Source of the DNA: Amphiscolops sp. MND2022
Lineage: Eukaryota
Reading direction: 5' to 3'
Length of the DNA: 64,000 bases
Assembly (NCBI GenBank): GCA_964187785.1
Contig: OZ076409.1
Location: forward strand, 63,738,001 to 63,802,000
The translations under genes and the position numbers were made by a program. The notes below the pieces were generated by a model, which was given only the letters and a program-made list of their open reading frames with translations, had not been told where the DNA came from and ran no database searches. This document shows positions 1 through 64,000 of this stretch, piece after piece; position 1 is the stretch's first letter, and each line of letters begins with the position of its first letter.

Positions 1-217
1 TCTTTCGCCCTATGAGAGCATTTATTGCACGAATATCATCACGACAACATGTCTTCCAATCCAGGTTGGTTTGATTTTCTCTTTCTTTCAAACAAGCTTA
101 GCTTGATCAAGGCTAAACATTGTTCACATGACGCTTCCTGTTTCCATCAACTAGACGCGTGAAAGCACGCTTCATTCAATTTTCAAGACACTTCCGGAAG
201 ATTTCCAACGCGGTAAA

Positions 218-964
218 ATGGACACTTTTCAAGGAAGCATACCGCTAAACTTTATCTCTTTTCGTTTAGATAATCAGACTTCTGAGATTGAAAACGTACC
301 CAACCCTTCTGGACTGCCGCAAACAATTTCCAATGAAGGTACAGTTCCGAGTGTGGCGGATATCGCCAAGTCTGCGATTTCTCCCCAAAGTGTCGAAAGT
401 GAGGTGGACGTGAATGCCTATGCAGAAGCTAAAGTACAAGAGATGGAGGTCGAGCAGAGTCAAATGCAACAACGATCACCTTCCAGTGATATCAATTTGA
501 TGACGACCAACCCCGAGGCTTCCACTAGCACCTATGTTCCCCAGAGTTTAGTCCCAGTTCGGTCCAGTACCCCAATACCGGTAGAGACTGCTGGAATATC
601 CCAAGCCAGCTTGCACACATTAGAAGCAGGTCTAACAGTTGTAAACAACCCTGGGTCCCAATTACCTGAGCTTCTTCCTGCCACTGAAGTGGGGACCGTT
701 GTTCCGCCAGTTAGGAAGACCTTGGACGATGAGGATGGAGAATCTTCTGTCTATGAAGTTCCTATGTTGCCCACCCAGGAACACAAAGTCCGGTTCTTGA
801 CCGACTTGAGTGAGGCTGAGAAAACAACCGGAGAGGCGAGCAGCGCTGAATGTCCTTCACTCTATGGGGATATTCCCGGGATGTCCGAATCTGGAGGAGA
901 GACCAGTGAATGCCCTGACACTACCGTCCTTAGACAGCACCAGACCGACCCACCCCAAACTTAA
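218..964 (+). pseudogene. Truncated homologue of the N-terminus of the antisense cargo gene of the Gypsy element (fragment of a related element in the opposite orientation)
   Basis: MDTFQGSIPLNFISFRLD aligns with MDSFSGSYPLEFISFCLD (37150 minus); FLTDLSEAEK resembles FQTDTSDAEE; the upstream ACTTCCGGAAGATTT (190-204) is identical to the reverse complement of 37162-37176; ORF stops before any zinc finger. Confidence 0.75.
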
Positions 965-1982
965 TATGGTAAAAGTAGGTCCGCAGCACGTTTTTGGAAG
1001 AGAAATTTGCATGTTTTATGGCAGAAAGTTTCCTCAGAATGACCCGGATAATTCAAAAACTGAGAATTTGTATTTTTTGAAACATTTCATGCCCTTTTTA
1101 TACAACTTTCAAGCTACTTCCTTGCAAAAAGAGGTTTTAGAAACTCAGTAAAGACTAATCCCGGTATCCAGTAGGCGTTTTTGAAGATATAACTGTTATT
1201 TTTCTGGAATTGGCCTCAAAACCACCCCAAAATCCAACAAACGACAAAAAAGCACGTTTTTTGACGGATCAATCCAAATTTTTGTTCAAACCACGAAAAT
1301 TTTGTGGAATAAAATTTCCATACACCTGAACTTTGAAACAAAAAGGTATTCAAAACGCAATTTGGGAAAGAAATTACGATGAAGTTCTTCGAGTTTACAA
1401 CAAAGGTGTAAGAATTCCCGAACTTTCTAAATTTTCGACAACCAAGTAAAAATTTTGGAACCTTTCCGAAAAATTACTTCAATCAGAAAACCCATGGGCT
1501 CAGGTTTGAAACGTGTAGCTGCCGGCAGTGTTTCGGAAAGATATCAGACTAGGTTTTGTTCACAATTTTCAAAAAATTTTATTGAAAACGTAAAATTTTT
1601 TTCGACCTTGTTTGTGAAATATTTAATATTCAAAATGCTTCAAGCAAAATCACTAGAAGTGGAGTGAACTTTCAAAAGGAAAAAGTTTTTGCAGTTTCCC
1701 ACGCAGGAAGAAAACCTGAGAATGACACAATAACAAAAATGAAAAGAGGCATTTCCCATAATCATCAAAAAAACTCCTCAGTTCCAAAGTATCAAAAGTA
1801 ACAAAGAGGTCACCCCAAGACTCGGGAAACTGATCTCCTTTACAGAAAACCTCAAACACTAAAACTTGTGAAAATTGTTTTTCGAAAATTGTCTTCCAAA
1901 AGGTTCTCTTCACGCGGTAAGTCGAATAGTGCCGAATATACAAAAAGTGGGCAGCTACTGCAGAAATAATAAATTAGGTATA

Positions 1983-2413
1983 CAGCCTTGTGCATATTAG
2001 TTCCATCACTCTGTCAAATTAGCTCTTGGCTTCAATAAAAACGGATTGTTTTGGGCGTCCTCCCTGGTCTCCGCGAAGGCGACAGCGTACCCACCTTCCG
2101 ATAATGCGAAATAATATTGGAAATGGTTCCTTGTGGTACTAATACCATTTTCGAAACTTGCCATTGGCTATATTTTTCCCGCGTTTTTTGAAGGATCAAT
2201 TTTCTGACACATTCAGACACTGTTTTGCCTGGCATGTTTGCTTTACTAACCGCACAGAAATTCAAACTGACAACTTGGTGGAAAGCAACAGTGTATGTGT
2301 TGTTGAAATACAAGGAATTTAAATGTTCGGCGTGAAATCAAAACGTGAAAAAATTAAATTAAATATAGTGTGTGAAAGTAGACAAATGATCGAACAAATA
2401 TGCACAAGGGCTG
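1983..2413 (-). mobile_element. Internally deleted Tc1/mariner element retaining the N-terminal HTH of the transposase
   Basis: TIRs CAGCC(C)TTGTGCATATT at both ends flanked by TA; minus ORF MPGKTVSECVRKLIL...TISNIISHYRKVG...RRPGRTPKT is a paired-like HTH with a GRPR-like motif. Confidence 0.85.
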
Positions 2414-4217
2414 TAGCCTTTAAAGCAGGACTAAGATGAATCAAAGTTTTTTTCTTCGAACTTTTTTTCACAGTGCTTTGGCTATTCTTGAGCCGCAAAT
2501 TTATATAGTTGTAGAACAGTTTGGGGCGGAAAATATCTCGCTGCTCAGTGGGCGTCTTGTTTCGTTTATATTGAGCCGAATGTTCTCAGGTTTGCAGCCT
2601 GTCAAAAAGAAGTCAAGATCTTCGACTGAGTAATTCTTCCCGGAGTCGTTTATATTTCAATTTCCGTATTTCAATTCCCGTATGTATTTTTTTTGGAAAT
2701 GTGGACGTGTTTTTGCCAGTGTAAAGCCGCGTCCGGGGGTTACTAGCATCTGTAGTAAGCATGGTTACTGTCTGCTGCATAGTGTCATAAACAAAAATGT
2801 TCTCAGTACGTTGTTCAGTCGGCCTGTTTTTTCGAAAGTTCCGTAAGAGCTTTGCCATGTACTGTATGCCTTCGAGGAATGGTTTACATTCCTGTGTATT
2901 TTCCTGCGGGTGTGGGACAATATTGTTCCGGTGTTGTGACTCTCAATGAAATTCATTCAATCAAAATGTTGAGTCACAAGATCCTGTTATGTCGTCGTTT
3001 GGTACTTCCTTTTCAATAATTTCATGTCACAGCCACTTTGTTTGGTTCATAGAAAGTTCTCGAATTCTTTGGTTTGACCTGTTTTAATATAGGGTTTTAA
3101 TTTTTGAAGGATTTTGGTTGTTTCTTTTGGGGTGTTTGCTGGTGCGTGTTTCCACAGATACGCCAACTGATCATGCGGGTTTACAACACTTGAAAGCTCG
3201 GTCGATATGTTTTTGACTAGTCAACCAGTCCACAGAACCCTTTTGAGAATCTTTAATATTTTGTTTTTTTTTCGGCTAAGGCAAAAACACGTTGTCGGCT
3301 GCTTTTTTTGGGTAATTTCATTTAACCGTAGACGTAATTCAAATCATGTTTTGATATTAGACACCGTTCGGTATCTAGTGATTTTTACCGGAATTCGGTT
3401 TTAAAATTATGCAAATTCGAATCTGTGGTCTAATCTTCCTACAAGTGTCATATAGATTTCGTCAGTCAAGTTATTTCGTTAATGATATGGCGTTGTTTAC
3501 GGTTTTCACTATCGGAGATACGGAACGGTTGAACTTCCTAAATAATGTTGGAGTAGTAGCAAGAATACCTTCGGAGAAAGGTGATGTCGAGTCTGTTCCC
3601 AAAGTAGATCTGTTTATATATTAGATTTTTTATTGTTTCTCAAATTTTCTCGGGCGATATCCCATCTACGATACTATTCTTAGTTTTCTCGTTCTTTATA
3701 CCCTGAAATGCCTATTAAAAATCAAAAATGGTCACTATTGCAACGCATATAGAAAGATAACATCTATATTTTACACCTGTATTCAGTTTCCGCAATTTTG
3801 ACATGCTTAATTTAGTCCGACATTGAGTTCGACTTAAAGCCACTAAGCAAAGAATTCCTATTAAGGTTTCCTTTCCACCTTAGACAAAATTTTTCAAGGA
3901 AAATTCCCAGGGCAACAAAGTGCATCACCTTTTGTCAATTTTTGAATGCAATTTTCTCAAGTAGCAATTTGCCTAATACCAAATTTTTTCTGCACGAAAA
4001 TGACATGAAAGTAAACGCTAATTTTCTGCAACGGATTAGCTTATCAATAAGAGTCAGTGAGAAACTTTTTGCATAATGATGCTAAATTCTTACAGCAGTA
4101 ATTTGGCTGCTGCAGAAAACACTGGCATGGAAAATGCCAATTTTCATGAAGTCATGCACTTCCATTAAAAAATTCGAAATCTTTATTCATGTAATGAAGC
4201 GCAAGTTTCGAAATGTG

Positions 4218-4286
4218 GATGCTTTTAAAATTCATCATTTCAGATTGTATTAGTTCAATCTGAAATGATGAATTTTAAAAACATCC
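4218..4286. repeat. Near-perfect palindrome/hairpin, probably the centre of a foldback MITE
   Basis: TTTTAAAATTCATCATTTCAGATTG - 8 nt loop - CAATCTGAAATGATGAATTTTAAAA. Confidence 0.7.
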
Positions 4287-5461
4287 GAGTTTTGAACACA
4301 TGACAAAAAATTTTAAAATCAAGGCTTTCTTAATTGAGGAAATGATGATCTTTTGGAACTTTTTCGGAAAGTTTTTGCTGTTGTACAAATATTACTGACC
4401 GTGAAAGATTACAAAATTCAGTTTTACTTCTGAACAAACACCTGGAGTTCCATTTTATGACATTCAGTCAATTACCATCAGTGGCAATCAACGCTTGTCT
4501 GCCTACTATCCATTGGTGAAAACCAAAACGTGAAACCTTTATAAAAGTTTATTTATTATCCTCCAATGTCTGTGAATTGATCTGGGAATTCTCCCCTGGA
4601 GTAAACAACATCCAGTAAACAACAGCACTGTAATGAACTATAGAAAGAGTAGAAAGTTTATTTCCTAAATTCCGCGGGGTGGACGCCGAATAATCAGTTC
4701 TGCCTTTCTAATTCTGTTTTCTTTCGGAAACTATCTCCCCATAGAAAGCTATGGTACCATTTTTGTAGTCAAATGGTCAAGGAATAGTCGGCTTAAGCTG
4801 TGATTTCAAAGTGAATTCTCAAGGTCACAAAGGTCTGACTGCTCACCGTTGCTCTTTTTTTTGCTTTTCTTTGCGTCATTTTTTTGTCATAGCCATACCA
4901 CTAAGCTAAAGACTAAGAAGTTGCTCAAGGCCCAACAATGGTAATTTAAGAGAGATTCGAACCTGGTACCACCCCAGTAATAATATTTAACCGCCTGAGT
5001 TACTACTGGTAGTTACTACAAATTATTTGGAAAGTGACGGACTGAAGTAGAAACTCAACGATGATTCTAGTTTCATGTATGGCCCTGATTTAAAATCTTA
5101 GCGCGTCTTTCATCCTGATTTTATATTTTTGTCGCATTCTAAAGCACTTCGATAAAATAGAAGTTATTAAAAGTAAGACGTTAAATGATTCAAATAATCT
5201 TTAACTAGCTCAACTGAATCAATGTACAGTTTTTCTATTTACATGTATATCATGGCAGTAATCTAGTATCTGTTAACGGTTATGTAAGCTCGTGACCTCT
5301 GAGATTGTCTAGACTACACCACATTTTTTGAACCGTTTCGTTTTTCTTTGAATAAAACAACGTTTGTGTATAAAACAGGTCGGTTTTGGATGTTCATTTG
5401 TTTGATTTTGTATTTATTATTAGTTACACCGTTTTTGAAATCTAAAAACTCTTTTCAACAG

Positions 5462-5681
5462 GTAGTAGAAATGGCTGGCTTCTACTTCATTGCATTCGAC
5501 ACAGACCGCAACCTAGATTTCCTGGAAAGAAAGCTGCACATTCTGAACAGTATCATCACCTGGTTCATTGGACCCACTCTCAAGTTCTCGCCCTCTAGTG
5601 GAGACGGACGGGGGTACTGTAAACTGTGCCCCGAGTACAACCCCGCCTATCCCAATGCACAGAAGGATGCCTGGTTTCTGG
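5462..5681 (+). CDS. HPS1: HPS1-like exon (first longin domain)
   Basis: Acceptor ttttcaacag; VVEMAGFYFIAFDTDRNLDFLERKLHIL resembles HPS1 CLFIAINGD..DLRRKLYVL; phase-1 donor G/GCAAGA (GC-AG). Confidence 0.7.
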
Positions 5682-6435
5682 GCAAGACATTGTCCTTCAA
5701 CTTTCAAGCGTTTTCTCAACTTTCGACAGCAATGAGAAAAAATTGAACTTTATTGCTGAAAAATATGATTGGTATAAATAGTTTTGCTGCAAAATTGATC
5801 AGAATTGAATAGAAATTCCTCATATCAAAAGAGTGAAACACATTTTGCCTGTCCTGCTATTCAATGAAATTTATCTTTTTCGGAGCCCACAGGACGCTCG
5901 TTGACAACCGGGATTTTTTTGGATCTGAATTCAATTAAAAAACGTGAGAGCTTTCTACAAAAAATAATGTTGAGTAGCTAAATGTTCTGTCTATAAACTT
6001 TGTGGATAATCATACCCACAGTAGAAAATCTTTTCAGTTTAAAATTGAAGTATGGCAAAAATTGTTTTTAAAAAGCAGGTGAGATTTTATTTTTCCGCTA
6101 ATCGAGAATGAAATTTTATACGAACTTTTTTCATCAATCTGTTGTTTCTTGTCGCCTACTAAAGTTTCGATTGGTTAATGCTGTATTTAGGCTAAATTAA
6201 ATTGATTGCTTAATTTATGCAACTGAGATGAAAACAATTCAGAAAACTTTATTTTTCCGCCCGTGCTTCCGGCGCTTCTTTCTGTTTATTTTGTAATGTT
6301 CCAATTTTGAATAGATGTTGCTAAGTTGCTAAGATGTGGACGTCGTTTTTATCAACAATAAAATTTTGGTAAATGAAAGGCGAATTGAGTAAATTGAGAC
6401 AATGTGGCTTTGTTTGATTGGTTGGTTGGTTAAAG

Positions 6436-6555
6436 TGAACTGTCTTCTGGAAGTGTGGGAGTACCTCTACTTCACGGATCAGTGCTTCATGTTGGAGGCC
6501 TATGAGAAACACGTGGTCAACTTCAACGTCATGACAAAGTACAAAGACATACTCG
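6436..6555 (+). CDS. HPS1: HPS1-like exon (not in the ORF track)
   Basis: ttaaag/ ... /gttagc; VNCLLEVWEYLYFTDQCFMLEAYEKHVV resembles HPS1 EQCFAVEALE; phase 1-1. Confidence 0.8.
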
Positions 6556-6562
6556 GTTAGCC

Positions 6563-6674
6563 TTCGAAGAAACGAACAAAATATTCATGCAACATGCAAC
6601 TACATCGATGCTAGAGAATCCTCTAGCACCGAAGTGCTTGCATGTTGCACGAATGTTTTTGTTCTTTTTCGAAA
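6563..6674. repeat. Short imperfect inverted repeat (MITE-like) in an intron
   Basis: ttcgaagaaacgaacaaaatattcatgcaacatgcaa ... ttgcatgttgcacgaatgtttttgttctttttcgaa. Confidence 0.6.
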
Positions 6675-6779
6675 TGTCCCCAGTTGAACTTCAAGCTCGT
6701 TGTAGTGCTATTTTAAGTTGACCTAATAGTTTTTTATAGCAAAAAAAGTACTTTCGAGACAGTTTCTTTCATTTTTCAG

Positions 6780-7058
6780 AGGTCGTCACTCAGAGCCACA
6801 AAATAGGCAGCATGTACCCAAACTGTTCAATCATCTTTGTGAAAAACAAGATTTTGGAGTTCAAAGAGATGAGAGACGCCACCAAAGACATTCTGCACAC
6901 AAGTGACCTTCTATTAGTGCTGCTCCTCACTAATTATTTGCATCCATCGAGAAAACTGCTGCAAGCTATGCGCAAGATCGATGAGAAAAACGGGTGCTAC
7001 TTTGACGACAGTTTCTTCGACGTTTGTAGCAGACCCTCGCCTTATTCTTATGAAACAG
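6780..7058 (+). CDS. HPS1: HPS1-like exon (second longin domain start)
   Basis: ttttcag/ ... /gttatc; IIFVKNKIL...DLLLVLLLTNYLHPS resembles HPS1 FLLVHSKLL...DLLALILLVQDLYPS; phase 1-1. Confidence 0.85.
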
Positions 7059-7772
7059 GTTATCTAAGACCCTGACTTTCATTGTATCAACTTCTCAATA
7101 TTTTCACAATATTTGTCACAGCTTCTGAGAATTGAGTATGAGTATTAAACTATTTAGTTTTCAGTGCCTATGGAGAAACTATAAAACAGTGAGGCTAGTT
7201 TCGTACTCCTGTTTGTGAAAACGTTCTGAATGAAAAAGTTATTTTGCAAAATGCTTATGAACAAACAAACTTCGAGGAAATTGCCAATTGAAAAACTAGT
7301 GGAACTTTCTACATGAGCCAATTGGGGTTTTCTGAAACTTCTACAAGATCAATTACAAGAAAGCTCCCCTTATAATATTTCTATGATGTTAGTTAGTGGT
7401 TGTGCTCGATATCAAAACTCTGTAAGTTTCATTCAACCTGAAAACGTTGATGTTAGCATTGCTTTATTTGTCATGATGCCAATCACTCAATGAATACACT
7501 CAAAAACTTGAAGATTGTATTTCCCACTCCTACAGAAAATCAACTCACCCCAAAATAATTCTATACCCTTCATACTTCAATACATAAATAGTCATTTTTC
7601 GAAAGAAGTGTTAATTATATTTGGCTTGAAAATCATCTTTCCGCCCACCCATCGGATTTCAAGGCCTGCCATTTTCTGGGCCCCTGGAAAAATAGCAACT
7701 ATCCCCCTGCAATTATAGTGAAATTTATATATTTCAATAAAAAAAAACGAGATTTTTGGCCGTAAATCATGG

Positions 7773-10700
7773 TTGGCAAGAGCGCTAAATCCAATCAATC
7801 GAGAACTAATCTACATGAAGGAGAGGCTTCCACCCCAACAAAGGTCTATCAAGCAGAAAGCTGACGATTTCGGTCTAATAACAACAACCCAAAATTGCAA
7901 TGTGAAAGTCTTTATGAAAAATGAGGATAATACCTTCAAGTCAGTGGTGGTAAAAAGCGTACAAGCAGTTGAAGATATCAAACATTGTGCTGTGAAAAAG
8001 AAACAATTGGAGCCTGCCAAATCAGCAACTGTGTTTTCTACTCCTGCACCCAAAAAGTCCGGTATGGAGTTGCAACTAAAAAGTGCACTGAAACGAATAC
8101 GAAGCTCACCAGATGCAGAAGGGATGGCAACTCTAAAAGCACTTTGTCTTGGAACTGTTCAACCAGAAATAGATGAACAAACATCATCAAATTGCGGTCA
8201 AATGTCCTAAAAAAATATAGAAATAACAATGTAACGCTGACGAAACGCAAATGCAAAAACAAACCTTAAAAAAAACACATTTGACTGCAATTAATGCTGA
8301 CAGAACATTCAAATAAAAACTTTAAAAAACGTGTGGTAGAGGGGTTGACTTTTCTGTATAATAATATAAGATCAGTATCTGCAAATTTAGAAGATCTTGA
8401 AATATTGGTTGCACAAACAAAGCCGTCCGTAATCGCATTAACCGAAACATGGTGGAAAAACGAAAATGAAGCAGGACTGTATTGTCTCGAAGGATATCAA
8501 AGACTTTCGCTAGCACCAGAAACCGCAAACGAGGTGGAGGTGTAGCAATTTATGTTACATCGGACCTGGAAGCTGAATTACTTCACACGGATGAAGCCTA
8601 CGAGTCATTATCTGTAAAAATTAGTGACTTCAAAAAGAAAAAGAAAAAAATAGTTTCTTGTTTCTATTGTGAACCGTCGAGGAATAGAAGTCAGTATCTG
8701 GACCATGTTGAAGAAGTATTGGATAAAAATGGTGAAGGTATGCAGATAGCTTGTGGAGACTTCAATATTGATTTGTTAAACGAAAACCTTGCAGCACGGA
8801 TAACGTTAGAAAATTTGATGACAGCCCAAGGGTTGGAATTGGTTAGCTTGCGACAACCTACAAGAGAAACTGCTACATCTAGTACTTGCATAGACTCCAT
8901 ATACAGCAATATTCCGGTGCAACTAACGCAGATTAAAAAAACAACATTCTCTGACCATTACAGCTTAGAACTGTCTTTCGAAATTTTTTATGAAATTGCG
9001 GAAAACATCTTTGAATATCGATCACTCGAGAAATTAGAAGACTCTTTTTACTGTGAAAAATTCCTTTTCTTCTTGAATCATTCGTTGGGTAAAATTAATG
9101 AACAAGATTCAGATGCCGAATCATATCTAGAAGAGATCGCGCATGTAATCAAAGATTCAACTGATAAATATTTCCCAACCAAGCAAGTGAAACGCTATGA
9201 ACCCAAAAAGTCTTGGATAACAAATCGTATTAAGAGGCACATAGCAAATAGAGATAAACATTATCATTTATGGTTAAAAACAAAATCATCTGTTGATTAC
9301 GAGAAGTACAGGAAAAAAAGAAATGAAGTCAATATGGAAATTAAAAATGCAAAGCGGAATGAAGTTCAATCTAGAATTGACCGCAATAATTCGAGAGAAT
9401 TTTTCAGATACATAAAAAAGGTGAAAGGCACTTTGAATCAAGTAGCAAAATGTGATTTATCTGCAGAAGATTTTAATAATTATTTCATAACTGCTGCTGA
9501 TACCTCAGACACAATATTAACTCATCGTTTTAAAAGTCAGCAGGTTGAACAACCGCAATCAATATTCATGCGCCCAGTTACTGAGGATGAAGTTTCGAAA
9601 CACATTTCCACATTGAAAAACAAAAAATCTGTTGGCATGGATTGCATTGAGGTCGCCGTATTAAAGAAAGCTTCCCGAATTGTTAGTCCTTATCTAAAAA
9701 CTGCTTTAAACAATTGCATATATGCAGGAGTGTTTCCTCAAAGTATGAAAATTGCTAAAGTAATACCAATTTTTAAAGCTGGTCCAACAAGTTTAGCTTC
9801 CAATTACAGGCCGATTTCTATTCTGGGTAATTTATCAAAGCTCTTCGAGAAGGTAATACACAGAAGATTGATGAACTATTTTGAAAAGTTTGGAATTCTT
9901 TCGGAAAATCAATATGGGTTCAGAAAGAAAAAAGATTCTATCCAAGCCGCAACATCACTTTTTAAAGAAATAGAAGCAAATTGGAGGTCCAAAATTAAAA
10001 CGAACTCTGTTTTTATTGATTTCAGGAAAGCTTTTGATGCAGTTGATCACAGCGTTCTGTTGAATAAATTGAATCGAATCGGTATCAGAGGAGTTTCCCA
10101 TAAACTTCTAACGAGTTACTCAACGAATAGGTGTCAGTATGTGAAAATTGAGGATAAATGCTCATCCATGAAATTAATAAAACGTGGAGTCCCACAGGGA
10201 TCTATACTTGGCCCTCTCTTATTTCTTGTTTATTTTAATGATTTGGGCGCCGATGAAAAATGGCAGAGTAAAATAATAAAGTATGCGGATGATACAGTTA
10301 TGATCGAAAAGCTAAATACAAAGTCTGATTATAAAACTTTGTTCCAAAATTGGACAGCAATGAATCGCTTGGATTGTAATTACACGAAAACAAAGTTTGT
10401 CGTTTTTGAGAAGAAATCTGTGAAGTATCCGAACATTTTTATTGGGGATCATGAAGTTTCCTCTTGTGAGAGTTATAAATACTTGGGTATACATTTCGAT
10501 AAAAAATTGAACTTCCAAGAGCACATTAATCATGTTATTGCCAAATTGGCGCAACAAAGCGGAATCTTGTACAAATTAAGGGCAACGTTGAACGAAAAAC
10601 AGTTAGTACAATATATTCGATCGTTTATATCACCTCTGGTTCAGTATGGCGTGCTTCTGTATGGCTTGGGCCCAAAAACTAAATTGCTAAAAATTTTCTT

Positions 10701-11363
10701 ATTACAAAAAAAAACTAATGAGGATAGCTTTAAGGCTTCCAACCAGAACTAGTGTTACTGAAAAATTCAACGAATTAAAAATTAGAACAGTGTTTGAGTA
10801 TCATGTTTATGAAATCTTCAAATTTTCCCTTAACCAGATACGAAATGGTTTCAAATGTCTTTGCATTGGAACGCAAAATAGACAAACAAGAAATGGTAGT
10901 CTAAATATATGGAATCGCACAGGAGAAAATGATAGGCTAGATTCTCGGGCAATCATACTCATCAATGCATTGCGCAAGTGGGGTGTTTTCTTTAAAGACG
11001 AACTGATATGCGAAATGGACGAAAACTGTTTTCAAAATTACTACCACCAAATTGCAGATCTCTACATTTTTGGAAATGGTGACTTGATTGATCTTATATG
11101 CAATTAGAATTTTTTCAGCTGGATAGATTGAAACGGTTAATTAAATGTCAAATCTCTACCACACACACACAAAAAAAACTGAAAAAACACAAAAAAAAAT
11201 CATTTCAAAAGGTTTCCTCTTGAAAAGCCTAAGTGCTTATAGGAAGCCTTTTCAGGGGCTAAATTATTTTATGTTTGCACTTTTATGTTTATAATTTTAT
11301 ATGACGCTTATATATACAGCGCACCCTGATAAATTCAATTATTATTATTATTATTATTATTAT
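7773..11363 (+). mobile_element. 5'-truncated non-LTR retrotransposon (LINE, probably CR1/L2-group) with an ORF1 tail, ORF2 and (ATT)n tail
   Basis: ORF1 remnant 7773-8210; ORF2 with APE endonuclease and RT motifs; 3' (ATT)n tail at about 11338-11363; 5' boundary approximate. Confidence 0.9.
8294..11107 (+). pseudogene. LINE ORF2 (AP endonuclease plus reverse transcriptase) with two frameshifts
   Basis: YNNIRS, ALTETW, GDFNIDL, CIDSIY, SDHY; NYRPISIL, FIDFRKAFD, GVPQGSILGPLLF, YADD, YKYLG; frame breaks near 8500 and at the A-run near 10705-10715. Confidence 0.9.
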
Positions 11364-11570
11364 CTTTGACCATCAAAAAATAGTCGGTGGTTTTCTGAGT
11401 CTGTAACCAAAACGTTCCTTGTCTAAAACATGTCCGAAACAAACAAGAATCTGAAACGTTCAGAACACTACTGTATGTTTTTTGTCTTCTGATCCAAGTT
11501 TGGGAAGCTTCCAAGCCGCAAGGCTATACAAATAAACTCGACTGTTAGTAGGAGGTGTTTTAAAATAGTT

Positions 11571-11928
11571 TTTAGTCGGCGCCTTTTCCCTTAAGGAAAA
11601 AAGCCCGACTTTTACAGTGAGTAGTTTTTTTTCAGTTGACAATCTCACTCTGAGTGGTCCACTTTTCTTACAATTTTTGTTCATCTTTCATATTTGTTCA
11701 TCTTTCATCTTCGACCCAGCCGGAGAGCGTGGGTTCGAATCCCGCACTAAACCATAAATTTTTTAATGAGTTTTTCGGCATTGTGCGACCTAAAAAATAC
11801 TTTTTTTCGAAAAAAATCAAAATTTTTTTTTTGAAAAAAAATTTTTTTTCCAAATTTTTCCAATAGTTGTTCCTTGAATATTTTTGAGCCTAAGATATGG
11901 CGCTGACTTGGGACGTTCCCGTCTTGTT
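11571..11928 (+). mobile_element. Non-autonomous Helentron/DINE-1-like repeat, copy A
   Basis: Sub-terminal inverted repeat AGTCGGCGCC (11574) / GGCGCTGACT (11899), followed by the hairpin GACG-TTCC-CGTC and TTGTT; related ends elsewhere in the window. Confidence 0.55.
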
Positions 11929-12759
11929 GGCTTAAGCTTTGTTACCATACTGATCAATCTTGTAAGAGTTCACTTGATTGGTTTGTGCATGATTTACGTA
12001 GAATATGCGTTTTTGTACTTTTTGTATTTTTGTACTTAGTGTATTCATTTTGCACCAGAGGGGTCTGTCCCCCTTTTTCGTTTTTTTTTCAAGATATTTT
12101 TAGCCTGAAGGCTCCCCTTTCTGCTTTTTTGGCATTATAATTCTTTTTATCATATTTGTTTCACTACAGAGACCCCCTGGGTGGGAGTTTGCATCTAACC
12201 AGTGTCTGCTTTCTTATTCTTTTCAAATCGAACTATAAAAATACTGTTCTGTTTTTGTGCCTATTCTGATAGAAAATGCGTCATATCCGAATGAAAGAAA
12301 GATTTTAATTGAATCTTTCTCTGAAAAAAAACAGATTTTCATATCTAGACAGTGAAGACGTTTCGTAAATTTTCAAATTGAACCAAATTGAAGTTTTCTG
12401 AAATAGCGTGTTGAATGATAACAGATGTTGTTGACCCTAAAATTTGCCGCTATGTCCGAAGAAAATTGAATTTTGCTAGAAATAAACGGGGTCATATTTA
12501 TTGCGAATAAACGGGCTCTCTCGAGCTTTTGTTTCTGTCCTACTTGAAATATAAAAGGTTCTCCTGTAACATAAAAAGCGACTTCCGAATTATTGAGATT
12601 CGAAGGTATTATTGAGGACGACGGTAAGGAAAACACTCATTTTATTTAAATTTACATTTGAATTCCATCGGTTTGAAAGGTTGATTTTTGTTTAAAAATA
12701 CCATGAACTTCGCAAAACGTCTATAGTCTTTTGTATTTCAAAAACTTCCACTGATAATA

Positions 12760-13578
12760 CAGTGGCGTGAAGAAAGAATGCGAACTAGAAGTTTTGATGC
12801 GCTTTGCAAAACCTTGACTAAATAAGCAAAGAATAGAATCTCAGACAAACCAAACAAATCTTGAAAAAGTTCATTTCAAGGGCTTTCAGCTGATCAATTT
12901 TTTTAAACCTGAAACGTGAAACGATGCCTCAAACCAGCAAAAAATTGCGTCTACAAATAATAAAAATACACTTGCAAAATTTTTCTGTATGTCAAGTTTC
13001 CAAAATAACCAACGGACATAAATCAACTGTTTCCCGAATTATCATGCGACACAATGACCCAGGGCATATTTATAACAATAAAAGTCCCGGTCGGCTGAAG
13101 ACGTCAACCAAAGAAACGGAAACAATTGTGATTCGGACTTCAAAAAAGACCCTTTTTTAAACGCTCCCCAATTAATAAAAATCCCAACAAATCGACTTAT
13201 GTACCAAAGAAACCTTTTTTTGGGCCAAATCAACAAAAAAAGTGGGCAAATAATACTGGTCGAAAACAAACGCTAGTTGTTGGAAATACATTTCGGAAGA
13301 GACTAATTGTTTGAACAAATCCGGAGACCTTGGAAGAAATTTGGAATTATGCACAAGAAGAATTCGAAAAATTCCGGTTGAGTAATAAAACTTTACGGCC
13401 CAATTCCTCGACGATTACAGCTATTTGTTGCAAAAAAAGGCTATCCGACGAAATATTAGACTTGTTTCTACGTAATGGTATGTTTAGTATCTTTTTTGGA
13501 TACGTTTTGTTGTCTTTTTGAATTGATGTCATTCCAATAAAATTTTGTACGGAGTCACAATCGTTCTTCACACCACTG
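12760..13578 (+). mobile_element. Internally deleted, degenerate Tc1-like element
   Basis: TIRs CAGTGG(C/T)GTGAAGAA flanked by TA; ORF 12924 MPQTSKKLRLQII...HKSTVSRII...KSPGRLK is a Tc1 HTH. Confidence 0.85.
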
Positions 13579-13916
13579 TATCGCTTGTCAAACTTCACGT
13601 TAGGGCTAAAAAAGCAATAACTTGAAAAATGAAAACAGTTCTAGCAAAAGGCTATGAGAGTCCCCAAAATTATCAAAATTTTCCCCATGTTTTCGTCCAT
13701 AAAACAGACCAGACAGGAGTATGAGGTTCTATTAAAGATAGACTTGGAACTAGTAGATTTCTCAGTGAATGGAGTTAGTTGGGGAATCTAAAATTTTGTC
13801 ATTCCTCCTATTTCTCCAGTTTTGCATTGTGCGAAGACGTTATAAATTGTTTCATTTTCTCTGGAATTGTTCAAATTTCGAATGTTCTACAAATTTGTTG
13901 TCCTTTCGTTAAGTAG

Positions 13917-14125
13917 ATGGTACCTTGTCAGAAACAGGGACCTCTGAAAATGACAAAGATAGTCACCAGGACAAGGAAGAGAAGAGGGCTAGTTCACAGT
14001 ATTTCGATGCCAGTGAGGATCTCGGTTTCTCTTCGAGCCCACACCCCTCAAGACACAAGACCAGCTTTCCCCCCATTGCCACTCACAACAACGACCAGTC
14101 AGAGGTCGAAGTCAGCGACGAAGTG
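13917..14125 (+). CDS. HPS1: HPS1-like exon, low-complexity acidic/Ser linker
   Basis: aagtag/ ... /gtatgt; the phase-1 start fits the upstream exon (G+AT); no direct homology seen. Confidence 0.6.
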
Positions 14126-14235
14126 GTATGTAAAGTTTTCAAACCACACATTAGTTTTGTATGAAAATTATTGAATTGGAAATTCAAAACAATGAACTGA
14201 AAATGGTCACTTTTCGAGTCTGTGATAGTTCGATC

Positions 14236-14703
14236 CAGAGGTGTGATCGCTAACCACTTTATCGCTAATCGCTGACATCGCTAATGATGAAGCACTACAA
14301 CAAAATGGGTTTGCTAACGCTATCGCTAATTAAAAAACTCATTTTCAAGATATTAATTTTAAATTTCGGAATTTTATTTTAAAAGTAACTAGTTTTGAAT
14401 TTTTTTGGGCAAAGTATTTTAGTTCGCTTTTGGTTCTGCACATTGCCGGCCACATTGAATAACCGTTCAATCGAAGCTGTTCTGGGTAAGGCAGCCAAAA
14501 TTGTAAATCTTGATTGGGCACCAATGGACCAATATTTTTCAGCAGAATCATATTTCAATCATTCTCTACTAAACGGTATTGAATTCTGCTTAGCGAATGA
14601 AAATGTTCGCTAACGTCCTAATTTGTCGCTAACTATCGCTATCGCTAATTAATGCTGAATTGTCGCTAACGCTACCGCTATCGCTCTCGCTGTCACACCT
14701 CTT
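14236..14703. mobile_element. hAT-type MITE
   Basis: 8-bp TSD GTTCGATC (14228-14235, 14704-14711); TIR AGAGGTGTGA; subterminal ATCGCTA repeats. Confidence 0.85.
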
Positions 14704-15899
14704 GTTCGATCACGTGAACTTCCGCTTAGGTAGCGTTCAGCAGTTGACCTGGATTCAAATTAGCATCTTGCCAACGTTAAACGTAAAGTAGTAACTCCTA
14801 AAATGATCTATAGAGGGACTTGTCTATTCCATTCATGTTTTTCTCAAGAAAAAGTTCGATGATCACGTTATGTTTCATTATATTTCAAAGATTCCCCAAA
14901 AAGCGTTAAATATAAAATTCGCTCAAAGTGAAAGTTTACTAAATCAACTGTATACTTGATTTGTTTGTTTCGGGTAGTTTTTGGAATCACGGTATGACAC
15001 GATGGTCCTTTCTCTTCAAACAATAGTTTTCAGAAATAGGTTTCAGTTCATCTCACAATTATCAATAATCTGAACACGCAATATTTTTCTTTTAGAAAAA
15101 CACAGATATTTTTTTGCAAACACAGATATTTAGTCCTAGGCAGACATCGAACCGACGGCCGTCTGCTTGGGAAGCACTCATCCTAATTTACTGGCAGCGT
15201 GAACAAAAACTCTGTCGAAAAGTGGACCATTCCCATACATCCTGCAGTCTTACGAAAAAATATATTAAAAAACTAGTGAACATTCGTAAACTAATAAAAT
15301 GCGCCGACTAAAAACAGTATTGTTTCCCAATTGTTTGTAGGATAATTAGATGGGATGTCGCAATTCATGTGACTTTTAATAGTATTTCAACTGTTTTAAC
15401 TTTACATCCGTATGATTAGTGATCTATATTAATAATATTTAGTTTCGAGAGTCTGCTAATTGCGACAATTGGGTTTTTCAAACGGTTCTTCCTTTCACAC
15501 AATTGATATCACTCCTTAATAAAACATGTACAGTTGCTTGTTTGATTCTTTCAGCTACTAGGTGCAACTGGAATTTTCCGTGGGAATTTTAGAGAATCGT
15601 GTGTTTTTGAATTATGTTCGTTTTCATCGATAATCAAAAAAGAAGAAAACACTGTATTCCTTCATATAAAATATCTAAAATGTGAATGCATATATGGAGG
15701 GCAGTGTAAAAACGTTTTAATTATAAAAATCTGGACATCATGAAAAGTTTTTAAAAAATTGAATATTAACATTTGACTACTTGAAACGATATTCACTCCA
15801 ACATTTCTGACTATACTGAGGTTTATCGATGTCATTGACAAAGTTCTCATTGAAAAACGTTTTCAACCTCTTCTTCACAATTTCATACGTCTGATATCC

Positions 15900-16895
15900 C
15901 AATTTCAATTTTTCAGGCAACGCGTTCCACAAAGATACTACTCTCTTGAAAAGGCTCTTTTTCAGCTGCTCGCTATTGGCAAAACCATGATTTGTTGAAC
16001 CTTATTTAAAAATTTGCAGTGGCTACATGAAGCCGTGAGAAAGGCTTTCCATTTCCAGAAACATGTAACAGCTTTCAAGTCCATCAGATGACGAACCGTT
16101 AAAATTCGATACTGTAACCTAAGATCTTGCTCTGAATCCATCTTATATCCTTTATAGTATGCTTTGAATTCCTTAATGTATTTGTTTTTCCAGTGTCGAA
16201 ATGGCTAGAAATGCCATTCAAGAGTATAAAAGAGTAATGTAAGTGGCTGATGACAAAGGAGTTTAGTAACAGTATTCTGGTTTTTGTTGGTAAAAAATCA
16301 CGAACACAGTTAAATTTGATATCGCAGGCCGTTTTCTGTAGAATATTTTTTTACTTCGTTTTGATAGTTGAGGTTCTGATCCAATTGTACACCAAGGTAT
16401 TTTACACACTCTTTTTATTTGATAAAATAACTGTGAATTCGACATGTTTTTCGATGGTTTACAGAAGACAATAAATTCTGGTTTTTTTCGGCGTTCATGT
16501 TGAGGCGATGTGATACGAAGTAATCATTTAGTTTTTCTAAAATTCTCTCAAGATTGGTAATTCCAGTATTAATACAAATTGCCGCAACAAATACAAATGT
16601 ATGATCAGCGTACTTCACCAAATTGGAGTTTTCTTGCATATTGTTCTGCATACTATTGACATAAATACTGAAACGCAACGGGCCGAGAACAGTACCTTGT
16701 TGGACGTCTTGATATAAATTAATCCAGTCAGATTTGGATGAGGACAAAACTACTCTTTGAGTCCGCCCAATGAGAAAACTTTGTTTTAGTGAAACTGCAT
16801 TTTGATCAAAATGAATTCTGCAAAATGAACTGTTTCCAGCTTTTTGAGAAGTTTTTCATGTGAAATAGAGTCGAAGGCTTTTGATAGATCCAAAA
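15900..16895 (-). pseudogene. Degenerate LINE reverse-transcriptase fragment
   Basis: DLSKAFDSISHEKLL, VQQGTVLGPL.FSIYVN and KYADHT on the minus strand, with stops and frameshifts; boundaries approximate. Confidence 0.8.
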
Positions 16896-17220
16896 TCAAC
16901 AGAGTGCATTGCACCAAAAAGAGCTTCTACTCATTATGCAAGCTTCTACTAAGGAAAATATTTGACGACAGGAACTGTTTTTAGTCGTCGCTATAAGAAA
17001 CATAATTTTATGTAGTTTGTTTTTCAAACTGAAACTATCAGGCATGTTCTAAATTTTAGAGCTTTTCATGAATTTTTGAAACAGTGCCAGGTTCTCAGAA
17101 AGTTGCCGGAGAAACTAGAGTGACATGAATGCCCTTACTGGACTGTTTCGAATGACTTCAGGGTTTTTCTATTTCTCCCAATGTCTTGAATTCTGTTGAA
17201 GGGTGCGCCCTTATCGCCAG

Positions 17221-17342
17221 AAGACCTGCATGAGAACTATATTCTGGATGACCTTGACTTAAACAGCCATAGGGGCACCGGGACAAGTTCAGGCATGGGA
17301 GGTCAAGGCAACATGGAGTCGCCCACCTGGGAGTCGGGAGAG
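17221..17342 (+). CDS. HPS1: Probable HPS1-like linker exon (junction phases unresolved)
   Basis: GC-richer open segment EDLHENYILDDLDLNSHRG... after cgccag, ending at /gtcagg; phases do not close with its neighbours. Confidence 0.4.
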
Positions 17343-18268
17343 GTCAGGGGTCATCATTATTAACTGCTACATTTTGTACGGAAAATTAAATGTAAAACTC
17401 AATTTTGCAACTATAAGGCCATTGGCGATGAAAATTTTAAATTTACTTTCAGGATTTCCAGAACAAACTCAATTATTAAACAAAAAACCAGTTTGAATCT
17501 TTAACAATCTTGAAGAGCTTTAATTCTTTAATAAACGAAGTTTCTAAACCAATTATCTACCTATTAGAATTTATTTGCGGTTATCATTTTATCTGAGTTT
17601 CTATATTAATTTACAACGGAAAATTTTTCGACAAAGTTTCTTTCCAAAAAGTCCCCCCAGCGCGGTGTGTCAAAGTGTCAAACGTCTGTATATTTTCAAA
17701 TTGAACTGCTGTATTAACGTTTTTGGATATTGAGTATTTAAATTTAAAAAATCGTTATATCAGAATTTGACGTTATATCCAAATTTAAATGAATCTTGCC
17801 ATGAAGTAAGCCAGAGTTTGCATCTATTCATTTTCAAATTCTCGCATTTTTTCAAGTTGACGAAAAATAATCATGCTTTTGAAATATCGTATTTAACATT
17901 GATGTATGCGGTATATCCAAAATAATACTGCATAATCCAAAATTAATACTGCATAATTCAAAATTTTTAGATCTTGTCAGAGAAAGATCGGGGCTCGAGC
18001 ATAACCATATTAAACTGCTTTCTGATATAACGTATATAACTATTAAAATGCAGTCTATTCAATTTATTGACTTTTTTAACGAATTCCGTTTCTCAAAGAA
18101 GAAGCTATAAAATACTTTTTTTTAATTTTTAAATTGTCCTTTTGAGACATTGTTTGCATATTTGCTTAAGCTAATCAAATCTGTAGAAACATTTCAGCTG
18201 AAAGCATTCCGTTGCTTTTTCGTTTTCTGAACAATTGAGGTTTTCAAGTGTCTTGTAACAGTCTACAA

Positions 18269-18605
18269 AATAAGCCGAGAATGGCAGTCGGCGCCACATC
18301 TAAGGCTCAAACATAGCATAAGTACTTCAAAGTGTTAAGATTTCTTTTACAGTACCGGAAAAACCCAAAGATTGGACCGAATTGGCGCGCTAAAAGGGGG
18401 ACCTTTTGGGATTTTTCAACATTTCTGTTGCAAAACATCAAAAAATTGAAGGGGGACCCTTTGGAGTCATTAAAAAATTTTAGAAAAAAAGTCTGGCAAT
18501 GCCAAAAAAACTGAAAGGGGGACCCTTTGGTCTCGCACCGTTACGCGGAAAAAGAGGAGAAACCTTTTTGGTTCAGTTCTCCAGGCCAAATGGTTCAATT
18601 TTGAC
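18269..18605 (-). mobile_element. Helentron/DINE-like repeat, partial copy
   Basis: Reverse complement of the 22480-22940 repeat, including the GGCGCCGACT end. Confidence 0.55.
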
Positions 18606-18696
18606 TAAAAATCGCGGTGCCACCGCCCTTGTTATCGATTAATTTTTCATTCAATTACTGATTTTGCTGATGATCCCTGGAAAAGTTCACCGATAG

Positions 18697-18850
18697 AAGA
18701 CGGGTCACTTTGTTAGAGTCGAAAGACTTCGAGTGCTCGGGGGAGACAGAGGAGACAAGTGATGGGGAACATCAAGAACCCTCCCCAGGGGCTCATTCCA
18801 GGAAGAGAACGAAGAGTCTCAGATACAGACCTCTATGTCCCATATTAGTG
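18697..18850 (+). CDS. HPS1: Probable HPS1-like linker exon
   Basis: cgatag/ ... /gtaggt; only one frame open (RRVTLLESKDFECSGE...RPLCPILV); the phase-0 end fits the next exon. Confidence 0.55.
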
Positions 18851-19398
18851 GTAGGTGTTTTCTGTAGAGATCGCCCAGACAACTAGTCAGTTAGAATCTG
18901 AGATGACAGTTGTTACCATTATACTACTGAGTTGAACAAACAGTATCCCCATCTTGTTTGTCTTACTTTTCCCTTTAACTTGTTTTTCAAGTTCGCATCA
19001 AGTCCAATTAGTTTTCTTTTCACATACACGGTAATGTATTCACAACGTTGGAGTGAGTAATCATTGTAATCGAGCAGATGTTGTTAATAGGGAAAATTGC
19101 ATTTCCATGTAACTGATCAGCAATAATTGGTTATGAACTGATTCGTTATGAGAAAATTGTTTGAAATCTGTTGATTTTCAAGATGTAATTTCAGGAAACG
19201 TTTTGTCCTTAATTTCATAGCCCCGCATTCAACCCAATAGCAGCAAAGCTTCGGTCTACAAAAAAAGACTTTTGGGCAACTTTTGTTGAGCTAGGAAATC
19301 TTCCAATTTGATCAGCACGAGAATAAACGTGAAAATTAAGGCCGAAATGTCTCAAATAAAAAAGGCGGCACAAAACAATGTTGTGTGAGTATTTTCAG

Positions 19399-19642
19399 AG
19401 TAACTCGAAGAAAGACAACCACGCGACATTAGTTAACTGTCTAAGCAAGGGGGGAGATTCCAGAGTACCCACAGACTTGTTTTTCATGCGCATCCCCGTG
19501 AAGGACGTGGTGTTGATGTTCTCTACTAGCAGGCCCAACAAATTCATTGCTCGCACCATCAGCAAGATGGTAGTCGCCCTGGACATCATTCTCTTCAAGG
19601 GCATCGTGTTGGGTGTCAATCCCCACGACTTAACAGAACTAG
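19399..19642 (+). CDS. HPS1: HPS1-like exon
   Basis: ttttcag/ ... /gttgga; RVPTDLFFMRIPVKDVVLMFSTSRP..IARTISKM resembles HPS1 LVPHTMYCLPL..INLVLLTRSPS.PLA; the phase-1 end fits 40815. Confidence 0.75.
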
Positions 19643-20051
19643 GTTGGATGACTGCTAGTAGTACTAACCTTAATTATTATCTCCTCAACTACTCACTGGT
19701 AAAATGTTTCTAACACTTTGGCACTAAATTGTCATGACTTCTGAACGATTCCCAGACTTCTGAACTACCGGGTTGAGCTTCATGATAATTGTGGTAAGAC
19801 CTCTAGACGCAAAATCTCTAGACAGTTTGTTCCCACAATTCTAAGCTCTTCTGACGTGATGTAAAGCTACGATAACATCACGTAACGTATGTTGTCTCAG
19901 TTTGAAAAACATGCAAGTTCTTTGACAGATTCACATGCAAATTGATCGACGGAAAGAATCATGACAGTTCTATCAATGTTAACCCGTACCCATATAAACA
20001 CTTGGTCACAAACATAAAACAATGATAAATTCATTTCGACCAAAATTTTTG

Positions 20052-20410
20052 TACAGGTGCGAACGTCTAAAGTCGGTGCCCGCCTAAGGCTCAACGCAGA
20101 AAATTTTTTATAAGTGCTCAAGGCGTTTTTGAAGAAACTCTCACAAATTTGAGATTTGCCGAAAAATAGCCAAAAGAGCCTTTCATGCGCTGAAGACGCT
20201 TTTCTCTAACTAGACACACCAAAGTAAACCAAAATTTGGTGAACAATTTTCCTTTGAAAAAATCACACAATGCCTAAAAACTCTTAAAACGTATTCCCGT
20301 AACTTAGAACATGAAAAAATTGAAAAATTTTTATGTGAAATATGAAAAGTTCAGAAGAAAAGCCCACAGTGCCGAAAAAGTTCCAAAGGTGGGCCCCTTC
20401 GGCCCCTTAT
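20052..20410 (-). repeat. Diverged Helentron/DINE-like repeat copy
   Basis: AAGTCGGTGCCCGCCTAAGGCTCAA resembles the family 3' end in reverse. Confidence 0.4.
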
Positions 20411-20526
20411 AGTCTCGAGGTTAGTCACCATAATAGTTGTTTGGCATATTTTTTTATAGAATACGCCTATAGAATACAAAATTTCAGTTGTTATTACGAT
20501 ATAACAGTTGCGCTATCTGAACAATT

Positions 20527-20979
20527 CGTGTCCAGACAAAAAGGCTTCCCAGACAAAAGGGCTCACAGACAAAAGGGCCAAAAACACAGACAAAAAGGCC
20601 AAAAAAGCAGACAAAAGGGCCAAAATAATTTTAATTAGGAGCTCAATTATAATAACGTAGTCAGCTGTGTTCACATACCCCTAGTGCCCTAAATGCAGGA
20701 GCGAAGTGAAGCGGAGCGACGTGCCATATGGCCATGCCTCAATGTTGCTACTTGGCGAAGGGAGCGAAGCGACCGAGCCATACAACAAATATGCTAACGT
20801 CTTCAAATAAATCAAGTTCCAGATCCGTTTTATTACTTTGAAAAAACAATTTTTTCATTGAAAAAACTAATTAAAATATAGCTTTGGTTTTTGGCCTTTT
20901 TGTCTGCTTTTTGGCCTTTTTGTCTGTGGCCCTTTTGTATGGAAGCCTTTTTGTCTGTGGCCCTTTTGTCTGTGCACCG
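20527..20979. mobile_element. Foldback-type MITE with arms built of tandem CAGACAAAA(A/G)GGC units
   Basis: Five units on the left, inverted units on the right; flanks AACAATT / AACAACT resemble a target duplication. Confidence 0.75.
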
Positions 20980-21150
20980 AACAACTGTATGAAGAGAAGT
21001 GGAGTGGCGAGGATTTAGTTTGAAAGATCCAGTTTTCTCAACGAATTTTTGCCCTAATACATTTAACTGTCGGGAAAATCTGTTTTAATGAATAATGCCA
21101 CATGAATAACACCCAATTTAATTTCAAATCTAACACTTTAACCAGAAAAC

Positions 21151-21534
21151 CAGGGTTGTAGTGTTTAAAACAGGGCTTGAAATGCTGAAATTTTGGAGGA
21201 AGAATTCAAAAAGTATTCAGAGAAGAAGAAAATCAATTTTCTGAAATACAACATCACTATGGGAAATATGCCACAGCACCTCGGACAGCTGGCACTGACG
21301 TTCAAAAAGCTATACCCAAGCTCAGGGGCTCTCAAACAAATTTTTAGTACAATGGGTTTCATTCAAGTTGATTTACGAAACCGACTTGGCATGAAAAAAC
21401 TTGAAAAACTTACGTTTATCAAGCGCATGTTAAAAAAAATGATTGTAAATGTTTTTTTTGTTTTAAACATGTTTAAAACGTTCTAAATGTTCAAAACGTT
21501 TTTTTTTTGCTTAAATCGTGTTTTTGCAACCTTG
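21151..21534 (+). mobile_element. hAT deletion derivative retaining the C-terminal dimerisation-domain coding remnant
   Basis: TIR CAGGGTTG/CAACCTTG; 8-bp TSD CAGAAAAC/TAGAAAAC; LYPSSGALKQIFSTMGFIQVDLRNRLGMKKLEKLTF matches the hAT C-terminal pattern. Confidence 0.8.
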
Positions 21535-22318
21535 TAGAAAACGTTTTATCTAGAATAAATGCAATGAAATAACAAGATACGTTAAATATCAAAACCTCAG
21601 TAAGATAACTGAAGTATTTGTTTTTAGTTGCGCAGTCTAACTGACACATTTCTATAAGCATTTCTGTAAGTTGTTACTTAACCTAGTGGTTACCACGTGT
21701 GGGACAGTAGCTGTGAATCAGTTCTAAGCCTGCCCTGGGCCCAATTTTTTCAATGCTTGCAAAAGTAGAGGAAAACCGAAAGGGTGTATCGGCACTATGC
21801 GAGTTACCTAATAATTTCTAATGAAACTTGAGCCTCAAGGGTAACGTCTTTGGTTATTTTTTGTCACGTTGGATCGATGAGACCTTTTTAAATAACTGTG
21901 AAAAAGACCTACGGTTTTTTCAGCACTGTGTGGCTTTTATTCGAAAAAATTTCCTATCGTCAAAGGGTACTCCTTTCACGTTTCAGGAAGCTTTCAGCTT
22001 AAAGAAAGCGTTTCGCAAACTGGAAGGGCCTCCTTTTGGGTTTTTCGCCATTCGTCAATGAGACTTTTTCCAAAATAGGCAAATTAACGTTTTAAAATGA
22101 TTTATTTGATGTTTCGAGTTATTAAAAGTATGTATGGGTGTCCATGCGGGTATTTTAGGCATTGTAAATGCGATAAAAATGTGTCTCTTTGCATATTCAA
22201 GACAGTTTACTCTGCTTGAAACTCGAGCGGGTCTCCGTCTTGGGCTGTTCCGAGCTTATTTATTTTGTGCTACATCAATTAAATAACACCTGTTATATTG
22301 ACAGTTTTTCTATTTATT

Positions 22319-22940
22319 AGTCGGCGCTTCATGAAGTGTAACGCGGCTATTATAGTGACTTTTTTTCAATCCACACGAACTGACCAAAATAGTTCTTAAA
22401 ACTTCTACGAAATTTTATGGTCCCAAATTTAATCATTTAGCCTAGCGAACTGAACCAAAAAAGTTTTTCCTCTTTTTCTGCGTAATATACAATACCGGGA
22501 AAGACTAAAGGGCCCCCCTTTCAGTTTTTTTCGGCATTGTGAGACTTTTTTTTCGAAAAAAAATCCCCAAGGGCCCCCTTCAATTTTTTGATGTTTTGCG
22601 ACAGAATGGATGTTGAAAAATCCCAAAAGGTCCCTCCTTTCAATTTTTTCGGCATTGTGAGACATTTTTTCGGAAACTTTTTTTCACCGTAGGGTCCCCC
22701 TTCAATTTTTCGATGTTTTGCAACAATGGATGTTAAAAAAACGCGAAAGGGTCCCCCCTTTTAGGGCGCCAGGGGCCCGCGCTAGCGGGCACCTCTCGCG
22801 CCAGTTCGGTCGTTTTGGTTTTTCGTGAGTTAGATACTCTTCTTGTGAGTTTGATACTTTGAGTTTTTTGACACTTTCATGTCCTTTTGCTATTTGTGAG
22901 CCTTAGATATGGCGCCGACTTATGTCGTTCCCAGCTTGTT
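22319..22940 (+). mobile_element. Non-autonomous Helentron/DINE-1-like repeat, copy B, with internal tandem subrepeats
   Basis: AGTCGGCGC (22319) / GGCGCCGACT (22911) then ...CTTGTT; repeated AGGGTCCCCC(T)TTCAATTTTTT and TTCGGCATTGTGAGAC units. Confidence 0.6.
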
Positions 22941-23134
22941 CTTTTTTCGTTAACAAAGGAAACGCAACGTTTCAGTTTTAGTGTGGACTTTTGTAATTTT
23001 TACAACGATTTCTTAATGAAACCACTAGTTGCATACTTTCCACTTGTCCTAGTGGTTACCGCATGCATATAAGTTTCCTTTTCGTGTATACTATCTTCTT
23101 ACTCTAACTCCACAACTGCATTTGATCTTTGGTT

Positions 23135-24167
23135 GCCCGGGTTGACCCTCTTACTAGCAACTTGGCTGTCTTGGCAAGATCTTGCCAAATTCTTACCACA
23201 TCTTGGCAACCTAGGATCCCATGGCAAGATTCTTATTAAGATCTTACTAAGATAATACTTATTCCAAGATCGTATCTTATCACGATGGACAAAATTTTAA
23301 GATTATAAAAAACACTACACCTTTCGTACAAGCAGACTCAATCTAAAGGCTCATTTCACCCAACAACGACTATTTCTACTCGTTTTCATAATCAAAATGC
23401 ATAAACCTGCTGAAAAAATTTTGCATGCAAAAATGCGTGAAAAATTACGATAACGTAGTCTGGCTTCCAAAATTTTGACGAGAATCCTAATAACTGCTCA
23501 CCTGTTTAGGACTGAGAAATGCGAATGTACCAAATGAAAGGTCATTTCAAGGGCTTTCCAAAACTTGTAATTTATCACTCCTGTCGATTCCAGAGGCGGA
23601 GAAATATGCTCTCAAACGTCCAGATCCACTATCGGAAAGTTACAAAGGAAAGACCTTAAAATCCTGAAATTTTTGTAAAAATCATATCTCCAGCTTTCTT
23701 TGAGCATGTTTCAGCAGCCTTATTACTGCTAGAAACGGCGGTCATTGCTCTAATTTGGGTAATGATTCAGCACAAGGCTTTTCTGACACCGTTGTTGCCG
23801 ACAGTTTTGAAATTGAAAGAACAATATCGATATCGAAATGGTTGTAAAATCATTCAGTAATTTTGATTTTCAGTGATGTCTTTATTGTTTTTCCATAACA
23901 CTTAATTTAATGGTTTTCTGATTCTACTTTTTCTCGATATCGAGCAGTTCATGGCAATTTTTTTCTTGCCATATTCGGTTTTGTGGTTAGATTTTTCTTG
24001 CCATATTGGGCTTCTTAGTAAGATTTTTCTTGGAAACATGGCTCTCTTGATAAGATCTTACCATGGCATCTTGCAATTCTTGGCAATATCTTGTCACGAT
24101 CTTAGCTAAGATTTTTCCAAGATCTTGGCAAGATCTTACTAAGATATCCATGGAGGGTCGACCCGGG
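23135..24167. mobile_element. MITE-like element with CCCGGGT(T/C)GACCCTC TIRs and AAGATCTT-rich subterminal repeats
   Basis: cccgggttgaccctc ... gagggtcgacccggg; related AAGATCTTGCCAAG arrays at about 41940-42110. Confidence 0.65.
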
Positions 24168-25130
24168 TGTTTTGAGCTCTGCAAAATTTTTTCTCTAAAA
24201 TGTTTAATTTTTGCTTAAATGTTTCGTTTTTGATTTTTCAATGTTTTCAGTTAGACATAAGGTTTTTCTTTGAGTCTGATGGGTCCGCGTTTAGATGTTT
24301 TTTGGTATGTCCAAACTTTGCACAAAACAGCTCCAACATAATACAATGACTTATCAGCATTAAACGGGCGCCAACTTATGCTGTTTCCGTCTGGTTGTTT
24401 TTCCGTTTCTTGAAAAACGGAAAAATTTAGTTTTAGCACAGAAATTTTTTGAAACCACTTTTCGCCAATTGCTACTAGATGGTTGTGAAATTCTTTTCCA
24501 CTTCGCCTAGTTAGGGTTAGGATGTTTTTCCCCGATTGGTGAGGGGATCTGGGGAGCAGGAGTACGTGGTATCGACTCCAATGTGAGGTTTTCCCGACGT
24601 TCCACTTTGCGACTCTGTTTTTATGAAGTGTTTTGCGAGCGTAGACGGTCCTTCGTTTAGCTTTTGACACTGTGAAACGTTTTTTGAAAGAGAAATTCGG
24701 AATAAATTTCCACAAATTCATGTTTTTTGTCGTTTCAAAGAAAAATCTCAAGGTTATGGAGCGTTTCCATGAAAAGTCTAAAAGTTAAACTCTGTGAGTT
24801 TCGTGGCACGAAAACTTGATGGGAATTTCTGCGCGACTTTTTCCGAATTTTCCCTATTGTTTGGACGTTCGCCCTTTCGTTTTTTTCTGAGGTTTCCAGC
24901 ATGGGAACACCATTTTGTCCAGAATGGTGACACGTTTTGGTAATTTGAGCACAATGCGACCTATATTCGAATGAAAAAACATCAAAATATTTAGATTTTA
25001 TCAATTTTAGTTGATAAGAAATGAAAGGTACCTTTTGGATTTTTTGCCACTGCGCTCCTTGCTTTGTAGAAATGTAGTTTTTTGGATATCTGATTTAATC
25101 TACTATCTACCTGGAATATCTTGGAGAAAT

Positions 25131-26637
25131 TGTCCCCGGCGTCCGCCTGTGATGGCAACTTGTATTCTATTTGCCACAACTATCAAAAAGCCCTACCCAA
25201 CACGATCCATTTGAATTGAAACTTTTTAAATGAACTGCATTTGTATCTTAAAAGTCATGTAATTTATTTATTCTGAATATGAAATATCATGTAGTGATGA
25301 TTTGATATTATGTAATACCGGCGCTAATTTGTACGTTACTAGTAAATTGGACACCAAGGCGTACAGGTAGAGGAAACGCGTTCAAATGTTTTCTCGCCTG
25401 TCGCCTTGGTCCACCGGTCCAATTAACTCGCTAGCCAATCACAGTGCAGTACTTTCTTTATTCGGTGCTGTATTATGCTGCTAGATTAAAGGGACTGAGT
25501 GGCCATATGCCGCCAGTCAATAATATCTCGGTCCACTCATGTCGATTGGACGCTGAGTCCGTTTTGGAATTAAAGGCGCTTACTGGAAAGTGCTATGAGT
25601 TACATAATAACCGGTGCTTTACTGTCTTATTTAGTAAATTATTAGTCCTTAGAGGACATGTAATCTGCGTTAATTAGTACGCCATCAATGCATTTGATAT
25701 AATTCATGCAATTAGAAAGTGTTGAAATACATGCAGTTTATTGAGTTCATACATGTATGTCGTTGCTTGTCCGCATGGACCTTCAGTCTTCCCGCCACAA
25801 TAACTGTCGGGAAAGGCCCTTTGATCTATGATGATGTCACTAGTTAACCGTTGCTATATTTAGAACTGTTGCTATTTTTAGAAGCCCTTAAGGCTATTAT
25901 TAGAAAATGATGATCAATATTATGCGTGTCATGTAGTTTGTTATATATATATAGCGGAGACATTTAGTCCCGGGGGACAAGAAGTTTGACCTTACTACAT
26001 GCTTGTTACTTGATACTGAGTAATCTCACACTGAATTTGCAAGCCTGAGAACTTAATTTAAATTCTTACCTCTTGCAACAATCTCTTATGCCTTCTACTA
26101 GACGTCAAAAAGCGAAAGCTAGGAAATCTAGGGAAATGGACATGATGTCCGACTTTGAAAACTTAGATGTGATGCTGGGAAATAGCAATAATAATCCCAT
26201 AGAAAGGGAATTAGCTGAAGCTATAGATCAGTCATCGGCCCATGGGGACGCTGATACACACACGTACCTAGAGAATGAATATAGAGATTATCAACATGAA
26301 AATGATGTACTGAGACAAAATGAAATCAGACACTCCTTTGAAACCTTCTCGAACGAGTTTAATCTCAGATTATCTCAAGAAATGGATTCTATGATGTCAA
26401 TGATGCATAATCAAATAAATAGAGCTGTCACAACGGCTATAAATGAAAGAGTCATTCCAGAAATCCAGAATATTGCAAACTCGATGTCCTCTATGGGACA
26501 CAGGGACACTGAGGCCAGTTCGTCCCCAAATAGTCAGGAGAACAGTGAAAGCGCACCCGGGCCTAAAATAAGAATTGCAAAGAAAGATTCACGATCTGTG
26601 GGTGACTTAAGAGATACCATGGGTCATGGTTCTTACA
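25131..26637 (+). repeat. 5' LTR (1507 bp)
   Basis: TGTCC...TTACA; differs from the 3' LTR by about four substitutions and one TA unit, as far as seen by eye. Confidence 0.97.
25931..25943 (+). promoter_or_regulatory. Candidate LTR TATA element, (TA)6
   Basis: TATATATATATA about 145 nt upstream of the gag ATG; (TA)7 in the 3' LTR. Confidence 0.45.
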
Positions 26638-27776
26638 TGGTGACAGGAGCTACCGACACCCAACCGCAAATTCCCGAATTTCTGACCGGACGAATCCACT
26701 CAACCCCGAACCTAGAGAGACAACAATCTACACACAATATCTCTCTGGACACGACTCTGCCAGCCCCGGCCCCAGAGGCTCCTGAACCTCCTCAGGACCC
26801 GTTTAATAGACTAGCCGACGTATTGGTCAATTTGCAAAACAAACCGCAATCTATGACCATCAGACCCGTACAAACAACCCCGATGACATTTGATGGGAAA
26901 AGTGAAAAATTTGAGCTCTTTGAGGACTTGTTCCATACGATGATCAAAATGCAGCCCACAATGACAGAACAAATGAAAATTAATCACTTTCATTCTTTGC
27001 TACGAAAGGGAGCATTACAGACATTCAGGAACATAAACTCAATCAACCGTCAAACTCTCGAGGACGTACTGGTCATATTCCGGAGGAAATATGTCAAACC
27101 GGAATCACAAGCAACAGCAAAGCATAAATGGCACCGATTGACCTTCGATCCAAGTACAATGAAACTACTAGACTTCTTGGAAGAACTGAACCAAGGTGCA
27201 GAAAAAGCATTTGGGGAAAACGCTAAAAGCATGATTGACAGCTTGTTATACGCGAAATTACCCCCAAAACTGAAACGATCTGTCAACATGGCCCGTCTGG
27301 AGAACGGCACGTATGAAGAAATAGTAGCTCATCTTGAAAGAGAACTGGAACTCAATGCATTAGAAGAGTCAGATGATCTGCCAATGGCCACTATGGCCTC
27401 GGCGTCCACGAGCCATAACAACTTACTGTCCAATGGTATCAACACAAATAAAGACGCCCAATGCTCATACTGCAAAGCGACGGGTCACTATTACAAAAAC
27501 TGCCCGAAACTCAAGAAGAAAAAGGAAATGGAGGACAAAGACGGTAAAAAACCTCAGCGTCCAACTTACCCACCGTGTGACACATGTGGCAAAAAGAACC
27601 ACCCAACCGAAAGATGCTGGCAAGGCGCTGGCGCCCACCTGCGACCCAAAAGGATGCAGACAGAACAAAATGACCGAAATGCTATAGACTCCGAAGGAAA
27701 GCCTAAAAAAGCAAATGACCCAGAAACGGCTACTTCAAGCCAATCCAATACTAAAAAATTTGATTCAAAAAACTAA
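26088..27776 (+). CDS. gag: Gag with two CCHC zinc knuckles; first ~183 codons lie inside the LTR
   Basis: CSYCKATGHYYKNC and CDTCGKKNHPTERC; capsid-like TFDGKSEKFELFED region; first ATG at 26088, alternative ATG at 26637. Confidence 0.92.
   Translation: MPSTRRQKAKARKSREMDMMSDFENLDVMLGNSNNNPIERELAEAIDQSSAHGDADTHTYLENEYRDYQHENDVLRQNEIRHSFETFSNEFNLRLSQEMDSMMSMMHNQINRAVTTAINERVIPEIQNIANSMSSMGHRDTEASSSPNSQENSESAPGPKIRIAKKDSRSVGDLRDTMGHGSYMVTGATDTQPQIPEFLTGRIHSTPNLERQQSTHNISLDTTLPAPAPEAPEPPQDPFNRLADVLVNLQNKPQSMTIRPVQTTPMTFDGKSEKFELFEDLFHTMIKMQPTMTEQMKINHFHSLLRKGALQTFRNINSINRQTLEDVLVIFRRKYVKPESQATAKHKWHRLTFDPSTMKLLDFLEELNQGAEKAFGENAKSMIDSLLYAKLPPKLKRSVNMARLENGTYEEIVAHLERELELNALEESDDLPMATMASASTSHNNLLSNGINTNKDAQCSYCKATGHYYKNCPKLKKKKEMEDKDGKKPQRPTYPPCDTCGKKNHPTERCWQGAGAHLRPKRMQTEQNDRNAIDSEGKPKKANDPETATSSQSNTKKFDSKN
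26638..26650 (+). promoter_or_regulatory. Primer-binding site
   Basis: TGGTGACAGGAGC directly after the LTR-terminal CA; resembles tRNA-Leu-type PBSs (inference). Confidence 0.75.
27767..27773 (+). promoter_or_regulatory. -1 ribosomal frameshift slippery site A AAA AAC
   Basis: Heptamer immediately before the gag TAA; pol is in the -1 frame and has no in-frame ATG at its start. Confidence 0.8.
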
Positions 27777-27778
27777 TT

Positions 27779-30700
27779 TTGCCACGACTCCAAATACATG
27801 ACTATATGTCGGTTCGACAATATGTCATTTCAGATCCTCCAATAATCAAATACAGCCAAACAATCAAGGATACAAAAGGAATTCCCACTGTTGTCTGGCA
27901 GCAACAAATGGAAAAAGCCTGTATTCGAACTTATAAAATAGTACATAATGATCGCCCAGACCGATTTTACGAAATTGACTATACTAAAGACTTCGAGACT
28001 CAATTCCGTCCCTTACCCTTGATCGAAGATTATCACCCTCAATACCCCGATCCTGATTACGGCAAAGACCCGTATTGGGACGACGAACTCTACGACAGAC
28101 AAAAACTCCAGTTTAGACAAGACGAATACCCACCAACGGACGACGAGGATGATCCCCCGATAGTGGACAACAAACTATCCAGGGCCCTCATTGAACTTTG
28201 GCAGCCAAATTCCGAAGCACTGATAGAAGAACTAGAGGAACTTCAAGAGCAAGAAGACTTTCAAGGCCCCAACAGCCTTTTAGACGAAACAGCCTTCTTG
28301 CACATTTTAGTGGAAAAACAAGGAGAACCGTCATACGTTCCCCTCTCCACCAACCTTGGCCTCAAAATCAAAAGGCGGATGCTATATTTCCCAATGGACT
28401 TTGGAGAACTAACATTAGATGGTCTCATAGACACTGGGGCCCACTCCAGCGCAATACCAGAAGCTGACCTTCGAAAAATACGGCTACTTGCACCCCAATC
28501 AATAGTGAAAGAGGGTCCTGCCCCGTCATTCCAAATTATGGTCGCAAATGGAGACCTGGAAACTCCGAAGAGTACAGTAGAACTGAAGTTCGAAGTAGGG
28601 GACATAGAGTTCCACGAAATCTTCATAGTGATGGAAAAATTATCCAGCCCCAAAATTGGACTTATGTTCTTACAAAGAAACCACACAGTCCTAGATATGC
28701 GCCAAGGCATACTTAACTTTCCCTTCTTCTCGATGCAATTGAAAACAGCTGACCATAAGTACTCCAATGTAATGGAACCTATCCTCAACCCCGAGGATAT
28801 TACGATTCCCCCAAATGGACGTACAATCATCCCTATCCAATCTCAAATTTATGCAGAAAACGCTGTCACTGGAATCTTACAACCCAGTGACCTTCTAAAT
28901 GAAGAAAATGATATAACATTTTGTGCCGCCATAGTCACATTGGACGAAGGGACTACGAGGATCCATGTCAACAATTTCACAGATCAGCCCTTTAAACTCA
29001 AAAAAGGGATGCACATAGCGAATTTCTCTGTGATGACTCCAGAGCAAATGAAACATGTCAGGCCAATAGACCCAGTGTCTACTTGGCACCTACTCAATGA
29101 AAATGAAGAAGATGCTATTTATTATATCAGCAGTCTTCTCAAAGCCAACAGGAACAATGACCAATACGAACAATACTGGTTTCCAACACCCGAAAACCCA
29201 GGGGACGAACAGTCCCATACTCCAATACAAAAGAGAATTCTTAGAGAATTACGAAACCTGCAAGAAGCAGAAAAACTAAATCCACAAGACAATGAAGAAT
29301 CTCGACAAAAATTCCTCAGTAACTTTGACTGGAAGGACTCAATGCTACAACAGCATGAAATCAAACAGATGGAAGCGCTATTAGTCGAATTTCACGACAT
29401 ATTTGCCCGTCATAGGTTTGACATCGGTATGAATGAGGAATTCACGGTCAAATTGACCCCGAAGGACGACTCTCCTGCCTACAGCCAGAGCTTACCAACT
29501 CCGGTCAATTTAAAAGAGGACATATTGGTCGAATTAGCGTCACTACACAAATATGGTATTATAACAACATTACCATTCTCAAAGTACGCTAGCCCTATCT
29601 TTGCACAAAAGAAGCCTAATGGGAAACTACGACTACTGGTAGACCTCAGGAAGATCAACAATCTCATTTCTGATGATTATATCAACAACAACCATCCAGT
29701 CAGCACCTTAACGGACGCTGCACAACATATGGCCGGAAAGAAACTTTTCTGTAAGCTTGACTGTTCGCAAGCGTACCACTGCCTTCAAATGGCGGACCAA
29801 CGGTCTATAGAGATGTTGGCCTTCAACTTTGCCAGCCGAACGTTCGCATATCGAAGATTGGCCCAAGGTCTCAGCAGAGCCTTATCGGCATTCTCCAGTT
29901 TTATGAGAGAATATTTGGACCGTGTGATCAAAGCCGATCAATGTGCCCAATACGTGGATGATATTGGCATCGCGGCCAACGACGCGGAGCATCTCTTTAA
30001 AAATCTCAGAGCAACATTCGAATGCATCCGAGAGGCTGGATTGAAATTAACGATGCATAAATGCCACTTCGGAGCAACTGAGATTGATTTCTTAGGAAGG
30101 ACAATCACCCCTGAGGGTGTCAAGCCCCAGAAGGAACGAGTCACACACTTCCTAGAAAAAACGAAATTCCCAAAATCCAAAAAAGCCTTACAACGTTACC
30201 TCGGATTCCCTAATTATTATAGAAACTACATACCGAGGTTATCAGAAAAATTAGTCCCTTTCTTTCAACTATTAAAGAAGGACGAAAAGGTCTTAGTCAC
30301 AACGGAACTGATTGAACAATTCAACGAGATCAATAGAGATTTGGACAGATGCACCCAGCTAGCCCTTAGGCAGCCCTTGCCAAATCGACAGCTAGTCCTG
30401 ATGACAGATGCTAGCTTTACAGCAGCCGGATATGCTATACTTACTGAAGATGATCCAAATCAGAAATTTACCTCAACCAAGAAATCCTATGCGCCTATTG
30501 CATATGGTTCAAAAACTTTTACTCCTTCACAACTTAAAATGTCAATTTATGCGAAGGAATTTTTAGCCATCTATTACGCCTTCAAAGAGTTTGGACATAT
30601 ATTCTGGGGCACACCTAAGCCGGTGATTATCCTCACAGACAACAAATCGGTCACAAGGTTCTTCCAGACTAAAATAATACCGCCGCCATTATGGAACGCG

Positions 30701-32926
30701 TGTGACTTTGTCATTCAGTTCAATTTCACTATAGCGCACATTCCAGGCAAAAACAACACAGCGGCGGACTACCTGTCCCGCATGGAAATGGACCCCACTG
30801 AAAAGTTAGTCCTAAAAATCCGAGCGGACGTTGAAACCCAACCCATTGAAGTTAATGTCCAATCAGCCGGCGTGTCTGAAGAAGAACAAGTGTTCTTTAC
30901 AGAAGAAGACAATGAAACAGAAGAACAAATTTGGGAAAGGAAAAGACAATCAAAAGCAGGACTCAAGGTCGACGAAACCGTCATCCAAATCGATACTATA
31001 TCTGAAAATGTAGTGGATGAAATTACCAATTTCACCCAGAAACTACGTAGAACCAACCAAATACTATTAGAACAATCTAAAGATCCGACTTTGCTTCATT
31101 TAAAAGCAAAAATTCAAAATGAAGAATACTCTGAAGAAATCCTTCAGCAGGACATTCGGTATAAACATTATTTAAATAATTTAGACCATATAGTCCTCAA
31201 GGACGAAATAGTGACCCGACAGTATTACGACGAAACGGGACAAATCAAATACCACCAAATCTTACTGCCAAAGCACCTGTTGAAAGAACTACTGCAAGCA
31301 ATACATGGCACGGCACATCGACATCCTGGCATCTCTAAAATGCTGCAAGAGATCCGCCAAAAATATTACTACCCTGGCATAGCAAAATACGTTAAAAAAT
31401 GGGTAGAGGGATGCGAAACGTGCGCTAGAGACAAAAGAGTCCCAAATAATAAAATTACACCAGAATTGTTGAACTTGCCCGAATGGGACCTTGGTCCAGA
31501 AGATGCCATGCAGATAGATTTATTACCAAACTTACCGACTAGTGGCGGATACCAGACGGTGATGACGGCTATAGATGTATTCTCAAGGTACTTATTCGCC
31601 TACCCGCTAATTGAGGCAACAGCCACGAATGTAGCCAAGGTGATAATTGATATCATGACGAAACATTCATATTTACCAACAACTCTCATCACAGACAAAG
31701 GGTCCGCATTTACATCGACCATCATAGCTGAGATAACTCAAATTTTGGGTATAACACTCAAATGCGCTACTACAAAGCACCCGCAAACAATTGGCAAACT
31801 CGAAAGGACGCATGCCTCACTCAAAACAAATTTGAAAATGGCCTCAGGGGAATATCGACGCCAATGGCATAAATATTTACCATTAGCAGTACTCAACTAC
31901 AATACCACATACCACTCTAGTATTGGATGTGAACCGAGTAAAGTCTTCCACGGCCGGATTCCCTATAACGTCCTAGACCACAAATTGGGAAATAACCCCA
32001 ATAAAAATTTTATGCCAACTACAGAATTTGCGGAGGAAGTACAGCAGAGGACACAGATCCTCATAGATCAAACAAAAAAGAACATAATGCAGTCTTATTT
32101 GAAATATAAGGACTATTATGACCGAAAGGCAAAGGCTGCCCCGCTTAAAGAAAAGGACTACTGTTTTGTCTTACAGCCTAAAGCGGACAGTCAGGCATCA
32201 AAAATTCCATTCAAGGAATACAGGTGGATCGGACCATTCGTCATTCAAAAAGTACTGTCCAACGACAATTATATTGTCCGTCGTCTAAATACAAATAAAA
32301 CTCAAATACTTCATCGCATTAGACTAAAAAAATTCGTCCCGAATGCCCCTTTAGAGGACAAATACGATGGAGAAAAATTACAACCCGACAATGAGATAGT
32401 AATCCCGCAAGACGATTTGTACACTATCTCATGGGAAGTAGATTTTGAGTACGACTTATTTGAACCGAGGAAGGAAAATTGGACAGACGTGGCCACACGC
32501 CGGCCGACGGACGCCGAGTCCACTAATACGGACAATGACGTTACTGACGAGGAAAGCGCTAGCAATGAAAGCTGCAGCGAGCGCACGACAAGAAATTACG
32601 TCACCGAGAACGAACGCGTCAGCAATGAAAAATACAATGAGCGCACGACAGAATATGACGTTACCGAGGACGAAATATCCCCGAGAGAGAACAATAGCAG
32701 TGACGAACCGTCCCCCCCGACTCAAACGCCACAGCGCACTAAGAATGAAAATGACGTCACTAATGATTTAAAAGATACGGAAAACGTTTCAAACACAGGC
32801 GCAGATATTACCGTGCCCGGAATATCAGAAAATGGAAATTCAAATGAAAATTCGAGCCCTAGAGGAGGGAAATACAATCTTCGACCTAACCCTACCCCCA
32901 ACTTTACTGATGAATACAGATACTAG
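27779..32926 (+). CDS. pol: Pol polyprotein: aspartic protease, dUTPase-like spacer, RT, RNase H, integrase, acidic tail
   Basis: LIDTGA; LRLLVDLRKIN, KLDCSQAY, QYVDD; MTDAS, ILTDNK, HIPGKNN.AADYLSR; H..HPG...CETC; QID, ITDKGSAF, GKLERTH; uninterrupted 1715 codons. Confidence 0.97.
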   Translation: MPRLQIHDYMSVRQYVISDPPIIKYSQTIKDTKGIPTVVWQQQMEKACIRTYKIVHNDRPDRFYEIDYTKDFETQFRPLPLIEDYHPQYPDPDYGKDPYWDDELYDRQKLQFRQDEYPPTDDEDDPPIVDNKLSRALIELWQPNSEALIEELEELQEQEDFQGPNSLLDETAFLHILVEKQGEPSYVPLSTNLGLKIKRRMLYFPMDFGELTLDGLIDTGAHSSAIPEADLRKIRLLAPQSIVKEGPAPSFQIMVANGDLETPKSTVELKFEVGDIEFHEIFIVMEKLSSPKIGLMFLQRNHTVLDMRQGILNFPFFSMQLKTADHKYSNVMEPILNPEDITIPPNGRTIIPIQSQIYAENAVTGILQPSDLLNEENDITFCAAIVTLDEGTTRIHVNNFTDQPFKLKKGMHIANFSVMTPEQMKHVRPIDPVSTWHLLNENEEDAIYYISSLLKANRNNDQYEQYWFPTPENPGDEQSHTPIQKRILRELRNLQEAEKLNPQDNEESRQKFLSNFDWKDSMLQQHEIKQMEALLVEFHDIFARHRFDIGMNEEFTVKLTPKDDSPAYSQSLPTPVNLKEDILVELASLHKYGIITTLPFSKYASPIFAQKKPNGKLRLLVDLRKINNLISDDYINNNHPVSTLTDAAQHMAGKKLFCKLDCSQAYHCLQMADQRSIEMLAFNFASRTFAYRRLAQGLSRALSAFSSFMREYLDRVIKADQCAQYVDDIGIAANDAEHLFKNLRATFECIREAGLKLTMHKCHFGATEIDFLGRTITPEGVKPQKERVTHFLEKTKFPKSKKALQRYLGFPNYYRNYIPRLSEKLVPFFQLLKKDEKVLVTTELIEQFNEINRDLDRCTQLALRQPLPNRQLVLMTDASFTAAGYAILTEDDPNQKFTSTKKSYAPIAYGSKTFTPSQLKMSIYAKEFLAIYYAFKEFGHIFWGTPKPVIILTDNKSVTRFFQTKIIPPPLWNACDFVIQFNFTIAHIPGKNNTAADYLSRMEMDPTEKLVLKIRADVETQPIEVNVQSAGVSEEEQVFFTEEDNETEEQIWERKRQSKAGLKVDETVIQIDTISENVVDEITNFTQKLRRTNQILLEQSKDPTLLHLKAKIQNEEYSEEILQQDIRYKHYLNNLDHIVLKDEIVTRQYYDETGQIKYHQILLPKHLLKELLQAIHGTAHRHPGISKMLQEIRQKYYYPGIAKYVKKWVEGCETCARDKRVPNNKITPELLNLPEWDLGPEDAMQIDLLPNLPTSGGYQTVMTAIDVFSRYLFAYPLIEATATNVAKVIIDIMTKHSYLPTTLITDKGSAFTSTIIAEITQILGITLKCATTKHPQTIGKLERTHASLKTNLKMASGEYRRQWHKYLPLAVLNYNTTYHSSIGCEPSKVFHGRIPYNVLDHKLGNNPNKNFMPTTEFAEEVQQRTQILIDQTKKNIMQSYLKYKDYYDRKAKAAPLKEKDYCFVLQPKADSQASKIPFKEYRWIGPFVIQKVLSNDNYIVRRLNTNKTQILHRIRLKKFVPNAPLEDKYDGEKLQPDNEIVIPQDDLYTISWEVDFEYDLFEPRKENWTDVATRRPTDAESTNTDNDVTDEESASNESCSERTTRNYVTENERVSNEKYNERTTEYDVTEDEISPRENNSSDEPSPPTQTPQRTKNENDVTNDLKDTENVSNTGADITVPGISENGNSNENSSPRGGKYNLRPNPTPNFTDEYRY

Positions 32927-33162
32927 TCAGAAAACTTGAATTACCAGTCCCTTTATTTCACTTCCAGCCCTTGAGGACTTTTATTTTTTACTTGGGACTA
33001 CTCTGACTGATTTTTCTTACCGATTACTGGAACTAACTATATACAAAAAGAGAGACTCAGTGGCGAATAATACAAAGCCACGCAAACAAGCAACAAAGAA
33101 GAAATAAATATAAAGCAGTTTACAACAAGTACAGTCTAGAAACAAATGTACTCTTTGTACAT

Positions 33163-36100
33163 TTAAGATTTAGAAGTTCCAGGAGCGTTCGCATCACTGG
33201 ACTTTGCGGCTTCAGTTTCACCAGCTGCCCGAAAGCCAACTTTCTTGCCTTTACCAGGGGACAGCTTGCGTTGTTTCCCCCCTTCTTTGGACGAGGAATT
33301 GGAAGCGGACTCGATGTCAGGACGGACACTCCTGCCCAGAGCTTTGTAGACTGCGATTAAGGTTTTATGCAAATTAGCCTTGCCGAAACTGTCTACGTGT
33401 GACCAAGGGTCTCCTGGGACGTTGCCAATACTGAATCGGAATTCCAGATCTTTGAATGTACCCAGGGAAGCTTCTGTAGTGCACACAGCCACTGAATTTG
33501 CCACATTAGCTAGGTAAGACTGTGCAGGCATGATGACATCGAAAAGTCTACTTCGGGGATCATTACAATCAACTCCAGAGAATTTGATGGCTGGGAGCTC
33601 TGGCAATTTAGAAGTCAGGCACAGACAACTCAACTGGAAGATGTAGAACAGATGTTTCCGCAACTTCAATTCAGGCATACCAATCAGAAAGGCTACCATG
33701 TCGGTGAAGACATCTGGGGTATCCTTGACTCCAGAGTTGGCTTGGCGGAAGAACTCCACGAAATCGATGTACTCGTCTCGGGCATCAGTCTCTGGGGAAT
33801 TCTCTAACCAGCCCCGCAAACTAAAGGATCTGTACAAAGCGGAGAAACAATATGTGGCTTGCTCAAGCGGCAGACTCAGGAGGGCTACTGGATCGAAACT
33901 GCCCAGGCCTCTTACGATACCAGCATTCAGGCTAATGTCGGCAAGGAAGACTTTCAAAAGATGGACGAGGTAACCTCGGGCCTTGGTGGCGAAATCGTCC
34001 CGAATGGCCTCAGCTGCTGTCTCCGTCTCTTCAGGCGTCAGTTGCTTCTCGCTATAAATTCTCCTGACGCGAGCATGGCATGCGGCATCCAAATTTTCTT
34101 TGAGCTTCAAGCGACTCAAGAAATCTCGGTTAGACAGTTGTCGCCAATTCTGTCCTTGCAAATCGCCCAGCGACTTCCAGTCCAGGATATCAGGCACGTG
34201 TCTGGGAAGTAGTGCTCGACCTGCCAACTTGCGGATGAAAGTATGGAACTCTCGGAAGGTGTAGAAGCCACTATCCCTTCGCTGTGCAAACTGACTCTCG
34301 AAGCTCTTGGTGTCTGGAAAACAAAACATTACCATCCTGAAGGGTCCCTATGACACCATTAGACCTAGCGTGTCAATCTACTATTTCTAGCATGAGCCTC
34401 AAATAGTGGTAAGAGAAACTGGGACCATGAGGTCCGTAGACAAGAGGAAAACCAATATACTAACAATCGCGGACAATTCGTGCGAAGAACTCCAGCTTGA
34501 TGGTGAAGAAATCATCAGCTATGATTTCCCACTCGAGGCTTTGGGGCTTGTTTTTAACCCCCTGGTGGACCTGTGGTGGTGCTATCTTCGTCAAATGTTG
34601 GTGCACAGACTTCCAGTTCGCAATCAGTTCCGAACATATGGCTGGTACAGCGGCAATTTCCAGGTGATAGGTAGTCATCGCCTACAATAGACATGCTTAT
34701 TGGAGGCAATTCAAAACTGGACCTACAGTCTTACGGACAGTGACCTTACCTTGACGAATTCTGGCATTAGGGCGGCCCAGGGCTGTCCACCGCAACCGTC
34801 CAAGAATGTAACCAGAAACTTCAACTGAGAGAAGAAGCTGATAGTGCCAAACACGCTGCCCCATCGTTCATGCATCAGGTCCGGCAGACAAAGAGCATCA
34901 AATCGAAAAGGGTACTCAATCCCTTTTTGGAAGAGGCAAGAACGTTCAAGAAGAGGAATCACCTCTGCAGGACACCCAGACACGCTCACAATCTGAGGTT
35001 GTGTTGATAGGACGGACAAGAGGCGGGAAAGTACCAACAGGAAACCAGCTGCAGGCTCTGAAGCAGTCCGGTATCGTAACAAACGGACGACATTGAGGGA
35101 TTCGCCCTTCCAGAACCGAATCGAGACAAAGCTGTAGGTGCCTCGCATTTCAAACTCCAGAGAGTACTGACCCGTGACACTGACTTGATACGCGATGTCA
35201 GCGATGCCACAGAGGAAGATGTGATGAAAGATCGTCTAAAACAAAATTAACCAGGATGAAAATGAATCGGGGCTACGTTAGGACTAAAGGACCCTGAGGC
35301 TAGAAATCGCCAATACTTACTGTCAGTTTGGAGGAGCCCCAATCGTAAGGAGAGAACAGACTCTGATGGTTGGTAACAGTGCCAATCTGTGACCATAGCG
35401 ACTCAAGGACTTTTAGATCTCCACAACGAGGAGCGAAGAGAGCAACCATGGAGATTTGGACGCACAGTCTGATCTCCTCCTGCCCAGCGATAGAGCCCAG
35501 GCCAGCCATATGATCCTCGTAGAAGGGGTTACTGCTGCCAGTTTCAACCAAAGGAACTTGCATGAAGAAAGGCTTCTCTTTCTCAAGTTCTAAGGGAGTC
35601 AACAATTGGCCCTTCTTCCCTCTGACTTCGTACACAGTCCGGCCAGTCACCTTGTCCTTCTTCCTTAGGTGCTCATATCTCCAGCGCTGATCTTTACGGA
35701 AATGCGACTCACACTGGAAATGACGGACAATCTCCCGTGCTCCTTTTGAGAAAATGGAAACGTTCGTCTTACATATCTGGCAGTAGAACTTATGTTTGTT
35801 GTGTTCTGGGTCAAGGGGGCCAGTGACGAATGTCCGAGTCCACTGAATTCCTTTGAAATAGGCTTCTTTCATTATTTTGCCTGTGCGTCCAGGAAGCCGA
35901 CGACGTTTGCGAGGTGGACTTGAGACAGAAGCTTGGTCAGTGGTCAATGAGGCTAAAGGCTCATAGTCGGTTGAGCAGAATCCTGGACTAGGGACTTGTT
36001 GTGCGGACGATGGTCCAGGTGTTGATGTCGAACTTTGATCTGGAGGACTTGGAGGGGGATTGATGCTCAGATCCTTGCCAGTTCTTTGCGAATTGATGAC

Positions 36101-37150
36101 AAACTCATCTTCCGAACTGAGGGCTCCGCTGGTGTACCCCTCAGTCCCAACGTCACTGTCTTCAGCACCTGATCCAAGGCTGCCGCTCTGCTTACTGAAG
36201 ATCTTGATTCGCTGTTTCCCGGATCCTTGAGGAGTACCTTGGGAGCGAATTCCCGCCCGGATCGCTTCTTCCAGCATGTTCTTCATTTGGTGTAGAGAAG
36301 AAGTAATGGTTTCCGTGGAGACGGCACGCAAGATGGAATGGACTTGCCCCTGATTGAAGGCTACGGTCGCATGGCCTACCGGGAGGATGCACGGGTTGGT
36401 CTCATTGAAATGCTGATTTATGAGCGTCCGAGCAGAGGCAGAAAGAGGCCTGGTAGGACTGAAGAGCTTCGGGGAAGATGTGCTTGGTAACTCAGCCGAG
36501 GTTGATGGCTGAACATTCTCATGGGTCTCAGTCCCAGTGGAGCTTAGCGCATCCAGTGCAATCAAGAAAGGAGGCTCCTTGACGGTCTCAGCACCTGAAC
36601 TATCAAGCAATTCTTCAGCGTCGCTGGTATCTGTTTGGAAGTAATCCGCCTTGGTGACGGAAAATCCAGCTTCACTGACAGCATCATTGCCCCGCTCAAT
36701 CTCAGCCTCAGGAGACTCCTTGTCTTGTGAACCAGTCGTGACCTGGGGAATTGGCTCCGACTCAGAAGCTTTCTCAGCGGTTGGCTTTACTACATTGTCT
36801 ACAATGGCAGATGTGGTAGGAGGCAAGAAGGAGATGTCAAGACCAAGGCCCTGGCAACCCAAAGTCTGCAATTGACGGTCAATGTAAGCGGAAATGCTTT
36901 CGACCGTAGAAGGGCTTGGGGTCGGAGCAGGCTTATCAGGATTATCTCCTGACGGCACTAGTTGTGTGGACTCAGGGTCTACAGGGATCGAAGTGGCCTG
37001 ACTGGTACCAGCTTCTTCGGGAATGGCAACTTCTTCTTCAGTCATGGATGCAGTAGCGGTGGCAGGAACAATATCATTTTGCTCTTCGGACGACATGTCT
37101 AAACAGAAAGAGATAAACTCAAGCGGATAACTTCCTGAGAAAGAGTCCAT
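33163..37150 (-). CDS. Antisense 4-exon cargo gene, 1227 aa: disordered N-terminus, NLS, BED-type zinc finger, degenerate hAT-transposase-like body. Exons 37150-35321, 35235-34750, 34681-34465, 34313-33163
   Basis: Introns 35320-35236 (GTAAGT..TTTTAG, 85 nt), 34749-34682 (GTAAGG..TTGTAG, 68 nt) and 34464-34314 (GTTAGT..TTCCAG, 151 nt), in phases 0, 0, 1, join four minus ORFs without a stop; PPRKRRR; FYCQICKTNVSIFSKGAREIVRHFQCESH. Confidence 0.88.
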
Positions 37151-38377
37151 TACCGCATTAAAAATCTTCCGGAAGTAGATATTTCGAACTCAAGTGAACA
37201 CTTGTGTTATGGGACAGGAAGTACGTGAATGAAATGAGAGCCCTGATCAAGCCTCAGATTAATTCAATACTAAAATAGAAACAAAACCTGAAAAGCTACT
37301 GACCTGTTTGAATGCAAAGAAGGATGTCTTGAGAAGGGAGTACTGTGTACAGTTAGACTGGTGGTCACTGAATTGAAAGCTGAGCGATCAATAGAGGAGG
37401 ATGACGAAGCTGGACTGGTGACAATACAGCAGCAGTTGTAGGGAGAAGACAAATTCTTCTTTGATGAAGGACAAGAAAGATTGCTGGAGATGAATTAGCA
37501 AAAGGGACTCAGTGTCGATTGTCCTAAGATGACCCAAGAAATCCACAAAAAGACGTAATCGGAAGAAATTACAAATGACTACTTCAAATGAATACGGAGT
37601 AAATACGACTAGAAGACTAAAAGACTAGAGATGATTGAATACTGGCGATAATACAAAGGGAGTAACTGGAGAAGAATTCGAATGTAAAAGAATTGAAAGC
37701 TGAATTGGCAATGTGACAAAGTGTCAAAATTGGAGTTCGTGGCTATACAGTTTGGTGTCAAATTTGTTATTATTTACAATTTACAGTGTTATGTGGATAG
37801 AGTCTGCCAGCGATATCTACAATTACTTATTTATTTCGAAAATGTACCATTTTACAAATTATTTCATAATTTTCCAAGATTTCATAAATTTCAAGGTCAT
37901 TTTACATTAGTCCTTATATGGATTTACGACCTTGGGGGGCCATTTTTATTCAGAAAAGATCGTGCTGCATTCCTATTGGCTAATCAAGATTGCTGGGGGA
38001 CGGCGTGGCTGACTGCCATAGCTTACCCTCTTGAAACCTTTAAGTGTTCGATGAGTGTTAATAAACACTTGAAGCGGCACTCTTAATATGGAGGTGTTGA
38101 CAGAACTGATGTAAGCCAACAAGGCAGTTGTCGGCGTTATCAAAGAAGGCAAGACGGATAGATGAAAGATATTACCAAGATGGAATTTGTTATTGAAAAT
38201 TTATCCTTCTCGGGAGACGTAAAACCCCGGGAAACCGAGACGAAAACTCCCGCTAGTCGACGGAAGGGAAGACCGCCATTGTTCTACAATCATTCACTAC
38301 AACCAGTTGGCTATTTGAAATAAAACTCAAAAAACTTCTCAAAAGAAATCTCTCCGAAAATTGCAAAGAAAATAATT

Positions 38378-39214
38378 ATGGACAAATTCCTATCAAGTCA
38401 TTTCGACTCAGAGTCCCCCGAGTACTTCCCTGAAGACTTTCTGGGTGCAGCCCCGGGAGACGGAATAATTTGTATATCCAGTGATGACGAAATGGAACGT
38501 GTGAGCAGCGCTTCAGTAGACGACCTGGAATCTCTATCCGACGATGATGAAGTGGCTTTACTGGCGGAATGTGTAGAAAGACAAATGGAACTCCCAATAG
38601 CTTCAGGAAACATTCCGGTGCCCTCCTGTTCAAACCAACAGGGAGGAGATCACTACGGGACCCCCAGGCTCTCATACATCCCTGGACCAATGTTCGATGC
38701 TGGATACTTTGATCTAGGAATGGGGAGAGGGCCAGTCGCAAGAGACACAAGGCTCAAAAACGATCATCCGATTAATATTTGCAGCCAATTAATTCCAATG
38801 GTGGACACGCCAATGTCCCCCCCTGCTGTAGATAAATACCCTACAGACGACTGGAGAGCAATGGTAGAGCCCTCTACTAGTAACAAGCAACAATGCCCAA
38901 GTGGAATACACTTTAAAGGCCCTAGCGACGACAATCCCTACATCACGGGCTGCACAGACTGCCTCATCTGCGGAAAATCTGTGGAACAGATTCAAGATGA
39001 AGCAGTGATTGACTACATGCACAAGACGGCTGTCCGAGGGGAGTCCCCAGAACAATTCAATGCCAGAAGTCTAGCGTTCTTAGAAGGAATGAAGGTGGGC
39101 TGCTTCATGCTAATCCCAGGGGGAGTGTCCCAGGCGTCCGCCTGTGATGGCAACTTGTATTCTATTTGCCACAACTATCAAAAAGCCCTACCCAACACGA
39201 TCCATTTGAATTGA
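38378..39214 (+). CDS. Sense accessory ORF (278 aa, acidic N-terminus, Cys cluster), unknown function; ends inside the 3' LTR
   Basis: Intact ATG-initiated ORF; IICISSDDE; CTDCLICGK; runs across the PPT and 89 nt into the LTR; no signal peptide or TM segment obvious. Confidence 0.75.
   Translation: MDKFLSSHFDSESPEYFPEDFLGAAPGDGIICISSDDEMERVSSASVDDLESLSDDDEVALLAECVERQMELPIASGNIPVPSCSNQQGGDHYGTPRLSYIPGPMFDAGYFDLGMGRGPVARDTRLKNDHPINICSQLIPMVDTPMSPPAVDKYPTDDWRAMVEPSTSNKQQCPSGIHFKGPSDDNPYITGCTDCLICGKSVEQIQDEAVIDYMHKTAVRGESPEQFNARSLAFLEGMKVGCFMLIPGGVSQASACDGNLYSICHNYQKALPNTIHLN
39118..39125 (+). promoter_or_regulatory. Polypurine tract
   Basis: AGGGGGAG directly before the 3' LTR TG. Confidence 0.7.
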
Positions 39215-40634
39215 AACTTTTTAAATGAACTGCATTTGTATCTTAAAAGTCATGTAATTTATTTATTCTGAATATAAAATATCATGTAGTGATGATTTGA
39301 TATTATGTAATACCGGCGCTAATTTGTACGTTACTAGTAAATTGGACACCAAGGCGTACAGGTAGAGGAAACGCGTTCAAATGTTTTCTCGCCTGTCGCC
39401 TTGGTCCACCGGTCCAATTAACTCGCTAGCCAATCACAGTGCAGTACTTTCTTTATTCGGTGCTGTATTATGCTGCTAGATTAAAGGGACTGAGTGGCCA
39501 TATGCCGCCAGTCAATAATATCTCGGTCCACTCATGTCGATTGGACGCTGAGTCCGTTTTGGAATTAAAGGCGCTTACTGGAAAGTGCTATGAGTTACAT
39601 AATAACCGGTGCTTTACTGTCTTATTTAGTAAATTATTAGTCCTTAGAGGACATGTAATCTGCGTTAATTAGTACGCCATCAATGCATTTGATATAATTC
39701 ATGCAATTAGAAAGTGTTGAAATACATGCAGTTTATTGAGTTCATACATGTATGTCGTTGCTTGTCCGCATGGACCTTCAGTCTTCCCGCCACAATAACT
39801 GTCGGGAAAGGCCCTTTGATCTATGATGATGTCACTAGTTAACCGTTGCTATATTTAGAACTGTTGCTATTTTTAGAAGCCCTTAAGGCTATTATTAGAA
39901 AATGATGATCAATATTATGCGTGTCATGTAGTTTGTTATATATATATATAGCGGAGACATTTAGTCCCGGGGGACAAGAAGTTTGACCTTACTACATGCT
40001 TGTTACTTGATACTGAGTAATCTCACACTGAATTTGCAAGCCTGAGAACTTAATTTAAATTCTTACCTCTTGCAACAATCTCTTATGCCTTCTACTAGAC
40101 GTCAAAAAGCGAAAGCTAGGAAATCTAGGGAAATGGACATGATGTCCGACTTTGAAAACTTAGATGTGATGCTGGGAAATAGCAATAATAATCCCATAGA
40201 AAGGGAATTAGCTGAAGCTATAGATCAGTCATCGGCCCATGGGGACGCTGATACACACACGTACCTAGAGAATGAATATAGAGATTATCAACATGAAAAT
40301 GATGTACTGAGACAAAATGAAATCAGACACTCCTTTGAAACCTTCTCGAACGAGTTTAATCTCAGATTATCTCAAGAAATGGATTCTATGATGTCAATGA
40401 TGCATAATCAAATAAATAGAGCTGTCACAACGGCTATAAATGAAAGAGTCATTCCAGAAATCCAGAATATTGCAAACTCGATGTCCTCTATGGGACACAG
40501 GGACACTGAGGCCAGTTCGTCCCCAAATAGTCAGGAGAACAGGGAAAGCGCACCCGGGCCTAAAATAAAAATTGCAAAGAAAGATTCACGATCTGTGGGT
40601 GACTTAAGAGATACCATGGGTCATGGTTCTTACA
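39126..40634 (+). repeat. 3' LTR (1509 bp)
   Basis: Direct repeat of 25131-26637, followed by the TSD GAAAT. Confidence 0.97.
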
Positions 40635-40814
40635 GAAATCCTATTTTCTTCTCCATTGTTTTCAACGAAAACTTGAAAGTATAGCCTAAAATGTTCAGAG
40701 TCATGTTTCTATGTGCATTTTTTAGCCAGTCTCAATTAGCCAGTCTACTTTCTCCTTGCAATTAAAACCTTTTCGAACCTTGAAAAAAGTTGAAACGTTT
40801 TTCCGATGTTGCAG

Positions 40815-40988
40815 CGTTGCTGCAGATGCACGAGGAGATCTGTGGAGTGTTCAAGGAGGGCACCAATGAGTTGAATGAGTTGGAGAAGCTCTGGGGGGAC
40901 TGTGTGAGATTTGAACTGGGAAACTATCTCAACCAGGCACACGCCCAGTTCGGGGGACGCATGATGGCTCCACAGACCGAAAAATTGG
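40815..40988 (+). CDS. HPS1: HPS1-like exon
   Basis: ttgcag/ ... /gtaaac; ALLQMHEEICGVFKEG...; phase 1-1, compatible with 19642 upstream and 53107 downstream. Confidence 0.65.
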
Positions 40989-42162
40989 GTAAACGTGCCA
41001 AACATTAATTTAGTAACCGTTTTTGCACTGAAAAAACTGGCCTCGAGCATTAGAATTGATGTGTAGAAGCGAATCTATTAGGGTCCAATGTGTTTCAAAA
41101 TTATTCATTATCGAATAGTCCCTTGAGAGGGGTTGACCCACTTCCCTAACTCGCCCTTGGGTTTTTCGGCACTGTGCAACTTTTCTTCTGGAAACCTTTT
41201 TCATTGCACTTTGGGGTCTAGCTTTTGTACTTCTTCTACTCGAAGCCAACTAGAAGCCAATGTACATTTACTCGAAGCTAACCACAAAACCTCGAATAAG
41301 TTGAAATCATTTTGTTTCTGGATAAATAGACCGGAAGAAAAAAAACCTTTGAGTCGTCTGATTTTGGGGCGATGGGATTCCTAAAACGTTTGCTAACTTT
41401 GTTCTCATGGTACGCCCAAAAACCATTTCCTAAAAGACTTTTCGAACGTAGGATGAGTAATATTTTGATACAATTGTTCAACAAACTTCATTTTACCGCA
41501 CGAAGGATAACAACTTCCGTATGTGTCCCTCCAATTTTGGTATTATTTATAAAGCGTCCTTACAAAGCGACCATTGCTGTGAGGACAATATCAAAGACTG
41601 TATATCAAAGTAAATTTTATATTATTGAAAAAACAATTGATTTCATCAACAGTCAAAGCAGAATCACCATCACATCGAGTTAGTTCAGGTACAACGAAAA
41701 TGAGAGAAATATCATTCCGAAGACATTACAACTTGTTTCACTTGAAGATTATACAGAACACGCCCTTCAAGCCATCTTGAATACAACTATCAGCAGTTAC
41801 TGTTTAAACTTTTTAGGTGCCTCGTTATAATAACCACTGACATCAATATCGATTGTCTTGAAGATTCTATCAGCTGTTTCACTTTTTTTCAAGATCGACA
41901 TATCGCACAACTTAAGCATTATATCCCACCGATCGAGGCCATGGTACGCTTGGCAAGAACCATGGTAAGTTGCTAGCTAGCCTTGCCAAGATCTTCCAAG
42001 ATCTTGCCAAGGATACCATGATCTGCAAGATCGTGCCAAGCGTACCGTGTTTTACAATGATCTTGGTAAGGATGCCAAGCTTAACCATGTTCTTGACAAG
42101 CGTTCCATGGTAGCAATTGCGTTTTTAAAACAATTCTGCACTAAATCCTCAACTCTTTACGC

Positions 42163-43240
42163 AGATTCTTCATTCAGATCAAATTTTCCACTCGGTTCAA
42201 TGATAGCAGGGGCTGTTGTTTGGGAACTCTGCACTCAAGCTTAAGCTGAGTATGTAGAATTCTCTCAGATCAAAAACGTTTCAGCACACTGTCAATTAGA
42301 AGAGAAACACCTGTCATTTTTGAATATTTCAAGACTAAAATATCATCAAAAATCAAGTACTTAAAAAACGAAATCTAACATCAATAATTTTCAACTAGAA
42401 TGAAAACCACACACAAAAACATTACTCTGCATTCAACTTTGAGGTATTTATCTAGAAAAGTCACTCAGAACAAAATCCATTCGTTGTTGAACAGTAAATT
42501 AGGAGAGGAACTAATGACATTTCTTAAACATTCATTTCTTAACGAAAGTTTTGATATTGCTCAAACATAAAACAAACTCTTGGAATTACATAATTGAAAA
42601 ATTTGCAATAAAAATTCAACTAATCATCCAGATTCTTCACTCAGATCAATAATTTCAATCAGTTCAATGAAAGCAAGGGCTGTTTTTGGGAACTCTGCAC
42701 TCAAGCTTCAGCTCTGTATCTAGAGGTCCCTGAGATCAAAAACGTTTCAGTACATTGTCACATGGAAGAGAAACCACTCCCATTTACACATTCACAATTA
42801 TTGTGAGGCTAAAATATCTAAAATCAAAAACAAAATTCAGTAAACACAAAAGAACAATAGTCTGCATTCAACTTTGAGGTACATTAGAAATCGTGTGGTT
42901 GCAAAAAGAACAATTTTCTGCATTCAACTTTGAGGTACATTTTGAATCGTCTAATTGCTAATTGCAATTGTTTTAATTGCAGTTACGTCTAATTGCAAGA
43001 AATTTTTGGACGAACCATATCTTTTACATGTTTTAAAATTCTTCTCATTGTACTTTCGTCTAATTGCAATGAATTCGAGTGGAACGAAAGCGACTCACAA
43101 TTAGACGACTTCTACTGTATTTTTCTAGAAAGGTAACTCAGATTAAAAACTTTTCGCTGAACTGTAAATTAGGAGAAAAACTAATGATTTTTCTCAAACA
43201 TTCTTTTCTCAAACAGGATTTTGATGTTTCTCAAACAGAA
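42163..43240. repeat. Diverged tandem duplication (~465 bp unit); second unit interrupted by a TA-flanked MITE (~42881-43117)
   Basis: cagattcttcattcagatcaa at 42162 and cagattcttcactcagatcaa at 42629; MITE ends TACATTAGAAATCGT / ACGACTTCTACTGTA. Confidence 0.6.
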
Positions 43241-43699
43241 TACAAAATCCAAAGTTAAAAAAAGCCGTCCAAATCGAAGTTTTAATAGGAAAGCACCACA
43301 GATGTCTATACAGACTCTCAAGCTAAAAATTATCACGAAACAACTATAAATCATCAAAACATTAGAATTATCTGAAACGTCACCGTGAAATCATGCTAAA
43401 ATTCTATTATTGTGTTTTCTCTCATTTCGTCAAGACGCGGCGGCCATAAAGATTGGCTGAATCAAAATTTAAGTAACTGTTGAATTTCGTGCGATATTCT
43501 CGTATACTGGCGAAACTCAGACAGAAAAATGAGCTTCCGCTCTCATTATTTCAACTTCTCAAAAAATTGCCGAAAATCGACGTTGGATTTTAGTTGAAGC
43601 ACATTCGAAAACATCACAACTTCGAAAGTAGTAGTTTTATAATCGTATCGGAAAACGTTACACCACTGGGGAAGCTATAAAGAGCTTACTGGGGAAGCC

Positions 43700-46600
43700 A
43701 ATGATTGAAGTTGCCACACTTTTCAGATGTGAAGATCAAACAAAACATACCATAAGTTGCAGCTTCTCGCAACATACAGTGCAACTGTTCTAGACGTGAT
43801 TTTGGTTATATCAAAAATCTAGTGTATTAACACTGAACAAGACTATAAATCAAAACGAAAAGCTGTTTCTGAAAGAGCTTCAGCGATTGACTTGCTGTCT
43901 TGGTAACTTCATGAATGGTTGAAGTTTACTGCGCGGAAAAAAAGGCCCATGAATAACAGGATGACTTCCATAAACAACACATGTTTCATTTCAGTCATGT
44001 TCAAAATTGACTACGAGACAGCTACTGATCCAATTTTTTTCAGCTTTGAAAACGTTGCAAGGGAACAAAGTCTTGTCCCACAGGATGAAATTTTCTTAGA
44101 GCCACTGGGCTGATGAGGCAGTAGGACGAACCGAGATATGGATGAGCCGCTCTGAAAGCAGCAGAGATTTCTAAATCTCTCGAAGAATCAGCTGGTAATG
44201 TGCACTTTCGAACGCCACAGCTGAGATGCTGCTCAGGTATCCTCGTTTAAACACCTATAAGATACATTGAATGCGTGGATATCAAGTTAAAGGTGAAAAT
44301 GAAACAATCTTCTAAATTCTCACCTAAACGTTAACCAGAATGAAATTTCTAGGGGTACTTGTTTTGTCAGTTACTGAATTGAAGTCAACACAACATTGCA
44401 TGTTATTGCCTGGGTTAAGTCCTATGTAGAAGACGGACAACTGACAAACGTTCCTGATCAGGTATGTCCAGCATAGAATGAACATAGAAGACCTGATAGG
44501 ATTCCTCCAGTATTTCAGGAGTCTTTTTACCATGAATAGAAAACTATATCTGCTTTGGTCTCGTGGCTTCCCTATCTGCCCTCTGGACCTGAATAGAAAC
44601 TCCTACACACAGAAGCATGAAAAACTTCAAGAGTTTTGGTTGAAGTCTCCCATTGAAGCATGGCGAGGCATAAAAAAGCAGCAAGTTTGAGTGCGGCAGC
44701 TTTCCGGTTTGACAGAATTCAACGAACGCAACCGTCTATTGAATACTGGGGGAAAACACATGTTTCGGAAGTCCGAACTAATGGCACTTATTTCTATCGT
44801 GCTGAGTTTTTATAGCAGATATCAACAATGAATGTTCTTGTTACTCCAAGTAGCACTTGATGCATATAATCAATGACGACATCCTCGGGTACAGAGAGGA
44901 AGTTATCTATAATAGAAGCACCTCTCCAACCTAACACATGTCTATTTGTCTATTTGTGGCTTTGATGTCCAGGAGAGCCTGCCGACGCATTTGTCTAGTT
45001 CTCATTTTGAGTTGCATGTCGAAGGGATGAATCAACGCGAAGCGACCGTTGAATTGTGTCTAGTTGAGAATAGAACATTAGCTACCATAATCAATAACAG
45101 CAACGTGGAACTCCACTTTCATCTGGAGCAAAAAACGATTCAGCACAATCCTGTTCCAAGTAGTTCCCCGCACTCAGGCGTACTCGGAAATGGATTCAAA
45201 GTTTACCGACGACTTCACCAACCACGTTTTCTCTAAAAACCTGTCTGTAGATATCGAAATAATTGAGGTTACAAAGTGCATGGTTCCGTTAACTGAAAAT
45301 GATAGGTCTTCCAACTCTCCGAGATCTCGTTTGACGCTTTCGAATAGCTCTTGCCAGTTTGGTGTGCCTCTACCACCAAACAAGGCAGCCAGTATCAAGT
45401 TGGAAAATCGCGACCTGCTTGGAACTATACCGGGTAAATGTCAAGTTTGACTGATTTCAACGGACATAGACCATCACTAATGCACAAAAGGTAAATAGTT
45501 TTCACTTTGTTCGAGTGCCGAGGGAGCTTCATATCAGTCTGTAATTGCCATGACTCAGTTCGGGCAAGTTTTGCGCCATGTCTGAGGAGTAGATGTTTGA
45601 GCTGCTCTCATATTTAAATTAAAAAAACTCCGTTTGCAGTTGATGTTTTTCCTGAAACCTTGGAAGGTTGTTTCTGGGAGGCGAACAATTTAATATTGCA
45701 TGGTATGTTATAAATGCGCAATAAACAAAACCGTTTTAGGTTCAATGTGAGCTTCTGAGCCCATTCAGATAATCCACACTCAGACACCAGCCCTGTGAAT
45801 TGATCTTCAAACATAGAGACGCTGATGTTAGATCCCTCAAAAAGTTCGACGTCACTTTCGTCATCGGAACTCTCCATAAATGTGGATGAATCTGTTGGTG
45901 AGGAATATGACTTCTCGCCAAATTTACACTCGCCGCAATCTTCGTTATCTGGCAAAAAATTCAATATAATTCATAGGGTCTAATCATTATAACGCTGCTT
46001 GAAAAAACGATGCAAAATCGTTTTTGTAACTAATTGTGTTTGCAGAGTGACAAAACAATTTTGGGCTATTAATTTAAAGTCGAACTAACTGAAATGGAAT
46101 GAAACCAAAACAGTTCGCAGCTTCGGTGAAACAATGACACCAAAAAGATGGAAAAACAACTTGGTCAATTTGACACCTATATCAGCTGCGTGTAGCGGTG
46201 TGTGGAAGATTTAATGTCTTAGAAGACGGACAACTGACAAACGTTCGTGATCAGGTATGTCCAGCATAGAATGAACATAGAAGACTTGATAGGATTCTTC
46301 CAGTATTTCAGGAGTCTTTTTACCATGAATAGAAAACTATATCTGCTCTGGTCTCGTGGCTTCCCCATCTGCCCTCTGGACCTGAATAGAAACTCCTACA
46401 CACAGAAGCATGAAAAACTTCAAGAGTTTTGGTTGAAGTCTCCCATTGAAGCATGGCGAGGCATAAAAAAGCAGCAAGTTTGAGTGCGGCAGCTTTCCGG
46501 TTTGACAGAATTCAACGAACGCAACCGTCTATTGAATACTGGGGGAAAACACATGTTTCGGAAGTCCGAACTAATGGCACTTGTTTCTATCGTGCTGAGT

Positions 46601-47805
46601 TTTTATAGCAGATATCAATATTGAATGTTCTTGTTACTCCAAGTAGCACTTGATGCATATAATCAATGACGACATCCTCGGATACAGACAGGAAGTCATA
46701 AGAACAGAAGCACCTCTCCAACCTGACACAGGTCCATTTGTCTATTTGTGGCATGTGTGTCCAGGAGAGCCTGCCGATGCATTTCGCTAGTTCTCATTTT
46801 GAGTTGCATGTCGTAAGGATGAATCAACGTTTGTTTCTCCAATTTGATGATCAATCATCGTAGAATCAGGGCAGCCGAAGCGACCGTTGAATTGTGTCTG
46901 GTTGAGGATAAAACATTAGCCACCATTTTCAAAAACAGCAACGTGGAATTCCATTTTAATCTGGAGCAAAAAACGATTCAGCACAATCCTGTTCCAAGTA
47001 TTTCCCCGGACTCGGGCATACTCAGAATTGAATTCAACGTTTACCGACGTCTTCACCAACCACGTTTTCCCAAAATATCTGTCTGTCGAGATCGACATAC
47101 TTGAGGCTACGAAGTGCATGGTTCCAATAACTGAAAATGATAGGTCTTCCAACTCTCCGAGATCTCGTTTGACGCTTTCGAATAGCTCTTGCCAGTTTGG
47201 TGTGCCTCTACCACCAAACAAGGCAGCCAGTATCAAGTTGGAAAATCGCGACCTGCTTGGAACTATACCGGGTAAATGTCAAGTTTGACTGATTTCAACG
47301 GACATAGACCATCACTAATGCACAAAAGGTAAATAGTTTTCACTTCGTTCGAGTGCCGAGGGCGCTTCACATCAGTCTGTAATTGCCTTGACTCAGTTCG
47401 GGCATGTTTTGCGCCATGTCTAAGGAGTAGATGTTTGAGCTGCTTTGTCATATTTGAACCAAAAACAACTCCGCTTCCAGTCGACGTTCTTCTTGAAACC
47501 TGGAAAGGTTCATTCTGGGAGGCAAGGAATTTATTATTGCATGGTATGTTGTGGATGCGCGGCAAACAAAACCGTATTAGGATCAATACGAGCATCTGAG
47601 CCCGGTCAAACAATCCACACTCAGAAACCAGCCATGTGAATTGATCTGCAAACATTGAGACACTGATGTTAGATCCCTCAAAAAGTTCAACGTCACTTTC
47701 GTCATCGCAACTCTCCATAAATGTGGATGAATTTGTTAGTGAGGAACATGACCGCTCGCCAAAAGTAATTTCGCCGCAATCTTCGTAATCTGGCAAAAAA
47801 TTCAT
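43700..47805 (-). pseudogene. Decayed CMC/EnSpm (CACTA)-type transposase, partly duplicated in tandem
   Basis: Minus-strand motifs ISDGLCPLKS..IYP, MILAALFGGRGTP, VVIDYMHQVLLGV and FNRRLRSL; many stops and frameshifts; boundaries approximate. Confidence 0.65.
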
Positions 47806-48051
47806 TGATTCATATAGTCAAATGATTTTAACGCTTCTTGAAAAAACTACGTACAATCTCTTTTGTAATAAATTGTGTCTGCAGATTGACAAAACAGTTT
47901 TTTTGAGCTTTTAATCTAAAATTGAACTCAGTAAATGTAAATAAAACAGTTGGCGGCTTCGTTAAAACAATGACACCAAAAAATGGAAAAACTTGACACC
48001 TTGACACTTCTATGTCAGCTGCGTGAAGTGGTGTGGAAGTTTTAATGTCTT
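44428..48051. repeat. Tandem direct duplication of ~1.8 kb (44428-46220 and 46221-48051)
   Basis: Both units start AGAAGACGGACAACTGACAAACGTTC and end GTGTGGAAG(A/T)TTTAATGTCTT; paired ORFs in the track. Confidence 0.9.
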
Positions 48052-51000
48052 CAGGTTGGAAGACGAAACAATGTTTTTCGATATTGTAACTAATGAGAGG
48101 TGGATTTCCTGGTGCGAGATCACTGTCGGAATTACTTTCATCAGTTTCATCAGAAGTGTCGAGCTCTTCAATTCTGATTTTCCGTACACAGGTTCTCAAT
48201 CTATGGCTTCTTGTAGGCCATCTTCGACAGAACTGTTCAAAGCTCGTCTCACTAGAACTCGCACCCTCGTTCGAAGAAAGCTGATCAACGGCACATTGAG
48301 TATTTGTTGCAACGGGACGAGATTCGACTGTTGGTCCGTTCGCTGGTACACGAGAGCTACCTGGCTCTGTATTTAATTCTTTGTTTCGACTACTTGCATT
48401 GATAATACTGTGCCCATCATTGACGAAATTGGAAAAAGAAAAGGGAATCAAGAAAAGGAAACGAATTCTCTGTAGTGCTTCCGAACAAGTCGCATTGACT
48501 TTTTTGAAGAGGCTTGTGTCGACATATTTTCGTTCTGCCTTTCTACTCACATTTCTTACTTCTTTGTGACCTATCACTTCTTCTGTTTCGTTCAACTCAG
48601 TGGTAATGAGATAGTCAATTGTCACTAAATCCCGCCAATTTGTACGGGCCATGATGAAACATCTTGAAACAGAAAATTGGTCAAAGCAAAAATTTCTGAT
48701 TGATGTGTCTACAAGCCGTGTATTATGGAAACGGAGAATTTTGGAATCGAGAATCTGGCCTCTTAAGGGTATAAGTCACATTCCGCGTACTTAATGGCAG
48801 AGCAGCTCAATCCAAACAGCGCAACCTTTGTTCTAGACGAACTTTTTGCTGGTTCATGAACCCAAATTTGTTTTGCTTTTTGACGTAGAGGGGACAAAGC
48901 GGTCATTCAAAGAAGTCACATCCTTAACCCGGAATATCAAAACACTTTTTCAATTAGTGACAGAAGCTCGCGACAAACAGCGGAACTCCTTTTCTTGACC
49001 TTCTTCTTTTGATCAAAGTCCTAGATTCTCAATGTTTAGTGTTGGATAACGTGGCTACTTGCTAATTTCAGAACACAATGAAAGAAAACTGTTTACTTCA
49101 TAAAGAGTGCTCCGAATTTCTAGAAGAAGTGATCACTTGGATGAGTAATTTAAAAATGAAATTACAAATATCACAGATCTTTAACCAAAATTTCAGAGAT
49201 GCAAAAAATCCAATCTTCAAACTTCGAAAAACTAACCAGTATCCGAGAATCCCAGTAAAGAACAATCAGTAGAATACAGCTAAATTGAGAAAAATTTGAT
49301 GGGAACAGATACTTTTTTAAACAGAATGCTTCAAAAACTAGAAGTTAACACTTGGAAAAACAAACTAAAAAAGAAATAACTCGAGCACCAAAGGATATTC
49401 ACTTGATTGAATGCTGCGTTGAAAAACTGAAGTATCAGACTGACTGAAAAACAATGTAGAGCAGAGAATCTGTAATGTGAACTGAAAGCTTCCGTATAAC
49501 GTGACCAAAATTAAAACACTGATTGATGAAAACATCTTTCAGTTGCAAAGCAATGCTTTAGATAGCTAGAAATAACTTGGAAGAATAAATATAAAACTGA
49601 AAACGAAATTTTTGATTGTTTCGTGACAGTTTCACATTTATATGAATGCTCTATAGTTGCTCTATATTTGCACTATAGTTGCACTCTAACTATGCTCTTC
49701 CAGTAATCCAGCAATCTTGTAGCGATGAAGTTTTTTACAGTGGATGATACATTATTAAACGTTCCGATTAAACAATAAACAGAAGCACTGTTATAATTAG
49801 ACATGGCCGGAACATGATTAAACATCGTTAACAAAAATTAAACGAAAATTCGAGAACAAAATCGAAACGAGGATAAAAGAGCCCGCCACTCGTTAGCCAA
49901 CTAAGTCACACGCTTGTTCCAAGTTTTCATCGTTTTTTTTGCAGTTCAATTGGATTCGCTCGCCGCTTCAAACTTCACTGTTATAGTCACGCCAAACGCA
50001 GGATCGAAACCTTCAACTTGTAACAGATTGACAGCATTACAGAAAATGGGTGTCGTGACGCTAGCTACGGATTCCGTGGCATTCTTTGCATTACGGAGAC
50101 AGGATGATGGTGAGTCATTGGGTGAAGTCCTTGTTATCGACGGCATCATCTTGTTGATTGTTTGCCTCAAGCGGCAATTTTTTCTCCAATTTGGGTCCAA
50201 GGACTACTTGCTTTCTTTCAGAACAGCCGATGTCTGTGCAGCCGCATCTGCCACTGTTTCAGTTGACGTTTCCGTTGATACCTCGACGTTGGGGAGCTTT
50301 GCTCGACATCCAAGTCGATGACAAGTAAATCGCTGTTTAGACAATCTAAATTGCTTCAGGAAACGTTCGTGATAAAAATTTATTCCTGTTCGATGGCTTT
50401 TTTCTGTTCTTGTCGTTGGCTACACTAGCGGGATAACTATTTCTGGCCCACATAGATTCTTCGTGCCCGTAACCGTTCTCCGGGACGGCATCGGATTGAG
50501 TAAATGGTTCGTGCAGCTCTTCACTTTCACCTCGTTGCCAGTTCCGATCTAGGAACGAGAGATTACTTCGAGAAATATTTTCTTCGGAATCTAAAAAAAA
50601 ACACTGAATTTCCTTTTCAAATAAAACGCTATCGTTGAATTATTAAAGGCAGTGTACAATCCCCCAGGGTCTATTTGAATCCCCAAGCGTCTTTCATTGT
50701 TTTGATCTCGTCAAGGCGTCCTTCGTCCAAAATAAGAGCAGGGTAGAACTTTCCTTCGAACCTGAGGTTCAGTGTTTCACCGACGCTCAAAAACCTTCTC
50801 GGTCAGTGACACTTTAGCCGGCCAGTGTAAACTGTTTACACCAATGCTCAAATACTGTCTTTCGTTGGGGAAAAAAGAACAAAAACATAGAATGCTTGTC
50901 TTCCTCCATGACTTTTAGACCACGGAGTTGTGAGGGTAAGGACACTTGAGACATATCTTTACGAGCGTAAGTTGAACAAACCTGAAAAGTAAAACCGGGT

Positions 51001-51942
51001 GGTCATCAATTTTTTTACTTTTTGAAACTTTCTGACGTTGACAACCAACAAAAAGCGGCCTTTCGAATCGACCGAACAAATAACATACGAAGATGAAACA
51101 ACCTAATCATTTAGTGATAGTGGCTCGCAACAAACAGCGCAACGCCTGATAATGGCGTTTTGTTCATTGATCAAATTTCTACACTCCTAATGCCCAGTGA
51201 AAGTATCTTCCAAAACAAACAAAGGAGAACGTGGCCAATTTCAGAACACAGTATAAAAAAGCTATTTTGACTTGATAATGAATGCTTCAAATAACTAGAA
51301 GTAACCGTTTGAAAGATTAAATATAAAAGTGAAGTTACGAACATGAAAGTATTTGTACCGAACTATCGGTGATTAAGAAAAAAATACAAAACTTCAAAAG
51401 ATCAAAAAACAAATCAAATATACAACAAAGAAACTTATGAAAGCAGTGTTCATCAGCATAATATAGCTACATTCTAAACATTTTGATGGGAGCAAACTGT
51501 TTTTTTGCAACAGAAAGCTTCAAAAACTAGAAGTTAACACTTGAAAGGAATAAAATAAAAGTTGAAAAGAAAGCACTCGAGCACCAAAGCATATTAAACC
51601 GATGGAACGCTGCATTGAAAAAAAACTCAAATGTCGCGCTTAGTCAAATTTCAGGCAAGTTGATGTTCGTGATTATTAAGGAAAGCTGGAGGGATGTTGA
51701 TCATCTGCAATCAATTACCTTTGAGGACGTTTTCCAATTGCGTTTCCGTTGATTTGGGCGGAATCAAATGCCGCTTTCTCAAATTTTCATCAAAGAATTC
51801 CTGATTAGCTTCTATCGTTCTTTTTCCTTATGGACCTTGTCACCGCAGAGAAATTTTGTCTGATCTTTTTTGGACGCCTATGAAATAGCTTCCAAAGAGA
51901 GTTTGCAAGGATTCATTACATCGTTGAATATTCTGGTTCGGC

Positions 51943-52266
51943 TCAACAATCAAGTCTCCGCATACGAATGCTGCGTACAAATAGCTCTTGCTTATTTACC
52001 TTGTATGCTTTCTTCATTTTGCCAAAGTATGAGACAACATTTTCAGCATTCACGGAACCTTTTGCTTTGAAGGGATGAGAACAAAGGTCATTCCCACCAA
52101 GGAGAAGGACCGTTGGTATGGAGACGTAAAGTTGTTGTAATTCTTCCCAGAAATACTGAAGTCTCACTCCACTCCTGCCAACCATTTCACAGCCAGGAAA
52201 GCTTAGATCCAAGTCCACCAAGCGCCGGACGTTACTGGAGCCGACAACATTGACTAGAGCCAACAA
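51943..52266 (-). pseudogene. SGNH/GDSL-hydrolase-like remnant, probably transposon cargo
   Basis: VVGSSNVRRL, GRSG and LLLGGNDL resemble SGNH blocks I-III; preceded by four tandem ACTGGAGCC(G/A)ACAAC units. Confidence 0.5.
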
Positions 52267-53106
52267 CTACTGGAGCCAACAACTACTGGAGCCGACAACT
52301 ACTGGAGCCGACAACAGCAATATGACCATTCTAAGCGGGGTTCCGCCACTATGATATTCGTGTTATGATTCAATGACCGCAGAGGCTTTGAAGCAGCTCG
52401 ATGTCCATGGGAAAATCACAAAAGATTTCGGAACCCATAATTCTGGATAAAGCATCTGAGAACCAATGTTCTTTAAGGTGCTCAGGTATATTTAAATTTC
52501 ATCAGAGCTTTCCGTAGCTTCCATTGAAGGTTCAATTTCATTGCAAATGTCGAGATTTTTTTAGCATGATGCTGCATGAGAGTAGTACAAGGTTTTTCAC
52601 AGTCGGTCGTCCAGTCGTCGTCGTCATCAGAAGAACAGCCTACATCCTCAGAAGAATCTTCTGAAGTTTCACTGTCCGAATCTGATTCAGATTCTGAGCT
52701 ACAACCAGATGCGAAAGACAACTCGAACACAACAAGACGCTAAACACCGGGATATTTTCCGCCTTCTTCGCCTTAACTAACTGTTTTGGTTGGGGGAATA
52801 GGATATACAGAAGAGGATCTGAAATTTAGTGATTTTAGATCTTATTTCCTTTAGATCTTATTCCCGTCCTGAAATTTTAGATCTTATTCCCTTCAGATTT
52901 CCATCCCTTTTTTAAACTTTAGATTTTATTCCCCGTCTAAGGTAAGTGACTGAGAACTAAGTGAGTGAGAGTGTAGGTAGAGAAGAGCGAATGAAGTGAA
53001 GAGTCGATTTATGGCAGAATTTGTAAAAAAACGCATCACGGATCATCATTTTCCTCCACATTGAAAATGTGGGGTCGGAAAAGAATGAAGTCATCAGAAT
53101 TTTCAG

Positions 53107-53153
53107 AGCAAACGCTATCTGACATGCGCATCTTGGGCAACTCTATCTCAAAG
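53107..53153 (+). CDS. HPS1: Probable small HPS1-like exon
   Basis: ttttcag/ ... /gttaga; (E)QTLSDMRILGNSISK; the phase-1 start fits 40988. Confidence 0.45.
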
Positions 53154-55228
53154 GTTAGATGTTCTTCAGCGAAGAGGGCAGGAATGTTTCCAGTTGAAAA
53201 AAATATTTCGATTACCTGAAGTCAAAGTAGGGTCCTTGGTTGGAGGGTGTCTGAAACAAGATTCCAAAGGAAGAGAAAAACTGTGCTGGGTTCTGGTATT
53301 TGATTTGCCCCGAATAGCGAAATTACATTTTTTAGTTCATCCGACCACGATATTTTGAAAAAGTTATGAAACTGAAAACAATTGATAAAGTAAGATTGAA
53401 ACAACTGAGAACCCGTACGTCAATGTCAATTTAATAGTACTACGATGACAACTCTTTCAAAACGACAGACAATTTTTCAACGCAAATCCAATGGTCATTT
53501 AGGGATTGGGAAAACTACAACTATCGATACCGACTGAAAAGGCTTTCTGACGACCCAATCCAAATTGGATTTTCACTTGCCATTGATAACTTTTTCTGGA
53601 AAACAATTATAACTGGATTCCTATAAAATTGCAAATATGAACTTTAGATCCATTTCCCAGTTTCGGAAGTTGCTGCACTGGTAGGTTCAGAAAGATTTCT
53701 TAAGAAACTTACATCGAAATGAAAACAAATCAGGATTTTCTTCAATAAAACTAACTTCTTCAATGTGACAATTTAGTTTTGTAAAAGGAGCAACTTTTTT
53801 GGCTCCAAAATTTCCCAAAACGGCTATCTCAATTGAAAAACGCAAAGTAGCAGGCGCTTATGCCCTAAACAAAACCTAAAGGAACGTGAAATCAACCGTT
53901 TTTGAACGCCGCTAACTTTTCTCCGAACATCAAAGAATGACAAATCAATGTGAAAAAAATTGCACAATTATGAAGGTATAACCACCTTATAAGTTAGGTT
54001 TTTCATAATATTGTAGCGGAGAAGAATCTGAATTTATAGGAATTTATAGGAATCCAGGTTTTTTCTGTGAAACATCCTTGTAGTTCTTCTGTGCCGGCTG
54101 TGTTTTTAAATACGCACGCGATTCAGTTATGGCCCATTGATTGAGCGGCGGGGGTAGTTTCTGTTTAAATAAATGTTCAACTTTCTCAAGATAAGTTGAT
54201 AGTTTGCTGCAGATTGGGTACAGGCATTTAGAGATCAATTCTTAAATGTAATAAGCAGCAGCGCCCGTTAATGTCAAATTCAAATGAACCTCAAAGAGAA
54301 TCTGAAATAGGTATGGAATCGATGATAACTGGCATTGTGAACCCGACCGAAACATGATTTACTTATGAGGATCTCGTTTAGTCAAAGTATCTTTCCTGGC
54401 ACTTGAATATGTGAAAACGTGTTTATGTAAAAAGAAAACCCAGCTTTGAACACCAAAGACTGTATGTTTTTAGCGCACGAGCCGCCCACTCCTATCACCA
54501 TAAAGGTGGTTCTATTTAGTTCGATATTATCCGACTCTAGTCTAGAACTCTTGGTAACTGTGCAATTCAGCCATAGCATTTGTAAAGTTCTTCATGCGTT
54601 TTTAGATAACTAATGATAATCAAGTGACCGTCAAGCTTTTTTCCAACTCAATCTTTTTCACAAAAACTACTCATTTGACTGCTCATGTAAACTTCAAGCG
54701 TTCTGACTGATATGAGATGGCACAGATAACACAGGCCAATCAACAATAAATTTTTCCATGAAAACCAACCCGCTTCAGCGACTCGATCCCATTTATGACT
54801 TTGCTTCAGTTTTAAAATCATATTTCACTCGTGTGTACAGCAATTCAACTAGCAAGTACTCGATTCGCGCTTTCCGCAATTGTCAACGTCAGTATTTAGA
54901 ATAGTTCTCCAAGCTCCCCTGACTCTTTGCTCGGTCAATTGCAGCCGCGCATGATTCAAATAGACTCCTTTTCAGCTTTCCAATACAAGAACATTCAACT
55001 GCCACCAGCATACCAATCTATGCTGTACTTCATGAACTATGTCGATAAACGATCCAACTTCGATAAATATTTCAATCCGGTTCCAGGAACAATTTCAGGG
55101 TGAACTTGTTTGAGTATAGTGCATGTTTTTGGATACAACTGCATTTAATTTCAGAATCCAACAAATTCACTGAGAATAACATAGTCAAAATATCTGGAAT
55201 ATCAACACACGCAACTTCAATATTTCAG

Positions 55229-55311
55229 AACAAGTGAAGGGAAGTGTAAAAAAATATTGGGGAAGGAACATTCAAAATTTCTTCAACAGCGAAGTGATGC
55301 CAAGTTTCAGG
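55229..55311 (+). CDS. HPS1: Possible HPS1-like exon (3' boundary uncertain)
   Basis: tatttcag/ then QVKGSVKKYWGRNIQNFFNSEVMPSFR. Confidence 0.35.
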
Positions 55312-55914
55312 GTTTCAAGTTATATGGAAGCTCATTTTCAGTCTAGGTTTTCGAAGGTGAAAAAGCACAACTTTGTGACAAGTTTCCAACTCAGCTCACA
55401 CTTTTTTCTATCAGATGATTCAATTCAAAGTTTATGCAGATTTTATGCATGGAGCTCTGATGTATTTGTGTAAGGCCAGTGCAGAATAAAACAGAGCACA
55501 CGTTGAGTTTCTGAGTCGACTGAAATTGAGTGTAAGCATTTGATTATTCTATTAACGAATAATTTTGAGTTTTAGTTTCTGGAATTTATTGTGGATGCAA
55601 GTTTAGGTAAAGGATAAATACCTTTTTCATATCTTTGCTTACCTCCCTCAAATCACAGCAAAGGCGAATTTTAAAAAATAAAATTTAAAAAGTCGATGAA
55701 AAATGAAACGTTCCCAAAAAGTGCCCCAATCTCAAATCTGCTTTTAGTAGTGCATTCAAGAGTAAACAATAATTCAAGGTCTTAAAGAGAAACGGCAAAC
55801 GAGGAAACAAGTTTTTCAAATTTTTGTTCCTCAGCCATCAAAGCCCGTTTTCTACTCCCAAAAAACGTTTTTGAGACGAAAGAACATCAAACCATAAAAT
55901 TCTTCTGTGTTTAG

Positions 55915-56057
55915 AATCAGCTTTGGAAAACTACCAGAGATGTTTGAAGTCGTGGTATGAACGAATTTTCCTGGGTGCCACTTTCGGGGCATCCCATGTG
56001 ACCCCAGAGGATTTCGAGAAGTTTTGTCAGCAGGTCACTGACAGTTTCATCTCCAGG
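55915..56057 (+). CDS. HPS1: HPS1-like exon (boundaries approximate)
   Basis: gtgtttag/; SALENYQRCLKSWYERIFLG...FEKFCQQVTDSFISR; candidate donor /gtcaag. Confidence 0.55.
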
Positions 56058-56460
56058 GTCAAGTTAGATTTCAAAACATCCTGTATTTCATTCAAATGTT
56101 ACGGACAGAAACAGTCGACAGCATAAACTAGCCTGGGTCATTTCTTCGACACTGACTACCAAAAACAACTTCAATAGTTTTTGTAATTCGTTTCGAGTAA
56201 TAGACAACGTTCGGAAGGCGTTGCGGAAAAACTCTAATAAAAAACAGAGCTTGAGAAAGTTTTTGATGCTTGCTCGATATTCTGCAATTATGAGAAAGAT
56301 CAAGAAAGATCAGGAAACGCCTGATTCATGCAATAATTTTTTGGGGCATTCTAAATTTTTCAGCTACCACAGGGCATTATTCATTTTTTCCGATCATTTT
56401 TTCCGATCTTCAAACGTGAAGTTTGTGAATTTTAGCCTATTGATGCCTCGCGCAGAGCAG

Positions 56461-56586
56461 GGCACAAAAGAGCTGCTACAATTTGTCCAGGGTCGAGTGG
56501 CAGGCTTCAAAGTGACACTGAACACTTTCCCCCAGATATACCCTGGATTGATACACTTCGTTCACATAAATAGGGCCACCAATCAG
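56461..56586 (+). CDS. HPS1: HPS1-like exon (start of third longin domain)
   Basis: YPGLIHFVHINRATNQ resembles HPS1 FPGLVHFIYVDRTTGQ; donor CAG/GCATGA (GC-AG); 5' boundary 56456 or 56461. Confidence 0.85.
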
Positions 56587-57085
56587 GCATGAGTGACTTA
56601 AATGATCCATCTTCTGTTTATTTTTCGAAATCTTAATTTTCAATGTGAACTCTATCTCGTACGAAAATGAAACACAATTTCCAAAACTCTGCATCAAATC
56701 AATTCCCAACTTCCAAATATATGGATCTTTTGCCAAGGTCAAAAAAAGTTACCCATGAGACTTTTCTCAGAATCACAGTAAGCAATAGAACAAAAAACTT
56801 GCCAAAAAGCCACTTGAAAATTTAGAGCAGGTTCTTGGTCAGAGATCAAGGTTAACAATAGTTTAAAGTGACAATTATCAGGCTTAATTTTTTCAGTCCT
56901 CGACTTTTTGGAACCAAAAATGTCAATTTTCTTCAGCATTAATTGGTCCTAAATCATTTAATAGTTTGACAATGTTCAATAATTCAGTCTTCGGTTGAAT
57001 TTTAATGGAAAGGGAAACTTACGGAGCCGGTTTTCTTATATTCTCGGTCATATTCCAAATTTACCATCAAATGATGGTTTTGCGG

Positions 57086-57169
57086 GTTTTCGTCCTCTAC
57101 ATCTTTGAAGCTACTCATAAAACCCGCCAAATTTTGCATACTCCGTCAAAGATGTAGAGGACGAAAACC
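57086..57169. repeat. 24-bp perfect inverted repeat in an intron
   Basis: GGTTTTCGTCCTCTACATCTTTGA ... TCAAAGATGTAGAGGACGAAAACC. Confidence 0.75.
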
Positions 57170-57499
57170 TGATAATTTATGAACTTTGTTAGTTTATAAA
57201 CTTTGATAAAAACCTGAATAATTATCAGCTCAACACCCAAATTTTTGACAATGAAAACATCTCAAAGAATCTTCTAAAATTTTAGAAAGAAATTTTTAGT
57301 GAAACGTTCATGCACTATGAACAAGGGTCAATTTAAATCATCTGAGCCTCGTCACTGCAAAAGTTGCCCTAACACTGTAAAAGCAAATTGACGACTTAAT
57401 CAGAAACACTTTATCAAAAAGTATGCGTGTGTAAAATTTTGCACGTTTCCTAGTTGCTTCAACTGATAGTTCATGCCTGTCTCTTCGTTGGCCAATCAG

Positions 57500-57691
57500 A
57501 TCACGGCACCGAAGTTATCAGCATACAAGCACGGGTCGCTGATGTCAGTGTTCTGGAAGTTCGTGGCCAAGTGCAGACAAGTGTTAGTGCGCAAAGTGAG
57601 CTACATTGTGTGGAAGGACCAGCTCTACACATTCACTTACTCTCTCTCCTTCGAGAACAGACAGTTTTTCGATAGACTAGCTGGCGATCGG
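57500..57691 (+). CDS. HPS1: HPS1-like exon
   Basis: ITAPKL...VFWKFVAKCRQVL...YTFTYSLSFEN resembles HPS1 MVAPSL...VWSLIQLARRYL...FYCSYFLWFEN; donor /gtaagc. Confidence 0.85.
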
Positions 57692-57745
57692 GTAAGCGCG
57701 GACTTGATTCCATCATACTCAACAATGATAAGCTTGCTTTTGTAG

Positions 57746-57781
57746 GGAAGGGAACCCCCGGATCATTGTTTATCACCCCAG
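57746..57781 (+). CDS. HPS1: HPS1-like micro-exon (36 nt)
   Basis: tttgtag/ GREPPDHCLSPQ /gtttgg; phase 0-0. Confidence 0.55.
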
Positions 57782-57969
57782 GTTTGGTTCGGCTCATTTT
57801 TAAACAGCAATTCTGAAACCAAAATTCAGTCAATTTCTTGCACTATCCGTATATGAACGTAGCTAATCACGATTCTCTAATTCAGGAGATTTTAACCTTG
57901 GTACCTACTGTTCCATAAGCATTGCATTGAGTACTCCAATATGATTAAATCGAACGTAATATTCAACAG

Positions 57970-58221
57970 GGTTTAACGGAAGAACAACTGGAGAACATTT
58001 TGGAAGCAAAACCGGTTGGATTTCTGTCTTACAACACCTACCAGCAAATGAAGTACTCTTTATTTTCTTCTCGCAAACCCGGTTTCGACAGTATCGTGGC
58101 CACTGAGACCTACTGCATCCAGGTACCCGAAATGCCCGCCTCCTTTGCCCTGAGACAAAACCGCAAAATATCCGAACATGTTTGGGATGCTTGTTACCGC
58201 AAGGGCATCCCTCTTGCATGA
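57970..58221 (+). CDS. HPS1: HPS1-like terminal coding exon
   Basis: tcaacag/; KPVGFLSYNTYQQM...ETYCIQV...LRQNRKISEHVWDA..KGIPLA* resembles the HPS1 C-terminus. Confidence 0.85.
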   Translation, partial: GLTEEQLENILEAKPVGFLSYNTYQQMKYSLFSSRKPGFDSIVATETYCIQVPEMPASFALRQNRKISEHVWDACYRKGIPLA

Positions 58222-58829
58222 GAGTATAAATGTGAATGTTAATTCGAATTTTTGCTATTTAATAGTTTTGTTCATTTTAACTCGAATTACTATGAATTCA
58301 AAATTACTTTTTCCTCTCAAGGATTAGGCGCTCCAACCGAGCTTCTATTTTGAGACAGCAGAAAAGTAAAGTATGATCTATTTGATTTCATTTGAAATTC
58401 TTTGATACTTTTGAATTATTATTGAAAAATAACTCTCATCTAAGTAGTTTTCCTTATTTTGCTATAATTGCCAATTATATACTCAAAAGGTGAAATGTCT
58501 TCCACAAAATTCAACTACGAAAACAGTTGGTATTTGTTTGTGGAGATCATCGAACCTTTTTTGAGTGCCCTTAAATAGGGCCAAAATGCAAAATTTTTCA
58601 AACTTTCGACAGTTTTGAGCAATTTTAGTTCAATTTCTCAATGTTTTCGCGAGTGTGATTATCCATATACCCAAATGTCCAAAATAACTGACAAGTTTCA
58701 AGCTTTTGACCTTTTTATGCACCTTCAGCATAATATTTGAACATTTTGGTGGTTATGAATATCATGTCCAAAGGCCACACAAAAGGTCAATTGACCAAAA
58801 CTGGACATAATAAACGAAAATTACTTTTT

Positions 58830-61800
58830 AGTCAGTGCTTTTCTCAAGAAAAGAGTCGACTATAGTCATGGCTCTTCGTCAGTGTCTTTTCCCTTTTTTT
58901 CGATACACCTGAAGTGACCAAAATAGTTCTACCAAAAGTTCTACAAAATTTTAGATTCTCCCTGTTGGCACAAGGAACTGAACCAAAACCAGTCTTTCCT
59001 TTATTCCGCGTAACATACAATAACGGTGTTATAGAGTGTAGCTTTGGAAAACAGATATACTTGTAAACATGTTAGTAATACCTGTCAAAAGGATTATAGA
59101 CCATTACATATTCATTTGAAATGTTGCTGTTGCCATCTACATTACATATACATTTCGACATTTTACATATTGCATCATTCTTAATACATTCCTTAAACCA
59201 TCAACAATTCATAATTCAACAAGACTAAAAAATGGCGCTGCAAGCATCAACTTCGTCATCGTCAGCAAGCCTGTCTTCAACAAATTCATTATAAGTGGGG
59301 TTGCCTCTATTCTGGCACGAAGCTTCAAAGTCGCAGTCAATCGAATGGGAGAATTTTATCGATCTGTTTGCGGTAGCAATGATGGCCAAGTATTCCATAT
59401 CAATGAACGAATTGACTGGAATGGTGGATGAGGCAAATCCCAGGGTAAAGTCACTTCTGGGGAATATGGCGGATAAGGCGGCAAACAAGAAAGTGGTGAG
59501 CATGATGTTCCTGTCGTTGGGGGAAACTAGTCGGAAAATGTTTCGAGACAAACACCCAGAAACATCAATCTGGTCCATGCAAGCTATTCAGATGTTAGAA
59601 AACTGCGAAAGTTGTTTTCGGATTGAGAGGAACAGAACACTGGACAGACATCATTTTCTATCGCGAAAACAATTGCCAACGGAATCACTACAACAAATCT
59701 GGCATGCATTAAACGGGTTGGAAACAAGATGTGAACTGGGAAACATAACCCAAACTCTAGTGCACGACGTATTCACTTTAAACATGAAAAACTAGAAGGT
59801 TCAGGAAAGATTGTTCGTGGAACCGTTTGCAAACCCTCAGATGCTTTACAGTACGCCGTATCATATGAAGAAGGAGTGAAAAGACAGCGATCGATGGGCA
59901 CAAGCGCTACGGATCAACCAAAACCAATAAAATGTGATCCAGTATTCGCTGTCTATAAAACCAATCGAAGGGAATGTTATCGTTGTGGAGCCTAAAATTT
60001 GGAACATTTAGAGAAATGCCCGACTAAAAATCACCAATGCGAGTTTTGTTCAATAATGGGACTTCTGGAAAATTATTATAATCAGAAACATCCACAACGT
60101 AAAAGAGACCTGCAACAAAGAAAAATAAACAAACGAAAGGGACCAAGAAGAATTAATTATATGTCAGAAGATGAAGACGAATTGGAAGACGATGAAATGG
60201 TGTTGCAGGTAGATGGCGAAGGAACAAACCCATTTACGATCGAAGGGTTGTTGTGTGGCATTTCATTCAAAGCAATCATTGATGCAGGATCACCAGTGTC
60301 AATTTTTCCAATAGATGAATTACAGAGAATTGTGTGACAACGACGAGTAGTGGTGAGAGAAATGATTGATAACGAACGCTACGTTGATTTCAAGAAAAAG
60401 CCGTTACCCTTGGTGGGGTACATGTTTGTGAGTTTGCAAGTCAACGGGATCGGAGTCTCAAAGGCAAGAGTACTGGTAGCAAGGAGAGGCACAAAGCCAA
60501 TAGTGGGCCGTGATTGGCTAACTGCTCTGCGATACAAAATCGTCCATTCAACAGACGAAGGTAAGAATTCAAATAGTTGCGTAACTGAAGAGAAAGTTTT
60601 CCGAGGATGTCGCAGAAAGAGAAAATTTTGGCACGCGCAAAAGTTTCAGTATTGAAAGTTGAAAGTGAGAAAGGCAGCAAAGCACCGTCAGACGATGAGA
60701 AGCATGATACGCGACAGCCAATAAAATCGCAGTACGGTCGAGCTAAGAACAAAGCGACAGAAATCAGTGGTGCGTATAATCTTGTGAATAGTCAAGTAAA
60801 CAAATAAAGCATGAGTGCGGCAATTGACAAAATAAATGACGCGTTTCTACAGGCTAATTACGAGGCTGACAAACAACTACAAAAAATCCTTAAATTGGTA
60901 AAAACCTGGGAAAAGGGGGGAGAAATCTCCAGATTTACATCGCCGTGGAGAGAAAAATTTAATTCTTTGTGCCTCGACAACCGTAATTTCCTTTATTTGG
61001 ATAACCGGCTGGTACTTCCGTCAAAACGTCGCGCGTCTATCGTGAGCGCCATACATTGCGCCTCCCGGAAAGGATACAATGCTTAGAAAAATTGCTGACA
61101 TATGGTGGCCTAAAATCCACCGCGAGGTTATCAATACGACCAGATTCTGCGAGGACTGTAGTCAAGCAGGTAAGAACGTTAAATTACTTCACAAACAAAA
61201 AGAATACGGGAAAGGTCCCAGTCATTGGAACCGAATGAAGAAATTGGTATCAATTTCGCCAGCCCATTTCAGAACGCCAAACACGGAAAAAAATATCTGG
61301 TTTATCGTTAGATAGTTTTTCAGCTAGGTCGGACGCGATGTTTTCACACGAACCAACAGCTAAGAAAGTGATCGAATTTTACGCGTTACGTGTGGGGGAA
61401 GAAGGCGGACGGGTCGTCTCCATTTGAAAAAAACATGGGAGAGAGCCGAATACGGTTAAAAGTAGTATTGTGAATGAATTGTTAGGTAAGGCGCAGGGTG
61501 TTTTAGAACAGGACAGCAGAGCCACGGATCCTTTGCAGCCTCGGATTTTGAAGAAGACATCGACTCTACCACCTTAGTAAGGAAGAGATCCCGAGGTAGC
61601 AAATTGGAACCAGCTTTTTGCAAGAAAAGAGGAAGGGTACTATAAGAGACTGAGCACACCATCACCTTCCTTCCAAAAGGAAAAAAGAAGGCTACTAAAC
61701 TAGCCAAGAGAGACGTGGCAAAGGCCATTAGCCCCCTAAAGGAGCAGGAAGAAAGGACACAAAAGAAGGTGGCGGAGATCCATGAGACGACAAGAGAAGC

Positions 61801-62898
61801 GACCATAACGGAAGAAGAGATGTCAGACGACGAAGTGCCAGTCACAATGTTAGATGAATCAAGTGAGTTAACACCAATTGAGACAAATTTAGGGTCAGAA
61901 AAGGAAACATCCTCGGAAGAGGAAAACAAGAAAATGACGATGAGACGTGTTGTTCAAAGACAACAAAATTAGAAGAGACGCCAACTTCCCCCTTAGTGGC
62001 AAAACATGAGAAAGTGGCAAAATCAAAGAAGCTGACAGGAATTTTCAAAAGATCAAATCCTCGGGAGCAATCCAACCGAAAAAGGAAAGCTCCCAACGTT
62101 ATGGCATTGACGTGATAATGGCCATAGGAGAAGACAGAGAAAATTCCCGAAAAGGAAAGTGTTTATCAAGAGAACACACCTAAAATTCTCATTGCATTGA
62201 AATTGGTAATTGAATAACTGAATACATTTGATAATTACAGTAGATTTACATTATTACCTGAAGTTATGAATGATAACCTTAACATTAACATTTGAAGCGC
62301 AGTAATCAACAGTTAACACATTTATTATTAACCCTAATTTTATAGTACATTGATAATTGAATTACATTGGAAGTACCCGTACCGTGGTCATTTAAAACGG
62401 GGAGTGTTATTGAGTGTAACTTTGCAAAACAGACATATTTGCTAACATGTTAGTAATACCTGTCAAAAGAACTATAGACCATTACATCTTCATTTGAAAC
62501 GTTGCTGTTGCCTTTACATATGCATTACATATAAATGCATTACATATACATTTCAACATTTTACATATTCTTAATACTTCGAATCATTCTTAATACATTC
62601 CTTAAACCATCAACAATTCATAATTCAACAAGACTATAACAACCGGGCGATGCTGAAGGGTCGCTCTTTCAGTTTTTTCGGCAATTTACGACTTTTTTTC
62701 AGGTTTTTTCCCTTTAATTTCTTTGATGATTTGCGACAAAATAGATGAAAACTCTCAATACGCCCCCCTTGGTGGGCCAATTCTGTCCACTATTTGGGTT
62801 TTTCGGGTGCTGTAAAAGAGAATACTTTGTCACTTTGAAGTCCTTTTGCTATTTTTGAGCCTTACATGTGGCGCCGACTTGGGCCGTTCCCGGCTTCT
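58830..62898 (+). mobile_element. Helentron/DINE-like repeat split by the LTR element at 59027-62641
   Basis: Flanks rejoin to match 22480-22530; 3' end GGCGCCGACTTGGGCCGTTCCCGGCTT; 5' boundary approximate. Confidence 0.6.
59027..62641 (+). mobile_element. Degenerate, internally deleted Ty3/Gypsy element (gag, protease and integrase remnants; RT/RNase H not seen)
   Basis: LTRs 59027-59232 and 62405-62641 (TGTTAT...ATAACA); PBS TGGCGCTGCAAGC; PPT AAAACGGGGAG; TSD AACGG/ACCGG; AIIDAGSPVS, IVGRDWL, WWPKIHREV...CEDC. Confidence 0.88.
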
Positions 62899-64000
62899 TT
62901 ATTATCGTAATGGGGTCGAAAGGAAAGCTAATTTTCTATTCCAAAATGTAGACTTAAAAAAATCTGGCTAGAAATATTTATTGCTAAATCAAAAAGCAGT
63001 ATGAACAAATAACGCTGACTAAACTTGAAAAAACAGATGAACCAAAAAAGTCTTTGAGTTGACACAGGTGTTCATTAGCCTTCGACTGAATGACTTATGA
63101 TTTTGTGGAATTATCTGGGAGTTAAATGATGTATTTCAACTCACCATGGAGGATTTTGTAACCTCAGCAGTTGTGGGGCGATCAGTTCCATGATGGTAGA
63201 TCAGTAAGTTTTTTGAAAGTAGCTGTAAGAAGAGCCCATGTTACGGCTTTCATTTTTGTTTAGGCGCTAGTGCGTATCCTCATTCAAATTGGAGTTTGTT
63301 TCACTACCTCTGACCATACCAAAATCTTCAGACCTCGTTCTAGGTCCGAGTGTCGTACCCGTCTCACGACCGACATTGGCTCTCTCCTACGCATCTATAC
63401 ATGAAAAATATCCATCATACTATCTATTTGACCTGCCATGTTATGCTTGATTCCCCAGTTAGAGTTTTCAGGGATTCGATTATGATATCCGACTCCTGAG
63501 TACTTGTGTAATTTATGTTACTATTTCCCTAATTTCAATTTCTTACGACGAACTACTTCTAAAAGCTTGTAACGCCTCCTCCATATTTTGATCTAGTCCT
63601 TTTGACATATTGGTCAATATTTCCTATTTTTCTCAATTTGGTTAAGATGGCTATTAACAATCATTATGTTCATGTTTTGCCATGTCAAACATGGTATCAG
63701 GTTTCAAAGATCGTTGTGTTTTCCCCCAAGTGAGACTTGACATTCGTGTTATTTTCAAATAGTTTTTCGTTTTTGTAGCAACAAATTTTAGTCTTTTGCG
63801 TTTCTCGGTGCATGATTTTTGTCAGTACAAACTCAGTACAAAATAGCAAATGTGTCCAGGTCCCGAAATTTATACTTTAAATTTTATTTTGATTCGCAGT
63901 TTAATTTTTATCTGCTGAATGTAAACAAACACACATGGTTATGAAATTACAAACTAGCCCAAGCTGAAGAGACTTCCAAGGTCTAAGGCATGCCTGAACA

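Follow-up and report, generated by a model that had tools for sequence, protein, structure and literature searches.

How does a retrotransposon come to keep a large, intron-containing gene on its opposite strand, where did that gene originate, and what does it do for the element? These questions are raised by a locus in a 64,000-nt window of Amphiscolops sp. MND2022 (contig OZ076409.1), the whole stretch that we analyzed. The original prediction had proposed that an LTR retrotransposon in this window carries an antisense gene derived from a hAT DNA transposase.

The host element

The outline of the element was set by the LTR alignment and the flanking sequence.

25131..40634, plus strand: whole Ty3/Gypsy LTR retrotransposon, 15.5 kb, with the 5-bp target site duplication (TSD) GAAAT
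25131..26637, plus strand: 5' LTR, 1507 bp, TG..CA
26088..27776, plus strand: gag with zinc knuckles, starting within the 5' LTR; DUF1759 and zf-CCHC matches weak and below the cut-off
27764..32926, plus strand: pol (protease, dUTPase, RT, RNase H, integrase), in the -1 frame
39126..40634, plus strand: 3' LTR, 1509 bp, with a short purine tract just before it

The aligned LTRs differ by 4 mismatches and one 2-bp indel. The gag frame begins inside the last ~550 bp of the 5' LTR, and a PBS-like TGG sequence is found at 26638, directly after this LTR. Pfam matches in pol were RVT_1 (1e-22), rve (1.5e-11), and dUTPase (23.5 bits, with a cut-off of 22), and the domain order is PR-dUTPase-RT-RH-IN. 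With direct LTRs of the TG..CA type, a TSD within the 4-6 bp range, and the order PR-RT-RH-IN, the element is a Ty3/Gypsy retrotransposon, an assignment made on LTR/TSD features and domain order.

Structure of the antisense gene

Between the end of pol (32926) and the 3' LTR (39126) lies a minus-strand gene of four exons, tail-to-tail with pol.

37150..35321, minus strand: exon 1, 1830 nt; acidic S/P-rich region, NLS-like PPRKRRR, C2H2 finger, and a conserved domain; the start may be 37096
35236..35320, minus strand: intron 1, 85 nt, phase 0
34750..35235, minus strand: exon 2, 486 nt; conserved ExE, Cys, and His
34682..34749, minus strand: intron 2, 68 nt, phase 0
34465..34681, minus strand: exon 3, 217 nt
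34314..34464, minus strand: intron 3, 151 nt, phase 1
33163..34313, minus strand: exon 4, 1151 nt; all-helical domain, then a basic low-complexity tail
32952..32985, minus strand: two AATAAA, candidate poly(A) signals of the antisense gene
37099..37303, minus strand: candidate 5' intron, 205 nt, with short conserved motifs inside that are possibly promoter elements

An exon-by-exon check bore out the earlier claim that four open reading frames are joined through three GT-AG introns of these lengths and phases into one coding sequence. The exons sum to 3684 nt, that is, 1227 codons plus a stop, and no stop occurs inside any exon in the stated frames. All three introns run GT..AG, and none can be read through in any frame without meeting a stop. 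Gene prediction that takes no account of splicing on the antisense strand breaks such a gene into fragments.

The start codon is uncertain and may lie at 37150 or at 37096. A GT donor at 37303 was kept in all five copies compared (L002 and L010-L013), and an acceptor-like TTTAG stands immediately 5' of the ATG at 37096. A similar arrangement is seen at window positions 63-270. Thus, the ATG originally chosen may sit in a fourth, 5' intron, in which case the protein would be 1209 amino acids long. A 55-nt 5' intron (37153-37099) was disfavored because its donor is missing in L013.

Conservation and selection

If the gene serves the element, sister copies should carry it with dN/dS below 1 and with conserved introns, as the original prediction had expected, and this is what we found. 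All 37 scored DNA matches were full length (96-100% identity), and exon 4 was matched at a minimum of 108 places (88-100% identity) spread over all 13 large contigs. Relative to L011 and L012, which are ~82% identical, the conserved parts gave a dN/dS of 0.04-0.10 and the N-terminus one of 0.16-0.17; the values relative to L013 were 0.05-0.24. Selection was strongest in exons 2-3. Splice dinucleotides were retained in 70 of 72 cases in 12 copies, and intron lengths shifted among copies by non-triplet steps (85 to 84 nt; 151 to 153 or 155 nt). The introns were less diverged than synonymous sites (p of 0.20-0.28 versus dS of 0.55-1.2), which hints at further constraint.

Genomic context was covered for two family groups, the window family and L014/L015. 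In the L014/L015 family, where the antisense protein is 30-42% identical, the three intron sites are the same, and the gene likewise lies antisense to integrase and tail-to-tail with it. In L014, intron 2 is 96 nt long and exon 3 is split by one more intron. Junction 3 was crossed without an intron, with exactly one bridging residue, in 3 of the 15 homologs that had upstream sequence, and Val (GT) follows the implied end of exon 1 in 81 of the 94 homologs reaching that point. In the L014/L015 comparison, integrase is 62-67% identical, so the antisense protein diverges faster. In another family, with exon 4 at 45% identity, at least 4 of 12 copies adjoin a sense ORF that shares 88-90% identity with that of the window. 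Such fast divergence and re-pairing with different neighbors are as expected for a specificity factor.

With at least 150 hAT C-terminal domains, the genome is rich in hAT elements, and a one-off nested DNA transposon, or a set of chance ORFs, might at first sight be suspected. The gene stands in the same place and orientation in sister copies and in distant families, however, with dN/dS far below 1, and this explanation, to which we give next to no probability, was ruled out. Within 32900-39200, we found no TIR pair around the gene, just short inverted pairs at chance level, and no hAT boundary of TIRs with an 8-bp TSD. As judged from these sequence comparisons, this is a genuine accessory gene that contains introns, is under selection, and has become fixed both in this element and in distant families, and it is almost certainly functional.

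Antisense orientation had been offered as the reason for intron survival, and the layout of the element fits. We propose that the antisense mRNA is spliced, while the packaged genomic RNA carries the introns backwards, so that they would be copied intact in each round. A retroelement can in this way keep a host-like, multi-intron gene through reverse transcription, and introns can be gained or lost.

Domains of the antisense protein

The N-terminal features named in the original prediction, a low-complexity Ser/Pro/acidic region, PPRKRRR, and a CxxC-type finger, were all confirmed. Residues 1-405 are 38% S/P/E/D with a net charge of -36, PPRKRRR is at residue 412, and CQIC is at residue 457. 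The finger has the form C-x2-C-x16-H-x5-H, and its four ligands are retained in 79-81 of 80-82 aligned homologs.

A single-sequence fold prediction was poor (pLDDT of 44.6), and the exon-4 domain was predicted to be folded and helical (pLDDT of 86.1). By eye, the strand/helix pattern of exon 2 resembles an RNase H core. In a 10-row alignment of exon 2, two glutamates are conserved (10/10 and 9/10 rows), as are a cysteine and a histidine (9/9). At the other expected catalytic places, whose positions were judged by eye, no acidic residue is conserved, and no DDE triad was recognizable.

The conserved glutamates, cysteine, and histidine of exon 2, together with the peak of selection in exons 2-3, could suggest an active nuclease or transposase with a remodeled active site, giving the element a second DNA-level activity. 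This is highly improbable. The LTR ends are ordinary, the TSD is 5 bp long, the element encodes an integrase of its own, and no TIR pair surrounds the gene; the exon-2 set comprises 10 rows, and the other expected acidic places are not conserved.

Exon 4 has relatives in 430 homolog clusters. The homologs found were all exon-sized and unnamed, and none of those listed had a Pfam domain or name. A weak search for longer proteins containing exon 4 returned none, and no relatives were found in viral or metagenome contigs. With the queries used, no high-identity match to P0022 or P0141 turned up in the Amphiscolops genome, so both may come from other genomes.

The question of a hAT origin

Of the claim that this is a hAT-derived antisense gene, the selected accessory gene stood, and the hAT derivation was not demonstrated, since no sequence, profile, or fold match was significant. 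In Pfam searches of the gene, the best match was a generic C2H2 model below the cut-off; zf-BED (PF02892) was not matched, and the finger falls weakly on BED fingers. The hAT dimerization domain (PF05699) was matched by 0 of 62 exon-4 members, compared with 1e-15 to 1e-17 for control hAT ORFs of the same genome. Genome searches with DUF4371 and zf-C2H2_12 gave no matches, controls included.

Profile searches of the PDB returned nothing significant (best E of 0.54 and 1.9). With the exon-4 model, no transposase was listed by Foldseek against the PDB (best E of 0.51), by a viral fold search (best E of 0.39), by the wide VIA fold search (best Z of 6.4 over 62 residues), or by the second VIA fold search (best Z of 4.8); a family missing from these lists is not thereby excluded.

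We also compared the gene by HMM with three hAT ORFs of this genome (L016-L018) and 120 ZBED4-like homologs, 60 of which entered the hhalign profile, and found no significant match. Against the Ac/ZBED4-type profile, exon 2 scored 11.9 (shuffle mean, 14.4) and exon 4 scored 16.4 (15.6). The finger alone exceeded all 25 shuffles (25.6 versus at most 23.3, with a probability of 3.6%). The ten best matches of the exon-1 profile all fell on hAT N-termini, at 1.6-3.1 bits each. Language-model neighbors of P0246 were the GTF2IRD2 finger, the FAM200-ZBED5 RNase-like domain, and zf-BED, at 0.76-0.79, which is below 0.9 and serves as a lead only. The neighbors of exon 4 were unrelated.

These results allow two readings. 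The gene may be real without descending from a transposase. It would then be a chromatin gene taken from the host or a virus, or else encode a lineage-specific protein that has a different fold and a generic C2H2 finger, and the target of its product may be host silencing proteins and not DNA. The negative or weak outcome of every quantitative hAT test, the generic C2H2 match, and the lack of Pfam domains and names among the listed homologs favor this explanation. However, the language-model neighbors are consistently hAT-associated, and the order of finger, strand-rich exon 2, and long helical region fits the hAT layout by eye. In addition, the hATs tested were of the Ac/ZBED4 and DUF659 types, whereas the motifs recall the Buster/ZNF862 type, whose motif order we take the gene to resemble. 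We consider an origin outside the transposases unlikely. Descent from the hAT superfamily, argued from the BED-like finger, the weak language-model lead, and the Buster/ZNF862-like motif order, is moderately favored.

Comparison with known systems

By eye, the gene follows the layout of hAT transposases, including domesticated ones (Hermes, Ac, ZBED, ZNF862, FAM200/ZBED5, and GTF2IRD2): an N-terminal BED-like finger, then a putative RNase H-type core, then a long helical region. It differs from them in lacking a significant match, a recognizable DDE triad or dimerization domain, and TIRs and in being carried by a retroelement. A histidine behind the putative core may be the counterpart of the C/DxxH motif described in PMC7780238.

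The original prediction knew of no description of such a system, which was too strong. Antisense ORFs in the stretch from pol to the 3' LTR are described, in most copies, for plant elements as aORF-3R (Grande gene23, RIRE2, Retand TRP28/PF04195, and PvRetro13) and for the fungal Boty. Their products are of unknown function, the Grande ORF has its own promoter, and no similarity to other transposons was reported (PMC7264820 and PMC11963269, excerpts). As in aORF-3R, the coding region reported here is antisense, located between pol and the 3' LTR, and conserved in many copies, and aORF-3R products are likewise nuclear or predicted to bind DNA. Unlike aORF-3R, it has 3-4 coding introns, a product of ~1,200 amino acids, a C2H2 finger, and a host that is probably an animal. 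PF04195 (Retand TRP28) and SMC domains were not matched in our Pfam searches of the gene. The word "intron" is absent from PMC11963269, and PMC7264820 urges that spliced antisense transcripts be looked for. The two papers present the origin and function of antisense LTR-retrotransposon genes as open questions. In literature other than subscription journals, Repbase reports, and supplements, our search found no multi-intron, 1,200-amino-acid, lineage-wide antisense gene.

Deltaretroviruses differ from this element in having env, antisense promoters in the 3' LTR, and antisense proteins that are small, and we claim no sequence relation to them. Their spliced antisense transcripts, encoding HBZ in the HTLV type and APH-2/3/4, produce nuclear regulators of their own LTR (PMC10186651, excerpt). 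The VANC anti-silencing factors of VANDAL (MuDR) transposons, which are fast-evolving, element-encoded accessory proteins (PMC13547354, excerpt), serve as a model for the proposed function; VANC proteins belong to plant DNA transposons and have a MAIN-related fold, and we found no homology to them. Bdelloid rotifer LTR retrotransposons are animal Ty3/Gypsy elements that have captured additional genes and have a dUTPase in the same place, between protease and RT. Their ORF3s, however, are env-like or encode an exonuclease or esterase, and the paper lacks the word "intron" and uses "antisense" for small RNAs only (PMC5408684).

Proposed function

We lean toward a DNA-binding regulator of its own element. 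The antisense gene would be transcribed from a promoter of its own, placed in the 1.2-kb gap that precedes the sense ORF, and would end at the AATAAA signals just behind pol. Its product would be a nuclear protein that contacts DNA through the BED-like finger and a transposase-derived, catalytically inactive body. The acidic, disordered N-terminus may then activate or shield the chromatin of its own element in trans, in a VANC-like or HBZ-like manner. A scan of the LTR brought out no conspicuous repeated motif as a candidate binding site.

The NLS-like motif and finger would also suit an integration cofactor, a protein that would attach to integrase or to the ends of the element and anchor the preintegration complex at chosen host sites or import it into the nucleus. 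From what is established about hAT transposases, a body descended from one would be preadapted to hold DNA ends, and nuclear import is among the roles proposed for plant antisense ORFs (PMC7264820, excerpt). This role is quite unlikely, as the protein would come from a separate antisense mRNA instead of the packaged Gag-Pol polyprotein, and the gene is swapped between families, with copies across all 13 large contigs.

As for the origin of this regulator, we suggest, with the same modest preference that we give to hAT descent, that a hAT-superfamily DNA transposon entered an ancestral element in antisense orientation and was retained after losing its ends. If so, one transposon class has domesticated the transposase of another, and the gene is a candidate animal counterpart of the plant anti-silencing factors. 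The full scenario is tentative, and we hold it to be somewhat doubtful as a whole: a transposase domesticated as an antisense multi-intron gene, now a sequence-specific chromatin regulator or anti-silencing factor in hundreds of variants, with introns gained and lost and the gene swapped as a cassette between families. Since the protein is large, selected, and foldable and has hundreds of natural variants, its origin and function are testable.

A second accessory ORF

The original prediction overlooked a conserved ORF on the sense strand.

38378..39214, plus strand: sense accessory ORF, 278 aa, with a CxxCxxC motif, between the antisense gene and the 3' LTR and extending into the 3' LTR

This ORF had at least 139 matches at 77-100% identity. 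It was found on the opposite strand 2.8-5.2 kb from exon 4 at 65 or more of the 108 listed places, with no other arrangement among the matches listed.

The host element and its antisense gene

The antisense gene lies in the 6.2-kb interval between pol and the 3' LTR of a retrotransposon, together with a 278-amino-acid sense open reading frame (ORF) absent from the original prediction.

25131-40634: LTR retrotransposon, 15.5 kb, with LTRs and flanking duplication GAAAT
26088-26637 and, as second copy, 40085-40634: about 183 gag codons within the LTR
27764-32926: pol frame, with a dUTPase domain (residues 343-425) between protease and RT
37150-33163 (-): four-exon antisense gene
38378-39214 (+): sense ORF

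The LTRs (1507 and 1509 bp) start with TG and end with CA, and the target-site copy GAAAT is found on both sides of the element. Four substitutions and one 2-bp indel separate the two LTRs, which this duplication flanks, so the insertion is, judged from its ends, young. In the -1 frame after gag, pol encodes its domains in Ty3/Gypsy order: protease, dUTPase, RT, RNase H, and integrase. A dUTPase between protease and RT has likewise been described in bdelloid and fungal elements. The gag codons inside the LTR are therefore duplicated at the element's 3' end. A PBS-like site falls inside the gag frame.

Four minus-strand ORFs had been joined through three GT-AG introns (85, 68, and 151 nt) into one coding sequence of 3684 nt, and our exon-by-exon check agreed with this model. 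Each exon is stop-free in its proposed frame, and the introns (phases 0, 0, and 1) have stops in every frame. The low-complexity N terminus, PPRKRRR, and the zinc finger in exon 1 were also found as predicted. The start codon is uncertain: ATG 37096, behind an acceptor-like sequence, is an alternative, and a candidate donor at 37303 is conserved in all five copies printed. The N-terminal 18 residues are seemingly conserved across many homologs, and the arrangement seen there, Leu followed by Asp, Gly, or Glu, would equally fit a conserved splice acceptor.

All 37 scored DNA matches (37 of 1297 candidates in the 1.07-Gb genome) cover the full 3988 bp at 96-100%. Exon 4 was found at 88-100% in at least 108 genomic places (best of 7666 candidates); 11 of 109 exon-4 rows had an internal stop, these rows being the best-scoring of the 7666, a choice biased toward open frames. 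Among the matches listed, the sense ORF lay on the opposite strand, 2.8-5.2 kb off, at no fewer than 65 of the 108 places, with no case of another arrangement. No inverted-repeat pair marking a nested DNA transposon was found around the gene. These copies show the gene to be fixed in the element, as opposed to a one-off nested transposon.

Selection and splicing

For the two most distant fetched copies (L011 and L012, ~82% identical), pairwise dN/dS against the window was 0.04-0.10 in conserved exons, rising to 0.16-0.17 in the low-complexity N terminus; for a further copy, L013, it was 0.05-0.24, with all three copies bearing stops or frameshifts of their own. Splice dinucleotides were retained at 70 of 72 positions across 12 copies, and intron lengths changed by non-triplets. 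A distant family (L014/L015), 30-42% identical to the window gene and also tail-to-tail with integrase, is interrupted at these three positions as well, by GT..AG introns measuring 72, 96, and 70 nt.

L014:1243-1358: additional intron within exon 3 of the distant family

L014 has this extra intron, and intron 3 is missing from P0022, a protein homolog grouping with the same family; the lineage has therefore gained or lost introns. Among 120 exon-1 homologs, 94 extend to the exon end, and Val (matching donor GT) comes next in 81 of these. Upstream sequence was available for 15 exon-4 homologs, three of which join exon-3-like to exon-4-like sequence via exactly one bridging residue, the predicted split codon of the phase-1 intron. 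Comparative support for splicing as proposed is thus strong, and the gene is under selection. Given the full-length copies, the dN/dS well under 1 in conserved exons, and the gene's recurrence in L014/L015 at the same position and orientation, a chance insertion is extremely improbable. One oddity is that intron divergence was below that of synonymous sites.

Family size and probable exchange between subfamilies

Clustering gave 430 groups for exon 4 (50% identity) and 176 for the finger region (90%); the 20 clusters looked up were all unnamed, nearly all from ENA assemblies. The genome also contains no fewer than 106 matches to a second family and 109 to a third, in lists that may overlap other families. 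No high-identity match to P0022 or to a further homolog, P0141, turned up in this genome, so the family may extend to others. These comparisons indicate that many retrotransposon families share an antisense accessory gene that is genuine, spliced, and under selection.

The antisense gene diverges faster than integrase and has been re-paired with different sense ORFs. The sense ORF in the window is acidic, has a CxxCxxC motif, and is divergently oriented relative to the antisense gene; it had at least 139 genome matches and no Pfam family above cut-off. Next to near-identical antisense genes its identity was either 90-100% or 77%, which suggests recombination between subfamilies.

218-964 (+): truncated first exon from another family of the antisense gene

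At its N terminus, 18 residues resemble those of the element's gene, as do motifs upstream, after which the frame ends in a stop with unrelated DNA beyond; a short ATG-bearing exon may precede it at about 49-63. Related-family matches at G000:C5:3368637, 3382739, and 3396841, on one contig of this genome, recur at an exact interval of 14,102 bp and form a tandem element array.

Origin and possible role

Derivation from a hAT transposase, as originally predicted, drew no significant match in three kinds of search. Pfam gave a generic C2H2 match only, below cut-off. Four fold searches with an alignment-based exon-4 model (helical, confident, pLDDT 86.1) listed no transposase and nothing above background, and profiles of exons 1, 2, and 4 scored at shuffle level against an Ac/ZBED4-type alignment, finger excepted. 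As a lead only, language-model neighbours of a homolog spanning the finger and exon 2 were hAT-associated families (0.76-0.79). By eye, from sequence, exon 2 reads strand-strand-strand-helix-strand-helix-strand, the RNase H pattern, and the motif order over exons 1-4 looks similar to that of Buster/ZNF862-type transposases. We consider hAT descent fairly probable, and regard both this origin and the gene's proposed function as plausible hypotheses. No DDE triad was recognisable in the protein, so transposase activity is unlikely. A live nuclease is very improbable. Three long hAT transposase ORFs elsewhere in the genome (L016, L017, and L018; 597-678 aa; DUF659 and Ac/ZBED4 types) served as controls. 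The named relatives of one hAT protein from this genome are animal ZBED4-like proteins, pointing to a eukaryotic host that is probably an animal.

The gene would be transcribed from a separate promoter located upstream of 37150, with candidate poly(A) signals at 32985 and 32957. The spliceosome would take the introns out of the antisense mRNA and leave them in the genomic RNA; the introns would survive reverse transcription because the gene is antisense and the genomic RNA is unspliced at those sites. The predicted product combines a zinc finger and a folded body with an NLS-like motif and a disordered, acidic arm; such an anatomy would suit a chromatin-binding regulator, and fast divergence with cassette exchange would be compatible with each family's product recognising the DNA of its own element. 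A regulator or anti-silencing factor is our slightly favoured reading, for which VANC offers a functional model (PMC13547354). A non-transposase protein acting in another way seems doubtful, and integration tethering a little more so.

Antisense ORFs in the same location as here, after pol and before the 3' LTR, are known from plant Grande, RIRE2, Retand, and PvRetro13 and from fungal Boty; the authors term the origin and function of these ORFs unknown and propose spliced antisense transcripts as a search target (PMC7264820, PMC11963269). The original remark that no description of such a system was known must be narrowed to this extent. Searches of openly accessible papers found none whose listing describes an antisense LTR-element gene with introns or of transposase descent. 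Also described are spliced antisense regulators in HTLV (PMC10186651), dUTPase and captured ORFs in bdelloid elements (PMC5408684), and the C/DxxH motif (PMC7780238).

Other features of the window

8470-10752 (+): LINE-type ORF with endonuclease and RT domains
44427-47992: tandem duplication, ~1.8 kb, 81-98% identity
47263-48775 (-): two ORFs adjoining the tandem duplication, no Pfam match
18286-18601, 22425-22940, 58975-59230, 62404-62899: dispersed direct and inverted repeats

The dispersed repeats resemble the termini expected of a family of non-autonomous DNA transposons.
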